Source: Eubacteriales bacterium
GTDB lineage: Bacteria > Bacillota > Clostridia > Oscillospirales > CAG-272
Direction of reading: 5' to 3'
DNA: 64,000 nucleotides
NCBI GenBank assembly: GCA_045633625.1
Contig: JAZQYP010000016.1
Span: 6,059 to 70,058, forward strand
Translations under genes and position numbers: made by a program
The notes under the pieces: model-generated
The model's database searches: none
Seen by the model: only the letters and a program-made list of their open reading frames with translations
Told to the model about the DNA's origin: nothing
Part shown: piece by piece, positions 1-64,000 of the stretch
Numbering within the stretch: the first letter of the stretch is position 1
How the letters are laid out: each line of letters starts with the position of its first letter

Positions 1-3000
1 ACTTGAGGTATCCTGAATTGCCACACCAAAGGTGAGGTATTTGTACTGCTTTTCACTGATGTGCGGCCACAGGCTCTTAATAAAGCTCCACTTTATAGCG
101 ACCTCGTAGGTAGTCACGTCAGTCTCGTCGTCGTGAACTACCTTACGTGCCTTTGTGGCGATATTTGCATCATAATATTCACCCGACACCATCTGACCGA
201 AGAAGTCGACCTGACAGTCCTGACACTCAAACCAATCCTCTCCCGAAACGCCGCTACCCGCAAGATTTCCGTCAAAGAAGCGGAACGCGATAGTAGAGGC
301 AATTCCCTCGGGCTCGGGAGTATTATACATACCGCCGATATAGAAGCAGAACTGATCGCCTCTCTTGAGGTTAGACGCATACGTACCAAAGGGCACGTGG
401 TCGGGATCGTATATCTCCGCCGCAAGATAAATGCACTCATCGTCGTAGTAAACGTAATAATTAGCCCACTCAACAGCCCACGTGCCGCCCGTTGATGCGT
501 TGAGAGCTCCGTATTCGCTCATATCGGTATATTTGCCGTTGTAATATTCGTAATCGCTTACAACACCGTCTATTACGGGAGCTACATCCGCTTTTTGATC
601 GATGCAGAACACCTGTTGTCCTACAGCCTCAAGAAAACGTGCGTCGATTCTGCCAAGAGTTGCGGGAAGGGGCGCGGGTGCGGGAGGGGTTACGTTCCAC
701 GCCGCATCAAGAACCTCAAGTCTATTCTTAAGACTTCTCTTGAGGAAGTCGATATTCTTGACTGAAAGCTCGTCGCCGATCTGTACGTACTTGTTGTAGT
801 AGTTCTGATTCATCGATCCGCCGATCTTGTCGGGATCGCTGTACCAACGCTCCTGATTGAGTGCCACCGACTCGTCCATCGTATCGGCAAGCTCGTCAAA
901 GCCCTCAAGGAACTCAACAACCAGAGGACGCATATAGTTCTCGTATCTATCGATAGCGAGTGCCTTGAACTCAGGCACGTTCATCATACCTCTGAAGAAT
1001 ATATTCGAGAAATACATTCTGTCGGAGACCTCGAAGTGAAGGTTGGGAACTCCCTGCCACGGTACTCCGAGCGAGTAATCGTAATCCCAGACGGGGCCGA
1101 AGGAGAGCTTTCCGTTCTCGGCAGGATTATCCGAGGTGTTAGTGAAGTACATATTGAAGGACTTGAAGTGATGATCGTCCTCGTCCATTATCTGATCGAC
1201 AAGGAGATAATCGATAAGGGAGTTGATATTGACCTCCTGCTTAAGGTAATCAACGTCGCCCGTTGCGAGTGCATCGAGAAGGTCTATCATATACTCGCGA
1301 AGCTGCTCGCGGTAGCTTATGAACTGAGCCTCGGAGACAAACGCGCTCGCCTCGGGGTACTTAAGCTCGATTATCATATAATCTTCTTCGTACTGGTCAC
1401 CCTCGTACTCGGGGATCGGGATCTTTATATAGGTAAGATCCTCGGCTGCGCCCTCATCACCTGTGCAACTCTGATCCATCGCGATGAGGAAGTTGAAGTC
1501 CTTAAGATCTACCATATCCTCGGTGATCTCGTCAAGCTCGTTTCCGACACGACCCTCATTCTCCTGTACCTGCTCGCAGAGGGTATAAAGTCCGTCAAAT
1601 CTTCCGTTGAGGTATACGTTTACCTTTATGGGAGTGGGGTTAAAGCCCATTCCGGGCATATCGTTCGCAAGTGTGAACGCCGTATAATTGTGAAGCGCCG
1701 AGGGGTCAAGATACTCGGCAAGAAGCACCCAGCTCTTTGCCTTCTCAAGACCGAAGAGCTCCTGCTTCTTATCAAATTTTATTCTGTACGGCTTCTTAGG
1801 ATAACCCATCGTAGAGTTGCCGCGAAGTCTTATGCCGCCCGTGATGTCGACAAGCTCCTCATATTCTCCGCAGTTTATAATGCTGAACACCGTTCCCTCG
1901 ACGTAGTCCTCCTTCGAGGTAATAGCCGCACCGTGTGTATCAATGGTGACTATAGGAAGCTCGTAGGTCGCGTAATCGCTGTAAACGATTATCTCTTTAT
2001 CCTCGGTTACGTTCTCAAGAGCAATAGTCGTACCCTCGTATCTCACTCCGTTGACCGTATAATGCGAGATCTTGTATCCAAGCTCTGCAGAGAAGCTCAC
2101 AGGGGACATATTGGGTGCGTGCGAGGAAAGATACTGTACTGTTTTTCCGCTGAAGCTGACCACACCCTCATCGTCCGCTTTGATGCTTACCTTATAATAA
2201 TCGTCACTTGAGCCGAAGGATATGATGTGGGGATATCCGTGTGAGGGGTAATTGTAGGGAGTGATGTGCTCCTTGATCTCATCATCGTAGCAGCCCCATA
2301 CGAATGCTCCGCCATCCTTTGCGTTTGCATAATGTGAAACGTTGATCAAAAGCTCGTCGATCATATCGCATCCAAGCGCTTCACATATAGTCTCGCGGCT
2401 GATAGCTACCTCTATGACGGTCTCCCCCGTTGCGCTATCCTTCTTTTTTGACGTACCGGCAACGTAATCGTCTATCGTGCCTGCTCCATTAAGAAGCTCA
2501 GGGCCGTCATTTGCAGGCAAGAAGAACATAATGTAATCCTCGGTGTTATCGGAGCTGACGTAGATAAACATTCCCTCCTGCCAATTGACGATATCGGTGT
2601 CATCCGTCTTCGTTGCGACGTAAATGCAGGACTCATCAGCACTCATATAGAACTCGGCACAGGTCGCATCAAGTATCTTATCGGGATTTACAAGATACGT
2701 GCCCTTGTTCTCCCCGTCAAGCTCTGCCTTAGCGCTTCTTTCGTACTCACCGTTACTTATCGTTCCGTCCATAACGGGAGCATAATTTATTACGTCAAGC
2801 TTTATTTGCTGCTGACCGTAATATCCGAGCATAAAGAGATCAAGCTGATCGGGGCTCGGCTTCCACGCGCCATCAAGAACCCTTACTCTGTTCTCAAGGC
2901 TGCGCTTGAGGAAGTCAACGTTCTTTGTCGAGAGCTCGTTTCCAACCTCAACAAACTTTGCGTAGAAGTTGGCATCCATAGCACCGCCGATCTTATCGGG

Positions 3001-6000
3001 ATCGCTGTACCAAAGCTCCTGATTGAGCGCTATCGACTCATCGATCGAGTCAGCAATATCATCATAATTTTCAATGAACTCAAGAAGTGCGGGGCGCATA
3101 TATTCGTAATATCTGTACTGCGCCATTTCCTCAAACTCGTCAATATTCATCATTCCCCAGAAGAAGATGTTGGAGAAATACATTCTGTCGGAGACCTCGA
3201 AGTGAAGGTTGGGTACTCCCTGCCACGGTACTCCGAGCGAGTAATCGTAATCCCAGACGGGACCGAAGGAAAGCTTTCCGTTCTCAGCCTCATTCTCGGA
3301 GGTGTTGGTGAAGTACATATTAAAGGACTTGAAGTGATGATCGTCCTCGTCCATTACCTGGTCAACTATGAGGTAGTCGATAAGCGACTCTATGTTAAGC
3401 TCTGCCTCAAGATATTCCTTATCTCCCTCAGCAAGCGCATCAAGAAGATCGGTCATATACTCGCGAAGCTGCTCGCGGAAGCTTATGAACTGCGCCTCGG
3501 ATACAAAGGCATCCTTCTCGGGATACTTAAGCTCGATTATCATATAATCTCTCTTAAGCGTCTCGCCGTACTCGGGGATCGGGATCTTTATGTAATGCTC
3601 ATCCTCTTTAGCTCCGGGATCGCTCGCCGTACTCAGATCCATTGCGATAAGGAAGTTGAAGTCCTTGAGATCTACCATATCTTCGGTGATCTCCTCAAGC
3701 TCGTTGCCGACTCTTCCTTCATTCTCCTGAACCTGCTCGCAAAGCGTGTAAAGTCCCTGATACTCTCCGTTGAGGTATACGTTTACCTTGTAAGGAGTGG
3801 GGTTGAAGCCCATACCCGGCATTTCGTTCGCGAGTGTGAACGCCGTGTAATTGTGAAGTGCCGAGGGGTCAAGATACTCGGCGAGGAGCACCCAGCTCTT
3901 TGCCTTCTCAAGACCGAAGAAGGACTGCTTCTTATCAAATTTTATTCTGTAGGGCTTCTTGGGATAGGACATCGTAGAGTTACCGCGAAGTCTGATGCCA
4001 CCCGTAACTGCCTCAAGCTCGCCCTCACAGTTGATAAGATCGAAGGTCATATCAACGTAATCCTCTTTGTTAAGGATGGGCGCGCCGTTGGTATCAATAT
4101 TGATTATCGGGAGCTCGTAGGTCGCGTAATCTGCGTGGAGGATTATCTCTGTATCCTCGGTGATATTCTCAAGAGCTACCGTCGAGCCCTCGTATCTTAC
4201 GCCGTTTACAGTATAATGCGAATAAACGTAGCCAAGATTTGCAGACACGGTGACAGGAGTCATCGCAGGGCTCGTTGAGAGAACGAGCTGCGACGTACTT
4301 CCGCTTACCGTAAGCGCATTCTCCATATTCGTGCTTATCTCTATGCGGTAGATCTCCGTTGAGGGATCGACCTCGGGCTCTATTCCCGTGCGCTCATACT
4401 TATAGAGCTCGTATTCATCCTTCGTGCCAAGATAGAACATATGAGGAACAGCCTTTTCGCCCTGTGCGCCAAAGAATGCCGTGCTACCGTACTCTGAGAA
4501 GAGCACGTCGTATGCCGCAGTTGCCTGCTGACCCGTCACAGCCCACTGTCTTATAGCTGTTCTGTGTCCTATGCCGTCGGGGGTCAGCTCGCTTGAGGTA
4601 TCCTGAATGTGTGCGCCGAAGGTCAAAAGCTTATACTGCTTATCGACGTCATTCCATACGTCGTCGAATGCCGACCACTTGATCGCCGCCTCGTAGGTAG
4701 TAACGCCCGTGCTGGCATTGTGCTCTGCCGAGTACGATTTTACAAAGTCACTGCCGTTATAATAGAAGTTAGGCGTCACGAGTGTGCCGAATACGTCCTT
4801 GCGGCTGTCCTGGATCTCGAAGAAGTCACCCGAAGCGCCCGCGACGTTTCCGTCAAAGAATCTGAAATCGATGGTAGAGGCTATACCCGTGGGCCAAGCC
4901 GTGTCCATAAGTCCGCCAATCGAGAAGCAGAACTGATCGCCTCTCTTGAGATTTGCCGCCCACTGACCGTAGGTAGTATGGTCTCTGTCCTTTACCTCTG
5001 CCGCAATGTAGAGGCACTCGTCATCATAGGAGATATAGTAATTTGCCCACTCGACACCCCAAGTGCCGCCTGTGGATATATTATATCCGCCGTATTCGCC
5101 CATCGTCGTCTCGACCTTAAGAGAATACTCGTTATCGCCCACTGTGCCGTTAGCAATCGGCGCCGATGCTGTGGGAGCGTCTATACAGAAAACCTTCTGT
5201 CCGAATTCCTTAAGGAAGCGCGAATCGTGCTCAGGCTCAGGCTTTGCCTCACCGCCAAGGTAAAATACGTTGTAGCCTATATTTGCATAGTTCTCGCGCG
5301 GGAAGCAGGTGGAGTTCTTGTCTCCGTAAACGGTCACGGGGATCTGTGTGTGAGTTCCGACGGGAACGGAGAGTATGATCGCTCTCACGCCAAGCACATC
5401 AAAATCCTCTATTCCCACGAACTCGCAAAGAGCATCGCGGCTTATCTTAAGCTCGATATAATTTATGTTTCTTGTATCGTCATCCCACCAAGCACGCGCC
5501 GAATCAACGACTACACTGCTTGCATTCAGCGTTGTCTTGCTCGCGCCAAGCCCCGAGTAGCCCGTCACGCTTATATTCTGCACGGGATATTCGGTGTTAT
5601 CGCTTTCCCCGTTCCTTCTTGAGAAGGTGGTGTCAAGCGTTATCTGTCTGCCTGTTACGGCACCCGGGCAAAGATCAAAGAGAACGTTAGAAGTATAGCC
5701 CGTTCTCTCGGCATACGCGAGGTATATGTAATCTGCGTCATAGCTTACGTTGATACGTGACCAGATCGTAACAGAATCATTGTGAGGGACCTCAACGTAA
5801 AGCTCGCCCTCTACCTGTGTATTTCTATCATAAGACATTGATGAGAACCAGTACTCGTCCGCACCTATAATTCCGTCTATCACGGGAGCAGGAGGATAGG
5901 TCTCGGGCTCTGTGTCAGGCTCAGGCTCGGTTTCAGGAGGAGGAGTTGCGCCTCCACCGCCGCCGCCACCGACAGCACCACCACCGCCGCCGACAGCACC

Positions 6001-6345
6001 GCCTCCGCCTATAGGCTCGGTTTCAGTTTCTGTTTCAGTCTCTGACTCGGTTTCGGTCTCTGACTCGGTTTCGGTCTCCGATTCGGTCTCAGTCTCAGAT
6101 TCGGTCTCGGTCTCCGATTCGGTCTCGGTCTCGCTCTCTGTCTCAGTTTCGGTCTCGGATTCCGTTTCACTTTCGGTTTCACTTTCCGTTTCTGTGTCAG
6201 GCTCCGATTCAGTATCCGAAACGATCGGTTCGGTGTCGCTGATTTGGGGCACGTCGGTCTCATTATCCTTTCCGATAACGGTACAGGAAACAAGGGCGAC
6301 GAAGAGCACGAGCATAAGTGCTACAAAAATACTGAATTTTTTCAT
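1..6345 (-). CDS. Giant secreted lipoprotein, partial (>2115 aa; C-terminus lies beyond position 1), with two CotH kinase-like domains and several CBM9/DOMON-like modules
   Basis: It is absent from the ORF track because it runs off the window. The minus-strand ATG at 6345-6343 is preceded by AAGGAG (rc of 6351-6356). The N-terminus MKKFSIFVALMLVLFVALVSC is a signal peptide with a lipobox. No complete minus-strand ORF is listed in this frame, so no stop occurs before position 1. My translation gives RLRGNSTMGYPKKPYRIKFD (rc 1771-1830), RLRGNSTMSYPKKPYRIKFD (rc 3934-3993) and FGPVWDYDYSLG twice (rc 1066-1101 and ~3232-3267). These are CotH-family signatures. The long + strand ORFs here are antisense shadows. 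Confidence 0.8.
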   Translation of the reverse strand, partial: MKKFSIFVALMLVLFVALVSCTVIGKDNETDVPQISDTEPIVSDTESEPDTETESETESETESETETETESETETESETETESETETESETETESETETESETETETETEPIGGGGAVGGGGGAVGGGGGGGATPPPETEPEPDTEPETYPPAPVIDGIIGADEYWFSSMSYDRNTQVEGELYVEVPHNDSVTIWSRINVSYDADYIYLAYAERTGYTSNVLFDLCPGAVTGRQITLDTTFSRRNGESDNTEYPVQNISVTGYSGLGASKTTLNASSVVVDSARAWWDDDTRNINYIELKISRDALCEFVGIEDFDVLGVRAIILSVPVGTHTQIPVTVYGDKNSTCFPRENYANIGYNVFYLGGEAKPEPEHDSRFLKEFGQKVFCIDAPTASAPIANGTVGDNEYSLKVETTMGEYGGYNISTGGTWGVEWANYYISYDDECLYIAAEVKDRDHTTYGQWAANLKRGDQFCFSIGGLMDTAWPTGIASTIDFRFFDGNVAGASGDFFEIQDSRKDVFGTLVTPNFYYNGSDFVKSYSAEHNASTGVTTYEAAIKWSAFDDVWNDVDKQYKLLTFGAHIQDTSSELTPDGIGHRTAIRQWAVTGQQATAAYDVLFSEYGSTAFFGAQGEKAVPHMFYLGTKDEYELYKYERTGIEPEVDPSTEIYRIEISTNMENALTVSGSTSQLVLSTSPAMTPVTVSANLGYVYSHYTVNGVRYEGSTVALENITEDTEIILHADYATYELPIINIDTNGAPILNKEDYVDMTFDLINCEGELEAVTGGIRLRGNSTMSYPKKPYRIKFDKKQSFFGLEKAKSWVLLAEYLDPSALHNYTAFTLANEMPGMGFNPTPYKVNVYLNGEYQGLYTLCEQVQENEGRVGNELEEITEDMVDLKDFNFLIAMDLSTASDPGAKEDEHYIKIPIPEYGETLKRDYMIIELKYPEKDAFVSEAQFISFREQLREYMTDLLDALAEGDKEYLEAELNIESLIDYLIVDQVMDEDDHHFKSFNMYFTNTSENEAENGKLSFGPVWDYDYSLGVPWQGVPNLHFEVSDRMYFSNIFFWGMMNIDEFEEMAQYRYYEYMRPALLEFIENYDDIADSIDESIALNQELWYSDPDKIGGAMDANFYAKFVEVGNELSTKNVDFLKRSLENRVRVLDGAWKPSPDQLDLFMLGYYGQQQIKLDVINYAPVMDGTISNGEYERSAKAELDGENKGTYLVNPDKILDATCAEFYMSADESCIYVATKTDDTDIVNWQEGMFIYVSSDNTEDYIMFFLPANDGPELLNGAGTIDDYVAGTSKKKDSATGETVIEVAISRETICEALGCDMIDELLINVSHYANAKDGGAFVWGCYDDEIKEHITPYNYPSHGYPHIISFGSSDDYYKVSIKADDEGVVSFSGKTVQYLSSHAPNMSPVSFSAELGYKISHYTVNGVRYEGTTIALENVTEDKEIIVYSDYATYELPIVTIDTHGAAITSKEDYVEGTVFSIINCGEYEELVDITGGIRLRGNSTMGYPKKPYRIKFDKKQELFGLEKAKSWVLLAEYLDPSALHNYTAFTLANDMPGMGFNPTPIKVNVYLNGRFDGLYTLCEQVQENEGRVGNELDEITEDMVDLKDFNFLIAMDQSCTGDEGAAEDLTYIKIPIPEYEGDQYEEDYMIIELKYPEASAFVSEAQFISYREQLREYMIDLLDALATGDVDYLKQEVNINSLIDYLLVDQIMDEDDHHFKSFNMYFTNTSDNPAENGKLSFGPVWDYDYSLGVPWQGVPNLHFEVSDRMYFSNIFFRGMMNVPEFKALAIDRYENYMRPLVVEFLEGFDELADTMDESVALNQERWYSDPDKIGGSMNQNYYNKYVQIGDELSVKNIDFLKRSLKNRLEVLDAAWNVTPPAPAPLPATLGRIDARFLEAVGQQVFCIDQKADVAPVIDGVVSDYEYYNGKYTDMSEYGALNASTGGTWAVEWANYYVYYDDECIYLAAEIYDPDHVPFGTYASNLKRGDQFCFYIGGMYNTPEPEGIASTIAFRFFDGNLAGSGVSGEDWFECQDCQVDFFGQMVSGEYYDANIATKARKVVHDDETDVTTYEVAIKWSFIKSLWPHISEKQYKYLTFGVAIQDTSS
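690..4260 (-). repeat. Intragenic duplication of the CotH-containing module (~690-2100 vs ~2860-4260, period ~2163-2166 nt)
   Basis: Long near-identical stretches match by eye. For example, cattctgtcggagacctcgaagtgaaggttggg.actccctgccacggtactccgagcgagtaatcgtaatcccagacggg occurs at 1015 and 3181. A second, weaker pair is 1-600 vs 4591-5200. Confidence 0.8.
5925..6215 (-). repeat. Low-complexity coding repeats: (T/S-E)n acidic tract followed by Gly and Pro runs
   Basis: On the + strand there are periodic ggtctc/ggtttc/gactcg units with 6/12/18-nt periodicity. They translate on the minus strand to ...TETESETESETESETETETESETE... and then GGGGAVGGGGGAVGGGGGGGATPPP. Confidence 0.85.
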
Positions 6346-6403
6346 TTTTTCTCCTTTCGGTGCATTCGTGCGTAAATTCTTCTGTCACGAGGATTTGTCT
6401 ATT

Positions 6404-7318
6404 TTAGAAGGCGGCCTTTCTTTTTGCCACTGCGTTATCTCTGAAGAGGGTCGGTGTATATCCCGTATACGTCTCAAATTTTCTACTGAAATGCTGTATC
6501 GTCTTAAAGCCGCACCGTCCCGCAATGTCCTTGACGGGCAGACTTGTAAACTCAAGATGCTTTTTAGCAACGGTTATTCTGTACTGCCACAAATACTCGA
6601 TCGGCGTCCTTCCAAGCTCCTGCTTGAAAAGCTGTGTAAGCGTCGAATGATTCATTGCCGCGGCCTTTATTATATGCTCAAGCGTGATGTTCTCGTGATA
6701 ATGGCTCTCTATATAGAGAACGGCGTTCTTAAGATGCGGATTTTTCACCTTGTTTACCGCAGTGCCCGATCCGCCTCCCCCGATTATGCCGTATGCCCTC
6801 TCAAGCATTAAGATCATTTCCATAAAGTACGATCGGCTTCTGCACGACCAATAAAAGTCGCGCTGATCGAAAAGCTCGTTTTCAAGATTTGAAAAGAGTC
6901 TGCGCAAATTAGCCATATGCTCCTCAAACAAAGGGAAAACGTATCTGCTCTCATCTGTAAAGGGTCTGAGCAAAAACATATCGTGGTTTATCGCAACCTC
7001 CTCATACGTCTCGCTGTGTACTCGATCGAAGGTCATATTTATATTGAGAAACGTCGGATGAAAATATATTGCGTCACATTTGAGATCGCGCTTTAAGACA
7101 AGTCTTGCCTCTTCCTTTTCGTCAAAGCATACGAGGCACGGAGATACAGCCTCAAAGGAGGCGTCTCCCACCTCAAAATATGCGCTTCCCTCATAGACTA
7201 TTAAGAGCAAAAAGCAGTTGTTTTTTATTTTGAGATCCCCAAGCGTGTCGTTTTTCACGCATTGGATCGCGGCAATCTTTCCGACGTCGTATTCACGTCC
7301 TATTGTCTGCGGTATCAT
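6404..7318 (-). CDS. AraC family transcriptional regulator (cupin-like N-terminus, AraC HTH C-terminus)
   Basis: This is a 304-aa ORF. Its C-terminal HTH region reads LEHIIKAAAMNHSTLTQLFKQELGRTPIEYLWQYRITVAKKHL...IQHFSRKFETYTGYTPTLFR. It ends 58 nt upstream of the giant lipoprotein gene on the same strand. Confidence 0.85.
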   Translation of the reverse strand: MIPQTIGREYDVGKIAAIQCVKNDTLGDLKIKNNCFLLLIVYEGSAYFEVGDASFEAVSPCLVCFDEKEEARLVLKRDLKCDAIYFHPTFLNINMTFDRVHSETYEEVAINHDMFLLRPFTDESRYVFPLFEEHMANLRRLFSNLENELFDQRDFYWSCRSRSYFMEMILMLERAYGIIGGGGSGTAVNKVKNPHLKNAVLYIESHYHENITLEHIIKAAAMNHSTLTQLFKQELGRTPIEYLWQYRITVAKKHLEFTSLPVKDIAGRCGFKTIQHFSRKFETYTGYTPTLFRDNAVAKRKAAF

Positions 7319-7594
7319 TGTTTCACCTTTTCTGAACGTTTTTTGAAAATAAGATGATAATAAAATTATAAATTATATCTTAGTTTCGTTCAAGTGACTT
7401 TTCAGCAAAACTTAAACACAGATAAAACTTACTTATAATCAGATAAACCGCTGTAATTTCATTCTACCATATAATTATAGGTTTGTAAAGAAAAAATCTT
7501 CCGCACGGCGAAGGAATTTCGATTCTGCCGCAACTCCGCAAAAGCGTAAAAGGTTTTCTCGGTAAATCAAATTTCTTCAAGCATTTCAGAAAAC

Positions 7595-7622
7595 AACAAA
7601 AAAGAGGAGCACGGTGCTCCTC
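7595..7622 (-). terminator. Rho-independent terminator downstream of 7643..8167
   Basis: The hairpin is GAGGAGCAC / GTGCTCCTC, followed on the minus strand by a T-run (+ strand aacaaaaaa at 7595-7603). Confidence 0.6.
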
Positions 7623-7642
7623 TTCTCGTATTTTATTCACGG

Positions 7643-8167
7643 TCACTTCAAAAACTTAAATCTTTTTCTTAGCTTAAAAATATACAACGTAACAACTCGC
7701 GTCAGGGCTATATCATAAAGCACGAGTGTAAGCTCTGCGAGCGCGATGAAAGCGATCTCAAAGCCGATAGTTGTCGCCTCGGCAACAAAGAGCCATTTTG
7801 ATGCCGTAACCGTCGCAAATATCGCCACGTTAAAGATAACTATCTTTATGACCCACGCAAGCCATCTCTTAAGATGCCTTTCAAGCTTTTCCTTTATTAT
7901 CGGGTAAAAGCCAAAGAAAACGGCATACATAAATGCGGGCATCTTGTAGGGCAAAAGCACAAGGGACAGCACCGACGTCACGGAATAAACGAGCCACGGC
8001 GCACTCCCGCCGAGCTCAATTACCGCCACGATGCACAAAAGCGACGCAATGACCGCCGCCGAGATATCAAGCACCTCGATGACAGAGCCCACGTAAAGCA
8101 AAGCTACCGACAGTGCCGCAAGCATCGAGAGCACCGCCATTCTTTTTGTGTTATTTTTTCTTGCCAT
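7643..8167 (-). CDS. Multi-pass membrane protein of unknown function
   Basis: This 174-aa ORF has about 5 hydrophobic segments. Its start lies 5 nt after the stop of the J-domain gene, so it is the last gene of a tightly packed three-gene operon. Confidence 0.7.
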   Translation of the reverse strand: MARKNNTKRMAVLSMLAALSVALLYVGSVIEVLDISAAVIASLLCIVAVIELGGSAPWLVYSVTSVLSLVLLPYKMPAFMYAVFFGFYPIIKEKLERHLKRWLAWVIKIVIFNVAIFATVTASKWLFVAEATTIGFEIAFIALAELTLVLYDIALTRVVTLYIFKLRKRFKFLK

Positions 8168-8172
8168 AGCGA

Positions 8173-8781
8173 TCAGATACAGTCACAAAGGCAGTCAAGG
8201 CACATAAGTCCCGCGCATATATCGCACATTGAGCAGCCACCTACGTTTGAGGTGTTATACCCCTGTCCGTAGCCCCCCGCTCTTGCGCGAAGCCTTTGCT
8301 GTGCCGCGCGGTATTCATTGTTGTAGGGGTCCATTGAGCACGCCGCGTCGAAAAATCTCTGCGCATCAACGTAAAATCCACGCTTTACCGAGATACAACC
8401 CTTAAGGAAGTACCACTCGGCATTTCTATCACCCTCGTGCATAGAATTGAGGATGTTTTCCGCCGCCGCATCGTTACCGCTATTGATAAGTCTACGCACC
8501 TCGGCAAATCGCGGATTTCCGCTGGCAGAGGTGTTACCCGCATAGGACTGCGAGTGACTGTAGCTTCCGCTATTGCCGTGAGATGCACCAGACGAGCGCA
8601 TCTTGTTTATTTCCTCGTAAGCGGCGTTTACTTCCTTCATCTTCTCGCTCGCGAGGTCGGCAAGGTCGCTATCACGGTATTTGTCGGGGTGATATTTGCG
8701 CGCAAGCTCGCGATACGCCTTTTTTATCTCTTCGTCAGAGGCGTCGGGCGAGACGCCAAGTGTCTTATAAGGGTCAGTCAT
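8173..8781 (-). CDS. J-domain protein with TPR-like middle region and Cys-rich C-terminal tail
   Basis: The N-terminus [33 protein letters not shown] contains the HPD J-domain motif. The C-terminus [22 protein letters not shown] has 7 Cys in the last 22 residues. The start overlaps the upstream stop (ATGA at 8778-8781). Confidence 0.85.
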
Positions 8782-9665
8782 CTATCAATACCTTCCTTGC
8801 ATCGTTTTAGGACTATTGTCTCTATCTTTTTGGGCATACCCAGATACAGTATGTTAAATAATATGCTCTTCACCGTGTCAAACTCCTCGAAATCAACAAG
8901 CTCGAGTGCCATCTCTGCACGCATCAGCTCGTTTTTGAGTGCCGCAGATACGTCAAGGAGCTGCTCTGACGTTGGTATCTCCCCGCCGTATATCTCGATG
9001 AGAGGATTATAATTTTTCGTCTTTATATCGCTCTCCATATCATCGAGCGCGTCGGCAATATATATCCATTTTCCAACGCTTCTACCGATGTTTTCTGCAA
9101 TTTTCTTCTCATTTCCCTCAAGTCCCAAGGAAACGGTGTCGGCAAGCAGCTCGCCGAATATCTCGGCAGGCACATCGACACTTGCGACTCTCTCTTTTTC
9201 AAGGGATGCAAGGCGCAAAAGGTGCTCGGCAATGCGTGCGTCAAGCCCCGAAAGCCTTGCGTCACGCCTTATAGCTCTGTTGCGGGATACTGCGGCAAAG
9301 GGCAAGACGAAGATTTTTGTGAGCGTTCTCTTTATAAATCCGCTGTCGGCAATATCGTCCTTTACCTTGTGATAGGTAAGCAGAGCCGACACGCGAGCCG
9401 AGAAGTCGAGTGCTTCGCCTCTTTTCATCATATTTCTTTTTTTGAGGGGGTGAGCAAGACACCTTCTTTGCTCGAACTCGGTTTTTTCGCGAAGCAGAGC
9501 TATGCGGATAAGACTGAGCAGCAGAACGTCGTAGCTCAGCGTCATTCGAGAGCACTGCCCTGTGCATTTGCCCATAGCGCGACAAAGACCGCAATACGTT
9601 CCCTTATAATATTCGTGCTCACGCACGCGAAGCTCTCCCGCGTCCGCTCTTACGTAACCGAACAT
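8778..9665 (-). CDS. DUF5685-like protein
   Basis: The N-terminus [46 protein letters not shown] matches my recollection of the DUF5685 N-terminal pattern. I prefer the ATG at 9665, which is preceded by GGAGG, over the listed GTG at 9677. Confidence 0.7.
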
Positions 9666-9805
9666 AGCGCCCTCCACACAATTTTATATCTTATGATACC
9701 GCATTTTAATAAATTGATAATGTACTATTTGTAAATAATTTAATAAATACTCTTGAATTCTTTTTTACGGGTGCTATAATTATAGTGTCAAAACGGAGGT
9801 GCGAT

Positions 9806-10390
9806 ATGACAAGAGAGATGCTTATATACACGTTTAAGAATATACCGACGCTCACCACAGAGCGTCTTGTTTTGCGCAAATTACTTGTGTCCGATGCGTC
9901 CGATATGTTCGAATACGCATGTCGCGAGCAGACGTGCCGTTATCTATTTTGGTCGCCCCACAAAAACATAGCTCACACAAAGGAATATCTCAAATTTATA
10001 AACGGCAGATACCGCGCAGGCGATTTTTACGATTGGGCAATTACGCTTCGCGAGAATGGCAAGATGATTGGAACGTGCGGCTTTACAAACATAAACACTA
10101 CGCATCGCGTGGGTGAGATAGGCTACGTGATAAGCCCCGATTATCACAGGCAGGGTATTGCCGCCGAGGCGGCGGCAGCCGTTATAAAATTCGGCTTTGA
10201 GGAGCTTGACCTATCGCGCATCGAGGTGCGCTTTATCAAGGAGAACGAGGCATCACTCAAGGTGGCGAAAAAGCTTGGGATGACCCTTGAGGGCTATCTG
10301 CGTAACAATATCTGCGTCAAGGGCACTCAGCGCACCGTCGGTATCTCTTCGATACTTAAAAGTGAATATACAAAAAACGCTCACCCGTGA
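9806..10390 (+). CDS. GNAT family N-acetyltransferase (RimJ/RimL-like)
   Basis: Motifs include LRKLLVSDASDMFEY, GEIGYVISPDYHRQGIAAEA and RIEVRFIKENEASLKVAKKLGM. The ATG at 9806 follows GGAGG at 9795-9799. The listed ORF starts at an upstream GTG. Confidence 0.85.
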   Translation: MTREMLIYTFKNIPTLTTERLVLRKLLVSDASDMFEYACREQTCRYLFWSPHKNIAHTKEYLKFINGRYRAGDFYDWAITLRENGKMIGTCGFTNINTTHRVGEIGYVISPDYHRQGIAAEAAAAVIKFGFEELDLSRIEVRFIKENEASLKVAKKLGMTLEGYLRNNICVKGTQRTVGISSILKSEYTKNAHP

Positions 10391-10402
10391 GGTGAGCGTT
10401 TT

Positions 10403-10993
10403 TTATAGCTTTATTTTGACTTCCTTCGCGACGCCGAGGATGCGGGCGTCACCCGACTCGAAATCCTCGGGGCTGAGGCTTATAGGCGAATAATCCTCGT
10501 TCTCGGGCATAAGAAGTATGCTCCTTTTTTCTCTCCTGAATCGCTTGACCGTCGCACTCTCACCGTCGACAAGACACGCCACGATATCACCGTCCTCGGC
10601 ATACTGTTGCTTGTGAAAAAGCACGAGCGACCCATGCACCATTCCAATATTTTTCATACTGTCACCGCGTATCTCAAGGAAGAAGTACTCGTCAACGTCA
10701 GACACCTCCGCAGATTCGTGCCCGATAAGCGTCTCGTTTGTGATTATCGGACTTCCCGCGCGGATCTCGCCAATGATGGGGACGAGCTTGTGTGAGCGCG
10801 TATCCTCACCAAGAAAATATGAAATACTCACGTCGAAATATTCGGCAAGTGTGAAAAGCTTGTCGGCCTTCGGAGTTGATCTTCCCTTCTTCCAATCAGT
10901 GAAGGTCGAGGGTGCGATTTTCGTATCAGTAGCCACCTTATATACCGATTTATTTGCCATTTTAAGCAATTCCTCAAATTTTTTGTAGCTCAT
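10403..10993 (-). CDS. CI/LexA-type repressor: XRE-family HTH fused to an S24 autopeptidase domain
   Basis: The HTH region reads SVYKVATDTKIAPSTFTDWKKGRSTPKADKLFTLAEYFDVSISYF. All autocleavage determinants are visible: an Ala-Gly site (EIRAGSPI), the Ser nucleophile in RGDSM and the Lys in ATVKRF. The ATG at 10993 is preceded by GGAGG. Confidence 0.85.
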   Translation of the reverse strand: MSYKKFEELLKMANKSVYKVATDTKIAPSTFTDWKKGRSTPKADKLFTLAEYFDVSISYFLGEDTRSHKLVPIIGEIRAGSPIITNETLIGHESAEVSDVDEYFFLEIRGDSMKNIGMVHGSLVLFHKQQYAEDGDIVACLVDGESATVKRFRREKRSILLMPENEDYSPISLSPEDFESGDARILGVAKEVKIKL

Positions 10994-11023
10994 ACGCCCT
11001 CCAATTATCATTTATCACAATAT

Positions 11024-11075
11024 TTTCGGTTTTCCGCAAATATCTCTTGACAACCTTTCGGTTTTCCGTTATAAT
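11024..11075 (+). promoter_or_regulatory. Consensus sigma-A promoter with two copies of a candidate operator
   Basis: TTGACA (11047-11052), an exact 17-nt spacer and TATAAT (11070-11075) are present. The 13-mer TTTCGGTTTTCCG occurs at 11024-11036 and again at 11056-11068, inside the spacer. The two copies are 32 bp apart. Confidence 0.6.
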
Positions 11076-11157
11076 TAACTTACAGGTACATTATAAACGA
11101 TGCGAAAGCATTTGTCAAGAAAAAACTTAAAAAAAGATAAGAGGTGATAAACGAGAA

Positions 11158-11376
11158 ATGTGTTCTATTTGCAGAAGATATCTATGTCCGCCCACCTGCC
11201 CATCATACGTAGGACGCTCGGCAGAGCGCGGTCGCAGGCGATGTCGGTGCGAAGGATGCGGCAGATGGCTATACGATGATGACGACTACGTCATAGATTG
11301 CGGAAAACCGTATTGTCTTCCCTGCCTTAATATATATCCCCAAGAGAAAACCAACACCGCGGGAGGTGAAGAATGA
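11158..11376 (+). CDS. Small Cys-rich (zinc-ribbon-like) protein, 72 aa
   Basis: It has 10 Cys, including CxxC pairs (MCSICRR..., CEGCGRW, CLPCL). The stop overlaps the next start (ATGA at 11373-11376). It is the first gene downstream of the consensus promoter. Confidence 0.55.
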   Translation: MCSICRRYLCPPTCPSYVGRSAERGRRRCRCEGCGRWLYDDDDYVIDCGKPYCLPCLNIYPQEKTNTAGGEE

Positions 11377-11747
11377 TGTCGACCGCAGAAGAAATAAAGA
11401 TAACCGAGAATTTCTTAAAGAGCTATAAGCTCAATCAAAAGCTATTGCGTCTTGACAGATACGAGCGCGAATATTTCGGCGCTGACGATCGCGACACCGA
11501 AGGGCTCTCCGAGACCAAGCTCGCGCGACCGAGAATGTATGACGTGCGTCATTTCATTATGTCCTTGCCAAATTCGGACGAAAAGTTGATTCTTTACTAT
11601 CATTTCGTTCGCGGACAGAGCATTGAGGCGTGCGCCGAGCTGCTTGGCATCTCGCGAAGCTCTGCCTTCAGAAAGAAAAAGATAGCCTTAACTCTTGCCG
11701 CCGAAAAATACGTCAGCGAGCGCACGTCAAAGACAAGTTTACAGTAA
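11373..11747 (+). CDS. Sigma-70 region-4-like HTH protein (phage late-activator / ArpU-RinA-like)
   Basis: The C-terminal segment EKLILYYHFVRGQSIEACAELLGISRSSAFRKKKIALTLAAEKY looks like a sigma region 4 HTH. At 124 aa it is too short for a full sigma factor. Confidence 0.6.
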   Translation: MMSTAEEIKITENFLKSYKLNQKLLRLDRYEREYFGADDRDTEGLSETKLARPRMYDVRHFIMSLPNSDEKLILYYHFVRGQSIEACAELLGISRSSAFRKKKIALTLAAEKYVSERTSKTSLQ

Positions 11748-11831
11748 ATACACAGAATGTTAACAAGTTATTTGACACGGTGGTGTAAAATCTACTCATT
11801 GACATATTTCGACGATTTTCGGGAGGTAGAT

Positions 11832-12587
11832 ATGGGCAGATACAGCGGCATACTTTTATGCTCTGACTTTGACGGCACGCTATCGCACAGCGGCACTATA
11901 TCAAAAGAAAATATCGACGCCATTCGTACATTCATCAAGGAGGGTGGGCTTTTTACCGTTGCAAGCGGCAGATACTACGACTTTCTTATCCCCTTTCTCA
12001 AGGATCTCGGAATAAACGCTCCCCTTATTACACTGAACGGTGCCGTTCTTTATGATATGCGCGAGGCCCGTATCATTCGCGAGAGCTTCACCAAGGGCTT
12101 AACACCCGAATACATACTAAAAATCTTCGACGAGGTCGAGGGAATTGAGAGGATCATCTTCTATATGAAGGAGGAAATGCCCTCTCTCACCCCCGCCGAG
12201 AAAGAAAGGGTTCGAGAGCTTGACCTTGCGGGTGTATACAAGATAATGGTGCGAATTATAAACGACAAAGCGGTAAGCCAAAGGGCTATCGAAAAGATAA
12301 GAAGCTTCACACCCGACTCACTTGAGGTGGCAAGAAGCTGGTATTGGGGCATTGAGGTGCAGAGTATTGAATGCACGAAGGCCCCCGCCACCCGCGAGCT
12401 TGCAAATATGCTCGGTGCACAGACGCTCGTTTGTGTGGGCGACTTTGAAAACGACATCAGTATGGTAAGAGAAGCCGATATCGGCTATGCCGTCGGTGGC
12501 TCTGTCGAGGGTCTTCTTGCCGTCGCCGACCGCGTCACCGTCCCCGTTGAGGAGCACGCGATTGCAAGAATAATTGAAGAACTGTAA
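11832..12587 (+). CDS. Cof-type HAD-IIB family hydrolase (phosphatase)
   Basis: HAD motif I is LLCSDFDGTL, and GDFENDISM lies near the C-terminus. The ATG at 11832 follows GGGAGG. I saw no terminator between 11747 and this gene. Confidence 0.85.
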   Translation: MGRYSGILLCSDFDGTLSHSGTISKENIDAIRTFIKEGGLFTVASGRYYDFLIPFLKDLGINAPLITLNGAVLYDMREARIIRESFTKGLTPEYILKIFDEVEGIERIIFYMKEEMPSLTPAEKERVRELDLAGVYKIMVRIINDKAVSQRAIEKIRSFTPDSLEVARSWYWGIEVQSIECTKAPATRELANMLGAQTLVCVGDFENDISMVREADIGYAVGGSVEGLLAVADRVTVPVEEHAIARIIEEL

Positions 12588-12601
12588 AACATGGCAAAAT
12601 A

Positions 12602-12637
12602 AAGAAGGCTCCCGACAAAAGTCGGGAGCCTTCTTTA
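12602..12637. terminator. Bidirectional rho-independent terminator between convergent genes
   Basis: The perfect 16-bp stem aaagaaggctcccgac / gtcgggagccttcttt has a 4-nt loop. It is flanked by A-runs and T-runs on both sides. Confidence 0.75.
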
Positions 12638-12659
12638 TTTTGTATTTTATTGCGATGTA

Positions 12660-15116
12660 TTATTTTACGAGAACTTCCTCAACGGAGGCGTAGATCTCCT
12701 TTGCCGCGTAGTACATTCCGACGTCTGTAAGGTGACAGTAGTCAATGATACAGATGTCACGGAGTGTGCGAAGATCCTCGGGGAATACGTCACGGCAGTC
12801 GATGAGGTAAACGTTCGTGTCTCCCTCGGCTATCGCGCGGTCGTAGGTTTCCTTCATGATCTGGTAGCACTCCTCGCGGTATCCCGATCTTACGTCGTGC
12901 GCATATACCGCAGACATAAGGAAAATGGGAAGGTCGGGATTTGCGTCTCTTACCGTCTTGTAAACGGGGTAACAACGCTCTCTCATTTCGGCAGCACCGC
13001 TGTTTCCGTCGTAGTTCATGACGAATGCAGAAATATCGTTTGCGTAGCTTGCTATGTAATCAGCCATTATCTGCTCACCACGTCCCGAGCCCGAGAATCC
13101 AAGGTGAATAAGGTCTGCGTCAAGAAGTCTTGCGGTGTGGTTTGCAAATGCAAGCGTACTTCTCGAAGCGCACGCGCCCTGAGTTATGGACGTTCCGTAG
13201 AACAGCACGGGAGCCTGGGTTCTCTCTGTGGGAGCCGCAATCTTTGCCTCGGGCTTAAGACCGATAAAGAGGCTCTCTATTCCAGAGTAGTTGGGAAGGG
13301 TTATCATTACTTCCTTATAGCCTGCGGGAAGCTTTACGACCTCTGTAAAGTTGTTTCCTACAATGGTCTGACCACGATCCTCACAGTAAACTCTGTCGTT
13401 ACCGCTACCAACGTAGACCTCAAGACCACTTGCGCCCATCAAGCTGCTGTTTCCTGCACCGGTCATGTACTCAAGTCTACCCATCAAGAGTATCTCGTCG
13501 GCATCGGTGCAGAAGCGGATAGTACCGCCCGTTGTATGGTTGAGAAGCTTTGTATACGAAGCCGTCTCAAGAAGGTTTGCGAGGAACTCGTCCTTTCTAT
13601 CATAGGGAACTCTATAGAACTCGCCCTGGTTGTCATCAGGATGGATAAGTCCGCCAAGCTCAAACTGCGGAGTGGAAAGAGTGAGGCACTGGAAGCCGTC
13701 CTTTCCTCTTGAAACGTAGCTTTCATCAAGAGAGGAAACGCTTACGTACTCTGCGCTCTCTACCTCACTGTTCTTGTTGAAGAGAGTATATCCAAAGTCA
13801 TCCTTGTAGCCTACCTCACGCTCAACGCCCTTCTTCTCGGTATCGGGAGTGAATGCGCTGTTGAGGATATCGTAAACGCAGGTTGCAAGATAAAAATGTC
13901 CTGTGGTGTTAAGAGTTTCAAGGTTGGAGGTGTAAACGTCAAGCATATCGTCTGACGGGAAGATATCGTCTCCGTCAAGGAGCCATACCTTCGAGTCGCC
14001 TGCCGCGAGAGCCTTCTTAAAGGTCTCCTCGATAACTGCAACTCTCTCGCCCCTCTCAGCTCTGTCAGCCTCTGAGAATACGGGGTCGGTCATAATAACG
14101 ATCGGGATATCGGGATGCGCGTCTCTTACAGTCTTGTAGAAATTGTAGTGGTTAGCACTAAGATCCTCAAGAGTTGCATCGTGGTCAAACTCCATAACGA
14201 ATGCGGAGATGCTTTCAAGGGACGCGATGTATTGGGCCATAGCCGCCTCGCCGCGTACTCCGCCGATCATACCGAGATTTATACAGTCGGTATTGAGCAT
14301 TCTTGTAACGATATTTGTGTAAGCATTACCTGCGTGAGAGGTATGTATACCCTGAGTTATACCCGAGCCGTAGAATACGATGGGGGCATAGTCTCTTTCA
14401 AGAGGCGCGGCAATTGCAGCTGTCTTACTTCCAAAGCCTATAGCAAAGGTGTTAAGATTTGCAAGCTGGGGCAAATAAATAACAACTTCTTTGGTGCCGC
14501 CACCGCTAAGCGGGATCTCGGCATCAAGATTTGCCGCGGTGTACTGCTGGAGGTAGTCGCCTGCCTCTGTTCTGTCAGTACCCGAGCCTACGTAAAAGTC
14601 AAAGCCGTACGAGCCACGGGGAACGGTATTGTCATCCGAATATGCATTGGTAGTGCTTGCCTTGATCTTTATGCTGTTTGCTGTGGTGCAAAAACGAATA
14701 GTAACACCTGCGGTGTTTGCTGCGCGACTCTCATCGGACGCCTCATCTGCAAGTCTTACGATCCTTCCGCTCTCGTTAACGTATCCGCCGCCGATCTCGA
14801 AATACGGAGCAGTAACGTCAACGTATATAACGCCGCCGTTCTCTTTTATATACTGCGAGTCTACCGCAGAAAGTCTTGTAAGCTGTACGCTTTCTTTTAT
14901 TTTGTCCTTATCATTTCTTGCGACGAATGAAAACTCGTCTGTAAGAACAATTCCGCTCTTAAGCATAACGTCAATATCTCCTTGGTTTTCTGTCTCAGTT
15001 ACGTTGGTGTCTCCATCGTTTGTTTCGCCTTCCTTGTCGGTATCGGTATCACCGCAGCCAACAAGAGATATGACACAAAGGAGTGCCAATATCAAGCTTA
15101 AAATCTTTTTTTTCAT
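12660..15116 (-). CDS. Lipoprotein with two tandem GxDLY-type beta-sandwich + SGNH/GDSL hydrolase units
   Basis: The lipobox is LVGC. Each half carries a GxD/E-x-Y-VGSG motif (GFDFYVGSG, GLEVYVGSG) followed by a catalytic-Ser block (VFYGSGITQG, LFYGTSITQG) and a distal D..H block (IIDYCHLTD in the second half). Confidence 0.8.
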   Translation of the reverse strand: MKKKILSLILALLCVISLVGCGDTDTDKEGETNDGDTNVTETENQGDIDVMLKSGIVLTDEFSFVARNDKDKIKESVQLTRLSAVDSQYIKENGGVIYVDVTAPYFEIGGGYVNESGRIVRLADEASDESRAANTAGVTIRFCTTANSIKIKASTTNAYSDDNTVPRGSYGFDFYVGSGTDRTEAGDYLQQYTAANLDAEIPLSGGGTKEVVIYLPQLANLNTFAIGFGSKTAAIAAPLERDYAPIVFYGSGITQGIHTSHAGNAYTNIVTRMLNTDCINLGMIGGVRGEAAMAQYIASLESISAFVMEFDHDATLEDLSANHYNFYKTVRDAHPDIPIVIMTDPVFSEADRAERGERVAVIEETFKKALAAGDSKVWLLDGDDIFPSDDMLDVYTSNLETLNTTGHFYLATCVYDILNSAFTPDTEKKGVEREVGYKDDFGYTLFNKNSEVESAEYVSVSSLDESYVSRGKDGFQCLTLSTPQFELGGLIHPDDNQGEFYRVPYDRKDEFLANLLETASYTKLLNHTTGGTIRFCTDADEILLMGRLEYMTGAGNSSLMGASGLEVYVGSGNDRVYCEDRGQTIVGNNFTEVVKLPAGYKEVMITLPNYSGIESLFIGLKPEAKIAAPTERTQAPVLFYGTSITQGACASRSTLAFANHTARLLDADLIHLGFSGSGRGEQIMADYIASYANDISAFVMNYDGNSGAAEMRERCYPVYKTVRDANPDLPIFLMSAVYAHDVRSGYREECYQIMKETYDRAIAEGDTNVYLIDCRDVFPEDLRTLRDICIIDYCHLTDVGMYYAAKEIYASVEEVLVK

Positions 15117-15248
15117 TTACATTCTCCTTACTGTTGTTTGTACGGCGCAAAAACGCCTTAACGGTACAATTATTTTACCTGCAACTTCCCTGTTTGTCAA
15201 GATAATTTCACAAAAAAGCAAAAAAGTCAGGGAGCGCAGCCAGCCCTA

Positions 15249-15494
15249 TCAAAGCTGACTCTTGAGCTTTTCGATGCAGTCGGCGCAAACTCGCTTTCCG
15301 CCGAAGTAGATAATATTGTTCGCATTGCTGCAAAACGTGCAGGCGGGCTGATATTTCTGCAGGATTATCTTGTCGTTATCGGTAAAGATCTCGATAGAAT
15401 CCTTCTCATTTATTCCGAGCACGGTGCGAAGCTCCTTGGGCAGAACTATTCTTCCAAGCTCGTCAACTTTTCTTACTACGCCTGTTGATTTCAT
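15249..15494 (-). CDS. AbrB/SpoVT-family DNA-binding protein with C-terminal CxxC...CxxC extension
   Basis: The N-terminus MKSTGVVRKVDELGRIVLPKELRTVLGINEKDSIEIF is the swapped-hairpin AbrB domain. The C-terminus contains CTFCSNANNIIYFGGKRVCADC. Confidence 0.9.
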   Translation of the reverse strand: MKSTGVVRKVDELGRIVLPKELRTVLGINEKDSIEIFTDNDKIILQKYQPACTFCSNANNIIYFGGKRVCADCIEKLKSQL

Positions 15495-15838
15495 TTGTGA
15501 TACCTCCTGTTTGATTTATGTCGACATTATACTACAAAATGGAGGTTTTTGTCAATACATTTTTGGAAAAAAATGGGTTTATCCCATAAATTTACATTTT
15601 TTGTTGTCGAATTATGCAAATATATGTAGAATGCGATATAATGCTACGACAACACTCACTTTGCGAGGATCTGATTTCATTTTTTCTTGTCGAAGAGTTG
15701 CCTATGCCAAAGGGAGATCCTCCGCTAAAACGCAGGGTAGCAAAGAAGAAAGAAGAAATAAAAAATAAGACTTTCGTGATTGACGCTCATAATTGTGCCA
15801 AATAATAGAGAACGAAAAGAAATATTTGGCGGTGAAAA

Positions 15839-16129
15839 ATGATAAAAGGAATTCAAAAGCAAATGGTAATGGTGCGTCTTTATGACAGTGCGGCATTCGA
15901 AACGGCATATTTCGTGCTTCGCGACGATTTTGAGAAAGGCAGGAACACCGATATCGTCGCAGAAGCAAATGCATTGGCGCAAGGTGTCTTCCGCGACGAC
16001 AAAAGAAGGTCCCGCGCCCATAGCCCTCTTCCGCGCCCGATGCGCTCCTCCCTTCTCCTTTTTTTCTCGGGTCTGTTTGTTGGCGCGCTTGCGGCGTGCG
16101 TGCTCTGTCTTCTTATAGGGCGCATATAA
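15839..16129 (+). CDS. Hypothetical small protein with C-terminal transmembrane helix
   Basis: This 96-aa ORF has a soluble N-terminal part (MIKGIQKQMVMVRLYDSAAFETAYFVLRDD), a basic/Pro-rich linker and the hydrophobic tail LLLFFSGLFVGALAACVLCLLIG. Confidence 0.5.
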   Translation: MIKGIQKQMVMVRLYDSAAFETAYFVLRDDFEKGRNTDIVAEANALAQGVFRDDKRRSRAHSPLPRPMRSSLLLFFSGLFVGALAACVLCLLIGRI

Positions 16130-16145
16130 AGTCGAAAATGTATCC

Positions 16146-16174
16146 TTGACTTTTTCTATAATATGTAGTATAAT
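16146..16174 (+). promoter_or_regulatory. Sigma-A-type promoter upstream of rnj
   Basis: TTGACT (16146-16151), a 17-nt spacer and TATAAT (16169-16174) are present. Confidence 0.5.
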
Positions 16175-16254
16175 GCTTAAAGCATGTAAATTCGAAGCGC
16201 GGGGAGCGGGATCGCGCTTTGAGCAACCTAATATTTCAATATAAAGGAGGAACT

Positions 16255-17931
16255 ATGCCTAAAAAAGCAAAAGGCAAGCTTAAGATAATACCTCTCGGCG
16301 GTCTTAGCGAGATAGGAAAAAATATGACCGTCCTCGAGTATGAAAACGATATGCTTATAATCGACTGCGGTCTGGCGTTTCCCGACGATGAAATGCCCGG
16401 TGTCGACCTCGTAATACCCGATATATCGTATCTTGAGGCTAACGCCGACAAAATACGCGGAATAGTGCTCACTCACGGTCACGAGGACCACATCGGTGCT
16501 ATTCCCTACGTTCTGCGTCAGATAAATCCGCCGATATACGGCACGAAGCTGACGCTTGGAATTATAAAAAACAAGCTTGAGGAGCACACACTGCCAAATA
16601 AGCCAAACCTTAACGTAGTGAAGGCAGGAAGCACGGTAAAGCTCGGCGTGTTCGCGGTAGAATTTATACACGTAAATCATTCAATAGCAGACGCTTGCTG
16701 TCTGTCGGTCTCCACTCCTCTCGGAGTTGTCGTTCACTCCGGTGACTTCAAGCTCGATACAACGCCCATCGACGGAGAGATGATGAACATCACCCGTCTT
16801 GGCGAGATAGGACGCCGCGGAGTGCTCCTTCTTATGTGCGAGTCGACCAACGCCGAGCGTCAGGGACACACTCCGTCCGAAAAGAAGGTCGGCAGATCCC
16901 TTGAGACGATATTCTCTGCAAACAAGGACAAGAGGATCGTCATCGCGACCTTTTCTTCAAACGTTCACAGAGTTCAACAGGTGATAGACGTAAGTGCCAG
17001 ACACGGCAGAAAGGTCGCCATCACAGGACGCAGTATGCTCAACATCGTGGGCGCTGCCGTCGAGCTCGGATATATGAACGTACCAAAGGGAGTTCTTATC
17101 GATATAAACGAGATAAAGAGATATAAGCCGCACGAGATAACGCTTGTGACGACGGGAAGCCAGGGTGAGCCCATGTCGGCGCTCTACAGAATGGCATTCT
17201 CCGACCACTCGCAGATCACTCTCGATTCGTCGGACCTTGTGGTGCTCTCGTCGAGCCCCATTCCCGGAAACGAAAAGCTCGTCGGCAGAATTATAAACGA
17301 GCTCACCAAAAACGGCGTAAGCGTTCTTCACGATGCAGTCGTCGAGGTGCACGTATCGGGCCACGCGTGCCAGGAGGAGCTAAAGCTTTTGCAGGCTCTC
17401 ACAAAGCCAAAATATTTTATGCCCGTCCACGGCGAGTACAGGCATCTCTCAGCAAACCGCGAGTTAGCACTCGATATGGGTATGACTGCTGACAATATTT
17501 TTATCTCGGACATCGGAAAGGTGCTTGAGATAGACGAGAAGGGCGCACGCTTTGCAGGCTCCGTTCCCGCGGGCAAGGTGCTCGTTGACGGATATGGAGT
17601 TGGCGACGTTGGAAACATCGTTCTGCGTGACAGACGACATCTGTCACAGGACGGACTTATCGTTGTGGTGGCGTCGGTCGACAGCCACTCGGGTCTGCTT
17701 CTCTCGGGCCCCGATATAGTCTCCCGCGGCTTTGTTTACGTTCGTGAATCGGAGGAGCTTATGGAGGAGGTACGGCAGATCGCCGCAGATGCCATCGAGA
17801 GATCGCTTCTCAAGGGCGGAGCAGCCGACAGAATGGCTCTTAAGACCGCCGTCAAGGACGATCTTACCAAATTCGTCTACTCAAAAACCAAGAAAAAGCC
17901 GATGGTTTTGCCGATTATAATGAATCTTTGA
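16255..17931 (+). CDS. rnj: Ribonuclease J
   Basis: The metallo-beta-lactamase/beta-CASP signature is present (LKIIPLGGLSEIGKNMTVLEY, VLTHGHEDHIGAIPY). The length is about 558 aa. The ATG at 16255 follows AAGGAGG. Confidence 0.95.
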   Translation: MPKKAKGKLKIIPLGGLSEIGKNMTVLEYENDMLIIDCGLAFPDDEMPGVDLVIPDISYLEANADKIRGIVLTHGHEDHIGAIPYVLRQINPPIYGTKLTLGIIKNKLEEHTLPNKPNLNVVKAGSTVKLGVFAVEFIHVNHSIADACCLSVSTPLGVVVHSGDFKLDTTPIDGEMMNITRLGEIGRRGVLLLMCESTNAERQGHTPSEKKVGRSLETIFSANKDKRIVIATFSSNVHRVQQVIDVSARHGRKVAITGRSMLNIVGAAVELGYMNVPKGVLIDINEIKRYKPHEITLVTTGSQGEPMSALYRMAFSDHSQITLDSSDLVVLSSSPIPGNEKLVGRIINELTKNGVSVLHDAVVEVHVSGHACQEELKLLQALTKPKYFMPVHGEYRHLSANRELALDMGMTADNIFISDIGKVLEIDEKGARFAGSVPAGKVLVDGYGVGDVGNIVLRDRRHLSQDGLIVVVASVDSHSGLLLSGPDIVSRGFVYVRESEELMEEVRQIAADAIERSLLKGGAADRMALKTAVKDDLTKFVYSKTKKKPMVLPIIMNL

Positions 17932-18090
17932 TATAAAAAGTGAAATTTTTGACGTTAATTTAGAATTTGTTCATAGTTTCTTCAAAAAATAATCACCGAA
18001 AGATTGTATAATACAATAGTTAGTCTGCGGAGGTCTCTCCGCTACATAGTATAAAAATAAAATAGAAAAATAAAAAGGTGGATAATCCTC

Positions 18091-19929
18091 ATGGGAAAAT
18101 CAAACAGAATCAGAACACAAAGAGCTGAGAAGGTTGTAAATACCTCTCAGGTAACCAAAGAGAAGAAGGGCGTGCCTTCCTGGCTCTACCCTCTTATCGC
18201 TATCGTAGTAATGGTTGGCGTTATTTTCGGCGTTGCCACGACCTTCCTTTCCTCGAGCGGAATCATCTTCAGAAGCCAGAAGGCTATAAAGTCCGAGAAC
18301 TATGCTATCTCGGGAACAGTCCTTCAGTATATGTTCTTCGAGCAGTACAACGCTTTTGTATCGGAAAATCAGAATTACCTTTCCTTGTACGGCCTTGACA
18401 CTGCTCACGGCCTCGAGGAGCAGAAGTACACCCTTGACGACTCTACAGAGAATACCATAGACACTTGGTATGACTACTTTATGGAGGCAACTGTTAAACA
18501 GGCAAACGAGATCCTCATATACTGTGAAGAGGCAGATAAGAGAGGCATCAAGCTTGAGGACGCCGACAAGGCCTCTATTGACTCCACTATATCTCAGATA
18601 GAGATCATGGTCTCCTACTACAATATGCTTGGCTACGGCTACACGATAGACAGCTACATATCCACTATGTACGGTGAGGGCATCAAGGAAAAGGACATCA
18701 GAAATTACCTTGAGCTTTACACACTTGCAACAAAGTGTGCAGGCATTGTAGGCGAGGAGCTTCTCGATGCTATCACTGCTGACAGAATCAACGCAGAGTA
18801 CGATGCTAACCCCAACAACTACAACGTAGTAGATTACGACGTATTCTCCGTCAGAGTTTCCTACAGTGACATTCAGAAGGAGTTTTATCCTAACAGCACA
18901 ACTCTGACCGACACCGAGAAGGAGCTCGTACTTAAGGAGTACACGGCAAGAGTTCTTCAGGCTGAGCTTGACAAGAGCGAGTTCTCGGCTATCAGCGACG
19001 TAGCAGAGTTTGAGACAAAGCTTCTCACAAATACCATAGACAGAAACTTCAATAAGCTTTACAACAAAGAGGCTCTTGCAGATGCAGACAAGATATCTGA
19101 GGACGCTCTCCTTGCAATAAGATCCGCTATGACCGTTAAGCTCCTTGCAGAGGTATTTGCCGGGGAAAAGACCGCAGCTGACGACACAACCGAGGCTGAC
19201 GGCAAGTTCTATGCATACGATCAGCAGATCACAGAAAATGCTGCAAAGGCAATCGACAGCATCAAGACATCTCTGTTCACAACTCTTACCAGCCTTAAGG
19301 CTTCCTCCTTCATCGAGGACGCTAACTACTCCGAGACAAGCGATGCTTCGAAGTGGGCATTTGAGACAACCGCAGCAGGCTCGGTTAAGATAGAGTCGAG
19401 CGGAGACGCTTCGGTCGACGGAGTTGTTGAGAATAAGGAAGGCTTCTATTCTGCATCCGTTTATATCCTCAAGACACCCGCTCACCGCGACGAGACCGTC
19501 TCGAAGAACGTATATTACATGACCTTCACGACCGAGGATGCTGCAAAGGCTGCTATCGAGGTCCTCAAGGGCTTTGAGAAGGTAGACACAGATTCCTTCT
19601 CGTCTGTAGCTACTGCAACGCAGGCAACTGATTCCGGCAGCTTTGAGAGCTATCTTAAGGGTGGCACACCCTACACCGAGCTTGACAAGTGGCTCTTTGA
19701 TGACAATGCCCCTAAGGGCAGCTACACAGAGACTCCTCTTCTCCTCAGCGAGGCGGAGGATTCCAAGCTTTACGGTGTATTCTTCTACGATATGCCCTCC
19801 GATACAGCTTGGTATCTCGCAGTAAAGAGCGCTATCTACGGAACAGACGCTGACGCGAAGTACGAAGAGCTTCTCGAGACATATCCCGTTACTGTAAACG
19901 AAAAGGTAACAGACAAGATTTCCGCGTAA
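18091..19929 (+). CDS. Membrane-anchored hypothetical protein (single N-terminal TM helix, large extracytoplasmic domain)
   Basis: This 612-aa ORF has normal amino-acid composition. The N-terminus is basic and is followed by the TM helix WLYPLIAIVVMVGVIFGVATTFL. The equally long antisense ORF (18100..19950) is Cys/Leu/Val-rich and judged spurious. Confidence 0.75.
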   Translation: MGKSNRIRTQRAEKVVNTSQVTKEKKGVPSWLYPLIAIVVMVGVIFGVATTFLSSSGIIFRSQKAIKSENYAISGTVLQYMFFEQYNAFVSENQNYLSLYGLDTAHGLEEQKYTLDDSTENTIDTWYDYFMEATVKQANEILIYCEEADKRGIKLEDADKASIDSTISQIEIMVSYYNMLGYGYTIDSYISTMYGEGIKEKDIRNYLELYTLATKCAGIVGEELLDAITADRINAEYDANPNNYNVVDYDVFSVRVSYSDIQKEFYPNSTTLTDTEKELVLKEYTARVLQAELDKSEFSAISDVAEFETKLLTNTIDRNFNKLYNKEALADADKISEDALLAIRSAMTVKLLAEVFAGEKTAADDTTEADGKFYAYDQQITENAAKAIDSIKTSLFTTLTSLKASSFIEDANYSETSDASKWAFETTAAGSVKIESSGDASVDGVVENKEGFYSASVYILKTPAHRDETVSKNVYYMTFTTEDAAKAAIEVLKGFEKVDTDSFSSVATATQATDSGSFESYLKGGTPYTELDKWLFDDNAPKGSYTETPLLLSEAEDSKLYGVFFYDMPSDTAWYLAVKSAIYGTDADAKYEELLETYPVTVNEKVTDKISA

Positions 19930-19936
19930 ATTATTT

Positions 19937-19968
19937 AGGGGTGTTGCCATGCAGCACCCCTGTTTTGT
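19937..19968 (+). terminator. Possible rho-independent terminator or attenuator after 18091..19929
   Basis: The hairpin is aggggtgttgc / gcagcacccct, followed by gttttgtg. Confidence 0.45.
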
Positions 19969-19979
19969 GAGGTATTATT

Positions 19980-20624
19980 ATGGTTCTTGATCCAAAAGAA
20001 ACTACCCTTGCCTACAGATGCCCCCATTGCGGTGCGGGCGTCATGAGCGTGGTGGGACTTTTCTCACTCACGGCAGATATGCTTAAGCTCAAGTGTGACT
20101 GTGGCAAAAGCGAGCTCACTCTCGTTTATTCGGACGGTAAGGTAAGGCTCACCGTTCCCTGCCTGTTTTGCCCGAATCCGCATACCTTTACACTTAATTC
20201 GTCGGTGTTTTTTGGCAAGGAGCTTTTTGCTCTTCCGTGCCCTTACTCTGACATTAACATCGCTATGACGGGCGACGTAAACAACGTAAAGGCAGAGCTT
20301 GCGCGCGGCGAGCTCCAGCTTCTCGAAATGCTTGAGGAAAACGGAATCGACAGCCTTGAGGCGTTTCACGCCAAGGAGGAGGTCTTCACAGATCCGCAGA
20401 TATTCGATATAATAATGTTCGTTCTTTCAGAGCTTGATGCCGAGGGAAAGATATATTGCAAGTGCAAGAACGATGGAAATGACGAGGGCGAATTTGAAGC
20501 CGAGGTCGAGGACACGGGTGTGAGAGTCAGCTGCAAAAAATGCGGCGCATCAAGACTTATCCCCACAGACACGCTTCTTGCCGCAAACGCATTCCTTAAT
20601 GCAGACAGCTTGTATTTAGAATAA
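19980..20624 (+). CDS. Hypothetical protein with several CxxC zinc-ribbon-like motifs
   Basis: This 214-aa ORF contains CPHCGAG, KCDCGKS, CLFCPNPH and CKKCGAS. Confidence 0.7.
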   Translation: MVLDPKETTLAYRCPHCGAGVMSVVGLFSLTADMLKLKCDCGKSELTLVYSDGKVRLTVPCLFCPNPHTFTLNSSVFFGKELFALPCPYSDINIAMTGDVNNVKAELARGELQLLEMLEENGIDSLEAFHAKEEVFTDPQIFDIIMFVLSELDAEGKIYCKCKNDGNDEGEFEAEVEDTGVRVSCKKCGASRLIPTDTLLAANAFLNADSLYLE

Positions 20625-20708
20625 ATAATTTTTCAAAAACACTTGACAAGCGCATGAATATGTATTATAATATGTATCGTCGCTTTTTATGTCAAGACGG
20701 AGGTAGAT

Positions 20709-21221
20709 ATGATAATCGATGTCAGTCCGATGCTCAGAGGCGAGGTAGCAAGGATAGAAATTGACTACATGCTTGAGGCTGAACCGCTTTGGGGAGTCGA
20801 GTTCCCCGAGAAGGCACACGTCACAGGGCAGCTCACAGACAATGCAGGTTATATGCGTCTGACCCTTAAGACAGAAATAGCATACGAGGGCGAATGCGCA
20901 AGATGTCTTGCTCCCGTAAACGGAGTTTTCTCTCTTGACTTTGAGCGCACGGTAGCACCCGAGGGCGTGCTTACCGACGAGCAGATAGAGGACAACGTAG
21001 ACGAATACGTGATCCTTAGCGGCAAGGAGCTCGACGTTGACGAGCAGCTTCGCGAGGAGCTCGTTCTTTCCTTCCCTCAAAAGCTTTTGTGCGATGAAGA
21101 TTGCGAAGGACTTTGTCCTAAGTGCGGCAAGCGCCGTGCTGACGGCCCCTGCGACTGTCCCACAAAGGAAATTGACCCGAGGCTTCTGGTCCTCAAAAAC
21201 TTTTTTAACGAAGAAAAATAA
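20709..21221 (+). CDS. yceD: YceD/DUF177 family protein
   Basis: This 170-aa ORF carries the C-terminal Cys cluster CDEDCEGLCPKCGKRRADGPCDC. It lies immediately upstream of rpmF, which is the conserved arrangement. Confidence 0.85.
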   Translation: MIIDVSPMLRGEVARIEIDYMLEAEPLWGVEFPEKAHVTGQLTDNAGYMRLTLKTEIAYEGECARCLAPVNGVFSLDFERTVAPEGVLTDEQIEDNVDEYVILSGKELDVDEQLREELVLSFPQKLLCDEDCEGLCPKCGKRRADGPCDCPTKEIDPRLLVLKNFFNEEK

Positions 21222-21271
21222 TAAAAAAATATAAACGTAAGTTGTGTTAAACGCTTCAAGGAGGTGTAATT

Positions 21272-21457
21272 ATGGCAGTACCGAAGAGAAAAGTATCAAA
21301 GGCTCGCAGAGACAAGAGACGTTCGAGCACATGGAAGCTCAGCCTTCCCGGCATGAACAAGTGCCCCAAGTGCGGTGAGTTCGTTCTTAACCACCGTGTA
21401 TGCAAGGCATGCGGCTACTATGACGGCAAGGAAGTTGTCAAGGTAGAGAATAACTAA
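21272..21457 (+). CDS. rpmF: 50S ribosomal protein L32
   Basis: The sequence is [18 protein letters not shown]...[20 protein letters not shown]. Confidence 0.95.
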
Positions 21458-21531
21458 TTAAGAATATTACAGGATAACGGCATTTGTGAGGACACTCGCT
21501 TTATGCCGTTTTCTGTTTATTTGAGGTAAAA

Positions 21532-22155
21532 ATGAAAAAAATTTTGATTTTACTTATTGCAGTGCTCTTGTTGTTATCGCTCATCTCTTGCAATAAAGAG
21601 GATAACGACAACGTAGATTACGTCGAGCCGCCAAAATATGAGCTCACCGAGCTATCAGATGCCGTTGATCTTCCCGAATACAAGGAGCTCACCGTCACGC
21701 AAAAGGCGGGAGAGGGCCGCGGAGACGCCGTATGGAGAGTGGTGCTTGAGGGTAGCGAGATCATAAAATACCCCGACTCCTTCCTTTCATACTATAAAAG
21801 TCAAACACTAAAAAAATATAAGATCATGGCAAGCGACGCGGATATGAGCTATCTTGACCTGCTAGAGACGCTTGATATGACCGAGTCGGACGTTGAGAAC
21901 GAGGCAACCGAGCTTGCGAAAGCCGAGCTTGTGATGCTTGCGCTCATAGAAAAGGAAGGCATCGAGCTCACAGAGGACGAAAAAACGCGACTCTTTGACA
22001 GGTACGCCGAGAAAATAGCGGCGGAAATAGGTAAAGACGCATCATACGTCAAGAAAAACCTCGCGAACGAGATCTATGACACTATGCTTCGCGACAAAAT
22101 GATAGAATTTCTTATAACTCAAAATACTTTTATTTCGGAGAATGAAAATGACTAA
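21532..22155 (+). CDS. Hypothetical lipoprotein
   Basis: The signal peptide and lipobox read MKKILILLIAVLLLLSLISC. The ORF is 207 aa. Confidence 0.7.
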   Translation: MKKILILLIAVLLLLSLISCNKEDNDNVDYVEPPKYELTELSDAVDLPEYKELTVTQKAGEGRGDAVWRVVLEGSEIIKYPDSFLSYYKSQTLKKYKIMASDADMSYLDLLETLDMTESDVENEATELAKAELVMLALIEKEGIELTEDEKTRLFDRYAEKIAAEIGKDASYVKKNLANEIYDTMLRDKMIEFLITQNTFISENEND

Positions 22156-22588
22156 GGTTAACATAAAAAAGCTGAGTGACAAAGCAATAGTTCCTACATA
22201 CGGCTCGGAATTTTCAGCAGGAGCCGATCTCTATGCGTGCATCGACGAGCCCATCACCATTGAGGCGGGCAAGACCGTGCTTGTGCATACGGGAATTGCT
22301 ATGGAGATACCCGTAGGATACGTCGGTCTTGTTTTTGCGCGTAGCGGACTTGCTTCAAAAAAGGGACTTGCACCTGCAAATAAGGTGGGTGTAATTGATG
22401 CCGATTACAGAGGCGAGATAATGGTAGCACTGCACAATCATTCGGATGAATCACGCACCATCGAGGCGGGCGAGAGAGTGGCGCAGATCGCGCTCCTTCC
22501 CTTCCTTGCGGCTGATTTTGACGTTGTCGACGAGCTCTCTGACACTGCTCGCGGCACAGGTGGCTTTGGAAGCACGGGAAGAAAATAA
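22148..22588 (+). CDS. dut: dUTP diphosphatase
   Basis: dUTPase motifs are present: SAGADLYA, ARSGLA, GVIDADYRGE and RGTGGFGSTG. I prefer the ATG at 22148, which lies 7 nt after GGAG. Confidence 0.95.
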   Translation: MTKVNIKKLSDKAIVPTYGSEFSAGADLYACIDEPITIEAGKTVLVHTGIAMEIPVGYVGLVFARSGLASKKGLAPANKVGVIDADYRGEIMVALHNHSDESRTIEAGERVAQIALLPFLAADFDVVDELSDTARGTGGFGSTGRK

Positions 22589-22603
22589 TGAGAGAGATAT
22601 GCA

Positions 22604-22634
22604 GGGGAGCTTTTTCTGAAAAGTTCCCCTTTTT
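22604..22634 (+). terminator. Rho-independent terminator after dut
   Basis: The stem ggggagctttt / aaaagttcccc has loop tctg and is followed by ttttt. Confidence 0.65.
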
Positions 22635-22872
22635 AGTAAGATGAAATTTCATGATCGTTACCTTATCGGTCAACGCGCAAAGACACACTTTTGCCAAAAA
22701 GCCAATAAAATCCAAAAAAATTGAAGAAAAAGACGATTTTCTCTCTAATTCCCTCAAAAAATTTTATTAAATACTCTTTACATTTCGGTAAGTTTGTGAT
22801 ATCATTAACAATGGTGCATTTTGGTTTATACAATAAAATAATATAATATAAAAAAATCGGAGGAAAACAAAC

Positions 22873-25800
22873 ATGGCAATTACAAGACAAAAGGTTTCCA
22901 TGGACGGTAACACAGCCGCTGCGCACGTCTCGTACGCATTCACTGAGGTTGCCGCAATCTACCCCATCACACCCTCCAGCCCTATGGCTGAGACAACAGA
23001 CGCTTGGTCTGCCGTTGACAAGAACATTCTCGGCAAGCCCGCTCGTAACATTTTTGGCGAGAGAGTAAGCGTTGTTGAGATGCAGTCCGAGGCAGGTGCA
23101 GCAGGTGCCGTTCACGGCTCTCTCGCAGCAGGTGCTCTCACGACTACATACACCGCATCGCAGGGTCTTCTTCTTATGATCCCTAACATGTACAAGATCG
23201 CAGGTGAGCTTCTCCCCAGCGTAATCCACGTTTCCGCTCGTTGCGTAGCAACACACGCTCTTAACATCTTCGGTGACCACTCCGACGTTTATGCATGCCG
23301 TCAGACAGGTTACGCTATGATGGCTGAGACAAACCAGCAGGAGATCATGGACCTCGGCGCAGTTGCACACCTTGCAACAATCAAGGGCAGAGTTCCCGTT
23401 CTTAACTTCTTCGACGGCTTCCGTACCTCCCACGAGGTTCAGAAGATCGAGGCTTGGGACGTAGAGGATCTCAAGGATATGGTTGACTGGGATGCAGTTA
23501 ACGCTTTCCGCGCTCGCTCCATCAACCCCGAGCATCCCGTACTCCGCGGATCTGCAGAGAACGGCGATATCTTCTTCCAGCACAGAGAAGCATGTAACCC
23601 CTACTACGATGCATTCCCCGCAATCGTTGAGGAGTACATGGACAAGGTAAACGCAAAGCTCGGCACAAACTACAAGCTCTTTAACTACTACGGCGCTCCC
23701 GACGCAGACCGCGTACTCGTTGCTATGGGTTCGGTTTGTGACGTTGCTGAGGAAGTTATCGACTATATGAACGCTCACGGTGAGAAGGTTGGTCTTATCA
23801 AGGTAAGACTTTACCGCCCCTTCAGAGCAGACAAGCTCATCGAGGCTATTCCCGCTACCGTTAAGGCTATCGGCGTTCTTGACAGAACCAAGGAGCCCGG
23901 CGCACTTGGCGAGCCCCTCTACCTCGACGTTGTTACCGCTCTTGCTACAGCTGGCAAGGCAGGCATCAAGGTTGTTGGCGGACGTTACGGTCTCGGTTCT
24001 AAGGACACTCCTCCCGCATCCATCTTCGCAGCATTTGAGAACCTCTCTGCAGAGGCTCCCAAGCACGGCTTTACTCTCGGTATCGTAGACGACGTAACAG
24101 GTCACTCCCTCGAGGAGAAGGACTGCCCCGATACAGCAGCAGAGGGTACAGTTTCCTGCAAGTTCTGGGGTCTTGGCGGCGACGGAACAGTTGGTGCAAA
24201 CAAGAACTCCATCAAGATCATTGGTGACCACACCGACAAGTTCATTCAGGCTTACTTCCAGTATGACTCGAAGAAGACTTCCGGTATCACAATCTCCCAC
24301 CTCCGCTTCGGTGACAAGCCCATCAAGAGCCCCTACTACATCAACAAGGCTAACTTCGTAGCTTGCCACAACAAGTCCTACCTCAAGAAGTACGACATGG
24401 TTCAGGACGTTAAGCCCGGTGGTACATTCCTTCTCGACTGCAACTGGTCGGTAGAGGAGCTTGATGCAAATCTTCCCGCAGCAGTAAAGCAGCACATCGC
24501 AAAGAACAACGTAAACTTCTACATTATCGACGGTACAGGTATCGCTATCAACCGCATCGGTAACGCAAAGGTTAAGAATACAGTTCTTCAGTCCGCATTC
24601 TTCTCTCTCGCTGGCATTCTTCCTAAGGATGAGGCTATCGAGTACATGAAGAAGATGGCTTACAAGTCCTACATCAAGAAGGGTCAGGCTATCGTTGACC
24701 TCAACTATGCAGCTATCGACGCAGGCGCTGACGCTTACGTTAAGGTAGACGTTCCTGCAGCATGGGCTAACTGCGAGGCAGACGCTCCCGCAGAGGCAGC
24801 AACAGGCACACGTCAGAACCTTGTTGACTTCGTTAACAACGTTGCAACGCCCGTTGGCGCTATGAAGGGTGACTCCCTCCCTGTTTCCGCATTCGCAAAT
24901 ATGCCTGACGGTACATTCCCCCAGGGATCTTCCGCATACGAGAAGAGAGGCGTTGCAGTTTCTGTTCCTCAGTGGAACCCCGAGCACTGTATCCAGTGTA
25001 ACAACTGTGCATTTGTATGTCCTCACGCTTGTATCCGTCCCTTCGCTATGACCGAGGAGGAGGCTGCAAACGCTCCTGAGGCTACAAAGTTCACAGCTAA
25101 GCCCGTTCTTAAGACAAACTACAAGTTCACAATGTCGGTATCTCCCGCTGACTGTATGGGATGTACTCTTTGTGTAAAGGCTTGTCCCGTTAACAACAAT
25201 CCCAAGCTCGGAACCGCTATCGAGATGGTTCCCGCAGCTACTCAGGCTGATCAGCAGGAGCCTTGGAACTATGCAGTTGCAAACGTGTCCGAGAAGCCCG
25301 AGCTTATCAACGCTACAATCAAGGGCAGCCAGTTCAAGCAGCCCCTTCTCGAGTTCTCGGGCTCCTGCGCAGGATGTGCTGAGACCTCTTACGCTCGTCT
25401 TATCACACAGCTCTTCGGTGAGAGAATGTACATCTCGAACGCTACAGGTTGTTCGTCCATCTGGGGCGGCTCCGCACCCGCTACTCCTTACACTGTAAAC
25501 AAGGAAAGCGGCAAGGGTCCCGCTTGGGCTAACTCCCTCTTCGAGGACAACGCTGAGCACGGTCTCGGTATGGCTCTCGGTCAGAAGGCTATCCGTGAGA
25601 AGCTCATCAGAAAGGTTAAGGCTCTTGAGACTCCCTGCGAGAAGTGCGCAGAGATCGTTAAGAACTACCTTGACACAGTAAACGACGGTAAGGCAAACGG
25701 CCCTGCAACCGACGCTCTCGTTGCTCTCCTTGAGGAGTGGGCAGCTAAGGGATGTGAGGATGCAAAGGCAATCCTTGCTGAGAAGGACTACCTCGCTAAG

Positions 25801-26445
25801 AAGTCCGTATGGATCTTCGGTGGTGACGGTTGGGCATACGATATCGGATTTGGCGGTCTTGACCACGTACTTGCTTCGGGCGAGGACGTAAACATCATGG
25901 TATTCGATACCGAGGTTTACTCCAACACCGGTGGACAGGCATCTAAGGCTTCCCAGATCGGTCAGGTTGCTCAGTTCGCAGCAGCAGGTAAGGCAATCGG
26001 CAAGAAGGATCTTGCACAGATCGCTATGTCCTACGGCTACGTTTACGTTGCACAGGTTGCTATGGGCGCTGATATGAACCAGCTCCTCAAGGCTCTTACA
26101 GAGGCTGAGGCATACAACGGTCCTTCCATCATCATCGGTTATGCTCCTTGTGAGATGCACGGTGTTAAGGGCGGAATGCAGAACTGCCAGCTCGAGATGA
26201 AGAAGGCAGTTGACGCTGGTTACTGGCAGATGTTCAGATACAACCCCACAGCAGAGGCTAACAAGCTTACTATCGACTCTAAGGAGCCCACAGCAAGCTA
26301 CGTTGAGTTCATCGAGTCCGAGACACGTTACGCTCGTCTTAAGCAGTCCTTCCCCGAGAAGGCAGCAGAGCTCTTCGCTAAGGGTGAGGAGAACGCAAAG
26401 GCTAAGTACGAGAGACTCCAGAAGCTCGGAAAGCTTTACGAGTAA
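22873..26445 (+). CDS. nifJ: Pyruvate:ferredoxin (flavodoxin) oxidoreductase
   Basis: This 1190-aa single-chain PFOR starts MDGNTAAAHVSYAFTEVAAIYPITPSS. It has two 4Fe-4S ferredoxin motifs (CIQCNNCAFVCPH, CMGCTLCVKACP) and the TPP-binding GGDGWAYDIGFGG. Confidence 0.97.
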   Translation: MAITRQKVSMDGNTAAAHVSYAFTEVAAIYPITPSSPMAETTDAWSAVDKNILGKPARNIFGERVSVVEMQSEAGAAGAVHGSLAAGALTTTYTASQGLLLMIPNMYKIAGELLPSVIHVSARCVATHALNIFGDHSDVYACRQTGYAMMAETNQQEIMDLGAVAHLATIKGRVPVLNFFDGFRTSHEVQKIEAWDVEDLKDMVDWDAVNAFRARSINPEHPVLRGSAENGDIFFQHREACNPYYDAFPAIVEEYMDKVNAKLGTNYKLFNYYGAPDADRVLVAMGSVCDVAEEVIDYMNAHGEKVGLIKVRLYRPFRADKLIEAIPATVKAIGVLDRTKEPGALGEPLYLDVVTALATAGKAGIKVVGGRYGLGSKDTPPASIFAAFENLSAEAPKHGFTLGIVDDVTGHSLEEKDCPDTAAEGTVSCKFWGLGGDGTVGANKNSIKIIGDHTDKFIQAYFQYDSKKTSGITISHLRFGDKPIKSPYYINKANFVACHNKSYLKKYDMVQDVKPGGTFLLDCNWSVEELDANLPAAVKQHIAKNNVNFYIIDGTGIAINRIGNAKVKNTVLQSAFFSLAGILPKDEAIEYMKKMAYKSYIKKGQAIVDLNYAAIDAGADAYVKVDVPAAWANCEADAPAEAATGTRQNLVDFVNNVATPVGAMKGDSLPVSAFANMPDGTFPQGSSAYEKRGVAVSVPQWNPEHCIQCNNCAFVCPHACIRPFAMTEEEAANAPEATKFTAKPVLKTNYKFTMSVSPADCMGCTLCVKACPVNNNPKLGTAIEMVPAATQADQQEPWNYAVANVSEKPELINATIKGSQFKQPLLEFSGSCAGCAETSYARLITQLFGERMYISNATGCSSIWGGSAPATPYTVNKESGKGPAWANSLFEDNAEHGLGMALGQKAIREKLIRKVKALETPCEKCAEIVKNYLDTVNDGKANGPATDALVALLEEWAAKGCEDAKAILAEKDYLAKKSVWIFGGDGWAYDIGFGGLDHVLASGEDVNIMVFDTEVYSNTGGQASKASQIGQVAQFAAAGKAIGKKDLAQIAMSYGYVYVAQVAMGADMNQLLKALTEAEAYNGPSIIIGYAPCEMHGVKGGMQNCQLEMKKAVDAGYWQMFRYNPTAEANKLTIDSKEPTASYVEFIESETRYARLKQSFPEKAAELFAKGEENAKAKYERLQKLGKLYE

Positions 26446-26469
26446 GATAATCTTACAAAATAATTTTTA

Positions 26470-26499
26470 CGAACCCCTCGTTTGAGGGGTTCGTTTTTT
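26470..26499 (+). terminator. Rho-independent terminator after nifJ
   Basis: The stem cgaacccctc / gaggggttcg has a 4-nt loop and is followed by tttttt. Confidence 0.8.
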
Positions 26500-26558
26500 C
26501 TTGACTTCCCTCTCGACGCGTGATATAATCAAGACATAAAGATAAAGGAGACGTGAAT

Positions 26559-27401
26559 ATGTTACATCACCCTATGATAGAAACCTTCATCCTTGAAGAA
26601 AACGATAAGAAAAATATAACCCTCACCGCTTACGTGGCAAGCGCTATGGGAGAGCTTCCCTACAACTATAAAAGACCCGGTGTTATCATTTGTCCCGGCG
26701 GTGCGTACAGAGGCACGTCAAACCGCGAGGCAGAGCCTATTGCCGTGTCATTTCTTGCCGCGGGCATCAATGCCTTTGTGCTTGACTACTCGACAAGGTA
26801 CGAGGACGAGGAGGGCAAGCTCTTCCCCGGTCAGCTTATCGAGCTTGCAACGGCTATGAAATTCGTAAAGGACAATGCCGAGAAATTCTCGGTTGACCCC
26901 GACAAGACATTCGTCAACGGCTACTCGGCGGGTGGTCATCTTGCCGCGTGTCTCGGAACGCTCCATAGCTCGTCCTACGTCAAGGACGCGCTCGGCGTCA
27001 GTGATAACGAGCTTCGCCCCGCGGGAATGATACTTGCCTACCCCGTTATAACCGAGGGAGTCCACGCGCACAAGCTCTCTTTCAAGATAATTCTCGGCGA
27101 CAAGGTTGACGATCCCGAAGCACGCCGCACCGTCTCTCTTGAGCATCAGGTAACGAAGGATACATGCCCCGCGTTCATTTGGCACACGCGCACCGACAGC
27201 GGTGTTCCCGTGCAGAATTCTCTCCTTCTCGCATCCTCCCTTGCTGATAACGGCATTCCCTTTGAGCTGCACGTCTATCCCGTAGGCCCTCACGGAATGA
27301 GCCTTGCGACCGACGTTGTGAATACAAACCACATAAGCTTCATCGACTCGCACGTCGCAGAGTGGTTTGGCGCGGCGGTCAAGTGGATGAAGCAAATATA
27401 A
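26559..27401 (+). CDS. Alpha/beta hydrolase (esterase/lipase fold)
   Basis: The oxyanion-region motif PGGAY and the nucleophile elbow GYSAGGHLA are present. The ATG at 26559 lies 8 nt after GGAG. Confidence 0.85.
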   Translation: MLHHPMIETFILEENDKKNITLTAYVASAMGELPYNYKRPGVIICPGGAYRGTSNREAEPIAVSFLAAGINAFVLDYSTRYEDEEGKLFPGQLIELATAMKFVKDNAEKFSVDPDKTFVNGYSAGGHLAACLGTLHSSSYVKDALGVSDNELRPAGMILAYPVITEGVHAHKLSFKIILGDKVDDPEARRTVSLEHQVTKDTCPAFIWHTRTDSGVPVQNSLLLASSLADNGIPFELHVYPVGPHGMSLATDVVNTNHISFIDSHVAEWFGAAVKWMKQI

Positions 27402-27404
27402 ATC

Positions 27405-27433
27405 AAAAAAAGCAGGCAGTTGCCTGCTTTTTT
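27405..27433 (+). terminator. Rho-independent terminator
   Basis: The sequence aaaaaagcaggcagttgcctgctttttt is a GC stem flanked by an A-run and a T-run. Confidence 0.7.
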
Positions 27434-27549
27434 ATTATAATATGAAGAAAAAGTCGCTCCAAATCATTGACAATTATTTTTCCTTGTGCTATACTACCTA
27501 TGTATGTAAATAAAATGGATAACTATATAAAGAAAGGAATTGTACTCTA

Positions 27550-30500
27550 ATGCAGGACAAGTTCAACACAAAGTATTCCTTCGTCGAAAACGAGAAGGAA
27601 ATACTCAATTTCTGGGAAGAAAACGACTGCTTCCACGCTCTTAAGAAGAAGAACGAGAACGGTCCGAAGTACCGCTTTATCGACGGTCCTATCACCGCCA
27701 ACAATCCTATGGGTATTCACCACGTTTGGGGAAGAACCCTTAAGGATACCTTTATAAAATATCACGCAATGAAGGGCTGTGACACCCACTACCGCAACGG
27801 CTTTGACTCTCAGGGTCTTTGGGTTGAGGTTGAGGTTGAGAAGGAGCTTGGCTTTAAGACTAAGCACGACATCGAGGAGTACGGCCTTGACAAGTTCACA
27901 GACAAGTGCATCGAGCGTGTAAAGAAGTATTCGGGTGTCATCACCGAGCAGTCGAAGAGACTTGGTCAGTGGATGGACTGGGATAACTCCTACTACACCT
28001 ACACCGACGAGAATATCCAGGGCATCTGGCTCTTCCTCAAGAAGTGCCACGAGAACGGCTGGATCCGTCAGGTCTATAAGCCTATGCCTTGGTGCTCCCG
28101 TTGCGGAACGTCTCTCTCCGAGCACGAGATGACGGGATCCTACAAGGAGATCGAGCACGAGGCAGTATTCTTCAAGCTTCCCATCAAGGACACAAACGAT
28201 TACATCCTCGTTTGGACAACCACACCTTGGACTCTCTCTGCAAACGTAGCTCTCGCGGTTAACCCCGAGATGAAGTACGTTCGCATTCACGTAGCGGGTG
28301 AGGAGCATAACTACGTTACCTCCCTTAACTACTTCAAGCAGAAGTTTGAGGGCAAGGAGGGTGTTGAGCTTCTTGACACTATGACCGGTGCCGACCTTGC
28401 GGGACTTGAGTACGAGACCTGCTTCCCTGAGATCGAGGAGCAGAATTTCGCGCACAAGATCGTTCTTTGGGACGAGGTTGCCGACGACGAGGGATGTGGA
28501 GTTGTTCATATCGCTCCCGGATGCGGTGCTGAGGACTTTGCGCTTGGCGAGTCGATAGGCCTTCCCAAGATAATCCCCGTTGACGAGTACGGTATATTCT
28601 ATAACGGCTTCAGCTTCCTTTCGGGACTTGACGCGCAGGATTGCCGTCAGCTCGTATTTGACGAGCTCAAGAAGAGAAACAAGCTCTTCTACACACATAA
28701 GTATAAGCACAGCTACCCCGTTTGCTGGAGATGTAAAAAGGAGATCATCTTCCGTCTTGGCAAGGAGTGGGCAATCGCTGTTGACGAGCTTCGCCCGAAG
28801 CTTATCGAGAACGCGAACAAGGTTCGCTGGGAGCCCGCATATCAGGGCAAGAGAATGCTTGACTGGCTTGAGAATATGTCCGACTGGAATATCTCCCGTA
28901 AGCGTTTCTACGGACTTCCCCTCCCCTTCTATCCTTGTCCCGACTGTGGCAAGCTTACAGTTGTAGGCTCAAAGGATGAGCTTTATGAGCTTGCTACCGA
29001 CAAATCGAAGGTTGACGCAATTCCTCACCTCCACCGTCCTTGGATCGACGCAGTCAAGATCAAGTGTGAGTGTGGTGCCGAGGTAGAAAGAGTAACTCAG
29101 GTCGGCGACGTTTGGCTTGACGCGGGTATCGTTCCCTTCTCAACACTTAAGTACCTCACCGACAAGGATTACTGGAAGCAGTACTTCCCCGCATCTAACG
29201 TAATCGAGATGAAGGAGCAGATCAGACTCTGGTTCTACTCGATGCTCTTTATGAGTACAGTCCTTGTTGGCGAGCCTCCTTACGAGAGAGTTACTACTCA
29301 CGGAATGGTTGTTTCGGAGGACGGAAGCAGATTCTCAAAGACAGGCTTTATGATCCGCTTTGACGAGGCGGCAGACGTTATCGGCGCTGATGCTTCAAGA
29401 TACATCTACTCCTCTTCCTCCACCTCCACCGACGTTCGCTTCGGCTTCAATCTCGGTGACGAGGCAAAGAGAAAGCTTCTCGCATACTGGAACCTTGAGA
29501 CCTTCTTTGCGACGTATGCCGACATTGATGACCTCAAGCTTGACCTCACAAAGCTTGATGCAAAGACACTTTGTCCTATTGACCGTTGGCTCCTTATCAA
29601 GACCAACGCATTCATCCGTGAGGCAACAAAGTATATGGACGATGCCTCCACTCGCGAGGTAATCGACGCGTTTGAGGCATTTGTTAACGATATCTCGAAC
29701 TTCTACATCCGTACAAACCGTGCGCGCTTCTGGAAGACCGAGAACGATGCCGACAAAGAGAACGCTTATATGGTGCTCTTCTACGCGATAAAGACCATCA
29801 CTCAGGTTATGGCTCCCATCGTTCCCTTCATCACAGAGACCACATGGCAGAGATTTATAAAGAGATACTCGGATGAGACGGCAGTGTCGATATTCCTTAC
29901 CGACTATCCCACAGTTCTCCCCGAGCTTGACATCACCGACGAGCGCATCCTTCGCGACGTCGAGGAGGCAAGAGATATGATAGCTCTCGGACTTAAGCTT
30001 CGTAACGAGAAGCAGGTCAAGATCCGTCAGCCTCTCGCTACTCTCTTTGTAGCGGCAAACGACGCTCGCCACAGTGCTATCGAGACCTTTGGCGAGATAA
30101 TCAAGAGCGAGCTCAACGTGCTTGAGATCAAGGAGCTTACCGACGCGTCAGCCCTTGAGTCCTACTACCTCACCCTTGACTTCAAGGTTGCGGGAAGACT
30201 CCTCAAGGACAAGGCAAATGCTGTTAAGGCATACCTCGCAGAGCTTGACGCAGAGACACAGACAAAGCTTTCTGCACTCGTTAAGGCTGGTGAGAACGTG
30301 CCCGTTGAGTCCCTTGGACTCTCTGTTGAGCCCTCGGCATTCACACTTAACTCTAAGCCCGCGGAAAACGTTGCAATCTACAAGTACAACGACGATTTCG
30401 TAGCGCTTGACGTAAACATCTCCGAGGAGCTCTCGCGTGCGGGACTTCTCCGTGATATCGTTCGTCAGTGTCAGGTATTCCGTAAGGAAGCGGGCTTTGA

Positions 30501-30687
30501 CGTAAGCGACAGAATTTATATCGAGTTCAATACCGATTCTGACCTCGCCGCAAGCGTGCTTGCCGAGAAGGCAGATCAGCTTTGCAACGATCTTCTTGCG
30601 GAAATGACGGCAGTTGACGCCCCCGAATTTGAGGGTAATATCGACCTTGACAACGCAAAGATCGCAGTTAAGCTCAGAAGACAGTAA
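27550..30687 (+). CDS. ileS: Class Ia aminoacyl-tRNA ligase, most consistent with isoleucine--tRNA ligase (long form, divergent signature motifs)
   Basis: At 1045 aa, the architecture and blocks resemble IleRS (WCSRCGTSLSEHEM, GADASRYIY). The HIGH position reads MGIHH and the KMSKS position reads RFSKT. I see no T-box leader; only about 115 nt lie upstream. Confidence 0.8.
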   Translation: MQDKFNTKYSFVENEKEILNFWEENDCFHALKKKNENGPKYRFIDGPITANNPMGIHHVWGRTLKDTFIKYHAMKGCDTHYRNGFDSQGLWVEVEVEKELGFKTKHDIEEYGLDKFTDKCIERVKKYSGVITEQSKRLGQWMDWDNSYYTYTDENIQGIWLFLKKCHENGWIRQVYKPMPWCSRCGTSLSEHEMTGSYKEIEHEAVFFKLPIKDTNDYILVWTTTPWTLSANVALAVNPEMKYVRIHVAGEEHNYVTSLNYFKQKFEGKEGVELLDTMTGADLAGLEYETCFPEIEEQNFAHKIVLWDEVADDEGCGVVHIAPGCGAEDFALGESIGLPKIIPVDEYGIFYNGFSFLSGLDAQDCRQLVFDELKKRNKLFYTHKYKHSYPVCWRCKKEIIFRLGKEWAIAVDELRPKLIENANKVRWEPAYQGKRMLDWLENMSDWNISRKRFYGLPLPFYPCPDCGKLTVVGSKDELYELATDKSKVDAIPHLHRPWIDAVKIKCECGAEVERVTQVGDVWLDAGIVPFSTLKYLTDKDYWKQYFPASNVIEMKEQIRLWFYSMLFMSTVLVGEPPYERVTTHGMVVSEDGSRFSKTGFMIRFDEAADVIGADASRYIYSSSSTSTDVRFGFNLGDEAKRKLLAYWNLETFFATYADIDDLKLDLTKLDAKTLCPIDRWLLIKTNAFIREATKYMDDASTREVIDAFEAFVNDISNFYIRTNRARFWKTENDADKENAYMVLFYAIKTITQVMAPIVPFITETTWQRFIKRYSDETAVSIFLTDYPTVLPELDITDERILRDVEEARDMIALGLKLRNEKQVKIRQPLATLFVAANDARHSAIETFGEIIKSELNVLEIKELTDASALESYYLTLDFKVAGRLLKDKANAVKAYLAELDAETQTKLSALVKAGENVPVESLGLSVEPSAFTLNSKPAENVAIYKYNDDFVALDVNISEELSRAGLLRDIVRQCQVFRKEAGFDVSDRIYIEFNTDSDLAASVLAEKADQLCNDLLAEMTAVDAPEFEGNIDLDNAKIAVKLRRQ

Positions 30688-30693
30688 AAAAAG

Positions 30694-30722
30694 TCCCCCG
30701 CGTTACAAAGTAACGCGGGGTA
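30694..30722. terminator. Bidirectional terminator between ileS and the XRE gene
   Basis: The 11-bp stem ccccgcgttac / gtaacgcgggg is flanked by aaaaaaag on the left and tattttt on the right. Confidence 0.75.
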
Positions 30723-30725
30723 TTT

Positions 30726-30959
30726 TTAATTATATTCTTTTATTGTTTCTTCAATTAAACGCATTAACTTACTAGGCTCAATTCTCATGGCTTCGCTAAT
30801 CTTAAAAAAAGTATCTAGTGTAGGTTTTCTTATTCCTCTTTCGATAGCGCTCAAATGAGTTCTTCCAATTCCCGCTAGCCCGCTTACCACTTCTTGAGAC
30901 AACCCACATTTTTCACGATACTGCTGTATTACTTTACCGACAACAATCGCATCTAACAT
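30726..30959 (-). CDS. XRE family helix-turn-helix transcriptional regulator (about 77 aa)
   Basis: The HTH reads QQYREKCGLSQEVVSGLAGIGRTHLSAIERGIRKPTLDTFFKISEAM. The ATG at 30959 is preceded by GAGAGG. Codon usage is AT-rich, unlike neighbouring genes. Confidence 0.8.
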   Translation of the reverse strand: MLDAIVVGKVIQQYREKCGLSQEVVSGLAGIGRTHLSAIERGIRKPTLDTFFKISEAMRIEPSKLMRLIEETIKEYN

Positions 30960-31021
30960 AATGCACCTCTCACAAATAATCACTTTCCAATATAATTATA
31001 AAGATTTTCCAGGGCAATTAT

Positions 31022-31061
31022 GAATACATATGTTGACAAGCGAATACAAATGTGTTATTAT
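31022..31061 (+). promoter_or_regulatory. Promoter with paired direct-repeat operators upstream of the 51-aa ORF
   Basis: TTGACA (31033-31038), a 17-nt spacer and TATTAT (31056-31061) are present. GAATACATATGT (31022-31033) and GAATACAAATGT (31042-31053) bracket the -35 element. Confidence 0.5.
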
Positions 31062-31097
31062 ATTTATGAAATCTTATTATAGGAGGTATCCGAAAAC

Positions 31098-31253
31098 ATG
31101 GAAGGTATAGCTCTTCTTTTTGCGGCGTTCTTGGGTTTGATTCCCGCAATTATCGCCGCATCAAAAGGTCGCAACTTTTTTCTTTGGTGGTTTTATGGAT
31201 GGATGCTTTTCATTGTTGCATTTATTCATTCCTTGTGCATTAGAAGAAAATAA
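31098..31253 (+). CDS. Small membrane protein, 51 aa (not in the ORF track)
   Basis: The sequence is MEGIALLFAAFLGLIPAIIAASKGRNFFLWWFYGWMLFIVAFIHSLCIRRK, which gives two hydrophobic helices. It has a strong SD (AGGAGG, 31081-31086), its own promoter and its own terminator. Confidence 0.55.
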   Translation: MEGIALLFAAFLGLIPAIIAASKGRNFFLWWFYGWMLFIVAFIHSLCIRRK

Positions 31254-31270
31254 GCAACACGACAAAGAAA

Positions 31271-31302
31271 ATCGCTTGTGAAATTAACAAGTGATTTTTT
31301 TG
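31271..31302 (+). terminator. Rho-independent terminator of the small ORF
   Basis: The stem atcgcttgt / acaagtgat contains one G-T pair, has a 7-nt loop and is followed by ttttttt. Confidence 0.65.
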
Positions 31303-31362
31303 CAATATAGAAATTTGGATTTATCGGGTAGTAAGGCTTAAGAGACAGTAATTATATTAAAG

Positions 31363-31438
31363 AATACCCCGCCGCAATAAATGCGGCGGGGTATTTTGCC
31401 AAAAGCAACACCCCCTTGAGACAAAGCTCAAGGGGGTG
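31363..31438 (-). terminator. Two tandem hairpin terminators downstream of the surface-protein operon
   Basis: The first hairpin is cacccccttgag / ctcaagggggtg (31409-31438) and the second is aataccccgccgca / tgcggcggggtatt (31363-31395). Each is followed by T-rich sequence on the minus strand. Confidence 0.7.
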
Positions 31439-31469
31439 ATTTCGGTTTTATATGACACTTTGTTTGTGT

Positions 31470-34400
31470 TTAGTTATTTCTTCTCTTTCTTACAAACACT
31501 GTGCAAGTGCCAAGCATTGTGCAAAGAACAAGTCCAACGACCTCGGCACTACCGCCGCATCCTTTTTCCTTCTCGGTCTCGGAAGGCTCTGTCTCGCTTA
31601 CAGAGCCGCTATCCCCCTCGTCCGTCTCTGCGGGCACCGTATCGGTCTCTGTTTCGTTTTCAGTCTCGGTCTCTGTCTCTGTCTCTGTTTCGCTCTCTGT
31701 ATCTTCTATTACGGGTATTGCCTCTGTAGAGGTTGCGCCACACTCCTCGCAGGTGTATGTCTTTACACCCTCGGTGGTCGTTGTAGGCTCAAGCGTTACA
31801 ACTCCCGCGTCAAGCTTATGCGCACTCTCCTCCTTCTCACCGCACTCGCACTCTCTTACGTGCTCAAGTGCATCGTGCTCTGTCCAGTCGCCATATTCGT
31901 GCTCTTCAAGCTCATCTATAGGCTCGGTCTTGGTCTCAGCACACTTTGTGCAGATGTAGGTCTTAACGCCCTCGGTTGTATGCGTTGCCTCGGTCGTTAC
32001 CTCACCGTCATTCCACTCGTGCTCACAAGGTGCGGGAGCGGCACCACCGCCACCTACGGCACCACCGCCGCCTGCAGCACCACCGCCGCCTGCGTTACCA
32101 CCACCTGCGTTACCGCCGCCTGTGGTTTCACCAAGCTTAAGCTCGAATTCACCGGTACCCATATCCCAGTAGCTTCCCTTGGATATAGCCTCCCATTTCT
32201 CCTCGCTACCGCCAAAGCTTACAGTCTCAAGCTCGGACGCGCCGTAGAAGACCGCTTGAGCTATTTCAGTAATGCTTAAAGGAAGCTTGATCTGGGAGAG
32301 CGACTCGCAATACGCAAACGCGAGATCGTCGATGCTCTCGACACCCTCAGGAATATCTATTTGGGTGATCTCACTGCCTGCAAAGGCAAGTGCTCCGATA
32401 TTCTTTACACTGCTTGGTATCACACTACCGGATATGCACTTAACAAGGGTATTCGTGTCCTTCTCTATCAGACAGTTATTTGTCACAACGTAGCTTGCGT
32501 TCTCAGCATCTACCGTCATCGACTCAAGTGCGCCGCACGCCACGAAGGCGGTCGCATCAATATCAGTAACGCTTGCGGGGATATTCACCTCGGCAATAGA
32601 ACTTCTTGCAAAGGACATATAGCCGATAGCCGTGACTCCCTCGGGAAGGATGCTGTTCTTGCATCCGATCACTACCTCGCCGTCCTTTATCACGCAGTTA
32701 TCTGCGCTACTGTATACCGTATTTCCGGCTGCAACCGTTATTGTCTGAAGATCGCAGTCAAGGAAGGGGTTAGTTCCCATAAATGTTACGCTTGCGGGAA
32801 TAGTTATTTCGGTAAGTGCACTGCCCTGGAACGCAAGGCTGTCAATAGTCTCAAGTCCCTCGGGGAGCTCTACCGTCTCGATCTTCGCTCCGCAAAATGC
32901 GTTCTTACCAATGCTCTTTACTGTATCTGCAAGGATTACTCTCTTTATGGGGTAATTGCTCCAGAATGCGTAATCACCAACGCTTGTTACACCGTCTGCA
33001 ATCACTACCGAGCCGATATCCCCGCGGTATGCGTACCAAGGAGCGTCGTTCTCATATGTGAAGTTGGGCATATTACCCTCGCCTATAACATAGAGGGTAT
33101 TTTCAGTCTTATCAAATATCCACACAAGGCTCTCGCCGACACTTCCGTTTGCCTCAAGCTCATCAGCGCGCTGAACGTGTCCGCACTCACAGCTTCTCGA
33201 AGCAACGCCTTCACTTACCGTCCACTCACCAAAAACATGTTCGCAGGGTGCGGAGGGTCTTGCAGGAAGCTCGGGAAGTGTACCGTCATCCGCCTCGGGA
33301 GTGTAAAACTCAAGCACGTGAGGATAGCCGTATACGGGGAATCCCTGTGTCGCATGAGTGCCTGCGAGCGCGGCATTCTCAAATCCCCACGTCACAATAA
33401 CGGTGCCTTCGTTAGCAACGTGATGTATTCTCTGCGCCATAGACACGAGAAGCTTATCAAGCTCGCTGACACCAAATTTCTCAAGAAGGATACTGCGAGG
33501 AATTGCTATCTCATAGTAGGCAAGATCGGCCTTAGTGCTCGTAGAATACGCGCTCACGTATTCGGGCCAGAGTGTTCTGTCAACTCCCCCCAAAACCTCG
33601 TAAGGCGCATTATAGGGGAGATATATCTGTATGTATGAGGACGTGCTGCTCGTACCTACCTGAAGATACAGCGCATCAATGTGTCCTGTGCGGCGAGGAT
33701 CCTTCTGCTCTACCGCGAAATATACGTTATCATCATCAGCCGTCATATAGAAATATACGTGCTCGGCATCGCTGACTAACGCGGAATCACCATAAATGAA
33801 GAAATTATCGTTCGTCGCGTCATCCTCAAACTTGCACTCGACTGTGATCTCGTATTCACCGTCATCGATCTTTGCGTCAACGAGGGGGGTGTGTGCCTCC
33901 GTGAGAGTTTCGGTCTTCTGTCCGTATTCAGAAAGATCAAAGGCGTCAGAGGTGATGGGAGGAGCTACGCTGTCGGCAAGGACGACCACGTTGGGATATG
34001 CAGCTCCCGCAGGGTGCTTTGCCACACCCGCCTCGGTAAGAGTATCACTCGTGAAACCCCATACCGCATAGGAGCTATCCGAACTGTAGTGGTATCTCGG
34101 AGCCATAGTGACGAGAAGCTTATCAAGAGAATCTACGCCAAACATAGCTTTAAGCTGCTCGCGGCTGATAGACACCTCAAAGGTCATTCCCGTTACTGCT
34201 TGGTTCGCGTCCTTAGAGTAAAGGGACGAAGTATTCACATAGTAGTTAGCCACGTCAGCCTTATTAAGTCCGAGGCTGTTCGCAGGCATTTCTATTCCGC
34301 CTATCTTGACGTAATACTGAACGTATTTCGAAAGGTCGTTGCCTGCGGTGATCTGCAGATAAAGCGCCTCAACGCCTGTTGCGTTGGTGTCATCAAGAAC

Positions 34401-36164
34401 TGTGCCGAAATAAACGTTTGTCGAGTCGGAGGACATATAGTAGACCGCTCTTGTTCCGCTTTCGGCGCCCGAGAAGTCATTTCCTACAAGGAAGAAGTTA
34501 TCGTCAGTAGCATCGTTTGCGAATACTGCCTCATAAGACCACGCATACTCCCCTGCCGTTATGCTTCCGTCAACTGCAGGCATTGTTGCATTTCCGGGAA
34601 GGGTTACCGTCTGCTGACCGAGCGAAGCGTAGCTGTAAGGATCATTTACGTCAACCAAGGTCTCGGCAAGCTCGACCACGTTGGGATATGCACCCGAAAT
34701 ATGAGTGGGAACTCCTTGGGCCTTAAGAGTATCGCTTTGGAATCCCCAGACCGCATAGGAGGAACCTGAATTATAATGGTATCTCGGAGCCATAGTGACG
34801 AGAAGCTTATCAACCGAATCAACCCCAAACATTGTCTTGAGCTGCTCACGGCTGATACAGACCTCGAAATACATTCCCTTCATTACCGATCCGTCGTACT
34901 TGGTAGAAGACTTTGTGCTGACAATATAATCAGCAACCTTTGTCTTGTCAAGTCCGAGCGTATTGTCGGGCATTTCTATTCCCAAGGCAGTGTTATGTCT
35001 CTTTACGTAATACTGAACGTATTTCGAAAGGTCGTTACCCGCAGTTATCTGAAGATAGAGTGCCTCAACTCCCGTGTCGGAGGTATCGTCAAGCTCTGCC
35101 GCAAAGTATACGTTTTCCGAGTCGGAGGACATATAGTAGACTGCTCTTGTTCCGCTTTCGGCGCCCGAGAGATCCTTTCCTACAAGGAAGAAGTTATCGT
35201 CAGTAGCATCGTTTGCAAATACTGCCTCATAAGACCACGCATACTCGTTGGTATTTATTATTCCGTCAACAGCAGGCATTGTTGCATTTCCGGGAAGAGT
35301 TACCGTCTGCTGACCGTACTCGGCGTAGTCATAGGGATCATTCGTATTGGTGCTCGCTCCTGCGAAATTTACGACGTTGGGATATGCATACTGTGCATTC
35401 GGTACGGTAACCGGGATCGGAAGACCTGCGTTTACAACGTCATAGTTGTAAAAGCCCCACGTTGCAACCGCATTGCCGTTCGTGCCCGAATTGTATCTAT
35501 AGGACATTGTGACGAGAAGCTGATCGGTAGAATCGACCTCAAGCATTGACTTAAGCTGAGCGTGGCTGATCTGGATCTCTGTATGCTTTCCTATAAACTC
35601 ATTGTTACTGCCAGACTTTACACCCGTCATCTTTTCGACGTGGTAATCCTTGTTGCTATCCGTTCCAAGAGACGACAGTGTGTTGGGGTCAAGTCTCTCG
35701 ACACCATTACCCGGCTTCAAATAGTATATCACTCTCTTTGAAAGGTCGTTGGGATTTGCTATGGTCAGATAAAACAGCTCGGCATAATCCCCCGTATTAT
35801 GAGTATCCTCTATTGCCGCCGCAAAGTACACACTGCTTGAATCGGCTGACATATAATACGTCACCGCCGTTGCGTATTCCGCGTCCACGGTATCGTCACC
35901 CGTGATATATAAGCCGTTTTCTGACACGGGGTTTGTAAGATCGATCTTCTTCGACCACGCGTACTCATCTGTGTTTATCGTTCCGTCTGCCGTGGGCATC
36001 GTTTGCTTTTCGGGAACGGTTACCTCTATTTGTCCGTATGAGGAAAGCTCGTTTGGCTTCGGCGCATCGGCAGCAACCGTTCCAAGAGGAAGCAATCCAA
36101 TAAGCATCGCGATACAGAGCAGTATCGAAAATATCTTTATCATCTTTGTCTTTATCTTTTTCAT
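31470..36164 (-). CDS. Large secreted surface protein with CBM9/DOMON-like modules, BspA-type leucine-rich repeats, Cys/His modules, an acidic linker and a C-terminal membrane tail
   Basis: This is a 1564-aa ORF with signal peptide MKKIKTKMIKIFSILLCIAMLIGLLPLGTVAADA. It has at least 4 modules containing DG-I-x-x-x-EYAWS and YYMS(A/S)DS..VYFA. The LRR_5-like repeats read IADGVTSVGDYAF, VKSIGKNAF and LETIDSLAF. A Gly run (GGGNAGGGNAGGGGAAGGGG) and a TE repeat follow. The tail is GCGGSAEVVGLVLCTMLGTCTVFVRKRRNN. Confidence 0.85.
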   Translation of the reverse strand: MKKIKTKMIKIFSILLCIAMLIGLLPLGTVAADAPKPNELSSYGQIEVTVPEKQTMPTADGTINTDEYAWSKKIDLTNPVSENGLYITGDDTVDAEYATAVTYYMSADSSSVYFAAAIEDTHNTGDYAELFYLTIANPNDLSKRVIYYLKPGNGVERLDPNTLSSLGTDSNKDYHVEKMTGVKSGSNNEFIGKHTEIQISHAQLKSMLEVDSTDQLLVTMSYRYNSGTNGNAVATWGFYNYDVVNAGLPIPVTVPNAQYAYPNVVNFAGASTNTNDPYDYAEYGQQTVTLPGNATMPAVDGIINTNEYAWSYEAVFANDATDDNFFLVGKDLSGAESGTRAVYYMSSDSENVYFAAELDDTSDTGVEALYLQITAGNDLSKYVQYYVKRHNTALGIEMPDNTLGLDKTKVADYIVSTKSSTKYDGSVMKGMYFEVCISREQLKTMFGVDSVDKLLVTMAPRYHYNSGSSYAVWGFQSDTLKAQGVPTHISGAYPNVVELAETLVDVNDPYSYASLGQQTVTLPGNATMPAVDGSITAGEYAWSYEAVFANDATDDNFFLVGNDFSGAESGTRAVYYMSSDSTNVYFGTVLDDTNATGVEALYLQITAGNDLSKYVQYYVKIGGIEMPANSLGLNKADVANYYVNTSSLYSKDANQAVTGMTFEVSISREQLKAMFGVDSLDKLLVTMAPRYHYSSDSSYAVWGFTSDTLTEAGVAKHPAGAAYPNVVVLADSVAPPITSDAFDLSEYGQKTETLTEAHTPLVDAKIDDGEYEITVECKFEDDATNDNFFIYGDSALVSDAEHVYFYMTADDDNVYFAVEQKDPRRTGHIDALYLQVGTSSTSSYIQIYLPYNAPYEVLGGVDRTLWPEYVSAYSTSTKADLAYYEIAIPRSILLEKFGVSELDKLLVSMAQRIHHVANEGTVIVTWGFENAALAGTHATQGFPVYGYPHVLEFYTPEADDGTLPELPARPSAPCEHVFGEWTVSEGVASRSCECGHVQRADELEANGSVGESLVWIFDKTENTLYVIGEGNMPNFTYENDAPWYAYRGDIGSVVIADGVTSVGDYAFWSNYPIKRVILADTVKSIGKNAFCGAKIETVELPEGLETIDSLAFQGSALTEITIPASVTFMGTNPFLDCDLQTITVAAGNTVYSSADNCVIKDGEVVIGCKNSILPEGVTAIGYMSFARSSIAEVNIPASVTDIDATAFVACGALESMTVDAENASYVVTNNCLIEKDTNTLVKCISGSVIPSSVKNIGALAFAGSEITQIDIPEGVESIDDLAFAYCESLSQIKLPLSITEIAQAVFYGASELETVSFGGSEEKWEAISKGSYWDMGTGEFELKLGETTGGGNAGGGNAGGGGAAGGGGAVGGGGAAPAPCEHEWNDGEVTTEATHTTEGVKTYICTKCAETKTEPIDELEEHEYGDWTEHDALEHVRECECGEKEESAHKLDAGVVTLEPTTTTEGVKTYTCEECGATSTEAIPVIEDTESETETETETETENETETDTVPAETDEGDSGSVSETEPSETEKEKGCGGSAEVVGLVLCTMLGTCTVFVRKRRNN
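34050..35450 (-). repeat. Tandem duplication of a 696-bp (232-codon) module inside 31470..36164
   Basis: For example, ggaggacatatagtagac.gctcttgttccgctttcggcgcccgaga occurs at 34428 and again at 35124, an offset of 696 nt. The units are roughly 85-90% identical by eye. Confidence 0.8.
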
Positions 36165-36188
36165 TTTATCATTCTCCCTCCAAGATCA

Positions 36189-38852
36189 TCAAGACTTCTC
36201 GGGTATTCTTATTGCGGGAGTGCTTACTGCAAAGAGTCTGTTCTCCTCGTATTTAACGTCAAGTCCTGTAACAACGTTATAAATATTCTCGTAGTCAAGG
36301 CTTCCGTCAGCAGCACAAGGAATGGTTATCGCCTCTGTATTCGCTACGCCTGCTATACCTGCAACGTAGAGATATCTTAGGGACTTAAGCTCTCTTATAA
36401 CGTAGTTGGTAACATTGTGAGGCCACTGGTTTGCCATGCTTGCATTTGCATATCCGTTATATCCTGCCGCGGTGTGAGGATAGAAGATAGCGGTAGGCTG
36501 TGCCACCTCATAGATCGCCATATCCGATCCGATATTTCCGTGGTGAGAAAGCTCTACGATATCAGACTCAAGGTAGCTTCCGTACATAGCGCAGAGATAA
36601 CGGCTGGAATAAAGCATTTCGTCGCCGAGAACAAGGAAGGTGTTTGTGACGCCGGGTGCATCCTTGTGAGTGATGTAGCATTTAATTATGGTATTGGTAT
36701 CGTTTGCATTGTCGATAGCTCTGGGGTGATGATCGCTGAAGGTCATAAGAGTCTCAACCTTTACGTTTGCGATATAGAGCTCCTGACCTGCAAATACCTT
36801 ATTGTACGTTATTCCAAAGTCATCGGTAAGAAGGCTGAGATTTTCGTCCGCCCAAATAACGTCAAATGCACCGTTAAGAACGGAGGATTTATCGGGGTAA
36901 TTAGCTATCATACGCTCAACGGTGATAAGCCCGCTGTCAAGATGATTGCGAAGGAGCTTTACGAAGCCGTATATATGGTCCGAGTGAGAGTGTGAAACGT
37001 GCCAAGCGGCAACGCGGATAGGCTCGTCTGTTGTGGGAGCGTGTCCCCAGACCTCCTCGTAAAGAGCATTGAGCGCTCTCCATACGTCATCGGGCGCACT
37101 GTAACTGTCATAACCGCCGTCCATAACGATAAAGCTTCCGTCCTCAAGAGTTATGATATAGCAGTATCCAACGTCTCTTATATCAAGAGCTACCTGAGTT
37201 ATAGAGGTCTCGGTAACCTTAACGTAATCCTGCGGCTCAAAGAGCTCGCTCTCGGGGAGGTATGCGATCTCAATAGGTGTAGATACCACGCGGAGCATAG
37301 GCTCGTAGTCAAGGTAAGGATACTTTTCGGGGTTAATGTGGAGGGAGTCGTCTCTGTTGTGTGCCTCGTCGGCGTGAGCAAAAGCATTGTATGCAACGTA
37401 GAGCATCATCTCGTCATTCGTAAGAGTTACGAACTTCGAGCCCTCTATCTCATTCTCATAATAAACAGTATATCCTGCAGCTATAAGCTCTGCCTTATAC
37501 TGCTCATATGCCTCCTCGGTAACGCCCTCACCAAGATAGAGGTGCTGGAGTGTATCCTGACCAAGGCTGAGCGAGCTTGAGAAGGCAATTCCCTCTCTCT
37601 CGGGAGACGGGAAATCTGTTATCCAATTCTCGTTTGCGGATACTATCTCGGAATATCCAACGGGGATCGCCCAATATTTATTGCCCTCGTCATCGGTATT
37701 TACCGCCATAGACATAAGGTTTCTGAGGCGCTGATAGCCCTTATCAAGTGCAAAATCATTATGCGCGGTGAGGATTATCTCGTTTGAGGTAACAAGAATA
37801 CCATACTCGTCTGCGCCAAGGATAGATCTGAAGGAGTTCTCGGTAACGTTATCCTTAACCGCACCGATAACGATAGAAAATTCTGCATCTGCATCGGCAT
37901 CGCTTCTGCGAACGGTAAAGTCGGTAGTAGCAAGCTTTGAGTAAGCAGAGAAATCAGCGGCAAGGAGGTCTGCCACCTGAACGGGATAAGAACGGCAGAT
38001 ATCGCCAACCGACGAGGTGTATGCGTGGTTCTTATCATCGTCAAGATCCTTGTCATAAACAAAGTCAACGAATGCCTCATTCTGGTCCATTACCATAAGA
38101 ACGTTGCAGTTGTATGCAATAGAGCTTTCGCTGATGCTGATAGAGGTGTTATCAAGCTCTGTTGCGAGGTATTCTGCGATAAATAATCTTACCGCGTATG
38201 CCGTCTGTGCATCATCGGAGCCCACGATAACTATCTTATCATTAATTACGTGAATAGCAAAGCCGCTACCCTCGATGCCCTCGACAGCGGCACGGGACTC
38301 GGGACGGTCTGTCTTACCGATAAGTATCTCCTTGTCGGTAAGCGAGAGATTTGCCTGCTTGTCGCAGGTAAGCTCAAGAGAGGTAAGCTCCTCTATTGCA
38401 TCGCAAAGCTCATATGCCGACGTTACGGTGATATAGCTTCTTGCGATATTGGGGTATACTATCTGATACTCCGAAAGATCAACGTCGATAAGCGTTGTAG
38501 AGGAAAGCACCTCGGGTGCCTGACCAAAGGAGGGAATGACCGCTACCTCTGTTGCAGTACAATGGATACAAGAGCGCTCCTTCAATCCGTCGGAGGAAAT
38601 TCCAGCACTTGTCACAACTCTCCAATCGGAGAATTCGTGTGCATCTGTGGTGGGTATGCTATCTTCTACCTCGGTGCCGCAAACGGTACATACGTATACC
38701 TGCGCTCCCTCGGTCTTGCAGTTTGCCTCTCTTACCGTCTCCTTAAGCACAAGCTCATGCTGCTCACAGGTATCACAGGATACAAGTGCAAACAAAAGCG
38801 CCGCTACTGTAAGAAGAAGCACGGGAAGCATAAATTTCTTTTTCATTTTCAT
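36189..38852 (-). CDS. Secreted lipoprotein with C-terminal metallo-beta-lactamase-fold domain
   Basis: The likely start is MKMKKKF at 38852, after AAGGAAA. The lipobox is LVSC. Cys/His modules follow the signal peptide. The HxHxDH motif AWHVSHSHSDHIYGF lies at rc of about 36975-37010, and ELSHHGN lies further downstream. Confidence 0.8.
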   Translation of the reverse strand: MKMKKKFMLPVLLLTVAALLFALVSCDTCEQHELVLKETVREANCKTEGAQVYVCTVCGTEVEDSIPTTDAHEFSDWRVVTSAGISSDGLKERSCIHCTATEVAVIPSFGQAPEVLSSTTLIDVDLSEYQIVYPNIARSYITVTSAYELCDAIEELTSLELTCDKQANLSLTDKEILIGKTDRPESRAAVEGIEGSGFAIHVINDKIVIVGSDDAQTAYAVRLFIAEYLATELDNTSISISESSIAYNCNVLMVMDQNEAFVDFVYDKDLDDDKNHAYTSSVGDICRSYPVQVADLLAADFSAYSKLATTDFTVRRSDADADAEFSIVIGAVKDNVTENSFRSILGADEYGILVTSNEIILTAHNDFALDKGYQRLRNLMSMAVNTDDEGNKYWAIPVGYSEIVSANENWITDFPSPEREGIAFSSSLSLGQDTLQHLYLGEGVTEEAYEQYKAELIAAGYTVYYENEIEGSKFVTLTNDEMMLYVAYNAFAHADEAHNRDDSLHINPEKYPYLDYEPMLRVVSTPIEIAYLPESELFEPQDYVKVTETSITQVALDIRDVGYCYIITLEDGSFIVMDGGYDSYSAPDDVWRALNALYEEVWGHAPTTDEPIRVAAWHVSHSHSDHIYGFVKLLRNHLDSGLITVERMIANYPDKSSVLNGAFDVIWADENLSLLTDDFGITYNKVFAGQELYIANVKVETLMTFSDHHPRAIDNANDTNTIIKCYITHKDAPGVTNTFLVLGDEMLYSSRYLCAMYGSYLESDIVELSHHGNIGSDMAIYEVAQPTAIFYPHTAAGYNGYANASMANQWPHNVTNYVIRELKSLRYLYVAGIAGVANTEAITIPCAADGSLDYENIYNVVTGLDVKYEENRLFAVSTPAIRIPEKS

Positions 38853-38886
38853 TTTTGTTTTTCCTTTCTTAATGTTGTATGAAAAT

Positions 38887-39864
38887 TTATTTTTCTTTTC
38901 TACGTACACCTAAAATTGTAGCGCTCGCAAGTGCTAAAGCCGCACATATCACCGATGCCGTACAAGACACGGTAGCACCGCAGCCGCCTTCGCTTGCGGG
39001 CTCGGTGAGGGGCTCTGTCTCGCTCTCGCTTACGCTCTCCTCGGTAGCGACCGTTTCGGTCTGCTCCTCGGGCTCACTTTCGGGCTCGGTCTCGGGCAAC
39101 ACTATCTCGGGAAGTGTCGGAAGCTCCTCGCCCTCGTTATCGGGCTTATCATAAAGCTCAAGCACGTTGGGGTAGCCGTATACGGGAAAGCCCTGCGCCA
39201 AATGCGTGGGTGCAAGCTCGTCGCTCTTAAAGCCCCACACAACGGAAACGTTGCCGATATCCTCGCTCGCGGTTATTCTTTGCGCTACGGTTACCAAAAG
39301 CTTATCAAGCTCGTCAACGCCAAACTTTTTCTCGATTATGCTTCTCGGAATAGCCAGCTCGTAATAGGTAAGATCGCCCGTATAGGATGCGGCGTATCCT
39401 GCATAATAATCCTTCCAAAGATCTCTGTTGCTCTCGGTGAGTATCTCGGGCCATCTGTGATAGGGCAGATATATCTGAATGTAGCCGTCCGTTCTTGCCC
39501 CTGCGCTTATCTGCAGATACATAGCATCGTGAAAGCTAACTCTTAAGGGGTCCTTCTGCTCTACTGCGAAATAGATGTTGTCATCATCGGCAGTGACGTA
39601 TACGATAACGTACTCTGCCTCGGTTTTTTCATAGCTGCCGTTTATAAAGAAATTATCATCGCTCTCATCCTCGTCAAGCACAAGCTTAAATGATAGCTCA
39701 TACTCCTCTTCTTCTATGTGACCGTCGATAAACGGTGTCATAGGATAGGTGAGCTTGACCGTTTTCTGTCCGTAATCGCCAAGATCATATGCTCCCGCAG
39801 ATACCGATACCGCGGCGATACACAGAAAAACGGCACAAAGGAAAAGTGTTATTATTTTCTTCAT
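38887..39864 (-). CDS. Secreted single-module CBM9/DOMON-like protein with acidic linker and C-terminal GCG-TM-basic tail
   Basis: This is a 325-aa ORF with signal peptide MKKIITLFLCAVFLCIAAVSVSA. The module is paralogous to the fourth module of 31470..36164 (shared QGFPVYGYP, DELDKLLV, DDDNIYFAVEQKDP). The tail is GGCGATVSCTASVICAALALASATILGVRRKEK. Confidence 0.8.
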   Translation of the reverse strand: MKKIITLFLCAVFLCIAAVSVSAGAYDLGDYGQKTVKLTYPMTPFIDGHIEEEEYELSFKLVLDEDESDDNFFINGSYEKTEAEYVIVYVTADDDNIYFAVEQKDPLRVSFHDAMYLQISAGARTDGYIQIYLPYHRWPEILTESNRDLWKDYYAGYAASYTGDLTYYELAIPRSIIEKKFGVDELDKLLVTVAQRITASEDIGNVSVVWGFKSDELAPTHLAQGFPVYGYPNVLELYDKPDNEGEELPTLPEIVLPETEPESEPEEQTETVATEESVSESETEPLTEPASEGGCGATVSCTASVICAALALASATILGVRRKEK

Positions 39865-40181
39865 TTTTTCCTCCCGATCAAGATATTTTTACATTATTAA
39901 GTACGTCCATTATGGTACGGTAATTTTATCATAAACAAAGACAAAATTTCAAGTGGTATTTTAGCCAATCTTTCGGGTGTGGATTTATACACTTTGTTCC
40001 AATCACCATCCACACCCCAAAACACAAAATCAAATTGCAAACCCTTTTATTTACAGGATTTAAGAAAAATTCCCGATGTTGTGTTTGCTGAAAATAAATG
40101 TGGAAAGTCCAAATTTCGAAGAGAAATTTTATTGACTTGCACAAAAAAACGTGATATAATACAAAAAAGTGAGGTGACATT

Positions 40182-40958
40182 ATGACAGCAAACGAAAGAC
40201 GCGAAAAAATATACGAGATACTCCAAAGAGACGGAGCCGTATCCACGGTAGACCTTTTTCAGACCTTTGACGTGTCGGGTGAGACTCTGCGCCGCGACCT
40301 TGTTGCTATGGAAGAGCAAGGCAAGCTTATCCGTGTTCACGGCGGTGCTATTATGCGCGGAGAGATAATGCCATACACTCCCCTTCAGGTGAGAAACACA
40401 GAACGCGTAAGAGAGAAAAAGGAGATCGCAAAAAAAATTGTCGAGTTTATTAGTGAAGGAGATATAATTTCACTCGATGCGGGAAGCACGTCATTATATA
40501 TTGCAGAGGCGATAAGAGATAATTTTGAAAAACTCACGGTTGTGACCTACTCTCTTGACGTTTTTAATATCCTGTGCGATAAAAACGGATTCGAAATGCT
40601 ACTCTGCGGCGGAAATTACGTTTCTGCATATCATATTTTTCTCGGTGATTTCACCGAAAAAATGCTCGATGCTCTCCACGTTCAGAAATCCTTTGTATTC
40701 CCCTCTGCCATATCTCTCGAAACCGGAATTTGCGAATATCATAGCGACACGTACACTCACCAGAGAAGAATGCTCTGTTTTGCCGATGAGACGTACGTGG
40801 TGGGCGATAGCTCGAAATTTGAGAAAAAAGCGCTTTATAAGGTGGACGATATGCGAAATGAGTATACCTACGTCACCGATAGCTCCCTCCCCGAGAGCCT
40901 GCGAAAAATATACGCGGCAAACGAAAAAAGAGTCATCGTAGCCGAGCCGATAGAATAA
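40182..40958 (+). CDS. DeoR/GlpR family transcriptional regulator
   Basis: The N-terminal DeoR HTH reads RREKIYEILQRDGAVSTVDLFQTFDVSGETLRRDLVAMEEQGKLIRVHGGA. A C-terminal sugar-phosphate-binding domain follows. Confidence 0.9.
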   Translation: MTANERREKIYEILQRDGAVSTVDLFQTFDVSGETLRRDLVAMEEQGKLIRVHGGAIMRGEIMPYTPLQVRNTERVREKKEIAKKIVEFISEGDIISLDAGSTSLYIAEAIRDNFEKLTVVTYSLDVFNILCDKNGFEMLLCGGNYVSAYHIFLGDFTEKMLDALHVQKSFVFPSAISLETGICEYHSDTYTHQRRMLCFADETYVVGDSSKFEKKALYKVDDMRNEYTYVTDSSLPESLRKIYAANEKRVIVAEPIE

Positions 40959-40989
40959 AAAAAGTGCCTGAAATTCAGGCACTTTTTTA
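40958..40989 (+). terminator. Rho-independent terminator
   Basis: The stem gtgcctga / tcaggcac is flanked by an A-run on the left and tttttt on the right. Confidence 0.75.
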
Positions 40990-40996
40990 TTTGCAT

Positions 40997-41220
40997 ACAA
41001 ATTGGGATTTATGGGGTATTGTGTAAGGGGATAAACGAGCGATTTCCGCAAACACTGTAGGGGCGCGCACTGCGCGTCCGCTCGTGCTTCTTTGGTATTC
41101 GTTGCGGACGGCCACATATTGCTTCGCAAAGGCTACGAACTTCGTTCGTGTGGCAGCCCCTACAATCAAAAATAATGTCTTACTCTCTACAAACACATCG
41201 ATAAATCAAAATTTGAAATC
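40997..41220 (+). repeat. Structured intergenic repeat, copy 1 (MITE/REP-like, 224 bp, expanded 3' sub-hairpin)
   Basis: It aligns by eye with 45047-45235 and 55575-55763. Shared blocks are AAATTGGGATTT, GGGATAAACGA.CGATTTC..CAAACACTGTAGGGGCG, GCGGACG, CCCCTACAAT and AAATCAAAATTTGAAA. It sits between the DeoR-family terminator and the pflA stop. Confidence 0.85.
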
Positions 41221-41223
41221 GGG

Positions 41224-41916
41224 TTATTTTATTTTCTCAATATCCTCGTCACGTGTCTCGTCGATGTGGGCGAGCGGGAAGTCTATGCCGAGGTTTTCGT
41301 ATTTGGGTAGGCAGAGCTTGCGGAATTTAAGCAGCTCGACCTTTTTTACACACGAATGAGCATCTCTGACGGCATAAAGGCGCTCAATGCTCTCTCGCGT
41401 GTCGTTTATTCCCTTCACTATTACCTGACGAAGCCACGTGTCGATTTTTCTCCTCTGCAATTCGTCAAGAAATGCGTCAACGCTTGCCTTTTTGCACCTT
41501 GTGTATCTTTCGTAATCTGCGTCGTTCGTCATCTTGTAGTCAAGCAGACAAAGGTCTGTGACGTCAAGCAGCTTTTCGACCGAGGCATTCCAAATACAGC
41601 CCGATGTGTCAAGTGCCGTGTGTATCCCCGCTTCCCCGCAAAGTGTGAAAAGCTCACGCACAAAGTCGGCTTGCATAAGGGGCTCGCCGCCCGAAACGGT
41701 GACACCGCCGTCTTTGCCGAAATACTCGCGGTAGCGGAGGATTTTATCAAAAATCTCGCGTGGCTCGTACTCATCACCGCCACTTACGTCCCACGTGTCG
41801 GGATTATGACAGTAGGCGCATCTGAGGGGGCAACCTTGCATAAATACCACAAAACGAACGCCGGGACCGTCAACGGTCCCAAGCGTTTGTATTGAATTTA
41901 TCCTTCCCTTCATCAA
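41224..41916 (-). CDS. pflA: Pyruvate formate-lyase activating enzyme (radical SAM)
   Basis: The radical-SAM cluster motif is [15 protein letters not shown]. The ORF is 230 aa and overlaps the pflB stop. Confidence 0.95.
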
Positions 41917-44144
41917 AGCACCTCGTGGAAGGTACGGCTGATGACCTCTTTTTGCTGTTCCTTCGAGAGCTTATGGAAGTTTACGGCATATCCCGAAACA
42001 CGGATGGTGAGGTTCGGGTACTTTGTGGGGTCCTCATATGCCTCGATAAGCTTTTCTTTGCTCAGCACGTTTACGTTTATGTGATGCGCATGCTTCTTGA
42101 AGTATCCGTCAAGTATATTCACAAGATTCACAACCTGTGTGTCCTCGTCAGCACCAAGTGCCGAGGGAACTATCGAAAAGGTATTCGAAATTCCGTCACG
42201 GCAGGCGTCATAAGGCATCTTTGCCACCGAATTGAGAGAGGCAAGCGCACCGCATCTCTCACGGTTGTGCATGGGATTAGCACCGGGGGCGAAGGGCTCG
42301 TGAGCGCCACGTCCGTCGGGTGTCGCACCCGTCTTTTTACCGTATACCACGTTCGACGTGATGGTAAGCGCCGAGAGGGTATGTATCGCATTCTTGTAAG
42401 TAGGAGTCTTGCGAAGCTCGGCTATTACGTCCTCAAGTATCTTCTTGCCTATATTATCAACTCTGTCGTCATCGTTTCCGTACGTGGGGAAATCTCCCGT
42501 AGTCTCAAAATCAACAATATAGCCGTTATCGTCACGAATGGGTCTGACGCTTGCATACTTCACCGCGCTCATAGAGTCGGTGATGACCGAAAGTCCCGCC
42601 ACACCAAACGCCATAAGATGCTCGACGTCGGTATCGTGAAGAGCCATTTGTATCTTCTCGTACGCATACTTATCGTGCATATAGTGGATGACGTTCATGG
42701 TGTTAACGTAAAGACGGCAGAGCCACTCAAGATAGATATGGAATCTTGCCGAAACTGCCTCATAGTCAAGCTTGTCAGCTCCGTACGGCTCTATCTGCGG
42801 ACCTATGTGCACGCCCGAAACGGTATCATATCCACCGTTGAGAGCGAGCAAAAAGAGCTTCGGCAGATTACAGCGCGCGCCGAAGAACTGCATCTGCTTG
42901 CCTATCTTCATAGCCGACACACAGCAGGCAATTCCGTAATCGTCGCCGTAATTTACACGCATAAGGTCATCGTTCTCGTACTGTATCGAATCGGTGTCAA
43001 TAGAGACCTTTGCGCAGAATTTCTTAAAGCCCTCAGGAAGATGCTCCGACCAGAGAATCGTGAGATTCGGCTCGGGAGCGGGTCCGAGGTTATAGAGCGT
43101 GTTGAGAATTCTGAAGGACGATTTTGTAACGAGCGTCTTGCCCGACACGCCCATACCGCCAACGCTCTCGGTTATCCACATGGGGTCTCCGCCGAAGAGC
43201 TCGTTATATTCGGGTGTGCGAAGGTGACGCGCCATACGGAGCTTCATAACGAAGTCGTCGATAAGCTCCTGCGCGCCCGACTCGTCGAGTCTGCCAGCCG
43301 CAATATCACGCTCAATGTAAATATCAAAGAAAGAAGCAACTCTACCGAGCGACATAGCCGCACCGTTCTGCTCCTTGATTGCCGCAAGGTAACCGAAATA
43401 CGTCCACTGGATAGCCTCACGCGCATTTCTTGCGGGCTTTGAGATGTCGTATCCGTAGATCTCAGCCATCTCCTTGGTCTTCTTAAGGAAGGCTATCTGC
43501 TGATAAAGCTCCTCAAGGAGTCTTATATTATCGGCGCTCATAAGATTCTCGCCCGTCTTTTTCTTGTCCTCTTCCTTCTTCTCGATAAGAAAATCTATTC
43601 CGTAGAGGGCAACGCGGCGGTAGTCACCGATTATTCTTCCGCGACCGTATGCGTCGGGAAGTCCTGTCATAACTCCGATATGACGAGCCTTTTTCATCTC
43701 GTCGGTATAAACTCTGAAAACTCCGTCGTTATGCGTAGTGCGATACTTGAACTCGTTCTCGATCTCCTCGGAGAGTGCATATCCGTATGCTCCGCACGCC
43801 GCGCGCGCCATACGGATGCCGCCAAAGGGGTGTATACCGCGGCGAAGGGGTGCATCGGTCTGAAGACCCACGATAAGCTCGTTTTCTTTGTCAAGATAGC
43901 CCGCCGCATAGTTTGTAAGAGAGGAAGCTGTGACGGTGTCAATATCAAGCAGACCGCCATTCTCTCTCTCCTTGGCAAAAAGCTCCTCAAGCTTTGCCAT
44001 AAGCGCGCTTGTGCGCTCGGTGGGGCCTGCAAGGAAGTCCGCTTCTCCCTCGTATGCTGTGTAGTTATCCTGAATGAACTGTCTTACGTTCACCTCGTTC
44101 TGCCACACGTCCCCAAGAAAACCATTCCACATTTCAAATTTCAT
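41913..44144 (-). CDS. pflB: Formate C-acetyltransferase (pyruvate formate-lyase)
   Basis: The glycyl-radical motif RVSGYAVNF lies near the C-terminus and the active-site region contains GIACCVS. The length is about 743 aa. I prefer the ATG at 44144 (MKFEMWNGF), which follows GGAGG. Confidence 0.97.
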
Positions 44145-44277
44145 AGAATTATCCTCCATTTTCCAGTCCGCCCAGACGGTCGACGTGTGACTTATTTACT
44201 ACACGGTGTTAATTCACCTGTCCGTCAGTAGTTTATAATTTATTATACTATATTCCTACAAAAAAGTCAATCGGGGA

Positions 44278-44312
44278 CAAAAAAATATCCCGACGGATTT
44301 TCCCGTCGGGAT
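44278..44312 (-). terminator. Rho-independent terminator of 44318..44941
   Basis: The stem atcccgacgg / ccgtcgggat has a 6-nt loop and is followed on the minus strand by a T-run (+ strand A-run at 44278-44285). Confidence 0.7.
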
Positions 44313-44317
44313 AAGCA

Positions 44318-44941
44318 TTATTTTTCGTCCTTGTTAAGACTTATTACCTTCTTTTGCCAAGACTTTTTGTGGCACTCGGGGCATTCCATATATCTTGTTC
44401 TGCCCATGTGCATTGCCATAAAAACGCTGCTGTATTTCGGCACGTATCTATGGCCACACTCGGCGCACTCATAATAGCCTGCAGTCTGCTCTATTTTTAT
44501 CAGAAACGGCATTGCTACGAGCAGGGGAACAAGTCCCACAAGAATGAGCACGATCCTCAGCCAATCCGCTATTTTAGCATAGGCTGCAACAGCACATAAT
44601 GCGAGCATTACACCTATGCACACAAAGCCCGTTACAAGCTCTACGGCAAGAAGTCTTTTGTCTGCCTGCTCCTTTGCTTTTACCATTTCAAGTAAATTTT
44701 TTTCAAGCTCCTTGTTGTAATTTTCCATTTCAATTTTCTCCCCACATAATAATTCGTTTACGCTGATAGAAAGCAGGTCACAAAGCTCGAGCATTATAGA
44801 CGAGTCGGGTAATGCCCTGCCCGTTTCCCATTTAGAAATCGCTCTGTCGGTGATACCTAACTTCTCGGCAAGAGTAGCTTGTGTAAAGCCCTTTGCCTTT
44901 CTTCTCTCGGCAATAAATCTGCCGATCTTTATCTGATCCAT
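44318..44941 (-). CDS. Membrane-tethered XRE-family regulator with C-terminal zinc ribbon
   Basis: The HTH reads IAERRKAKGFTQATLAEKLGITDRAISKWETGRALP. A coiled segment and two TM helices follow. The C-terminus is CAECGHRYVP...CPECHKKSW. Confidence 0.8.
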   Translation of the reverse strand: MDQIKIGRFIAERRKAKGFTQATLAEKLGITDRAISKWETGRALPDSSIMLELCDLLSISVNELLCGEKIEMENYNKELEKNLLEMVKAKEQADKRLLAVELVTGFVCIGVMLALCAVAAYAKIADWLRIVLILVGLVPLLVAMPFLIKIEQTAGYYECAECGHRYVPKYSSVFMAMHMGRTRYMECPECHKKSWQKKVISLNKDEK

Positions 44942-45046
44942 ATTTTCTGCCTCCTTTCGTTATCAGTATATCTTGCGGAGTCAAAAAACACAACATACCG
45001 GTGGTTGAGTTGGGGATTTTCAACCGATTTTAGAGTGTTTTACAAG

Positions 45047-45235
45047 GTAAATTGGGATTTGGCGGGTTATTGTGTAGGAGGATAAACGAACGATTTCTAC
45101 AAACACTGTAGGGGCGGCCATTGGCCGTCCGTTCGGAATTTTTCGTCGTTTATTGCGGACGCGCAGTGCGCGCCCCTACAATCATAAATGATGTTTTGCT
45201 CTCTATAAACAGACCGACAAATCAAAATTTGAAAG
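45047..45235 (+). repeat. Structured intergenic repeat, copy 2 (189 bp, sub-hairpins swapped)
   Basis: It has the same flanks and orientation as copies 1 and 3. The core reads GTAGGGGCG-GCCATTGGCC-GTCCG...GCGGACG-CGCAGTGCGCG-CCCCTAC. Confidence 0.85.
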
Positions 45236-45253
45236 CATAAAATAAAATATATT

Positions 45254-46342
45254 TTAACCGAGCTCGTTGCCCTTATGCCACGTGGGGAAAAGCTCGTGCC
45301 ATACGTCCATATGCGCCTCACAATCGAGATAGTGACGGAACATCTCCATATCGTCCCCGTCAAGCGAGCCCTTGAAGGCGGCACGGCGGTACTGATCATA
45401 GTATTCCTCGCAGAAGGTGCGCCATTCCTTTTTCCACTCACCGCTCTCAAGCTTCGCGTTTCTCTCGCAAAGCTCGGATATAAGTCTTGCGAAAAGCTCG
45501 TTCTTTGCGATCTCTATTCCCTCGTTGTCGTCGCGTGATCTTACGGGCACGTAGCTCACCTTGAGGCTATCCTTATTGACATCAACAAGTGCCACAAGTC
45601 CCGTGTTCCACATCTCGCCCTCCTTAAATCCGACGAAATGGAAGTTGCCCTGACCGTAGAGGATATGTCCACCCTCAAAGTCCTCATAGCAGCCGATACA
45701 ATGGCTATGCTGACAAAATACCGCCGATGCGCCAACGCGAACCATCTCGTGGCAAGCCTTCATAAGTCGGGGTGAAGGATAACGGCAAAGCTCCTTACCG
45801 CCGTGGTAGATGACGATAACGTGATCGGCATTCTTCTTTGCCTGACGGATATCCTGCATAGTCTCAAACTCGTCAAAGGGACGGGCACCCATCGTGTCCT
45901 CGGTAGCATAGGTATATTCATGCTCGCAGACGTTGACGATAGCGACCGTCACGTCGCCTGCGGTTATGTAGTGATTTTTGCGCGAATCCTCATAATTCTC
46001 ACCAAAGCCCGTGTATCTCATAGAGCATTCGTCAAGGGCTGCAAGCGTGTCCTCCATACCCTCTCGTCCGAGGTCGAGAATATGGTTATTCGAGAGCATA
46101 CAGTCGGTGACTCCCGCTGCCTTGAGGGTTTTTACGGTGTTTGTCGGCGCATTAAGATTAGGTCCGAATTTCTTTATCTTATATCCTCTGTCGGTGACAG
46201 CGCACTCAAGATTTACTATAACGGCGTCTTTGTCCGAGAAGAGCGATATGACGTCGGAAAACGCCACCGCGGCATCTATTTTATCAAATGCCTCCCACGC
46301 TTTTGGGGTTATGGAAAGGTCTCCGCAAACCACAAGCTTCAT
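45254..46342 (-). CDS. CapA family protein (PGA_cap-type metallophosphatase fold)
   Basis: It contains MKLVVCGDLS, NLECAVT, LSNNHILD, VIYHGGKE and CQHSHCIGCYE. The ATG at 46342 follows GGAGG. I see no signal peptide. Confidence 0.8.
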   Translation of the reverse strand: MKLVVCGDLSITPKAWEAFDKIDAAVAFSDVISLFSDKDAVIVNLECAVTDRGYKIKKFGPNLNAPTNTVKTLKAAGVTDCMLSNNHILDLGREGMEDTLAALDECSMRYTGFGENYEDSRKNHYITAGDVTVAIVNVCEHEYTYATEDTMGARPFDEFETMQDIRQAKKNADHVIVIYHGGKELCRYPSPRLMKACHEMVRVGASAVFCQHSHCIGCYEDFEGGHILYGQGNFHFVGFKEGEMWNTGLVALVDVNKDSLKVSYVPVRSRDDNEGIEIAKNELFARLISELCERNAKLESGEWKKEWRTFCEEYYDQYRRAAFKGSLDGDDMEMFRHYLDCEAHMDVWHELFPTWHKGNELG

Positions 46343-46491
46343 AAAGGGTAATCCTCCAAAAAAGGTTATTAGCAAAATTATACAACAACGCCGCCTCCGT
46401 GTCAACCAAATCGCCGAAAAAGCTCAAAATATATTGACAAAATCTCAAATTATGGTATCCTTAAATCAGTAAAATAATTGGAGGTAACCCT

Positions 46492-48447
46492 ATGCTTAAA
46501 ATAGCAAAAATAACGTCCTCGCCCATTGTCGATTTTGCGGCGGAGGAATTAAAGAAATATCTTCGTATGATGATGCCCCGCGCGGGTGAGATAAAGATAG
46601 AATATGCGCCCGATGCGACCGATGGATTTCGTCTTGGTCTTATGTCCGATTTCTCACTTGACACAATCGAGGCAGACGATCTTAAGCTTGACGATATCAT
46701 TCATATTGACACCGACGATAAGGGCGGAATTATTGCAGGCTCGAACGCGCGAAGCGTTCTTCTTGCGGTATATAAGTACCTGACCATAAACGGCTGCCGT
46801 TGGCTCTTCCCCGGTATTGACGGCGAGTACATCCCCGTAAAGGACGTAGATCCCACCAATTATCACAAGATGGCAGACAACCGTTACCGCGGTTGGTGCA
46901 ACGAGGGCGCGGAAAGCCAGACCTGTATGATGGAGACTATAGACTTTGCTCCGAAGGTTGGTATGAACGTCTATATGCTTGAGTTCTTCTGCCCGTTTGA
47001 TTACTATGATTATTACTACAACCACCGATTCAATCAGGCAAACCGCGAGCCCGAAAGAGTCACGCGCGAGACTGTCACACAGTGGAAGCGTCTTTGCGAA
47101 GTTGAGATGGCAAAAAGAGGTCTGCAATTCCACGATATAGGTCACGCGTGGGCATCCCTGCCCTTTGGACTTGACCCCGACAAATCCTATGCCGAGGGCG
47201 AGACCGACGAGGCGCTTGAAAATGCCCTTCCCTATATGGCGCTTGTAAACGGCAAGCGCGAGCTTGTTAGCGGCACGCCTATGTACACCAATTTCTGCAT
47301 GTCAAATCCCGAGGCGCGCGCCAAGGTGGTAGATAAGGTTGCCGAATACTGTGAGATGAACGGACACGTGGATTACCTTCACGTGTGGCTGGGCGACTCC
47401 CTCAACCACTCCTGCGAGTGCGAGGACTGTGCTAAAAAAACTCACTCCGATTGGTACGTCACTCTCTTAAATGAAATAGATGCGGAGCTTACAAAGAGAC
47501 AGCTAAGCAACCGTCTCGTTTTTGGGGCGTGCTATGACTCCTTATTCCCGCCCGAGACCGAAACGCTAAACAACCCCTCTCGCTTCTCGATATTGCTCGC
47601 GCCCATATACCGCTCCTACACCGAGTCGGTGTCGCCTAAGACTCCCCCGCTTGAGCTTAAAAGGTTCGTAAGAAACAAGAACGTCTCGCCCTCAAACCCC
47701 GCAGAGCCCGTGGCATACGCTGAGCTTTGGAGAGAAAAAAGCGGCGCGAACGTCCTTCTCTACGAATATCATTTCTGGGTAAATCAGGTCTACGAGGTAA
47801 CGGGAATCCGCTTTGCCGAGATAATTCACAATGACATCAAGGGCTACCGCGCGCACGGCTTTGGTGGCTCTATCGAGGACGGCTCGCAGAGAAGCTTCTT
47901 CCCTAACGGCTTCCCGATGTACACCTATGCGCAGACTCTCTTTGACACGTCTCTTGATTTTGGTGCCATCAAGGAGGACTATTTCAGCCACGCTTACGGC
48001 GAGGACTATGGCGAGGTCATAGCCTTCTTTGAGAAGATAGCCGAGTGTGTTGACCACAAGTTCCTTGCAGGCGAGAGGAGCGCAAATGAGAAGGTGGGAC
48101 AGTACTACAATCCCGCAATGGCTCCCCTTCTCCGCCGCGTACCCGAGGTGGTAGAGGAATTCAGACCCTTCCTTGAGGCGCACAAGACTATGCCCAAGCG
48201 AGTGCAGACGGTGGCAATGAGACTGCTCATAAAATATCTTGAATATATCACGGGCATCGCCCACTTTATGACCCTGCGCGCGCTTGGTGCATCGGCAGAG
48301 GCAAAGCAGGCGGCAAACGAATTTATCGACAGCTTCGGGCGCCACGAGATAGAGATAGAAAGATATTTCGATATGTGCAACTTCGCAAAGTCGCTCCTGT
48401 GGAGAATAATGAAGAAGGACGAGGACCCCGTAAACCTTGGAATATAA
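46492..48447 (+). CDS. DUF4838-like protein (glycoside-hydrolase-like), paralog A
   Basis: This is a 651-aa ORF. The N-terminal block is VDFAAEELKKYLRMM. It also has NFCMSNPEA and the Cys block HSCECEDCAKK, which fit my recollection of DUF4838 blocks. No signal peptide is present. Confidence 0.65.
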   Translation: MLKIAKITSSPIVDFAAEELKKYLRMMMPRAGEIKIEYAPDATDGFRLGLMSDFSLDTIEADDLKLDDIIHIDTDDKGGIIAGSNARSVLLAVYKYLTINGCRWLFPGIDGEYIPVKDVDPTNYHKMADNRYRGWCNEGAESQTCMMETIDFAPKVGMNVYMLEFFCPFDYYDYYYNHRFNQANREPERVTRETVTQWKRLCEVEMAKRGLQFHDIGHAWASLPFGLDPDKSYAEGETDEALENALPYMALVNGKRELVSGTPMYTNFCMSNPEARAKVVDKVAEYCEMNGHVDYLHVWLGDSLNHSCECEDCAKKTHSDWYVTLLNEIDAELTKRQLSNRLVFGACYDSLFPPETETLNNPSRFSILLAPIYRSYTESVSPKTPPLELKRFVRNKNVSPSNPAEPVAYAELWREKSGANVLLYEYHFWVNQVYEVTGIRFAEIIHNDIKGYRAHGFGGSIEDGSQRSFFPNGFPMYTYAQTLFDTSLDFGAIKEDYFSHAYGEDYGEVIAFFEKIAECVDHKFLAGERSANEKVGQYYNPAMAPLLRRVPEVVEEFRPFLEAHKTMPKRVQTVAMRLLIKYLEYITGIAHFMTLRALGASAEAKQAANEFIDSFGRHEIEIERYFDMCNFAKSLLWRIMKKDEDPVNLGI

Positions 48448-48539
48448 GCTTGTTTTGTCCACCTTTTTTGTCAAAAAATGGGTTTACACTTCACGTGCAG
48501 TATGATATAATAGAAAAAAACGTACTAAAGGAGTAAAGT

Positions 48540-50489
48540 ATGTATAAGATTTATAAAATAACCTCTCACCCAACGGTTGATTTCGCGGCAGAGGAGCTCA
48601 AAAAATATCTTCGTATGATGATGACCGAGTGCGGAGAAATTGAGATTTCTTACGCACCCGATGCCACTGACGGATTCCGCCTTGGTCTTATGTCCGACTT
48701 CTCACTTGACACAAGCGAGGCAAAGGATCTTTCTCTTGACGATATAATCCATATCGACACCGATACCGAGGGTGGTATAATTGCAGGAAGCAACGTTCGA
48801 AGCATTCTTCTTGCCGTTTACAAATACCTCACACTCAACGGCTGTCACTGGCTCTTCCCCGGAATTGACGGAGAGCTTATTCCCGCAAAGGACATAGAGC
48901 CCACAAAATTCCACAAGATGGCAGACAACCGCTACCGTGGTTGGTGCAACGAGGGCGCGGAGTTCCAGCACTCTATGCTTGAGGCGATAGATTATGCCCC
49001 CAAGATAGGTCTTAACATCTTTATGCTTGAGTTCTTCAATCCGCAGATCTACTATAGCTGGTACTATAATCACCCTCACAACTCTAACCGCGAGGCAGAG
49101 CCCGTAAGCTCGACCACCACCCTTCAGTGGAAGCGTCAGTGCGAGGCGGAGATAGCAAAGAGAAGCCTTCAGCTCCACGACATCGGTCACGGTTGGACAA
49201 CGCGCCCCTTCGGCGGACGCGACGAGGACGTTTTCAATCTCGGCAAAGCTGAGATCCCCGAGGAGAACAAGAAATACCTCGCTCTTCTCAAGGGCAAGAG
49301 AGACCTCTATATTGGACGCCCCAATCACACCAACTTCTGCTTCTCAAACGAAGAAGGAAGAAGGATCGTCGTTAATTTCGCCGCTGACTACGCAGAAAAA
49401 TTCAGACACGTCGACTACCTGCACTACACCCTTGCCGATAGCTTTAACAACCACTGTGAGTGCGAGGAGTGCAAGAAAAAAACTCCGTCCGACTGGTACG
49501 TAATTATGCTCAACGAGCTTGACGAGGAGCTTAAGCAGAGAGGACTTGATACAAGAGTTGTTTATGCCGCGTACGTTAACACCACGTGGCCGCCCGAGGT
49601 CGAGAGAATAAACAACCCCGACAGATTTACCATTCTTCTTGGCGCTATCACCCGTGATTACACAAAGACAGTATCGAGAACTCTTCCCGACATAGAGCTT
49701 ACAAAGCACGTTCATAATGCCATCACGCTCCCCAAAACTCTTGACGAGTACGTTCTTTACACCAAGGAGTGGCAGAACAGATGCAAGACCGCCGCGCTTA
49801 CCTATGAGTACCACTTCTACGTAAATCAGTATTTCGATCCCGGTATGTTCAGCTATTCGAAGATACTTTACGATGACGTAATAGGCTACAACAAGCACGG
49901 ATTTGTCGGTATGATAGAGGATGGCACACAGCGCTGCTTCTTCCCGAACGGACTCAATCTCTTCGTTTACGCATCGACCCTCTTTGATATGAGTCGTGAC
50001 TTCGACGCGCTCGTTGACGAATATTTCTCGGCGGCATACGGCGAGGACTATGAGAAGGTAAAGGAGTATTTCACACGCCTTGGCAATATATTCGAGCATG
50101 CATACATCGCAGGAAATAAATATGCAGACCGAGGCAACGGAAGATACTATAGCCCCGAGCACGCAGAAAAGATGCGCGGAATTTATGCACTCAACGAGGA
50201 GTTCCGCCCCTTCTTTGAGTCACACAAGAATATGCCCCTGCGCGCGCAGACGGTGGCATTCAAGCTCCTTCGCAAGTACGCGGAGCTTTGGGAGAAGATG
50301 GCAAGACCTCTTATCCTCAAGGCATACGGCGTAGACGACGAGGCAAAGGAGGCATACCTTGCCGTTCTTGATGATTTTGGAAAATACGAGACCGAGCTCG
50401 AATTGTGGTACGATCAGCACATGTTCGGCATGGCATTCGACCGCAGATTTACAATGAAGAGCGATATTATGAATATCGGCGCACAGTAA
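48540..50489 (+). CDS. DUF4838-like protein, paralog B
   Basis: This 649-aa ORF is collinear with paralog A and shares MSDFSLDT, NRYRGWCNEGAE, NFCFSNEEG and NHCECEECKKK. It has its own promoter-like TTTACA-17-TATAAT in the 92-nt spacer. Confidence 0.65.
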   Translation: MYKIYKITSHPTVDFAAEELKKYLRMMMTECGEIEISYAPDATDGFRLGLMSDFSLDTSEAKDLSLDDIIHIDTDTEGGIIAGSNVRSILLAVYKYLTLNGCHWLFPGIDGELIPAKDIEPTKFHKMADNRYRGWCNEGAEFQHSMLEAIDYAPKIGLNIFMLEFFNPQIYYSWYYNHPHNSNREAEPVSSTTTLQWKRQCEAEIAKRSLQLHDIGHGWTTRPFGGRDEDVFNLGKAEIPEENKKYLALLKGKRDLYIGRPNHTNFCFSNEEGRRIVVNFAADYAEKFRHVDYLHYTLADSFNNHCECEECKKKTPSDWYVIMLNELDEELKQRGLDTRVVYAAYVNTTWPPEVERINNPDRFTILLGAITRDYTKTVSRTLPDIELTKHVHNAITLPKTLDEYVLYTKEWQNRCKTAALTYEYHFYVNQYFDPGMFSYSKILYDDVIGYNKHGFVGMIEDGTQRCFFPNGLNLFVYASTLFDMSRDFDALVDEYFSAAYGEDYEKVKEYFTRLGNIFEHAYIAGNKYADRGNGRYYSPEHAEKMRGIYALNEEFRPFFESHKNMPLRAQTVAFKLLRKYAELWEKMARPLILKAYGVDDEAKEAYLAVLDDFGKYETELELWYDQHMFGMAFDRRFTMKSDIMNIGAQ

Positions 50490-50497
50490 TAATAAAA

Positions 50498-50530
50498 CAA
50501 AAAAGCGTCAGGACATTGTCCTGACGCTTT
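50498..50530. terminator. Bidirectional terminator between paralog B and rubrerythrin
   Basis: The stem gcgtcaggac / gtcctgacgc is flanked by aaaaaa on the left and tttt on the right. Confidence 0.75.
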
Positions 50531-50540
50531 TAATTTACCA

Positions 50541-51080
50541 TTAATAGTTCTCTTTTCTTACCTCAAAGTAAGCCTTGGGGTGCTTGCACACGGGGCAAAC
50601 CTCGGGAGCGGCGGTAGCGATGACTACGTGACCGCAGTTGCGGCACTCCCACATAACAACGCCTGCCTTCTCGAATACCTGAAGGGTCTCGACGTTGCGA
50701 AGAAGCGCGCGGTATCTCTCCTCGTGCATCTTCTCGATTGCGGCTACTCCGCGGAACTGCTCAGCGAGATCGTGGAAGCCTTCCTCATCAGCCTCTTTTG
50801 CGAACTTGTCATACATATCGGTCCACTCGTAGTTCTCGCCCTCAGCCGCCGAGAGAAGATTCTCTGCAGTGTCGCCGATGCCGCCGAGCGCCTTGAACCA
50901 AAGCTTTGCGTGCTCCTTCTCGTTATCTGCGGTCGCAAGGAAAAGTGCCGCTATCTGCTCGTAGCCCGCCTTCTTTGCAGCGGAAGCGAAATATGTGTAT
51001 TTGTTTCTTGCCTGTGACTCTCCCGCGAAAGCATCGCGAAGATTCTGCTCGGTCTTTGTGCCTGCATACTTGTTAGCCAT
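50541..51080 (-). CDS. rbr: Rubrerythrin
   Basis: The ferritin-like di-iron domain contains [22 protein letters not shown] and EKEHAKLW. The C-terminal rubredoxin motif is CRNCGH...CPVCKHP. Confidence 0.95.
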
Positions 51081-51198
51081 AGTAAAAATCCTCCGTAAAT
51101 TTATTTATATGATGATTATAGCATTTCCAAAAAATGTTGTCAATATATAATTTTTAGTATTTTTTCATTTTTGAGCTACAAAATATCATAAAATAGTC

Positions 51199-51227
51199 TT
51201 GACAATATGGCAAAGATGATGTATAAT
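51199..51227 (+). promoter_or_regulatory. Consensus sigma-A promoter for tRNA-Ser
   Basis: TTGACA (51199-51204), a 17-nt spacer and TATAAT (51222-51227) are present, about 47 nt upstream of the tRNA. Confidence 0.6.
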
Positions 51228-51274
51228 AGCAAAAGCGAATAAAAATAATACCTTTGGTAGTATCGCGAGTATAT

Positions 51275-51366
51275 GGAGATGTACTCAAGAGGCCGAAGAG
51301 GCGCCCCTGCTAAGGGTGTAGGTCGGGATAACCGGCGCGAGAGTTCAAATCTCTCCATCTCCGCCA
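51275..51366 (+). tRNA. tRNA-Ser (anticodon GCT), with encoded CCA
   Basis: I folded it by hand. The acceptor is GGAGATG/CATCTCC. The anticodon stem is CGCCC/GGGTG with loop CTGCTAA. It has a long variable arm, a T-arm GAGAG-TTCAAAT-CTCTC, discriminator G and CCA. Confidence 0.9.
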
Positions 51367-51367
51367 G

Positions 51368-51402
51368 AAAAGAGCAACTGCATTTTATGCAGTTGCTCTT
51401 TT
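51368..51402 (+). terminator. Strong rho-independent terminator after tRNA-Ser
   Basis: The perfect 13-bp stem agagcaactgcat / atgcagttgctct is followed by ttttctcttt. Confidence 0.85.
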
Positions 51403-51407
51403 CTCTT

Positions 51408-51441
51408 TGGCGGGATGGAGAGATTTGGTCCCCTCTCCGCC
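51408..51441 (-). pseudogene. Inverted partial copy of the tRNA-Ser 3' half, including CCA
   Basis: The rc of 51408-51441 is GGCGGAGAGGGGACCAAATCTCTCCATCCCGCCA. The genuine tRNA 3' part is GGCGCGAGAGTTCAAATCTCTCCATCTCCGCCA. Confidence 0.7.
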
Positions 51442-51574
51442 GATTTGCAAAGCAAACGGCGGGGGTAGGCGAGGTGAAAACGATTGAGTATCGTTTTCAA
51501 CCGCCGAAACCGCCCCAAGCAAGGAGCAGGCAGAGCCGAGCGAGCGCAGGCGATAGAATGCGACTATGCGACGG

Positions 51575-51598
51575 TGGCGGGATCAAATCTCTCCATCT
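51575..51598 (+). repeat. Direct partial copy of the tRNA-Ser 3' end (att-like)
   Basis: TCAAATCTCTCCATCT (51583-51598) is identical to 16 nt of the tRNA T-arm and acceptor (51344-51359). The preceding TGGCGGGAT also occurs at 51408-51416. Confidence 0.7.
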
Positions 51599-51724
51599 GT
51601 GCTTTTTCTTAAAAATGATGTCAAATTGATGTCAGAAATGTCGTCAAAAATATCGTCAAAAATAGAGACGCCCACAAATGCATATAAAAAAGCAGCCGCC
51701 ATGCGACTGCTTTTCTTTTTATTA

Positions 51725-53125
51725 TTAACCCTTAAGCGACTCATCCGCGACGAGCTGACGTACCCAAGTGCCGCGGCGGAGCAATAGGAAGCCGAATCCC
51801 GTCTTTATTATCTCGCTTGCCTGACATATTACAAAGAGCCAATGGATGCCCATAGGCGTAAAATATGCAAGCGCCACGCTTATCGGAAGCACGATGGTCC
51901 ACATATAAACGCTATCAAAAAGAAGCGTAACAAACACACGTCCGCCCGAGCGGAGAGTGAAATATGCCGAATATGCATAGGACGCGAAGGGCATCACCGC
52001 CGCCGAAACTATCATACAGAAGGTAGCAAGCTCCTTTGCCGTCTTTGTGGTGTTGTAAAGCTCGGGGAAAAGTCCCGAAAAGGCTATCATAACGCCCGCC
52101 ATCGCCACCGAGGCGAAAATGCAAAGAGCCATTAGCTTTCTGTCGGTGTCCTTTGCCCGATCAAGCTCACCCGCTCCAAGCTCGTTGCCCACGATTATCG
52201 CGATCGACGAGCCTATCGCCATATAAACTACCTGAAAAAGATTTACCACCGTGGTGCTTATGTTAAGTCCCGCCACCACGTCAAGTCCGCGCGTTGAATA
52301 GCACTGATTGCGGATAACCATAGCTATCGCCCAGAATATCTCGTTTGCCATAAGGGGCATTCCCTTCACTACCACCGCGCCGAGAAGCTTTCTTGGAACC
52401 CTGAACGAACGAAGCGCGCCCACAAGATAGCTGTATTTTTTCTTGTGTGTGTATCCCCAAACAACGATTACCAAAAGCTCGCAAAATCTTGAGATGACCG
52501 TTGCAATTGCCGCACCCGCAACACCAAGCGCGGGAGCGCCGCAAAGTCCGAAGATAAGCACGAGGTTAAGCACGAAATTAACACCAACCGCCAAAAGACT
52601 TGACACCATAGGAACAACCGACTGTCCCGTCTCTCGCATCGTTGAGGCATATACCTGCGCTATACCATATGGCAAAAGCCCCACAAGCATTATAAGAAGG
52701 TATCTTTTGCCCTCGGCAAGCGTGAGCGCGAGATCTCCCTCGGATTCTGTCGCGTGAAGGAAGCTTGAAATGAGTCCGTCACCAAAAATAAGAAATCCGA
52801 CGATGCCCACAAAGCCGACCAATGCCGTAATTATAAGCTTTAATCTGAGCGTATACCTTATGCCCTCTTCATCGCCCTTACCCTTATACTGCGCGGTGAA
52901 TATTCCCGCCGCGGAGATGGCGCCGAAAACGGCAAGATTAAAGATGAATATAAACTGATTGACGATCGAGACGCCCGACATCGACTCGGTGCCGAGTCTG
53001 CCTACCATCACGTTGTCAAGCAGACCAACGAGATTGGTGATGCCGTTTTGTATCATTATGGGGAGCGCTATGGCAAGGGCATGCTTGTAGAATGCCCTGT
53101 CGCCAATATATTTCTTAAAATTCAT
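51725..53125 (-). CDS. MATE family efflux transporter
   Basis: The protein is about 466 aa with 12 predicted hydrophobic segments. The N-terminal block is LAIALPIMIQNGITNLVGLLDNVMVGRLG. The ATG at 53125 follows GGAGA. Confidence 0.85.
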   Translation of the reverse strand: MNFKKYIGDRAFYKHALAIALPIMIQNGITNLVGLLDNVMVGRLGTESMSGVSIVNQFIFIFNLAVFGAISAAGIFTAQYKGKGDEEGIRYTLRLKLIITALVGFVGIVGFLIFGDGLISSFLHATESEGDLALTLAEGKRYLLIMLVGLLPYGIAQVYASTMRETGQSVVPMVSSLLAVGVNFVLNLVLIFGLCGAPALGVAGAAIATVISRFCELLVIVVWGYTHKKKYSYLVGALRSFRVPRKLLGAVVVKGMPLMANEIFWAIAMVIRNQCYSTRGLDVVAGLNISTTVVNLFQVVYMAIGSSIAIIVGNELGAGELDRAKDTDRKLMALCIFASVAMAGVMIAFSGLFPELYNTTKTAKELATFCMIVSAAVMPFASYAYSAYFTLRSGGRVFVTLLFDSVYMWTIVLPISVALAYFTPMGIHWLFVICQASEIIKTGFGFLLLRRGTWVRQLVADESLKG

Positions 53126-53272
53126 ATAAATTCTCCATGACAAAATTCCCCATTATTATATCATCTATCAAGGAGAAAATCAAGTCAAAAAGCGTTCAGC
53201 CTTGCAAAATTTTTACTCTCTTTATACCGCAAACAAAATATTTATACTGTGGCGCAAATTAAAAAAAAGCTC

Positions 53273-53304
53273 TTGACAAACAATACTATGTATGGTATAG
53301 TATT
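53273..53304 (+). promoter_or_regulatory. Promoter with overlapping palindromic operator upstream of the PadR gene
   Basis: TTGACA (53273-53278), a 17-nt spacer and TATAGT (53296-53301) are present. The inverted repeat AATACTAT (53282-53289) / ATAGTATT (53297-53304) has a 7-nt spacer. Confidence 0.55.
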
Positions 53305-53323
53305 ATACAACAGGAGGTATATT

Positions 53324-53653
53324 ATGGACGCACAAACGAAAAGAGGACTCCTTGACGTCTGCGCGCTTGCCGCCATAAAGGACGGCGAGTCGTACGGATA
53401 CAAGATAATTAAAGATATGTCACCATACGTTGAGATATCCGAATCAACGCTCTACCCGATACTTCGCCGCCTTGAGAGCGCGGGGCTTATCGCCGTCAGA
53501 ACGGCAGAACATAGCGGAAGACTTCGCAAATACTACAGTATAACCGACAAGGGTGTATTGAGGATTGAGGACTTCAAAAACGAATGGAACGAGATGATCT
53601 CAATTTATAATTTCATCACACGAAAGGGGGAAAAAGCAAATGAAGAAGCATGA
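53324..53653 (+). CDS. PadR family transcriptional regulator
   Basis: It contains GESYGYKIIKDMSPYVEISESTLYPILRRLESAGLI and RKYYSITDKG. The ATG at 53324 follows AGGAGG. Confidence 0.9.
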   Translation: MDAQTKRGLLDVCALAAIKDGESYGYKIIKDMSPYVEISESTLYPILRRLESAGLIAVRTAEHSGRLRKYYSITDKGVLRIEDFKNEWNEMISIYNFITRKGEKANEEA

Positions 53654-54239
53654 GTTTTTAGGTGAGCTGCGTGCAAGACTCCGCGGGCTTACCGACAAAG
53701 ATATAGCTCTCTCCGAAGACTATTACGGAGAGATGATAGACGACAGAATTGAGGACGGAATGAGCGAGGAGGACGCTATAGCGGCGCTTGGCGAGCTTGA
53801 CGATATCGTCAAGGAAATTCTCCGTGAGATCCCCCTTCACAGAATCGTGCGCGAGAGGGCAAAGAACCGCAGACACTTGCGTGCGTGGGAGATAGTTCTT
53901 ATCTCGGCAGGCTCTCCCCTTTGGATACCCATACTTGTCGCATTCGCGGCAGTGATACTCGCGGTGTATATTGCAACGTGGGCAGTGGTCATCAGCTGCT
54001 ATGCCGTAAGCTTTGCCCTTGCGGCAAGCTCGGTAGGATGTCTGCTTGGCGGATGTGCAGCGTTCGTTATTTTCGGTGTGGGAGACGGACTATTTCTTCT
54101 CGGCGCGGCGTTTATTGTCGCCTCGCTTGCAATACTTGCATTTCTCGGCTGTAACGGATTTGCCAAGGGTGTGGTATATCTTGGCAAAAAGATAATTCTC
54201 GGCGTCAAAAGATGCATTGTCGGAAAGGGGGATAAATAA
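53640..54239 (+). CDS. DUF1700-like membrane protein
   Basis: The N-terminus MKKHEFLGELRARLRGLTDKDIALSEDYYGEMIDD is followed by C-terminal TM helices. It overlaps the PadR gene by 14 nt. Confidence 0.8.
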   Translation: MKKHEFLGELRARLRGLTDKDIALSEDYYGEMIDDRIEDGMSEEDAIAALGELDDIVKEILREIPLHRIVRERAKNRRHLRAWEIVLISAGSPLWIPILVAFAAVILAVYIATWAVVISCYAVSFALAASSVGCLLGGCAAFVIFGVGDGLFLLGAAFIVASLAILAFLGCNGFAKGVVYLGKKIILGVKRCIVGKGDK

Positions 54240-55528
54240 TGAAATCAAGCAAAGCAAAAAAACGTATGATCGCCCTTATCGTTGCGGCAGGTCTCTTTGT
54301 CGCAGGCATCGCACTTTCCGCTATAGGAGTTGTATTTATGGGTAATAATTCTCACTTCATTTCAAAAAACAATTACAAGTCGGTCACGGCTGACGTTACG
54401 GAGGACTTTAAGTCTATAAGCGTACTCGCCACCACCTGTGACGTCATTTTTGAGGCTTCCCCCGACAACAACACTTTGATATCGGCACACGTTCCCGAAA
54501 AAAGCGACGTCGAAAGCTTTGTCGAGGACGGCACACTTCATATTCGCGTAAAGGACAACCGCAAATGGTATGATTTTATACGTATATCAATAGGCACCGA
54601 GTCGCCAAGTGTTGTAGTGTATTTGCCGAAGGGCGAGTATGAGACGCTTTACGCTCACGTCACCACGGGAGACTTCAGCATAGGTGAGGAGCATTCCTTC
54701 TCTTCCCTCTCCTTTGAGGCAAGCACGGGAGACGCCGTGATATTATCACCCGTAGGAGAGTCACTTTACGCCAAGGTGACCACGGGAGACGTAAGAGTGG
54801 GCAATACCTCACCCGCACTTATGGAGCTCAGAGCCACAACGGGCGATATAAAGATAGAAAACGTGCAAAATTCAGGCAAGATAACGGCAAAGACGGGATC
54901 GGGAAAGGTTTCTTTCTCTACGGTACACGCAAACGAGATAGATATTGAGACGACCACGGGAGATATTGGCCTTGAGGACGTTATCGCAGCTTCCTCGGCT
55001 CATATCAAGGCAACGTCGGGCGACGTAGAATTTGAGGCATTTGACTCGGCAGAAATTTATATTAAGGTAACCACGGGCGACGTCGAAGGTGAGCTGCTTT
55101 CGAGCAAGAAGTTTATCACCGACACGACCACGGGCGACGTAAGAGTTCCCTATAGCACCGAGGGCGGTGTGTGTGATATAAAGACCACCACGGGCGATAT
55201 TGAAATTTACGTTGTCGACCGCTCATCACGCATTTACGTTTGGGAAAAGGAAGGCGCGGGCGGCGCATTTACCATAAGTCTTTTTGAGGACGGCACCTTC
55301 CAATATTACGAGGGAATGTTCTCAAGCTATATTGGAATGGGCACGTGGGAAAAGGACGGAGAGGTTATCACTCTCACCGAGGGCGACATCGGCTACGGCT
55401 TTGTATTTAAGTTCAGAATGTCACACGGCGACCTGCTGTTTATCAAAGAGGAATCGGACAAATTCCTTTACACCGACGTCGCCGACGGGGACAGATTCCT
55501 CGGCAGAATGATGAAGGAAGATAAATAA
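54239..55528 (+). CDS. DUF4097-like beta-strand-repeat protein with extra C-terminal domain
   Basis: An N-terminal TM helix is followed by repeated T(T/S)GD(I/V) strands: TTGDFSI, STGDAVI, TTGDVRV, TTGDIKI, TTGDIGL, TSGDVEF, TTGDVEG, TTGDVRV and TTGDIEI. About 100 additional C-terminal residues follow. Confidence 0.85.
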   Translation: MKSSKAKKRMIALIVAAGLFVAGIALSAIGVVFMGNNSHFISKNNYKSVTADVTEDFKSISVLATTCDVIFEASPDNNTLISAHVPEKSDVESFVEDGTLHIRVKDNRKWYDFIRISIGTESPSVVVYLPKGEYETLYAHVTTGDFSIGEEHSFSSLSFEASTGDAVILSPVGESLYAKVTTGDVRVGNTSPALMELRATTGDIKIENVQNSGKITAKTGSGKVSFSTVHANEIDIETTTGDIGLEDVIAASSAHIKATSGDVEFEAFDSAEIYIKVTTGDVEGELLSSKKFITDTTTGDVRVPYSTEGGVCDIKTTTGDIEIYVVDRSSRIYVWEKEGAGGAFTISLFEDGTFQYYEGMFSSYIGMGTWEKDGEVITLTEGDIGYGFVFKFRMSHGDLLFIKEESDKFLYTDVADGDRFLGRMMKEDK

Positions 55529-55530
55529 TA

Positions 55531-55558
55531 AAAGGGCGGTCATACCGCCCTTTATTTG
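55531..55558 (+). terminator. Rho-independent terminator
   Basis: The stem aaagggcggt / accgcccttt is followed by atttg. Confidence 0.65.
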
Positions 55559-55574
55559 TCGCAATTTTAAGAGA

Positions 55575-55763
55575 TAAATTGGGATTTGTGGGGGTGTTGT
55601 GTAGAGGGATAAACGAACGATTTCTACAAACACTGTAGGGGCGCGCACTGCGCGTCCGCTCGTGCTTCTTCGGCGTTCGTTGCGGACGGCCAATGGCCGC
55701 CCCTACGATTAAAAATAATGTTCTACTCTCTACATAACATCCCAATAAATCAAAATTTGAAAT
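55575..55763 (+). repeat. Structured intergenic repeat, copy 3 (189 bp)
   Basis: It is closest to copy 1, about 90% identical over shared positions by eye. It lies between two convergent terminators. Confidence 0.85.
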
Positions 55764-55784
55764 AGCGGGTGCCTTGTGTCAAGA

Positions 55785-55825
55785 CAAAAAGCGCTTACGG
55801 CAATGCCGTAAGCGCTTGATTTTCT
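55785..55825. terminator. Terminator of aspS (usable in both directions)
   Basis: The 13-bp stem is agcgcttacggca / tgccgtaagcgct. It is flanked by caaaaa on the left and tgatttt on the right. Confidence 0.75.
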
Positions 55826-55832
55826 ATTACTA

Positions 55833-57626
55833 TTACTCCTCGTCACCGACAAGAGCGATACCAAGCTCCACGAGAGCGTTGGGATCTGCCGCCGAGGGAC
55901 ATCTTGTCATAAGCTCGGATGCGTTCTGTACCTTCGGGAATGCGATAACGTCACGAATATCCTCAAGGCCGAGAAGGAGCGTTACGAGTCTGTCAAGACC
56001 GAATGCAAGACCGCCGTGAGGGGGTACACCGTACTTGAATGCCTCAAGCAAGTAGCCGAACTTCTCCTTTGCCTCTTCCTCGGAAAGTCCGAGAACCGAG
56101 AACATCTTCGACTGGATAGCGCTATCGTGGATTCTTACCGAACCGCCGCCAAGCTCCGTGCCGTTGAGAACGATATCATAAGCCTTTGCTCTGACTCTGC
56201 CGGGATCGCTGTCAAGGAATTCGAGGTCCTCGTCCATAGGAGACGTGAAGGGGTGGTGCTTCGCATAGAAGCGTCCGTCCTCCTCGCTGTACTCAAGAAG
56301 CGGGAACTCTGTGACCCAGAGGAACTTGAAGTCCATAGGATCGAGTATTCCCATTCTCTTTGCGCACTCGCAACGGAGCGCACCGAGAGCATCGTAAACA
56401 ACTGCATTCTTATCTGCAACGATAAGGATAAGGTCACCGGCCTCAGCGCCCATCTTCTCCTTGATCGCCTCATTTTCAGCTTCTGTGAGGAACTTTGCGT
56501 AGGACGAGGATATCTCACCCGTCTCTGCCCACTTGAGCCAAGCAAGTCCCTTTGCTCTGTAGGATTTTACAAACTCTGCAAGGCTGTCGATCTCCTTACG
56601 GGAGAACTTTGCGCCGCCCTTTACGTTGATACCGCGTACAGAGCCGCCGTTCTCGATAGCACCCGCAAACACCTTGAACTCGCAAGACGTGAGAAGTGCC
56701 GAGAGGTCTGTAAGCTCATAGCCGAAACGAACGTCGGGCTTATCGGAGCCGAAGCGATCCATAGCCTCGGCATAAGGCATACGAACGAAATCATAGTCAA
56801 GCTCGTAGCCGAAGTAATCCTTGAAGAGTCTCTTGATAAAGCCCTCGTGCATCTTCATAACGTCATCAGCAGTTACGAAGGACATCTCGGTATCAAGCTG
56901 TGTAAACTCGGGCTGACGGTCAGCTCTGAGGTCCTCGTCTCTGAAGCAGCGAGCTATCTGGAAGTAACGGTCAAAGCCCGAAACCATAAGAAGCTGCTTG
57001 TAGAGCTGAGGGGACTGAGGAAGCGCATAGAAGCTTCCCTTATGCACGCGGCTGGGAACGAGATAGTCACGCGCGCCCTCGGGTGTGGGCTTGCAGAGGT
57101 TGGGGGTCTCGATATCGATAAAGCCCTGCTCCGCGTAGTAGTCACGCGCGATCTTCGAGATCTTTGAGCGCGCGATTATATTTCTCTGCATATCGGGACG
57201 GCGGAGGTCAAGGTAACGGTGACGCAGACGAAGCTCTGTGTTTACCTTGGAATTCTCAACTATCTCGAAGGGGGGAGTCTCGGAGACCGAAAGGATCTTG
57301 AACTCGTCAACCTCGATCTCGATCTCACCCGTGGGGATATTCTTGTTGATAGCGCCCTCGCCTCTCATTCTGACTGTTCCCTTTGCAAGAAGAACGAACT
57401 CTGCACGCACGGTGAATGCGTCCTCAAAGATCTTCTTGTCGGTCTCTGTGCCGAATGCGAGCTGAAGGATACCGCTTCTGTCGCGGAGGTCGATAAAGAT
57501 GAGCGCGCCGAGGTCTCTCTGCTTCTGCGCCCAGCCCATAACTGTAACCCTCTGTCCTATATTCTTTGCCGAAAGCTCACCGCAAAGGTGAGTTCTCTTG
57601 TCATTTTCACTCAAAAACTGTGCCAT
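55833..57626 (-). CDS. aspS: Aspartate--tRNA ligase
   Basis: This 597-aa class IIb synthetase contains FIDLRDRSG, QSPQLYKQLLM, FRDEDLRADRQPEFTQLD and GGLAFGLDRL. Confidence 0.95.
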   Translation of the reverse strand: MAQFLSENDKRTHLCGELSAKNIGQRVTVMGWAQKQRDLGALIFIDLRDRSGILQLAFGTETDKKIFEDAFTVRAEFVLLAKGTVRMRGEGAINKNIPTGEIEIEVDEFKILSVSETPPFEIVENSKVNTELRLRHRYLDLRRPDMQRNIIARSKISKIARDYYAEQGFIDIETPNLCKPTPEGARDYLVPSRVHKGSFYALPQSPQLYKQLLMVSGFDRYFQIARCFRDEDLRADRQPEFTQLDTEMSFVTADDVMKMHEGFIKRLFKDYFGYELDYDFVRMPYAEAMDRFGSDKPDVRFGYELTDLSALLTSCEFKVFAGAIENGGSVRGINVKGGAKFSRKEIDSLAEFVKSYRAKGLAWLKWAETGEISSSYAKFLTEAENEAIKEKMGAEAGDLILIVADKNAVVYDALGALRCECAKRMGILDPMDFKFLWVTEFPLLEYSEEDGRFYAKHHPFTSPMDEDLEFLDSDPGRVRAKAYDIVLNGTELGGGSVRIHDSAIQSKMFSVLGLSEEEAKEKFGYLLEAFKYGVPPHGGLAFGLDRLVTLLLGLEDIRDVIAFPKVQNASELMTRCPSAADPNALVELGIALVGDEE

Positions 57627-57657
57627 ATCTATTTTTCCTTTTCAGTATTTTTATGTA

Positions 57658-58218
57658 TTATAATTCTTTTCCGTTCTTGTCAAAGAGAGGGAGCTTCTCA
57701 AGATAAATGAGATCCTCGCGGTCTGCGGCATCGCCCTCTGCGAGAATTGCCATTCTTCCGCAGATGATACCGCCTCCCTTCTCGACAAGCGCCTCTATCG
57801 CCTTGAGGGACTCACCCGTGGATATTACGTCGTCAACGATAAGCACCTTCTTGCCCGCCATAAGCTTTGCGTCGGCAGTATCAAGATAAAGTGTCTGCTC
57901 CTTCGCGGTGGTTATAGAGCGCACCGTCGACTCAAAAACGCCCTCCATATAAAGCTTTGGAGCTTTTCTTGCGAGAAGATACTTCTGATTTCCCGCAAGG
58001 CGCGCCATCTCGTGAACAAGGGGTATTCCCTTTGCCTCGGCGGAAATAAGGTAATCATACTCGGGAGCGCGGCGGAGCAATTCCTCTGCACACGCGGTTG
58101 TAAGCTCGGGGTCGCCAAAGATAACGAAGCCCGCGATCATAAGCTCGTCGGAGATGGGACACAGGGGCAGGAATCTGTCGTGCCCTGCAATATTCATCTT
58201 GTGGTACATTCTTTCCAT
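57658..58218 (-). CDS. Phosphoribosyltransferase family protein (type I PRT fold)
   Basis: The PRPP-binding loop is KVLIVDDVISTGESL. The gene lies 31 nt upstream of aspS on the same strand. Confidence 0.75.
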   Translation of the reverse strand: MERMYHKMNIAGHDRFLPLCPISDELMIAGFVIFGDPELTTACAEELLRRAPEYDYLISAEAKGIPLVHEMARLAGNQKYLLARKAPKLYMEGVFESTVRSITTAKEQTLYLDTADAKLMAGKKVLIVDDVISTGESLKAIEALVEKGGGIICGRMAILAEGDAADREDLIYLEKLPLFDKNGKEL

Positions 58219-58468
58219 AACGTCACCTCAAAAACGATTGATTTTAGATTTTCTTCCACAGTATATTATACACTTTTTAGTAAAAAAGTCAATCACTTGC
58301 CGTTTTTTTCTCACAAAAATCACTCTTAAGTGGATAATTTTATTAAAATTTGCATATTTTAATGCTAAAATCAAAAAAATCTCTTGAAATGCAGAAGAAA
58401 ATGTTGTATAATGAACTGTAATTATAACTATAATTAAAATTTAACATTTTATTTTGGAGGTTACTCTA

Positions 58469-59026
58469 ATGGTAGTAGCAGGAGATTTTAAGAACGGTAT
58501 TACTTTTGATATGGACGGCGTGGCTTATCAGGTCGTTGAGTTCCAGCACGTAAAGCCCGGTAAGGGTGCGGCTTTCGTCCGTACAAAGATCAGAAACGTA
58601 ATCACAGGTTCGGTTATTGAAAGAACTTTCAACCCCACCGATAAGTTTGAGAACGCTATGATCGAGCGCCGCGAGATGCAGTATTCCTACAACGACGGCG
58701 ATCTTTATTACTTCATGGATATGGAGACATTCGAGATGGAGCCCCTCAACAGCGATAAGCTTCCCGATAGCTTCAAGTTCGTTAAGGAAGAGATGATGTG
58801 CAAGATCGTTTCCTACAAGGGCAATGTATTCAGCGTTGAGCCTCCCACATTCGTTGAGCTTGAGGTTACACAGACAGACCCCGGCTTTGCAGGCAACACA
58901 GCTACAAACACTCTCAAGCCCGCAACTCTTGAGACAGGCGCTGTTATCAAGGTTCCGCTCTTCATCAACGAGGGCGAGGTCCTCAAGATCGACACGAGAA
59001 CAGGCGAATACCTCTCTCGCGCATAA
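58469..59026 (+). CDS. efp: Elongation factor P
   Basis: It contains [39 protein letters not shown]. The ATG at 58469 follows GGAGG. Confidence 0.95.
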
Positions 59027-59062
59027 TTAATTTATTTGCATTTTTGCAGAACGGAGTAAAAT

Positions 59063-59521
59063 ATGACGATTACCGAAAAGGCTGCTTACATCAAGGGTCT
59101 TGCTGAAGGCCTTGAGCTTGACAACAGCACTAAGGAAGGAAAGGTCCTTCTCGCTATACTCGATATGGTTACCGATATGGCAGAGGATATCACAGACATC
59201 GCAGAGGACATCGAGTATCTCGACGAGTATATCGAGGAGCTTGATGCTGATCTTGGCGAGCTTGAGGAGTACGTTTACGAGCTCGACGACGAGTGCGAGT
59301 GCGAGTGTGACGACTGCGAGTGCGAGTGTGACGATTGTGATTGCGATTGCGATTACAATGATGATGAGGAGGAGTATTTCGAGGTTGAGTGTCCCTCTTG
59401 CGGAGAGACAGTTTGCTTTGACAGCACCATCGACCCCGAGGATCTCACCTGCCCCGCTTGCGGAGAAAAGTTTGAGTGCATCATCTCTGAGGATGACCTT
59501 GACGCACTTGACGCAGAATAA
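59063..59521 (+). CDS. Acidic protein with (Cys-Glu/Asp)n tract and C-terminal zinc ribbon (resembles the clostridial CD1247 N-terminal-domain family)
   Basis: It contains MTITEKAAYIKGLAEGLELD, then DDECECECDDCECECDDCDCDCDY, then CPSCGETVCF...CPACGEKF. Confidence 0.7.
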   Translation: MTITEKAAYIKGLAEGLELDNSTKEGKVLLAILDMVTDMAEDITDIAEDIEYLDEYIEELDADLGELEEYVYELDDECECECDDCECECDDCDCDCDYNDDEEEYFEVECPSCGETVCFDSTIDPEDLTCPACGEKFECIISEDDLDALDAE

Positions 59522-59583
59522 TCTACTTTGAATATAAAAGAACGTCGCGCGCGACGGTCTTTTATTCCCCATGGAGAACATAA

Positions 59584-60393
59584 ATGGATAAGATCGAAAA
59601 AGCACTTACACCGACCTCTCCTGCCGACATCAGAACGATGGCTGACAAAATACTTTGCCTCGCGCTCGATATCGGTGAGGGTATACTGCGCTCGGGCGGC
59701 GAGATAAACAGAGTTGAAAACACCATAGAGCGAGTCTGCCGCGCATACGGAGCCAAGCACGTTGAGGTCTTTACCATAAATTCACTTATCGTTGCAGCTC
59801 TGAGGCTTGAGGATGACTCATATTCAAACCAGATACGTCGCGTAGCGGGAGAGCAGACTAATTTGTCAAAGCTCGAGAGGCTCAACGCGCTCTCAAGAAG
59901 GATCTGCCGTGAGGTAACGCCCATTGACGAGGCACTCGCCCTTGTCAAGCAAGCAAAGGATATAAAGCCCTATGCTGACGTGATCCTGCTCATTGGAGCT
60001 ATGCTCGGTGCTGCGGCATTCACCGTTTACTTCGGCGGAAATTGGCTCGATGCGATTGCGACGGCGCTTATTGGAATAGTTATCAAGCTTATTGATATGA
60101 AGCGCCCGTCATATATGAATAAAATGGCGAGCACTGTTATCTGCTCCTTTATCGGCGGCATGCTCTCCTATCTTATCACAATGGTAGGACTTGGCAATAA
60201 CGTCGATATGATAATGATAGGAACTATAATGCTGCTCGCGCCCGGTGCATATTTTGGATATGCGCTGCGTGACCTTCTCTTCGGAGACTTCCTTGCGGGA
60301 TCACTCAAGGTGATCCAGGCACTTCTTCTTGCCGCTATGATAGCACTTGGATTTTCTCTCTCCATTCTTTTGATGGGAGGTGTAACGCTGTGA
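59584..60393 (+). CDS. Threonine/serine exporter family protein (ThrE, DUF1212-type subunit)
   Basis: It contains LDIGEGILRSGGEINRVENTIERVCRAYGA and C-terminal TM helices. Confidence 0.8.
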   Translation: MDKIEKALTPTSPADIRTMADKILCLALDIGEGILRSGGEINRVENTIERVCRAYGAKHVEVFTINSLIVAALRLEDDSYSNQIRRVAGEQTNLSKLERLNALSRRICREVTPIDEALALVKQAKDIKPYADVILLIGAMLGAAAFTVYFGGNWLDAIATALIGIVIKLIDMKRPSYMNKMASTVICSFIGGMLSYLITMVGLGNNVDMIMIGTIMLLAPGAYFGYALRDLLFGDFLAGSLKVIQALLLAAMIALGFSLSILLMGGVTL

Positions 60394-60860
60394 CCGATAT
60401 ACTAATAAAACTTATTGCGGCTGCAGTAGGAACGCTTGCCTTCGCACTTGTGTTCAAAGCAAATACAAGACATCTTCCCACCATTACGGTAGGCGGAACC
60501 GTGGCCAGCGCAATATTTATTTATCTTGACTTTCTTGGGGCAAATCTTTTCGTCTCGAATTTCGTCGCTGTCGCGGCGCTCGCTATACTTTCCGAGGTTT
60601 TTGCAAGGCTTTTCCGCGCTCCTACAGCAATTTTCTTGCTCCCGGGAACGATAATTCTCTTCCCCGGAGGAAGTCTTTACTATGCAATGAGCGGACTTAT
60701 ACTTAAGGACCTTGAGTCTGCTGCCGAGAACGGCAAGGCGGCGCTCCTTATAGGTCTTGGAATCGCGGGCGGAATGATAGCCGCATCGGTCGTCTGCGGC
60801 ACGATTACGAGAGCTATCGACAAGTGGCGCACCGAGAAAGGTAAGGCAGGTACAAAATGA
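60390..60860 (+). CDS. Threonine/serine exporter family protein (DUF3815-type subunit)
   Basis: This 156-aa protein has 4-5 TM helices. It overlaps the upstream gene by 4 nt. Confidence 0.75.
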   Translation: MTDILIKLIAAAVGTLAFALVFKANTRHLPTITVGGTVASAIFIYLDFLGANLFVSNFVAVAALAILSEVFARLFRAPTAIFLLPGTIILFPGGSLYYAMSGLILKDLESAAENGKAALLIGLGIAGGMIAASVVCGTITRAIDKWRTEKGKAGTK

Positions 60861-61360
60861 CACAAAAGCAGATAAGAATGAAAATACGCTCGACAAGATA
60901 TGAAATGAAGGAATTTCTCTTTGCCGAGCTCGTCTCGGACCTTTCCGAGGAGATAGAGCTGCCCGACGAGATACTCGGAGAGGTAGCAGAGGGCGAGAAG
61001 ATAGAGATAGCCACAGACGGCATTCTCTCGCACAAGGATGGACGAATTGAGCTCTCGTACGACGAGACCGAGCTTACCGGAATGGAGGGCTCGAAAACGG
61101 CTGTCTCCTTCTCGAAGGATGCTCCCGAGCTTATCACGATGGTGCGTGAGGGCACGGTATCAACAGCGCTCGTCTTTGAACCGAACAAGCGACATCATTG
61201 CGTTTACAAAACGCCCTATATGCCCTTCGAGGTCTGCGTGAGAACTCTCAAGGTAGACAACCGTCTTGAGAGTGAAAACCGTCTTTACATCGACTACATA
61301 ATCGAGATCCGCGGTGCAAAAGCCGAAAGAACGAAATTTGAACTCACTTTTTTTGAATAA
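60857..61360 (+). CDS. DUF1934-like beta-barrel protein
   Basis: This 167-aa ORF contains VSFSKDAPELITMVREGTVSTALVFEPNKRHHCVYKTPYMPFEV. It overlaps the upstream gene by 4 nt. Confidence 0.7.
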   Translation: MTQKQIRMKIRSTRYEMKEFLFAELVSDLSEEIELPDEILGEVAEGEKIEIATDGILSHKDGRIELSYDETELTGMEGSKTAVSFSKDAPELITMVREGTVSTALVFEPNKRHHCVYKTPYMPFEVCVRTLKVDNRLESENRLYIDYIIEIRGAKAERTKFELTFFE

Positions 61361-61367
61361 AATAATG

Positions 61368-61399
61368 CGGGGAGAACTTTTTTACAAAAGTTCTCCCCG
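61368..61399. terminator. Bidirectional terminator between convergent genes
   Basis: The 14-bp stem is cggggagaactttt / aaaagttctccccg. Confidence 0.8.
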
Positions 61400-61406
61400 T
61401 TCCTAT

Positions 61407-62078
61407 TTATTTTCCCTCAACTATCTTAACGCCTGCGGAGGTCCCGAGGCGGTCGGCACCTGCGGCGATGAGAGCGGCGGCGTCCTCATATGAGCGAATT
61501 CCCGCCGATGCCTTAACACGCATCGTTGTGGGAATATACGCCTTCATAAGGGCTACGTCGTGCACGGTAGCCTTATTCTCTGCGTCCTTTGCGGTCGAAA
61601 AGCCCGTGCAGGTCTTGACAAAATGTGCACCCGCTTCGGCAGAAAGCTGGCAAGCGGTGACCTTCTCCTCATCAGTGAGGTATGCCGTCTCAATTATGAC
61701 CTTGACGGTCTTTCCCTTTGCCGCCGCAACGACTGCCGCGATATCGTCTCTTACGTAGTCGAGTCTGCCCTCCTTGAGCGCGCCCACTGCGATGACCATG
61801 TCAAATTCCTCACAGCCGTCCTCATATGCCTTCATAGCCTCTGCCGCCTTTGCCGCAGTGCTCGTCGCGCCAAGAGGAAAGCCTATGACCGTGCAGACGT
61901 TTACGTCGGTACCTGCAAGAAGCTCGCTTGCGAGGGCAACGTACATAGGATTGATGCAGACCGACGCAAAGTCGTATTTTTTTGCTTCCTCACAAACGCG
62001 ACGTACGTCAGCCTCTGTCGCAAACGCCGAGAGGACTGTATGCTCTATATATTTGTTTATATTCTCTATCATAACCAT
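61407..62078 (-). CDS. deoC: Deoxyribose-phosphate aldolase
   Basis: It contains [27 protein letters not shown] and HFVKTCTGF, which holds the Schiff-base Lys region. Confidence 0.92.
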
Positions 62079-62215
62079 TCTCCTTTACTTTTGGTAATAT
62101 AATGATACCAAAAACCTCCTAAAAAGTCAACAAAAAAGGCAAATCTATTGACTTTCACAAAAATATACTATATAATGTATGATGATTAACTGTAGAAGGA
62201 GTTGATATTTCTATC

Positions 62216-63622
62216 ATGGACACGGACGGGAATTTATGTAGCCTGTTTAATTTCTCACAACTAAGGAGCATCGGCGCGACTGCCGAGATCGATGGCGGCA
62301 CGGGGCTTCTTATCGCGCTATTCATTGTGTTTCTCTGCTTCAGCGCCTATTTTTCGTGCACAGAATGCGGCTTTTCGGGAATGAACAAGATCCGTATCAA
62401 GGCGAAGGCTGACGAGGGAGACAAGCGTGCAAAAACGGCTATGTATATCTCTAACAACTACGACAGAGCGCTGACGACTCTGCTTATCGGCAATAACATC
62501 GTAAACATTGCCGCCGCATCGGTCGCAACGCTTATCGCAACACGTCTATTTGACACGTCAAACACCGTAACGGTGCTTTGTACCGTCATAACCACACTCA
62601 TAGTCTTTCTTTTCGGTGAGATGATCCCAAAGGCGTTCGCCACCGACAAAACTGAGACGACGTGCATAGGAACTGCAAAGTCGCTTCGCTTCTTTATGAA
62701 GCTCTTTTACCCCTTTGCGACATTCTTTTCGTGGATATCGTCGGGTATGACCAAGCTCGTATCAAGGTTCATCAAAAAGGATGAGGAGCCCTCATTCACC
62801 GAGGAAGAGCTCTACGACATTATCGAGACTATCGAAAAGGAGGGCGTTATGGACGAGGAGCAGGGAGACCTCTTCAAGTCAGCGCTCGACTTCTCCGGCA
62901 CTCGCGCACAGGACGTTATGACTATGAGAGAGGATGTCTGCGCTATCGACGTGAATATGCCGAACGAGGCAATACTTGAGTACGTGCAGAACACCAATCA
63001 CTCGCGTCTTCCCGTATATCGCGGCGACATGGACCACATTATCGGAGTTCTTCAGATACGCCATTTTCTCCGCGCGTATATGAAAAATCCGAGAGTGCGT
63101 TTGCGCACCCTTCTTATGCCCTGCTACAGAGTCAACCCCAAGGCAATGATAGACGAGCTCCTTGACGAGATGCGTCAGCACAAATTCTATCTTGGAGTAG
63201 TCTCTGATGAGGATGGCACAACACTCGGTCTTGTCACCATTGAGGACTTCCTTGAGGAGCTTGTGGGCGAGATCTGGGATGAGGATGACGTGGTGGATGA
63301 CAATTTTGTAAAGCTTGGAGGCAACCGCTTCCTTGTAAATACACATATGACCCTCTCGGAGCTCTGCGAGCGCATCGGCATCGACTGTCCCGACGCGAGA
63401 AGTGCAGATTTCCCGCTTATTTCCATTCTTCTTGAAAATTTTGGAAGAATTCCCGAGGAAGAGGATTCATTTATACTTAACGACACACTTGAATTTACAG
63501 TTGAAGAGGTCGAAAACAACCGTGTAAAATCGGTCGTGGCGCACCTTCTTTCCGAAGAAGACCTTGCAGAGCTTGAGGCTGATGCCGAGAGCGATGAGGC
63601 CGACTCCGAGGACAAGGAATAA
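62216..63622 (+). CDS. Hemolysin/CNNM family protein (DUF21 + CBS pair + CorC_HlyC)
   Basis: It contains the DUF21 block LLIGNNIVNIAAASVAT and FGEMIPKAFA. A CBS region and the transporter-associated domain (VVSDEDGTTLGLVTIEDFLEELVGEIWDE) follow. The start codon is uncertain. Confidence 0.8.
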   Translation: MDTDGNLCSLFNFSQLRSIGATAEIDGGTGLLIALFIVFLCFSAYFSCTECGFSGMNKIRIKAKADEGDKRAKTAMYISNNYDRALTTLLIGNNIVNIAAASVATLIATRLFDTSNTVTVLCTVITTLIVFLFGEMIPKAFATDKTETTCIGTAKSLRFFMKLFYPFATFFSWISSGMTKLVSRFIKKDEEPSFTEEELYDIIETIEKEGVMDEEQGDLFKSALDFSGTRAQDVMTMREDVCAIDVNMPNEAILEYVQNTNHSRLPVYRGDMDHIIGVLQIRHFLRAYMKNPRVRLRTLLMPCYRVNPKAMIDELLDEMRQHKFYLGVVSDEDGTTLGLVTIEDFLEELVGEIWDEDDVVDDNFVKLGGNRFLVNTHMTLSELCERIGIDCPDARSADFPLISILLENFGRIPEEEDSFILNDTLEFTVEEVENNRVKSVVAHLLSEEDLAELEADAESDEADSEDKE

Positions 63623-63634
63623 GGAGGGGCGGCT

Positions 63635-64000
63635 ATGGAATATGTAGTTATAATAATACTTATGGTCGTGCTCTCGGCGTATTTTTCGGCGTCGGAGACC
63701 TCCTTTAACGCATCAAACACGATGCGTCTTAAAAGGGCGGCCGAGGCAGGAAGCAAGACGGCAAGGATAGCCTACAAGATATCCGAGGACTTTACCACTG
63801 CCCTTTCCGCCATCCTTATAGGAAACAACCTCGCGAACATCGCGGCGTCGACCGCCGCTACCGTCGTGACGGTAAACTTCCTTCTCTCGCTTGATTTTGA
63901 TAACGACGGACTTGCGTCGGTAATCTCCACTATAGGAATGACGCTTATCATTCTTATCTTCGGCGAGATAGTACCCAAGATAATTGCAAAGAACAACGCT
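63635..64000 (+). CDS. Second CNNM/DUF21 family protein, partial (runs off the right edge; not in the ORF track)
   Basis: The ATG at 63635 follows AAGGAGG. My translation is MEYVVIIILMVVLSAYFSASETSFNASNTMRLKRAAEAGSKTARIAYKI...ILIGNNLANIAAS...FGEIVPKIIAKNNA. Confidence 0.8.
   Translation, partial: MEYVVIIILMVVLSAYFSASETSFNASNTMRLKRAAEAGSKTARIAYKISEDFTTALSAILIGNNLANIAASTAATVVTVNFLLSLDFDNDGLASVISTIGMTLIILIFGEIVPKIIAKNNA

Follow-up and report, generated by a model that had tools for sequence, protein, structure and literature searches.

A conserved cysteine-containing C-terminal tail on Clostridial surface proteins: a candidate tripartite sorting or anchoring signal

Proteins of Firmicutes are classically attached to the cell surface by sortase acting on LPXTG signals, as N-terminal lipoproteins, or through S-layer or CWB domains, and Firmicu-CTERM is a C-terminal sorting-type domain of the same group. 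To our knowledge, descriptions of C-terminal signals of the Cys type are so far limited to Myxococcota, Synergistota, Thermococcales and some Proteobacteria. The known bacterial systems of this type (Synergistota and Myxococcota) are diderm and T2SS-coupled. Cys-containing tripartite signals without a spacer have been linked to CPBP proteases, and the four known Cys-type signals all map to CPBP enzymes; sortase substrates typically have a spacer between motif and helix (Haft, 2023, bioRxiv 10.1101/2023.06.07.544157). Cleavage of MYXO-CTERM by MrtX needs the cysteine (Guo, Haft and Wall, 2025, PMC11980579). The enzymes are the myxosortases MrtX/MrtC/MrtP for MYXO-CTERM, MrtS for Synerg-CTERM and the archaeomyxosortase MrtA for CGP-CTERM. 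Synerg-CTERM has an invariant Pro in a Leu-rich helix and is restricted to Synergistales; CGP-CTERM is a domain of ~20 residues with a Cys-Gly-Pro motif, found in Thermococcales only; JDVT-CTERM has a near-invariant Asp-Pro nine residues past the Cys, and its genomes as a rule contain one client, adjoining MrtJ.

The window is the whole 64 kb stretch of DNA that was analysed. The features considered here are as follows, with the supporting evidence in parentheses.

1..6345, minus strand: a third giant surface protein, represented by its N-terminal 2115 aa (C-terminus outside the window)
31470..36164, minus strand: gene of the 1564-aa surface protein (Pfam LRR_5, E=4.8e-45; 54% identity to a partial ortholog in locus L001)
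31473..31562, minus strand: canonical Cys tail of the 1564-aa protein, GCGGSAEVVGLVLCTMLGTCTVFVRKRRNN (translation; DNA pattern match; 45.8 bits to the family tail HMM)
31563..31712, minus strand: acidic T/E-rich low-complexity linker of 50 aa that abuts the tail (translation)
31713..32030, minus strand: Cys-rich repeats resembling zinc ribbons (CxHxW...TxEGxKTYxCxxCG), located after the LRR region and before the linker (translation)
36189..38852, minus strand: tail-less conserved operon partner, a lipoprotein of about 887-906 aa (signal ...FALVSC; weak family matches only)
38887..39864, minus strand: gene of the 325-aa protein (signal peptide, one CBM9/DOMON-like domain, acidic linker, tail)
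38890..38988, minus strand: degenerate tail of the 325-aa protein, GGCGATVSCTASVICAALALASATILGVRRKEK (translation; 4.7 bits to the tail HMM)
40182..40958, plus strand: DeoR-type regulator, divergently transcribed and adjoining the operon (81% identity to its counterpart beside the L001 locus and 64% to that beside L003)

Translation of both tail-bearing ORFs reproduced the C-terminal ends given in the original prediction: ORF 31470..36164 (minus strand; stop codon at 31470-31472) encodes 1564 aa ending in ...ETEKEKGCGGSAEVVGLVLCTMLGTCTVFVRKRRNN, and ORF 38887..39864 (minus strand) encodes 325 aa ending in ...ASEGGCGATVSCTASVICAALALASATILGVRRKEK. Both proteins have an N-terminal signal peptide and an acidic T/E/P linker, and among the window ORFs of at least 100 aa they alone carry a hydrophobic C-terminal stretch and a basic end after G-C-G. 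The larger protein comprises, in order, a signal peptide, four CBM9/DOMON-like domains (three of which begin with YGQ), a BspA-type LRR_5 region, a Gly run, the zinc-ribbon-like repeats, the linker and the tail, in which Cys1 is followed by a 20-residue TM helix, L-G-T-C (Cys2 at +18), F-V and a basic cluster. The third giant protein has a lipoprotein signal, ETES repeats and Gly runs and belongs to the same domain family. The fourth repeat of the 1564-aa protein and the CBM9/DOMON-like domain of the 325-aa protein share 52% identity. An AF2 model of the latter protein (top fold matches 4jpq and NxrC/EbdC-type beta-sandwiches) is of low confidence (pLDDT 56.7), so that the CBM9/DOMON-like assignment is tentative. 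The operon partner has zinc-ribbon-like Cys motifs, a C-terminal metallo-beta-lactamase-like HSHSDH motif and orthologs at the equivalent position in L003 (68%), L001 (58%) and L006 (51%). The counterparts of the DeoR-type regulator beside L001 and L003 both carry PF08220 and PF00455.

The two tails had been described as sharing one order of elements. G-C-G and the coarse architecture are indeed common to both, but the tail HMM of the wider family scores the 1564-aa tail at 45.8 bits and the 325-aa tail at 4.7 bits, so that the full conserved motif is confined to the former. A back-translated DNA pattern of the full motif has a single match in the window (31482-31562, minus strand; dinucleotide shuffles expect 0.00), and the same pattern retrieves tail genes of other architecture from metagenome contigs. 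The 325-aa tail keeps G-C-G, the helix and RRK and is without L-G-x-C at +15 to +18. G-C is present in all seven members of the 325-aa protein family despite their diverged linkers, and one member (P0006) has a canonical tail; judged by sequence, the 325-aa tail is a degenerate derivative of that canonical form. The decayed copy probably still serves at least as a membrane anchor. The loss of most of the helix motif in this family counts against a processed signal, and a plain anchor may be enough for these proteins.

The last 189 residues of the 1564-aa protein, used as a query, retrieved zinc-ribbon-like fragments and no Cys tails. Two relatives of the zinc-ribbon region were found to carry a sortase-type signal, SPKTGD or VKTGD, near the C-terminus in place of the Cys tail. 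A word-indexed search with a tail profile gave only seven short fragments, and an exhaustive HMMER scan was needed. The profile, built from nine tails, was scanned against 1.84 billion (1.84e9) protein cluster representatives and matched 185 of them at E<=1e-3 and 69 at E<=1e-10. The original prediction had allowed for a tail limited to two paralogs; the 185 representatives speak otherwise, and the tail is C-terminal in every match listed, ending within eight residues of the C-terminus in 150 of 150 and within two in 144 of 150. Carriers range from 46 to 2441 aa in length.

The tail is a homology domain of ~30 residues in fixed register, G-C-G-[GSA]-[ST]-V-x3-G-x-A-L-V-A-x-L-G-T-C-x2-F-V-x-K-K-[KR], and 152 tails were aligned with zero indels; 146 of them have at most 28 residues after Cys1. 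Cys1 is present in 152/152 and Cys+18 in 144/152. Counts for the other conserved positions among the 152 are 142 for G-1, 150 for V/I+4, 127 for G+8, 142 for A+10, 148 for L+15, 149 for G+16, 132 for F+21 and 147 for K+24. The tripartite order holds throughout the family, with G-C-G-[GSA]-[ST] followed by ~20 hydrophobic residues and K-K-[KR]; the hydrophobic segment begins at +4 after Cys1, with no spacer. The motif as first proposed was underspecified in omitting the fixed register, the near-invariant Cys at +18 and the conserved G/A/L/F positions of the helix. The 29 residues that precede the domain are rich in T (20%), E (18%), A (17%) and P (12%) family-wide. Conservation spans almost the entire helix and is not limited to a single face, which fits an enzyme groove and a stable TM-TM partner interaction equally well. 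At identical residues the codon identity is 0.52, against 0.38 expected from codon usage; because synonymous sites are largely randomised, the amino-acid conservation reflects purifying selection rather than recent gene conversion.

The tail is modular and is borne by several unrelated secreted proteins per genome. Signal peptides were found in 103 of 152 carriers. Ectodomains with a Pfam match include LRR_5, Metallophos, Pur_ac_phosph_N, Flg_new, DUF4886, DUF4434 and PGA_cap, others are CBM9/DOMON-like, and many have no Pfam match; an HMM of the CBM9-like domain matches no more than 43 of 108 carrier bodies. Fifteen complete mini-proteins have nothing but a signal peptide, linker and tail, and most of these bear true N-terminal lipoboxes. 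Tail genes are frequently in tandem. One MAG has nine scoring ORFs (ten by eye) in L007 and two in L006, that is, at least 11 tail genes on two contigs, and L017 has four. The number of cluster representatives, their unrelated ectodomains and the constant C-terminal position support, at the level of sequence, the original proposal of a candidate C-terminal sorting signal with an important cysteine. The hosts are largely uncultured Clostridia (the source MAGs are labelled Eubacteriales); they are probably spore-forming and look monoderm, and SpoIIE is present in L018. A GTDB scan with the CBM9-like domain found one species representative only.

For comparison with described signals, the two window tails, seven tails or tail-bearing fragments from the family and 65 full-length members were searched with the models of NCBIfam release 20 and Pfam. 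No sorting model of either library matched above its cut-off, including Firmicu-, MYXO-, Synerg-, CGP- and JDVT-CTERM. The sub-threshold matches were to LPXTG, NPXTG and NPQTN anchor models over the helix and basic part, the best being TIGR01167 (13.8 bits, cut-off 15.9), PF00746 (12.5, cut-off 20), NF033846 (11.9, cut-off 23.5) and TIGR03068 (11.9, cut-off 24.5). Firmicu-CTERM (TIGR04145) gave no match at E<=10 with the window tails and the seven family tails or at E<=1 with the 65 full-length members. Of the two options in the original prediction, Firmicu-CTERM and a novel class, the latter is the right one, since the HMM results exclude Firmicu-CTERM together with all other curated CTERM and LPXTG models. 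MYXO-CTERM (TIGR03901) was likewise without a match (tails at E<=10, full-length members at E<=1), apart from two models of full-length MYXO-CTERM proteins, whose tail ends were matched weakly. JDVT-CTERM (NF033191) was rejected since the tails have G at +8 and L/I/V at +9 and many clients per genome, with no HMM match; Synerg-CTERM (TIGR04564) since no Pro is conserved in the helix among the 152 tails, again with no HMM match; and CGP-CTERM (TIGR04288) since the motif here is C-G-[GSA] with 26-28 residues past the Cys, also with no HMM match. An LPXTG-type sortase signal was rejected because the pentapeptide is absent and the HMM scores lie below cut-off.

By the sequence features compared here, the closest known class is nevertheless that of the Cys-type signals processed by CPBP 'myxosortases'. 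As in MYXO-CTERM, a tripartite C-terminal domain of ~30-34 aa is shared by many unrelated clients per genome, an invariant Cys lies in a Gly-rich motif (GCG here, often GCGC in MYXO-CTERM), and this motif abuts a TM helix free of charged and Pro residues that is followed by a basic cluster. The tail differs from MYXO-CTERM in its hosts, which are Clostridia and not Myxococcota; in its second Cys, which is not next to the first but 18 residues further downstream, where the helix has its inner end; and in its far more conserved helix and its Lys-rich basic cluster ending in E-D. A T2SS or outer-membrane step is not expected here, and no Mrt ortholog was identified. Synerg-CTERM and CGP-CTERM resemble the tail in that one invariant Cys immediately precedes the helix, the linker upstream is rich in Ser/Thr, the distribution is lineage-restricted and the use is of a housekeeping type; CGP-CTERM, too, is found in organisms that lack an outer membrane. 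The LPXTG, SPKTG and NPXTG sortase signals share the position, the order of motif, helix and basic cluster, and the setting on signal-peptide surface proteins of Firmicutes; unlike them, the tail has no pentapeptide and no spacer, and its signature residue is Cys. The lipobox recognised by Lgt and Lsp also places a Cys beside small residues at a membrane boundary, and Cys lipidation is the presumed anchoring chemistry, but the geometry is a mirror image: here the Cys is N-terminal to an N-out/C-in helix at the C-terminus of the protein, and Lgt and Lsp would not be expected to act on it. The operon partner carries a true N-terminal lipobox.

Genes for a sortase, CPBP protease, rhomboid or exosortase were sought in the 64 kb window by a motif and TM screen of all ORFs and by Pfam scans of 23 ORFs, which included every multi-TM candidate; none was found, and the LPXTG and TLxTC motifs were absent from the remaining ORFs in motif scans. 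This agrees with the original prediction, which had noted no LPXTG motif and no sortase, exosortase or rhomboid gene. A 174-aa ORF with five TM segments (7643-8167) had no family match. Most flanks of tail genes elsewhere were also without a CPBP, sortase, rhomboid or exosortase gene, and the neighbourhoods of eight tail genes (including P0028, P0186, P0154, P0066, P0189, P0095 and P0193) showed no recurrent enzyme gene except a CPBP-tadA pair in L016 and L008. In L016 a tail gene has a PF02517 gene at a distance of 5 kb, which encodes a 345-aa protein upstream of tadA, and in L008 a probable ortholog fragment of it adjoins tadA and a tail gene. One CPBP gene was present in ~258 kb of sequence against ~0.27 expected, which is not significant, and the L016 protein scores below all NCBIfam myxosortase cut-offs (MrtA, 21.9 bits against 200; MrtJ, 19.5 against 75). 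We regard the L016/L008 CPBP gene as a weak candidate lead. The gene immediately ahead of two tail genes (L014 and L015) encodes a 277-aa protein with seven TM segments; this protein belongs to no Pfam or NCBIfam family and has no homolog in the window or at the other loci, and the two loci come from the same or a near-identical organism and so constitute a single observation. An 856-aa '14-TM' gene call in L015 was discarded as a compositionally aberrant antisense ORF.

With moderate confidence, we favour the explanation that the tail is a new Clostridial Cys-containing tripartite sorting or anchoring signal processed by an intramembrane protease of the CPBP/Rce1 type. The sortase-type signals of two relatives of the zinc-ribbon region, at the place taken here by the Cys tail, speak for this, as does the retention of G-C throughout the 325-aa protein family. 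As to modification, cleavage and the identity of the enzyme, we infer the following course. The protein would be exported through Sec by its N-terminal signal peptide and held in the cytoplasmic membrane, N-out/C-in, by the C-terminal helix and the KKK/RKRR stop-transfer cluster, so that the invariant Cys, with no spacer ahead of the helix, would lie precisely at the outer boundary of the membrane. By analogy with MYXO-, Synerg-, JDVT- and CGP-CTERM, a covalent modification of the Cys would follow, most likely by a lipid. An intramembrane endopeptidase, most likely a 'myxosortase-like' CPBP/Rce1-type enzyme, would recognize and remove the conserved helix, and the ectodomain would stay tethered to the surface through its modified C-terminal Cys. 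The diderm, T2SS-coupled setting of the known bacterial Cys-type systems, set against the monoderm-looking hosts here, counts against processing, as does the second Cys near the cytoplasmic end, which has no counterpart among described Cys-type signals.

It is possible, though in our view doubtful, that the tail is instead an unprocessed anchor whose helix stays in the membrane and is conserved through a specific TM-TM interaction. The helix might self-associate by its AGxAxxAAxG pattern of small residues, or dock to a partner in scaffolding or secretion; the boundary cysteines would then serve in a disulfide, S-acylation or metal binding and not mark a cleavage site. Such an anchor would agree with conservation over the whole helix rather than over a short signature alone, with the absence of a processing enzyme nearby and with the persistence of degenerate tails (G-C, helix and basic end only) in the 325-aa protein family. 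The conserved second Cys at the inner boundary is, moreover, not a feature of known cleaved signals (Haft, 2023). Against this, the tail matches the architecture of cleaved CTERM signals point for point (C-terminal position, Cys abutting the helix, basic end, Thr/Pro/Glu linkers), its many unrelated clients per genome and its mini-proteins are as seen with cleaved CTERM signals, and a CPBP protease has been found or shown for every described Cys-type tripartite signal. An identity of ~70% across unrelated proteins with randomised synonymous sites would also be rare for a plain anchor.

A bolder form of the processed-signal explanation, which we put forward as speculative and rather unlikely, would be a previously unrecognised pathway of monoderm Clostridia. 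Its products would be 'reverse lipoproteins' with a C-terminal Cys-linked lipid, from which the two-Cys helix is removed within the membrane; its modifier and protease would form a dedicated set unlike the myxosortases described so far, and the second Cys, on the cytoplasmic side, would have a mechanistic part, as in an acyl-enzyme relay or dual lipidation.

Processing by an enzyme other than a CPBP protease seems improbable. A rhomboid, an exosortase/archaeosortase-like enzyme or a polytopic protein such as the 277-aa 7-TM protein of L014 and L015 might then act, and the linkage chemistry could differ, for example by transfer to a wall polymer. CPBP genes are not consistently near tail genes, and the family-less 7-TM protein does adjoin them; the lack of homologs of this protein in the window and at the other loci, the single observation that its two loci amount to and the assignment of all four known Cys-type signals to CPBP enzymes argue the other way.

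A variant sortase signal, with cleavage at or near G-C-G and linkage to peptidoglycan, is very improbable. The hosts are probably Gram-positive, and both the SPKTGD/VKTGD motif at the equivalent C-terminal position of two related proteins and the matches to the LPXTG, NPXTG and NPQTN models over the helix and basic part would suit it, but those matches are below cut-off and confined to the TM and basic part, no LPXTG-like pentapeptide is present, the motif-helix spacer typical of sortase substrates (Haft, 2023) is missing and the window ORFs lack the TLxTC motif. There is next to no prospect that the likeness arose by chance or by duplication between two paralogs without any sorting function: both window proteins are paralogous in the CBM9-like domain, which is common to 43 of 108 carriers, but the 185 cluster representatives, some with unrelated Pfam domains, refute the duplication, shuffles expect 0.00 pattern matches in the window, and the residues are conserved by selection despite synonymous divergence.

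If the favoured explanation is true, the tail would extend the Cys-type class of signals to Clostridia. A sharp, easily modelled and indel-free motif of 30 residues is now available, and a new HMM would name a family left blank by Pfam and NCBIfam. The mini-proteins of signal peptide, linker and tail are ready minimal substrates in the search for the cognate modifier and protease. The motif would also mark hundreds of unannotated surface proteins from gut- or rumen-type uncultured bacteria, among them LRR adhesins, phosphoesterases and CBM9/DOMON-like putative glycan binders, as a single sorting regulon.

The Cys tail is a sharply conserved, modular and selected C-terminal domain of 30 residues on many signal-peptide proteins, with an invariant Cys (Cys1, position 0) at the start of its helix. 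Two window genes encode it, the second in degenerate form; they are listed here with associated features.

1-6345, minus strand: third giant gene, at least 2115 aa, encoding the domain common to the two window tail proteins and running past the left window end
12660-15116, minus strand: 818-aa lipoprotein with tandem GxDLY and GDSL/SGNH esterase domains
31470-36164, minus strand: ORF of the 1564-aa tail protein, C-terminal end ...SETEKEKGCGGSAEVVGLVLCTMLGTCTVFVRKRRNN
31713-32030, minus strand: Cys-rich zinc-ribbon-like repeat CxH...TxEGxKTYxCxxCG in the 1564-aa protein
36189-38852, minus strand: lipoprotein of about 887 aa (906-aa ORF) between the two tail genes
38600-38800, minus strand: the same repeat in the 906-aa ORF
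38887-39864, minus strand: ORF of the 325-aa tail protein, C-terminal end ...ASEGGCGATVSCTASVICAALALASATILGVRRKEK
44163-44242, minus strand: ZMP/ZTP riboswitch (pfl motif) scoring 40.6 bits (gathering score 39)

The original prediction described and placed both tails in agreement with the ORF translations. Both proteins have an N-terminal Sec-type signal peptide and an acidic T/E/P-rich linker ahead of the tail, and a scan of every window ORF of 100 aa or more turned up no further gene with such a C-terminal end. Gly/Ala/Asn runs (GGGNAGGGNAGGGGAAGGGGAVGGGGAA; 32073-32156, minus strand) form linkers within the 1564-aa protein; a similar run, GGGGAVGGGGG, lies in the giant left-end protein near 5900-6000 (minus strand). 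The zinc-ribbon-like repeat matched no Pfam family and is also frequent in metagenomic surface proteins; in P0014 and P0018, two proteins related through this repeat, VKTGD or SPKTGD sortase-type ends replace the Cys tail.

Relatives among the GTDB species representatives were limited to one MAG (labelled Eubacteriales bacterium) with a tandem array of at least ten divergent paralogs, all carrying the tail. Their comparison gave the fixed register G-C-G-[AS]-[ST]-x11-L-G-x-C-x2-F-V-x-[KR]3, with exactly 18 residues from Cys1 to the second Cys, and the 1564-aa tail conforms to it. The back-translated DNA pattern matched the window once (31482-31562, minus strand; 0.00 matches expected in shuffles), locus L007 five times and also three metagenome contigs, where two genes (on L008 and L010) have different architectures, one of them encoding 993 aa with a Listeria-Bacteroides repeat. 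For residue counts 152 tails were placed in register, with zero indels and with 24-28 residues after Cys1 in all but six.

Conserved residues of the Cys tail, numbered from Cys1
0: Cys1, 152/152 tails
-1: G, 142/152
+1: G, 122/152
+4: V or I, 150/152
+8: G, 127/152
+10: A, 142/152
+11: L, 133/152
+15: L, 148/152
+16: G, 149/152
+18: Cys, 144/152
+21: F, 132/152
+24: K, 147/152
+25: K, 141/152

The Cys tail is a homology domain, more than a shared composition. In 27 distinct tail-coding DNAs, codons at identical-residue positions match in 52% of cases versus 38% predicted from the codon usage of the same genes, so randomisation of synonymous sites is roughly three-quarters complete. Residue identity nevertheless stays near 70%; selection maintains the peptide, and recent copying is no explanation for its conservation.

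A 35-position profile of nine tails was run with HMMER against 1.84 billion cluster representatives and matched 185 proteins at E<=1e-3 (69 at E<=1e-10). The match ended at most eight residues from the C-terminus in 150 of the 150 listed proteins and at most two in 144 of them. Carriers range from 46 to 2441 aa; a signal-peptide-like N-terminus is present in 103 of 152, and the remainder look like fragments. The 29 residues ahead of the tail domain consist of 20% T, 18% E, 17% A and 12% P. The domain common to both window proteins (HMM) was found in 43 of 108 carrier bodies. Among the other 65, Pfam detected LRR_5 (5), LRR_8 (4), Metallophos (4), Pur_ac_phosph_N (2), Flg_new (2) and, once each, DUF4886, DUF4434, DUF4957 and PGA_cap, and no family in most. 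The tail, for which the original prediction had considered restriction to two paralogs, thus extends to many carriers with unrelated domains. Tail genes are frequently in tandem, with nine scoring ORFs in L007, four in L017, three in L015 and two each in L006, L009, L012, L013 and L014. On contig L011 (439-4420, plus strand) the tail lies on a 77-aa call that comes after, and overlaps, a 1268-aa call with a faint RHS-repeat match; a frameshift has probably divided a single gene here, and this gene would add another unrelated carrier.

The 325-aa tail scored 4.7 bits against a local HMM of all tails, versus 45.8 bits for the 1564-aa tail. Its protein has six homologs among 5.8 billion proteins (45-66% identity), all with a C-terminal G-C-[GKT], helix and basic cluster and with linkers that cannot be aligned; the tail is equally degenerate in five, whereas P0006 (45% identical) has a canonical one (54.6 bits). 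On these grounds the 325-aa tail is best read as a decayed copy retaining G-C-G, helix and basic end.

In the lipoprotein of about 887 aa, Zn-ribbon-like Cys motifs lie towards the N-terminus and a metallo-beta-lactamase-like HSHSDH motif towards the C-terminus; it reached the cut-off of no Pfam or NCBIfam family. A DeoR regulator gene is divergently transcribed beside it and the tail genes. The arrangement is kept in related loci L001, L003 and L006, with lipoprotein orthologs (51-68% identity) at the same position, and the lipoprotein probably works together with the tail proteins. In L001 the counterpart of the 818-aa lipoprotein is encoded within the tail-protein operon, with the ~885-aa lipoprotein gene on one side and the giant-protein gene on the other; in the window it lies 16 kb away from the operon. 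The ectodomain shared by the two window tail proteins is tentatively a beta-sandwich in a low-confidence AF2 model (pLDDT 56.7). Its best fold matches were the putative carbohydrate-binding protein 4jpq and NxrC/EbdC-type subunits, which we take to be DOMON/CBM9-like, and the ectodomain may be of this kind. The giant left-end protein combines a lipoprotein signal (…LVSC) with extended ETES repeats, poly-Gly stretches and the CBM9/DOMON-like domain in several copies; its C-terminus, with any tail, lies beyond the window. Plus-strand ORFs called between 1036 and 6811 overlap this ORF and are probably spurious. The riboswitch is directly upstream of a 748-aa gene (41913-44159), taken to be a putative pyruvate formate-lyase, and ORF 41224-41916, presumably its activase, comes next. 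Judging by SpoIIE in L018 and by the labels of the MAGs, the hosts are probably spore-forming Clostridia.

The two window tails, seven family tails or tail-bearing fragments and 65 full-length members were compared with curated sorting-domain models (NCBIfam release 20, Pfam), and none reached threshold. The best sub-threshold matches, to the helix and basic part only, were LPXTG_anchor, Gram_pos_anchor, Rumino_NPXTG and NPQTN; two full-length MYXO-CTERM protein models were also matched weakly, at their tail ends. Firmicu-CTERM, suggested in the original prediction, is ruled out, its model matching none of these sequences in any scan. In Cys-containing tripartite signals the invariant Cys abuts the helix with no spacer, the upstream region is Ser/Thr-rich, clients are many and each type is tied to a CPBP/Rce1-type glutamic intramembrane protease (Haft, bioRxiv 10.1101/2023.06.07.544157); cleavage at MYXO-CTERM is experimentally MrtX-dependent and Cys-dependent (PMC11980579). 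At the sequence level the Cys tail has the architecture of these signals. JDVT-CTERM is set apart by its DP, Synerg-CTERM by its Pro, CGP-CTERM by its C-G-P motif and length of 20 residues, and MYXO-CTERM by the adjacent second Cys and a Myxococcota host; the Cys tail has none of these marks, and unlike the described Cys types it carries an extra Cys where the helix ends on the inner side. Literature searches brought up no such signal described for Clostridia.

As originally predicted, the 64-kb window holds no sortase, rhomboid or exosortase gene. It also lacks one for a CPBP protein (PF02517), and all four are absent from most tail-gene neighbourhoods examined. Candidate loci are as follows.

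L016 (MAG contig) 3510-5071, minus strand: CPBP gene, then tadA, near a tail gene
L008 (metagenome contig) 1-594, plus strand: putative CPBP 3' end, then tadA, near a tail gene
L014 7407-8240, plus strand, identical to L015 193-1026, plus strand: 277-aa 7-TM protein, its gene immediately preceding two tail genes in a row

The L016 protein (345 aa) has intact EExxxR, FxxxH and HxxxN motifs; its gene is upstream of tadA and 5 kb from the tail gene. The L008 tadA (79% identical) directly adjoins a tail gene; of the ORF upstream of it the contig retains only the last 29 codons, which resemble the L016 CPBP C-terminus. This CPBP is kept as a lead: about one was found in the 258 kb examined, against about 0.27 expected at 3.2 paralogs per genome; L016 and L008 stem from related organisms; and the L016 protein reached no myxosortase cut-off. 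The 7-TM protein belongs to no Pfam or NCBIfam family, and neither the window nor the other loci encode a homolog.

We lean towards a processed sorting signal served by a CPBP-type enzyme. Given an N-out/C-in topology, Cys1 would lie at the outer boundary of the membrane. By analogy with the known signals it would be modified, an intramembrane protease, most likely of CPBP type, would excise the helix, and the surface protein would be left anchored through the Cys. A tail anchor that is unprocessed but binds a partner is a weaker, still serious contender; processing by an enzyme other than CPBP is unlikely, and a variant of a sortase signal decidedly improbable. Chance or duplication only is regarded as refuted by the 185 profile matches and the unrelated Pfam domains among the carriers.

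The tail is met in its simplest setting in 15 complete mini-proteins of 62-126 aa from outside the window (among them P0024, P0025, P0055, P0076, P0087, P0089 and P0092), in which a T/E/A/P linker joins it to a signal peptide, usually of lipoprotein type, and nothing else is present. The majority would have an anchor at either end, and the mini-proteins are natural minimal substrates for tests of tail processing.

Follow-up and report, generated by a model that had tools for sequence, protein, structure and literature searches.

The window analysed here is a 64,000-nucleotide stretch of a contig from an Eubacteriales bacterium (assembly GCA_045633625.1, contig JAZQYP010000016.1). It carries three copies of an intergenic repeat and one isolated fragment of it. 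With the boundaries of the copies set by the family-wide consensus, these features are:

40999..41217, + strand: copy 1, 219 nt, with the terminator of a DeoR-family gene on one side and the 3' end of a PFL-activase gene on the other
45049..45233, + strand: copy 2, 185 nt, 20 nt downstream of the stop of a PGA_cap gene and ~107 nt upstream of the start of an HTH gene, both genes being on the - strand
55576..55761, + strand: copy 3, 186 nt, flanked by the terminators of the convergent DUF4097 and AspRS genes
31311..31331, + strand: solo left-end remnant of the outer frame described below, AAATTTGGATTTATCGGGTAG, downstream of a terminator and without a right end

A preliminary description of this DNA had reported three copies in the same orientation with no transposase nearby. 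Both points were borne out: all copies lie on the + strand, the earlier boundaries were off by no more than 2 nt, and Pfam scans of 50 window ORFs returned zero transposases; no RAYT gene was seen in the 64-kb window either. Pairwise identity is 89% between copies 1 and 3, 80% between copies 1 and 2, and 81% between copies 2 and 3. Chance is ruled out: 3 copies of the 18-nt block GGATAAACGANCGATTTC were counted where 0.24 would be expected, and 2 of the combination GTAGGGGC-N40-70-GCCCCTAC where the expectation is 0.00. The terminal inverted repeat that had been counted for copy 3 (26 of 33 positions) was reproduced exactly, and the match is 20/33 in copies 1 and 2. The copies had also been said to adjoin gene 3' ends and terminators, which is correct for copies 1 and 3, both lying between the hairpins of converging terminators. 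Copy 2, however, also stands upstream of a gene start, at the distance given above, and is therefore not purely 3'-end-associated. The window copies are intergenic repeat DNA rather than a gene. The spurious 69-aa ORF in copy 1 yielded no candidate when compared with 5.8 billion proteins, so tracing copies through mis-annotated peptides failed.

Each copy has two layers. The inner one consists of two inverted REP-like units, each made of GTAG and a GGGCG-palindrome-CGTCC, and is by its sequence a REPIN-type doublet. Its parts are:

55635..55659, + strand: REP-like unit A of copy 3, GTAG + GGGCGCGCA-C-TGCGCGTCC + GC; also at 41057-41081 (copy 1) and 45155-45179 (copy 2, as the right-hand unit, inverted)
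55682..55706, - strand: REP-like unit B of copy 3, GTAGGGGCGGCCATTGGCCGTCCGC as read on the - strand; also at 45108-45132 (copy 2, left-hand, + strand) and 41104-41163 (copy 1, insertion-bearing)
41115..41150, + strand: 36-nt insertion, in copy 1 only, exactly within the loop of unit B

Unit A has the sequence GTAGGGGCGCGCACTGCGCGTCCGC, and the two units are described together by the pattern GTAGGGGCG[CGCACTGCG/GCCATTGGC]CGTCCG. Each is 25 nt long and comprises the GTAG, a 9-bp stem (with one G-T pair) and a 1-3-nt loop. By definition a REP is an imperfect palindrome of 20-40 nt that bears GTAG as a tag on one of its ends (PMC3733652), and units A and B have this form. Their GTAG tags face outward on either side of a T-rich spacer of ~22 nt, as in a REPIN or HH dimer.

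The core had previously been drawn as a four-way junction of helices P1 to P4. Copies 1 and 3 have this as their minimum-free-energy fold, but copy 2 is predicted to form one extended hairpin. Unit A spans the 5' arm of P1, P2 and the 5' arm of P3, and unit B spans the 3' arm of P3, P4 and the 3' arm of P1. The two units are predicted either to pair together (through P1 and P3) or to fold each on its own, and the junction is simply the folded appearance of two short palindromes in an inverted doublet. Nor do the blocks keep the same order in all copies, as had been stated: in copy 2 the mini-hairpins have changed places and are complemented, with GGCCAtTGGCC preceding GCGCAgTGCGC. The branched P4 of copy 1 is made by the 36-nt segment, a clean loop insertion and not a compensatory change. 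Pairing seemed to be preserved while sequence changed because of this insertion together with the swap of the two palindromic units. The predicted fold is very stable (-82.7 kcal/mol, z = -8.8). For the window subfamily, predicted folding favours the + strand over the - strand by 8-16 kcal/mol, and G-U pairs are commoner on the + strand in 3/3 window copies; this folding advantage could reflect a strand-specific role as single-stranded DNA or RNA. Four copies of the window REP type are known, the three described here and one from a metagenome (L001), which is the 1 match of a 22-nt core pattern in metagenome contigs; the same pattern has 0 matches in 185,579 species genomes and 0 in viral contigs. 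A high genomic copy number, as earlier proposed, is only indirectly supported, being judged from relatives.

The outer layer is a frame, an imperfect inverted repeat of ~25 nt with the family consensus (GAT)AAATTG-NNN-TTTATCGGGGAGTT at its left end and AACTCNCCGAYAAATCAAAATTTGAA at its right end. On either side of a mismatched centre of 4 nt it has paired boxes, AAATT/AATTT and TTTATCG/CGAYAAA. In the window its ends are:

55576..55591, + strand: left end in copy 3, AAATTGGGATTTGTGG; counterparts at 40999-41014 (copy 1) and 45049-45064 (copy 2)
55743..55761, + strand: right end in copy 3, CAATAAATCAAAATTTGAA; counterparts at 41199-41217 (copy 1) and 45215-45233 (copy 2)

The right-end pattern was found in at least 116 stretches of species-representative genomes, ~105 of them real among the matches listed. 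The hosts among these listed matches are nearly all Eubacteriales/Clostridia/Oscillospiraceae MAGs, uncultured and from animal guts, and they cover dozens of species. The frame is common to more than 100 elements whose interiors are mutually unrelated, being non-homologous between subfamilies, and nearly always palindromic. Both ends are present in 41 to 43 elements, which measure 67-489 nt and contain no ORF, and folding energies are very low on both strands in 41/41 elements folded; minimal frames of 67 nt and 94 nt occur (L107, L077). The loci of relatives hold 43 further copies in 545 kb, a density of ~1 per 13 kb. True contig ends cut ~60 matches (~60% of those listed) less than 400 nt upstream. 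Frame elements break metagenome assemblies and seed spurious small ORFs, and the element in one relative (L002) contains a called 38-aa 'gene' that is such an ORF.

Inside the frames GTAGGG is enriched 11.5-fold, and 61/84 GTAGGG+hairpin units (73%) lie within them. Many frame elements have no GTAG unit at all in their interior, so RAYT-REP recognition does not account for the frame, the best-conserved part. Conservation of the flanks is limited to GAT at positions -3 to -1, in 63-79% of copies, and no direct repeat indicative of a target-site duplication flanks any of ~40 full copies. The variable triplet of the frame is identical in 20/42 within-genome pairs against 11% overall (p=5e-5). Neighbouring copies are co-oriented in 30 pairs and opposite in 22 (p=0.33), counts skewed by detection at contig ends. 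In viral contigs the right-end pattern was found in one real copy, at a contig edge, and in two stretches of HsdS coding sequence; copy 3 had no BLAST match in plasmids or phages. A text search of the literature found no mention of the right-end sequence, and a literature search on MITEs and Clostridia returned nothing relevant. The frame elements form a large and apparently undescribed repeat superfamily of uncultured gut Clostridia. CodY, Spo0A, IHF and cre sites were also considered for the identity of the frame ends; by eye none of these consensus sequences fits.

Comparison with relatives shows how variable these sites are. At the AspRS site the element of copy 3 is missing in three close relatives, and the window differs from relatives at this site over a 590-nt block that includes a 111-aa C-terminal extension and a terminator. 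Relatives at the DeoR site have a downstream gene that differs from that of the window, and no clean filled/empty pair with a precise junction was obtained from the AspRS- and DeoR-site relatives. Flank, junction and frame end are alike between copy 3 and L002, and again between copy 1 and another relative (L132), with unrelated interiors in both cases. Two further loci differ by a 79-nt insertion in a hairpin (L119 vs L058). That such elements are mobile in these genomes is shown by a clean insertion polymorphism for a nested small palindrome. Exact matches to the proteins of window genes were sought and none was on record, the 100%-identical AspRS cluster P0001 included.

Across 786 kb of fetched loci no transposase gene recurs beside the elements, and no long element or autonomous IS with frame ends was found in these loci. 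When nearby ORFs were clustered, nothing recurred but AraC regulators, ABC transporters, oxidoreductases and housekeeping families of that sort. A tblastn of all loci with IS200 and IS608 TnpA queries found no match, but it was too insensitive, because RAYT-like genes turned up later around stand-alone REPs. By reading the sequence around these REPs we located genes for RAYT-like HUH tyrosine transposases in related MAGs (L017 7280-7804 and L069 3014-3520). The best NCBIfam match of the two proteins is NF047646, REP-associated tyrosine transposase (E 1e-15 and 3e-17), at 57-63 bits against a curated cut-off of 80, and they score 22.2 and 16.8 bits with Pfam Y1_Tnp against a cut-off of 23. Their only PDB match is the E. 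coli TnpArep structure 4ER8 (E 5e-5); the alignment covers the HUH motif and the tyrosine region, and the proteins carry the motifs MPNHIH and (F/S)YEHVIR/YDHVIR. Within each ORF, and at homologous positions, two GTAGGG REPs in inverted orientation bracket the HUH-coding segment. The L017 REP is by eye identical to that of a frame element in the same MAG (L031). Neither gene is flanked by frames.

The window repeats are most likely non-coding, hairpin-forming mobile DNA. We give an even chance to the explanation that each copy is a non-autonomous, non-coding, two-layer DNA palindrome on which a RAYT-type HUH enzyme acts in trans. An inner REPIN-type doublet would be nested in a long imperfect stem ending in the ~25-nt inverted-repeat frame, and the element would fold as single-stranded DNA in replication. 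The hairpins with their GTAG tags would be recognised by a RAYT-type HUH tyrosine transposase whose gene lies elsewhere in the genome, and this enzyme would cut and rejoin the element in trans, leaving copies with neither a target duplication nor an adjacent transposase. The frames would be long-lived resident hairpins with turnover of their interiors. We infer that a RAYT would move the window element and that the frame would have a part in this. Among the three identities that the preliminary description had offered, a REP-like target of a HUH transposase is the best supported, by the inverted GTAG-tagged palindromes and by the RAYT-like genes in relatives with the same kind of REP.

Another of those identities, a MITE, agrees with the small size, lack of coding capacity, high copy number and ~25-nt terminal inverted repeat found family-wide, but not with the lack of target-site duplications, and no parent IS was found in the fetched loci. 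In its classical form the ~25-nt ends would be bound by the DDE transposase of an unseen parent IS, the move would be double-stranded and the REP-like core would be a passenger. Frame ends that stay the most conserved part over dozens of species and more than 100 copies, with interiors free to vary, would suit this, as would the ORF-free lengths of 67-489 nt and the genome-specific frame triplet, expected for ends that co-evolve with the genome's own enzyme. Set against these are the ~40 full copies without a target-site duplication, the fetched loci without a recurrent adjacent transposase or a long element with frame ends, and interiors that are almost always palindromic, a thing that DDE transposition does not need; we consider a classical MITE unlikely. 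Possible, although still on the improbable side, is that the frame is resident, a folded recombination site or landing pad into which palindromic cassettes, REPINs among them, are inserted or swapped; gene conversion between copies, or else a site-specific enzyme, could do the swapping. Two of the three window sites have a relative with the same frame end and an unrelated interior, minimal frames exist, 73% of the GTAGGG hairpin units sit inside frames, and the insertions (36 nt in copy 1, 79 nt in L119) fall in hairpins; GTAG dimers within long palindromes are on record in Anabaena variabilis (PMC3733652). However, a whole 186-nt unit, comprising frame, core and ~45 nt of specific stem per side, was copied to three window sites, no recombinase was found in the material analysed, no site bearing just the frame was recovered as the orthologue of a filled one, and independent insertion at a hot spot may have occurred. 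A wider version, doubtful in our view, would combine landing-pad frames and swapped palindromic cassettes (REPINs, Gut-1-type arrays and others) with RAYTs carrying their own recognition hairpins within the coding sequence, around the HUH catalytic segment. If true, gut Clostridia would have a nested, self-referential single-strand DNA repeat system, and one or more of the 'orphan' RNA motifs of metagenomes, Gut-1 in particular, would be mobile DNA modules.

REP/BIME and ERIC elements have been proposed to act as barriers, stabilisers or protein-binding sites. The window element might likewise be an extragenic palindrome kept, whatever its origin, as a transcription barrier, an mRNA 3'-end stabiliser or a protein-binding site, since the copies are strictly intergenic, often directly after intrinsic terminators or between convergent genes, and the frame sequence is conserved across species. 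We think this improbable: presence and interior type differ between close relatives at the same site, and the window copies lie beyond existing terminators. Very improbable in our estimation is the third identity proposed, that of a structured non-coding RNA in which the long closing stem and four-way junction would be functional, whether as a UTR element or as a small RNA gene. The stable fold of the window copies, the greater number of G-U pairs on their + strand and the Gut-1 (RF01706) match of another type of frame interior speak for an RNA, but an Rfam gathering-score scan of the window found no match and an E-value scan of copy 3 had a spurious U11 as its best hit (21.9 vs 39 bits). Moreover, strand preference in folding is 24 vs 16 (p=0.23) over 41 family members, orientation to neighbouring genes is mixed, and promoter-like sites occur at shuffle frequency, with copies 1 and 3 between converging terminators. 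Finally, subfamily interiors are non-homologous and the best fold of copy 2 is not a four-way junction.

Returning to the RAYT explanation, Bertels and Rainey are said to have described REPINs in 2011 as inverted doublets of GTAG-tagged REPs with RAYT partners. The window element resembles them in its short, GC-rich, GTAG-tagged imperfect palindromes, joined head to head across a short spacer as a heterodimer able to form one hairpin or separate ones. It is also extragenic, mostly downstream of genes and without an adjacent transposase, with RAYT-like HUH/Tyr genes and matching REPs in relatives. It differs in that a further stem of ~60 nt encloses the doublet and ends in a cross-species frame that GTAG-free elements share, in that the REP pair of the relatives lies inside the RAYT-like ORF around the HUH segment instead of flanking the gene, and in its hosts, which are uncultured Clostridia. 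To our knowledge, REP/REPIN-RAYT systems have been studied almost wholly in Proteobacteria. If the explanation is true, their host range extends to abundant uncultured gut Clostridia, and, with REP pairs both in a conserved frame and in a RAYT-like gene, enzyme-hairpin co-evolution becomes directly testable. Firmicutes are not among the listed hosts of GTAG REPs (PMC3733652), and Group 1 RAYTs are noted only as 'also found in the Clostridia' (PMC5581495). Composite designs are known: in A. variabilis, dimers of GTAG-15 lie inserted in long palindromic sequences, with target palindromes lacking REPs not found, and in Pseudomonas degenerate GTAG-1 units are joined to unrelated stem-loops (PMC3733652). 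The A. variabilis case shares the two-layer design of a GTAG REP dimer inside a longer conserved palindrome, but its sequence and phylum are others, and the outer palindrome described here has many interiors and minimal forms of 67-94 nt. The window element belongs to a REP/REPIN/MITE-like kind already known, as a new form of it.

Bacterial MITEs and mosaic intergenic repeats include Correia/CREE, ERIC, pneumococcal BOX and BIMEs; sequence similarity to these was not found in the libraries searched. Like these, the frame elements are small, non-coding, intergenic and hairpin-forming, with conserved ends, a modular or variable middle and a high copy number. Correia elements duplicate TA, unlike the frame elements, which have no target-site duplication, and the diversity of frame interiors far exceeds the modular boxB variation of BOX. 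PATEs, derived from IS200/IS605, lack terminal inverted repeats; their subterminal hairpins are separate for the two ends, and a fixed target of 4-5 nt lies 5' of the left end. The absence of target duplication, the hairpins, the proposed HUH single-strand mechanism and the partly conserved GAT 5' of the left end (just 63-79%) are points of likeness, but the ends of frame elements are mutually inverted and pair with each other. Integron attC sites also resemble the frame as folded single-strand hairpins with two paired boxes, an unpaired centre and a terminal structure of variable length. The frames, however, end in AAATTG... and ...TTTGAA, without RYYYAAC/GTTRRRY core sites, and are dispersed singletons without cassette arrays or, in the window, an integrase. 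The Gut-1 match is an inverted pair that makes up the interior of an element with the same right frame end (L025 1276-1472); its hairpin-UGAAAU repeats are another interior module, one that does not match the window copies. With Gut-1 inside one frame, frame elements may account for some of the 'RNA motifs' of gut metagenomes.

The preliminary description had reported three copies of a structured repeat, and all three are present on the + strand of the window, align over their whole length in MAFFT, and were recovered independently by a repeat finder as families D9, D13 and D16. With boundaries taken from the whole-family consensus, they are placed as follows:

40999-41217, + strand, copy 1
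45049-45233, + strand, copy 2
55576-55761, + strand, copy 3

Copies 1 and 3 are 89% identical, copies 1 and 2 80% and copies 2 and 3 81%, and the blocks common to the three are well above chance expectation. The earlier count of 26/33 for the terminal inverted repeat of copy 3 was reproduced exactly; copies 1 and 2 reach 20/33 each. The predicted fold of copy 3 (-82.7 kcal/mol, z = -8.8) is a long stem with a four-way junction on top. This junction, proposed at first for the whole family, is predicted for copies 1 and 3, with a branched fourth arm in copy 1, but copy 2 is predicted to form one extended hairpin. Nor do the blocks keep the same order throughout, as had been stated, since the mini-hairpins of copy 2 are swapped and complemented with respect to those of copies 1 and 3 (REP units compared between 45108-45179 of copy 2 and 55635-55706 of copy 3), and the T-rich loop between them is unchanged in orientation. 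By eye, 15/22 spacer positions are identical between copies 2 and 3 in direct orientation. The arrangement of copy 2 would need two nested inversions or unit-wise replacement. The longer fourth helix (P4) ascribed to copy 1 does exist, but it results from 36 nt cleanly inserted (41115-41150) in the loop of that hairpin, and these 36 nt do not recur in the 786 kb of DNA from relatives.

Whole-element relatives are rare. The 22-nt pattern invariant in all copies has no match in 185,579 species genomes and none in viral contigs, and its one match in metagenomes (locus L001) is a fourth copy, truncated where the contig stops. Among AspRS homologues, the nearest share 96-98% identity and derive from assemblies of animal guts; in one related locus (L002, AspRS 97% identical) the same site downstream of AspRS has the same ends around an unrelated 224-nt interior. 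A scan of the species genomes with the right-end pattern CRAYAAATCAAAATTTGAAA gave at least 116 stretches. Among the matches listed, ~105 are genuine elements, nearly all from MAGs of uncultured Eubacteriales, Clostridia or Oscillospiraceae from chicken, pig, ruminant and human guts, and ~11 arose by chance or lie in coding sequence, for example within an HsdS peptide ('DKSKFE'). Elements with both ends (n = 41-43) are 67-489 nt long, and their frame has the consensus (GAT)AAATTG-N3-4-TTTATCGGGGAGTT ... AACTCNCCGAYAAATCAAAATTTGAA, an imperfect inverted repeat of ~25 nt, mismatched at its centre. The interiors of different subfamilies show no similarity to one another, and every element has a very strong predicted fold on either strand. 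We saw no target-site duplication, and the sole conserved flank is GAT at -3 to -1 (63-79% of copies). About 60 right-end matches are truncated by a true contig end that lies upstream at <400 nt, and a further 43 slightly variant copies occur in 545 kb of loci, ~1 per 13 kb; frame elements are repeats of high copy number at which assemblies break. In the left end, the variable triplet is genome-specific regardless of the interior (20/42 identical within genomes vs 11% overall, permutation p = 5e-5). Tandem elements were seen in L014 (~2669, - strand) and L058 (~5970, - strand), where the second begins 8 nt past the right end of the first, and the window has a solo left-end remnant (AAATTTGGATTTATCGGGTAG; 31311-31331, +) right after a terminator, without a right end. 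In L002, a 38-aa 'gene' of the source annotation (6002-6118, -) lies wholly within a frame element and exemplifies a spurious ORF.

Inside the frame, each half of the junction in the window copies is a GTAG tag with a short GC-rich hairpin behind it: GTAG-GGGCGCGCA-C-TGCGCGTCC-GC in unit A and, on the opposite strand, GTAG-GGGCGGCCA-T-TGGCCGTCC-GC in unit B. By published definitions (PMC3733652), this architecture is a head-to-head heterodimer of GTAG-tagged REPs, that is, a REPIN. The same unit design with other palindromes recurs in many members (including L041, L049, L055, L106, L116, L032, L047 and L065); GTAGGG is 11.5-fold enriched within frames, and 61/84 GTAGGG+hairpin units lie within them. 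A comparable two-layer arrangement is that of the GTAG-15 dimers of Anabaena variabilis, 'inserted within long palindromic sequences' (PMC3733652). The same paper lists GTAG REPs for Proteobacteria, Cyanobacteria, Chloroflexi and the PVC group, with Firmicutes not among them, and Group 1 RAYTs are only noted as 'also found in the Clostridia' (PMC5581495).

The suggestion that the element is a structured RNA was not supported. The + strand of the window copies has a predicted fold better by 8-16 kcal/mol, and across 41 full elements no consistent strand preference was found (24 vs 16, Wilcoxon p = 0.23). Since, in addition, the elements have no uniform orientation to the genes beside them, the window copies have no Rfam match and the interiors are non-homologous, our results argue for palindromic DNA over a structured RNA family. 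Elsewhere, Rfam Gut-1 (RF01706) matches twice, inverted, in L025 (1276-1346, +, 57.6 bits; 1370-1444, -, 61.5 bits), forming the interior of an element (1276-1472) closed by the right end of the frame. Similar hairpin-TGAAAT arrays occur in L009 (22-70), L023 (1187-1230 and 2839-2894, -) and L026 (7881-7929, -). This inverted pair and the similar arrays suggest that some Gut-1 'RNAs', at the least, belong to the frame DNA repeat system as modules.

RAYT-like genes were found in relatives by reading the DNA around REP units outside frames:

L017, 7280-7804, RAYT-like gene, 174 aa
L069, 3014-3520, RAYT-like gene, 168 aa
L024, ~2176-2400, truncated RAYT-like gene, which breaks off at the first REP and runs on into a frame's right arm
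L106, 5-112, - strand, truncated RAYT-like gene; the contig stops just before the first-REP position of L017/L069

The best NCBIfam match of the L017 and L069 proteins is 'REP-associated tyrosine transposase' (NF047646, E 1e-15 and 3e-17), at 57-63 bits, under the 80-bit cut-off; with Pfam Y1_Tnp they score 22.2 and 16.8 bits (cut-off 23). In the PDB they match only 4ER8, the structure of the E. coli RAYT (E 5e-5), in an alignment that covers MPNHIH (HUH) and FQASFYEHVIRN. Each of the two ORFs contains two inverted GTAGGG REPs, at homologous positions, which bracket the HUH-coding segment and are of different types (VVGTGVLDCP/DGQSGTPVPT vs IVGRGLAP/AAGASPRPT). The L017 REP is that of frame element L031 from the same MAG (27/27 positions, read by eye). 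L017 and L024 are syntenic, and the RAYT-like genes have no flanking frames. In the literature searched, neither the frame nor the placement of REPs within a RAYT ORF is described.

In our reading, the window element is non-autonomous DNA of REPIN type, set within a palindromic frame that is conserved. Folded as single-stranded DNA, it would be moved in trans by a HUH tyrosine transposase of RAYT type whose gene lies elsewhere, leaving no target duplication. The REP-like possibility raised in the preliminary description is partly borne out: tag, hairpin and inverted doublet are all present and the element qualifies to that extent as a REPIN. What the data show is the anatomy, the family and where it occurs, the lack of both a target duplication and a nearby transposase, and RAYT-like genes with matching REPs in relatives; we infer the action of a RAYT on the element and the part played by the frame. 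The RAYT reading is weakest in that the frame, the most conserved part, also encloses interiors without GTAG units, so that it may be recognised otherwise. It may be the end of a DDE-type MITE, recognised by something other than a RAYT, but the lack of a target duplication speaks against this, and the MITE proposed earlier fails on that point. Alternatively, the frame may be a landing pad or recombination site for cassette exchange.

The histories of individual sites bear on the persistence of frames. In L003, L120 and L121 (AspRS 96-98% identical) no element lies downstream of AspRS. Relative to these, window 55196-55785 is a 590-nt block comprising a 111-aa C-terminal extension of a DUF4097 protein, a terminator and copy 3, so the site is not a clean empty one. 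L002 has a GH2 glycosidase gene at the corresponding place; its terminator, spacing and frame ends are those of copy 3, and its interior is different. Likewise, L132 (DeoR 90% identical) shares with copy 1 the terminator, the junction and the left end (AAATTGGGATTTATGG), followed by a different interior. A site therefore keeps its frame and differs in its interior, as would be expected if occupancy were ancestral and interiors turned over, though a strong hot spot for insertion may explain it instead. The MAG closest to the window (JAZOSH01, source of L003) has frames with other interiors (L071, L110) and no window core. Small palindromes do move in these genomes, as a clean 79-nt insertion in L119 (4615-4693) is absent from a near-identical L058 element. 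This insert is a separate palindromic repeat, GTCTCGCTGCGGCTCGGTCAC...GTCGCTTCGCTAC, placed within frame-element hairpins and found also in L058 (2333-2411), L026 (three partial) and L031 (1644-1665, partial); it makes up another small mobile family, inserted into the frame family.

The window itself is ordinary chromosome (PFOR, IleRS, AspRS, EF-P, RNase J, PFL and its activase, a ZTP riboswitch) and, as noted before, without a transposase in Pfam scans of 50 of its ORFs. Copies 1 and 3 lie between converging terminator hairpins. The placement next to gene 3' ends applies to copy 2, 20 nt past one stop codon, but this copy is also ~107 nt upstream of the next start. Promoter-like sites occur no more often than in shuffled sequence. 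The ZMP/ZTP (pfl motif) riboswitch (RF01750; 44163-44242, -; 40.6 bits vs gathering score 39) is directly upstream of the pyruvate formate-lyase gene (41913-44159, -). Low-complexity repeats of GAGACC/GAAACC type (5896-6228, 31620-31709 and 38989-39093) would, by eye, encode Thr/Glu/Ser-rich linkers. Internal repeats of ~690 nt (33429-35591) lie within the gene for a 1564-aa BspA-type LRR protein, and two DUF4838 paralogues stand in tandem at 46492-50489.

Follow-up and report, generated by a model that had tools for sequence, protein, structure and literature searches.

The window studied here is a stretch of 64,000 nt, located at positions 6059-70058 of contig C16 in a Clostridia genome (G000) which comprises 2.05 Mb in 77 contigs, with a G+C content of 47% and a completeness of 95%. 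It contains three copies of a repeat which align with one another over about 190 nt. Copy 1 is found at 40999-41217 (+), between the genes for a DeoR regulator and a radical-SAM protein; copy 2 at 45049-45233 (+), between those for a PGA_cap protein and an XRE regulator; and copy 3 at 55576-55761 (+), between those for a DUF4097 protein and an aspartyl-tRNA-synthetase-like protein. Each copy has a core with two small hairpins, and in none of 45 cores across the genome does an open frame run through the core and the 240 nt on either side, which shows that the repeat is extragenic. The elements sit in convergent as well as co-directional intergenic spacers and have no consistent relation to the neighbouring genes. 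A search of Rfam over 40900-55900 gives no match, either at the gathering threshold or at E values up to 1. On the whole, the repeat is a non-autonomous palindromic miniature element with a REPIN/BIME-like centre made of two different REPs.

Copy 2 starts with AAATTGGGATTT and ends with AAATCAAAATTT followed by GAA, and over its entire length it folds, as single-stranded DNA, into one long and imperfect hairpin (-35.8 kcal/mol, z -4.4). Its core of 72 nt (45108-45179, +) is a head-to-head REP doublet, in which the left-hand REP is beta (GGCC type), on the top strand, and the right-hand one is alpha (GCGC type), on the bottom strand. Read along the plus strand, the core consists of the 5' arm of the outer stem P1 (GTAGGGGC, 45108-45115), the beta mini-hairpin GGCCATTGGCC (45116-45126), the 5' arm of the inner stem P3 (GTCCG, 45127-45131), the T-rich spacer TTCGGAATTTTTCGTCGTTTATTG in forward orientation between GTCCG and CGGAC (45132-45155), the 3' arm of P3 (CGGAC, 45156-45160), the mini-hairpin GCGCAGTGCGC, which is alpha in the opposite-strand reading (45161-45171), and the 3' arm of P1 (GCCCCTAC, 45172-45179). 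In copy 3, whose core lies at 55635-55706, the order is GTAGGGGC-GCGCACTGCGC-GTCCG-CTCGTGCTTCTTCGGCGTTCGTTG-CGGAC-GGCCAATGGCC-GCCCCTAC. That is to say, the beta hairpin on the 5' arm of copy 2 appears on the 3' arm of copy 3 as GGCCAATGGCC, and the alpha hairpin on the 3' arm of copy 2 appears on the 5' arm of copies 1 and 3 as GCGCACTGCGC. Copy 1 (core 41057-41163) is otherwise like copy 3, with an expanded beta hairpin of 46 nt in place of GGCCAATGGCC, as the earlier note had already seen. The minimum-free-energy fold of the copy 2 core is a four-way junction (-17.6 kcal/mol), and the cores as single strands generally form such a junction out of P1, the two mini-hairpins and P3 with the spacer (z -2.2 to -4.0; -2.2 to -4.4 across the cores and the whole element). 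In the alternative fold the two REPs are separate, each with GTAG at the foot of an 8-bp stem that contains one G.T pair.

The earlier note on this DNA had claimed that the mini-hairpins of copy 2 sit on the opposite arms, as reverse complements of those in copies 1 and 3, while the outer flanks keep their orientation, and the sequence agrees on both points. It had also placed the spacer in forward orientation, which holds with a slightly different count: copy 2 matches copy 3 at 15 of 23 positions without gaps, where the note gave 16 of 23 (16 of 24 when the flanking base is included). The inverted match is 5 of 23 as counted before, or 4 of 24 with the flanking base. Among 2000 shuffles none reaches the forward score, and the inverted score is at the level of chance. 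The arrangement of copy 2 is not a matter of chance, because the REPs recur throughout the 2.05 Mb (41 occurrences of GTAGGGGCGCGCACTGCGCGTCCG and 30 of GTAGGGGCGGCCATTGGCCGTCCG, each read from its own GTAG) and the swapped order is present in 10 of 46 cores; a rearrangement of whole modules, rather than drift by point mutation, is supported. It is also unlikely to be an artefact of assembly, since copy 2 is in the interior of a contig of 72 kb and the assembly word is probably longer than the core of 72 nt. Actually, those contig ends which carry the repeat have its terminal motif at position 126-127, which points to a word of about 141 nt.

The alpha REP reads GTAGGGGC-GCGCACTGCGC-GTCCG, or GTAG-GGGCGCGC-ACT-GCGCGTCC when written as a hairpin, and the beta REP reads GTAGGGGC-GGCCATTGGCC-GTCCG, or GTAG-GGGCGGCC-ATT-GGCCGTCC. 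Both have GC-rich stems of 8 bp with one G.T pair and a loop of 3 nt, and 24 nt of spacer separate them. In agreement with their assignment as REPs, a 5' GT[AG]G stands at the foot of an imperfect GC-rich palindrome, many extragenic inverted doublets able to form hairpins are present (46 of them complete), and a cognate RAYT in the same genome is physically tied to the same REP sequence. A pair of REPs facing each other with GTAG outside corresponds to the "HH dimer" of Di Nocera 2013 (PMC3733652) and to the REPIN of Bertels and Rainey 2011 (PMC3116915). The likeness to REPINs and BIMEs includes GTAG at the palindrome foot, inverted REPs with GTAG on the outside and a short spacer between them, extragenic copies numbering in the tens, a genome that also encodes a RAYT-like Y1/HUH protein, and two possible folds, namely a long hairpin or junction and a "clover" of separate REP hairpins. 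The presence of two REP types within one doublet is shared with the BIMEs of E. coli (Y and Z units). The present case differs in that the host belongs to Clostridia, and in that the doublet is surrounded by a longer chassis, with ends that other repeat families have as well. Neither Firmicutes nor Clostridia are mentioned by Di Nocera 2013 (PMC3733652).

Two RAYT-like Y1/HUH genes are identified in the source genome, one at C69:10479-10997 (-) with a beta/beta REP pair in its ORF, and the other at C27:12164-12658 (+) with a pair of family-2 REPs in its ORF. Their proteins are 45% identical to each other and carry the HIH/HVH and YIxENP motifs. Their best family is NCBIfam REP_Tyr_transpos (NF047646), with E values of 9e-19 and 3e-16 and scores of 67.7 and 59.6 bits, neither of which reaches the equivalog cut-off of 80 bits. 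Pfam Y1_Tnp scores 21.1 bits (below its cut-off of 23 bits) and 30 bits, and among solved structures the best match is E. coli TnpA_REP (4ER8), in whose alignment the HUH and Y motifs coincide. In both genes an inverted REP pair is found in frame at identical protein positions. The arms in the C69 gene are GTAGGGGCGGCCATTGGCCGTCCG ... CGGACGGCCAATGGCCGCCCCTAC, translated as VGAAIGRP ... GRPMAAPT, with the beta REP on both; those in the C27 gene are GTAGGGGAGGGGTCTGCCCTCCCG ... CGGGAGGGCAGACCCCTCCCCTAC, the same REP as in a second dispersed family, whose 133-nt cores lie in the same chassis. The two sites enclose helix alpha-A/B together with the HUH strand, and from one paralogue to the other the arms co-vary. 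The same holds in five other genomes of the order, where at least 11 of 13 RAYT-like genes have a matching in-frame pair, and where the arms differ from gene to gene, stay complementary and match dispersed doublets of the same genome. The connection to HUH nucleases made in the earlier note is borne out in that the hairpins are GTAG-tagged REPs and the two RAYT-like genes contain the same REP sequences; judging from these sequence features, the alpha and beta REPs are predicted substrates of RAYT-type Y1/HUH enzymes. No gene carrying the alpha REP is found in the source genome (95% complete), and the beta REP is cognate to the only family-1 RAYT there. The idea that the dispersed cores are a shrunken gene segment bracketed by hairpins was also tried, and it is rejected by a comparison of the family-2 spacer with the interior of the C27 gene, which gives no similarity (z 0.8 forward and 0.03 inverted).

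In-frame intragenic REPs are known from TnpA_REP subclass 2.4, equal to RAYT group 4, together with "double foot" REPs that have 5' GT[AG]G and 3' C[TC]AC (Quentin, Siguier, Chandler and Fichant 2018, PMC6006769). Both RAYT-like genes have these features, in-frame REP insertions and long or double-foot REPs, as compared feature by feature. They differ from the described members in that the pair stands at two fixed sites bracketing helix alpha-A/B and the HUH strand. The in-frame intragenic design is therefore context that has already been published, and not a new result.

We then present an overall view of the family in the genome. The orientation of each core was set by its inner flanks, which differ from each other (left ...GATAAACGA.CGATTTCTACAAACACT, right AATCAAAAATAATGT...). 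The 46 complete cores fall into three discrete classes. Class A, to which copy 1 (long form) and copy 3 (short form) belong, has GCGC at the left, a spacer that is T-rich on the top strand and GGCC at the right, and counts 32 copies; the long hairpin is present in 14 of these, and a variant spacer, TTCATTGG..., in 8. Class B, the type of copy 2, has GGCC at the left, a spacer T-rich on the top strand and GCGC at the right (10 copies). Class C has GGCC at the left, an A-rich spacer and GCGC at the right (4 copies, three short and one long), that is, the whole core is turned over with its spacer included. The fourth combination, GCGC at the left and GGCC at the right around an A-rich spacer, occurs in none of the 46. 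The earlier note had expected discrete isomers across the genome instead of a continuum, and they are indeed discrete, with three classes rather than the two it foresaw. A plain inversion of the whole core, loop included, which the note had set against its reading, does not account for copy 2 and does describe the four copies of class C.

The spacers show how the classes are related. Among the class B spacers six are identical and the rest are B-like, and none of the 10 class B copies has an A-type spacer between its swapped hairpins. The B spacer matches the A spacer at 16 of 24 positions forward and at 4 of 24 inverted. When the long class C spacer is read as its reverse complement, 21 of 24 positions agree with A and 19 of 24 with B. 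For each of the pairs A-B, A-C and B-C, none of 2000 shuffles is as good. Class C is intermediate between A and B, in structure as well as in sequence. In addition, the asymmetric T...G closing pair of P3 moves along with the spacer, which is expected if the inner breakpoints lie in GTCCG/CGGAC. The breakpoints fall inside short inverted repeats, the outer ones in GTAGGGGC(G)/(C)GCCCCTAC and the inner ones in GTCCG/CGGAC, as in minute inversions bounded by inverted repeats. The reverse-complemented state of a mini-hairpin amounts to a single central loop base (ACT/AGT, AAT/ATT), and since loop base and position disagree in seven cases (C14:2891, C43:4722, C1:8101, C52:17477 and the three short class C cores), the loop base by itself is weak evidence. 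The robust feature is the change of side of the hairpins. Read from its own GTAG, the usual loop is ACT in alpha and ATT in beta, in both A and B. The beta loop of class C is AAT while a plain inversion of class A predicts ATT, showing that at least one further small change is needed for class C.

Movement of whole doublets cannot lead from A to B, because the spacer is oriented differently relative to the alpha/beta pair, and therefore at least one event inside the core is needed. We consider the chances somewhat better than even that the copy 2 subfamily is an old lineage derived by two rare nested inversions across the inverted repeats of the element itself, and not a product of active flip/flop. 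An inversion across the outer stem (P1, 8-9 bp) would turn over the whole core, giving C from A or the reverse, and a second one nested inside it, across the inner stem (P3, 5-6 bp), would turn the spacer alone, giving B from C or the reverse. The outcome in copy 2 would be swapped and reverse-complemented hairpins around a forward spacer. The likely process would be strand switching during replication, or else intramolecular recombination in a hairpin or cruciform; each inversion would be rare, and each product would then have spread as a lineage through copying of the element. As far as the sequences tell, two nested inversions would be the simplest path between the classes. The anatomy, the three classes with their own spacers, the intermediate sequence of class C and the tie between REPs and RAYT are observed, and the order and mechanism of the inversions and the choice of the copying enzyme are inferred. 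Quasipalindrome template-switch mutations in bacteria and the minute hairpin-loop inversions of non-coding chloroplast DNA proceed in the same way as proposed here, with a segment bounded by a stem being inverted without other change and without a dedicated recombinase. Our case would differ from them in having two nested events within one element, whose products were amplified as lineages of a mobile repeat.

A comparison with relatives bears on the age of these lineages. The alpha/beta doublet is patchy: of 301 genomes sampled from the order, 5 contain it, and it has expanded only in the source genome and in G029, a genome of a different family in the same order. The latter has about 60 alpha/beta doublets in a chassis of its own, and all 30 copies matching the flank pattern share one arrangement, in which alpha adjoins an AAT[CT]AGGATTT flank. 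The G029 spacer aligns with no spacer of the source genome in either orientation, and on this ground G029 was rejected as an outgroup for the polarity of the path A-C-B, the shared AATCA after CCCCTAC being too short to rely on. The insertion is absent from the closest genomes within the genus, whose copy of the neighbouring gene is only about 77% identical. No contig records encoding the neighbouring XRE protein are found, a metagenome scan with the flank-plus-P1 pattern gives 0 matches, and a literature search with sequence strings, GTAGGGGCG and VGAIHESP among them, returns only unrelated primer matches.

The earlier note had compared copy 2 with the flip/flop isomers of hairpinned DNA termini, and this part of it is not sustained, for the elements are internal, extragenic repeats of the chromosome and each class has its own diverged spacer. 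Likewise, no tie to replication direction appears: in a rough test, made on contigs that are short, the orientation of the elements shows no trend with local GC skew. The top strand of the chassis has positive skew in 13 of 28 copies of class A, in 3 of 9 of class B and in 3 of 4 of class C. Under true flip/flop each locus would switch between arrangements, through the RAYT nuclease or when hairpins are processed during replication, and the assembly would show one of the states. Such switching agrees with the module boundaries being inverted repeats, with the occurrence of every module in either orientation somewhere, with flanks that do not follow the core class, and with the fact that the genome encodes HUH enzymes, of a family known for cutting and rejoining single-stranded REPs. 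Active interconversion would give the same spacer in both arrangements and none is found to do so; the class-specific spacers differ at 5-8 of 24 positions, indicating that the arrangements have long been separate. In addition, the single arrangement in all 30 G029 copies and the missing link to GC skew speak against it, and the GTAG sites are on opposite strands, from which it would follow that a single-strand cut-and-rejoin could not invert the core in one step. We thus regard an active switch as improbable. Old lineages are favoured by the class-specific spacers, the one arrangement of G029, the patchy distribution of the doublet and the lack of a link with GC skew.

The likeness to flip/flop in the inverted terminal repeats of the parvovirus AAV is nevertheless real in some respects. 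In both, the outer arms enclose two small palindromes, so that the hairpin is T- or cross-shaped, and the HUH nuclease family is involved; class C relative to class A is an exact turn-over between the outer arms. The two AAV forms are equimolar and fully reverse-complementary, and they come from hairpin transfer at the termini of a linear genome. The copies studied here, in contrast, are internal to chromosomal contigs between ordinary genes, where no linear end exists; the forward spacer of copy 2 keeps it from being a reverse complement of copies 1 and 3, and class C alone is one; and the classes are unequal in number and diverged.

The chassis that surrounds the cores is shared more widely than the REPs. 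Its ends, AAATTGGGATTTATCG... and ...CGAYAAATCAAAATTT+GAA, are inverted repeats of each other, with AAATTGGGATTTATCG and AAATTTTGATTTATCG agreeing at 14 of 16 positions. The right-end motif AAATCAAAATTTGAA occurs 88 times and closes at least five repeat families including family 2, and the chassis ends are common to at least four repeat families besides the alpha/beta family. Among them, the longer families with this motif are non-coding elements of 220-260 nt that break the assembly. The chassis is also what gives the core its orientation. At 44 full elements no target-site duplication is found; the junctions are asymmetric, A-Y being preferred ahead of the left end and the right one being followed by a conserved GAA. 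The terminal inverted repeats are a trait of MITEs derived from DDE transposons. No parent element encoding a transposase is found in the source genome, which is a fragmented MAG, and an IS200/IS605 element with TnpB was rejected as parent, the genome having no PF07282 match. The Correia elements of Neisseria, with their alpha/beta end subtypes, and bacterial MITEs are likewise short, palindromic, extragenic and high in copy number, and occur in combinations of end subtypes. The present repeat differs from them in its asymmetric junctions, in having no target-site duplication and in that no parent transposase gene is found.

Such a shared chassis raises another explanation, according to which chassis and spacer are stable and single alpha or beta REPs have been swapped, by RAYT or by gene conversion, with no inversion at all. 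Two unrelated REP families, family 1 and family 2 (GTAGGGGAGGGGTCTGCCCTCCCG), do occupy the same chassis, the cores and flanks are mosaic, and the loops ACT of alpha and ATT of beta are kept in A and B. A mini-insert of 29 nt, which six elements from at least three families carry at one and the same place in the terminal motif, shows either exchange at the level of modules or targeted insertion. This explanation requires two coordinated replacements, and it leaves the inverted spacer of class C and its intermediate sequence without an account; for REPINs, doublet excisions but no singlet excisions were found (Bertels and Rainey 2011, PMC3116915). We hold it to be possible at rather long odds.

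The chassis flanks also bear on the history of the cores. Flank identity within a core class exceeds that between classes by 0.016 (permutation p 0.09), and several class B copies have a class A copy as their nearest flank neighbour. A clean clonal lineage of core class plus flanks is thus rejected, flank identity not being partitioned by class. Either cores and flanks have been reshuffled among copies, or 110 nt of flank carries too little signal, and this weakens the simple picture of three clonal lineages. The mosaic flanks, together with the many copies in both orientations (23 forward and 26 reverse), would be in line with recombination between oppositely oriented copies, in which crossovers within the stems produce chimeric cores and a larger chromosomal inversion. 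Such events would yield chimeras of whole cores or of half elements, and not nested breakpoints exactly in stems of 8 bp and 5 bp, and we find this origin hard to credit.

Another regularity concerns the strand. The spacer is T-rich on the top strand of the chassis in 42 of the 46 copies, which may be history and not a rule, since only three lineages are involved. In 19 of 22 full elements the fold with RNA parameters is better on the top strand, by a mean of -5.8 kcal/mol, and this is true for both arrangements. These two facts would suit a strand-specific structured RNA or single strand, whose side hairpins are interchangeable and whose T-rich (U-rich) spacer is held on the top strand by selection. 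The copies are related by descent, so that the counts are not independent and the asymmetry is only a hint; moreover, the absence of an Rfam match and of a consistent relation to neighbouring genes tells against such a function, which we think has little likelihood. A related and speculative proposal, to which we give a small chance, is that chassis and spacer make up a strand-specific module, being an ssDNA substrate or RNA, with the REPs as interchangeable cassettes, and that, once the whole core had been inverted, only class B, with its spacer turned back, stayed fit to multiply while class C is decaying. If so, the isomers would be a trace of selection acting on some strand-specific property of the REPIN-like element, and the beta REP lying beside the conserved CACT|GTAG on the top strand may alter which copies its cognate RAYT can mobilise.

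Two nested inversions within an old lineage thus remain our preferred reading of copy 2. Our analysis reveals no new kind of system, and the one unusual feature of the element is the well-resolved series of arrangement isomers. To our knowledge, three arrangement isomers relative to such a chassis have not been described. Studies by Nunvar in 2010 and Ton-Hoang in 2012 reportedly deal with REP doublets in association with RAYT, or TnpA_REP. Overall, REP/REPIN-RAYT systems have received much study in Proteobacteria, and descriptions from Firmicutes are few. The element studied here shows that a REP doublet can combine two different REPs, and that it can ride in a longer palindromic chassis which is common to other miniature repeats. 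On the proposed origin, it would also show that inversion across its own stems can reorganise a doublet and that the products can survive as separate lineages. This calls for caution in the classification of repeats, where a "subfamily" may differ by an internal inversion and not by substitutions. Meanwhile, the series of A, C and B offers a natural set for testing which strand and which REP context are needed by RAYT.

The genome carrying the window holds two RAYT-like genes (Y1/HUH, REP transposase-like), on contigs C69 (10479-10997, minus strand) and C27 (12164-12658, plus strand), each with an in-frame inverted REP pair inside it. In these two genes and in the loci L031-L043 retrieved from other genomes, the HUH strand is bracketed by two fixed sites with the in-frame inverted REP pair, and the arms of the pair vary in sequence between paralogues while keeping their complementarity. 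The intragenic arms are identical to the REP found dispersed through the genome that carries the gene. In L043 the 5' arm is absent. In G029, a genome of the same order with a related doublet family, the RAYT-like gene contains an internal stop, and its arms are alpha/alpha. This in-frame intragenic design is already known from TnpA_REP subclass 2.4 (PMC6006769).

Several further MAGs of Clostridia (loci L049-L069; rabbit, human or animal faecal; Oscillospiraceae and Avispirillum) have the 9-nt ACAAACACT immediately 5' of GTAGGGGCG, beside REP stems that differ widely, a recurrence for which the search pattern itself selected. One of them, fecal_MAG_389, has the end TTCAAATTTTGATTTATCGG besides this context. 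Possibly ACAAACACT belongs to a conserved context for cleavage.

Copy 1 has a long beta hairpin (window 41108-41153), in which about 35 nt (ACACGAACGAAGTTCGTAGCCTTTGCGAAGCAATATGT in beta-strand reading) replace the 3-nt loop. The same is found in 14 of the 46 complete cores, 13 of class A (the copy 1/3 type) and one of class C (whole core inverted). Since spacers are identical between long-form and short-form cores, the insert has repeatedly been gained, lost or exchanged.

As for other features of the window, a ZMP/ZTP riboswitch (RF01750; 44163-44242, minus strand; 40.6 bits, slightly above gathering) lies upstream of a 748-aa ORF (41913-44159, minus strand). The 89-nt tRNA-like match to RF00005 at 51275-51363 (plus strand, 49.8 bits) is probably a long-arm tRNA. 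Two distant genes share long low-complexity coding repeats (5897-6226 and 31642-32123), with TCGGTCTC-type periods of 6 and 12 nt and GCC/ACC-rich runs.

Genome-wide, the chassis ends (AAATTGGGATTTATCG... and ...CGAYAAATCAAAATTTGAA) are common to non-coding repeats 180-260 nt long that belong to at least five different families, the right-end motif occurring 88 times; examples are C7:28190-28415, C13:21385-21606 and positions 1-141 of many contigs. Neither a target duplication nor a transposase gene was found for these families in the assembly, many of whose contig breaks are due to them. Six elements, which represent three families or more, lie on C12, C29, C64, C69 and C74 and, beyond the window, on C16 at about 71160. 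In all six the terminal motif is interrupted at one exact point, between AAAT and CAAAATTTGAA, by the 29-nt TACCCCAAGGGGTAGATACCTTCGGTATG, which comprises two tiny hairpins and is either a site-specific insertion of very small size or else a converted end.
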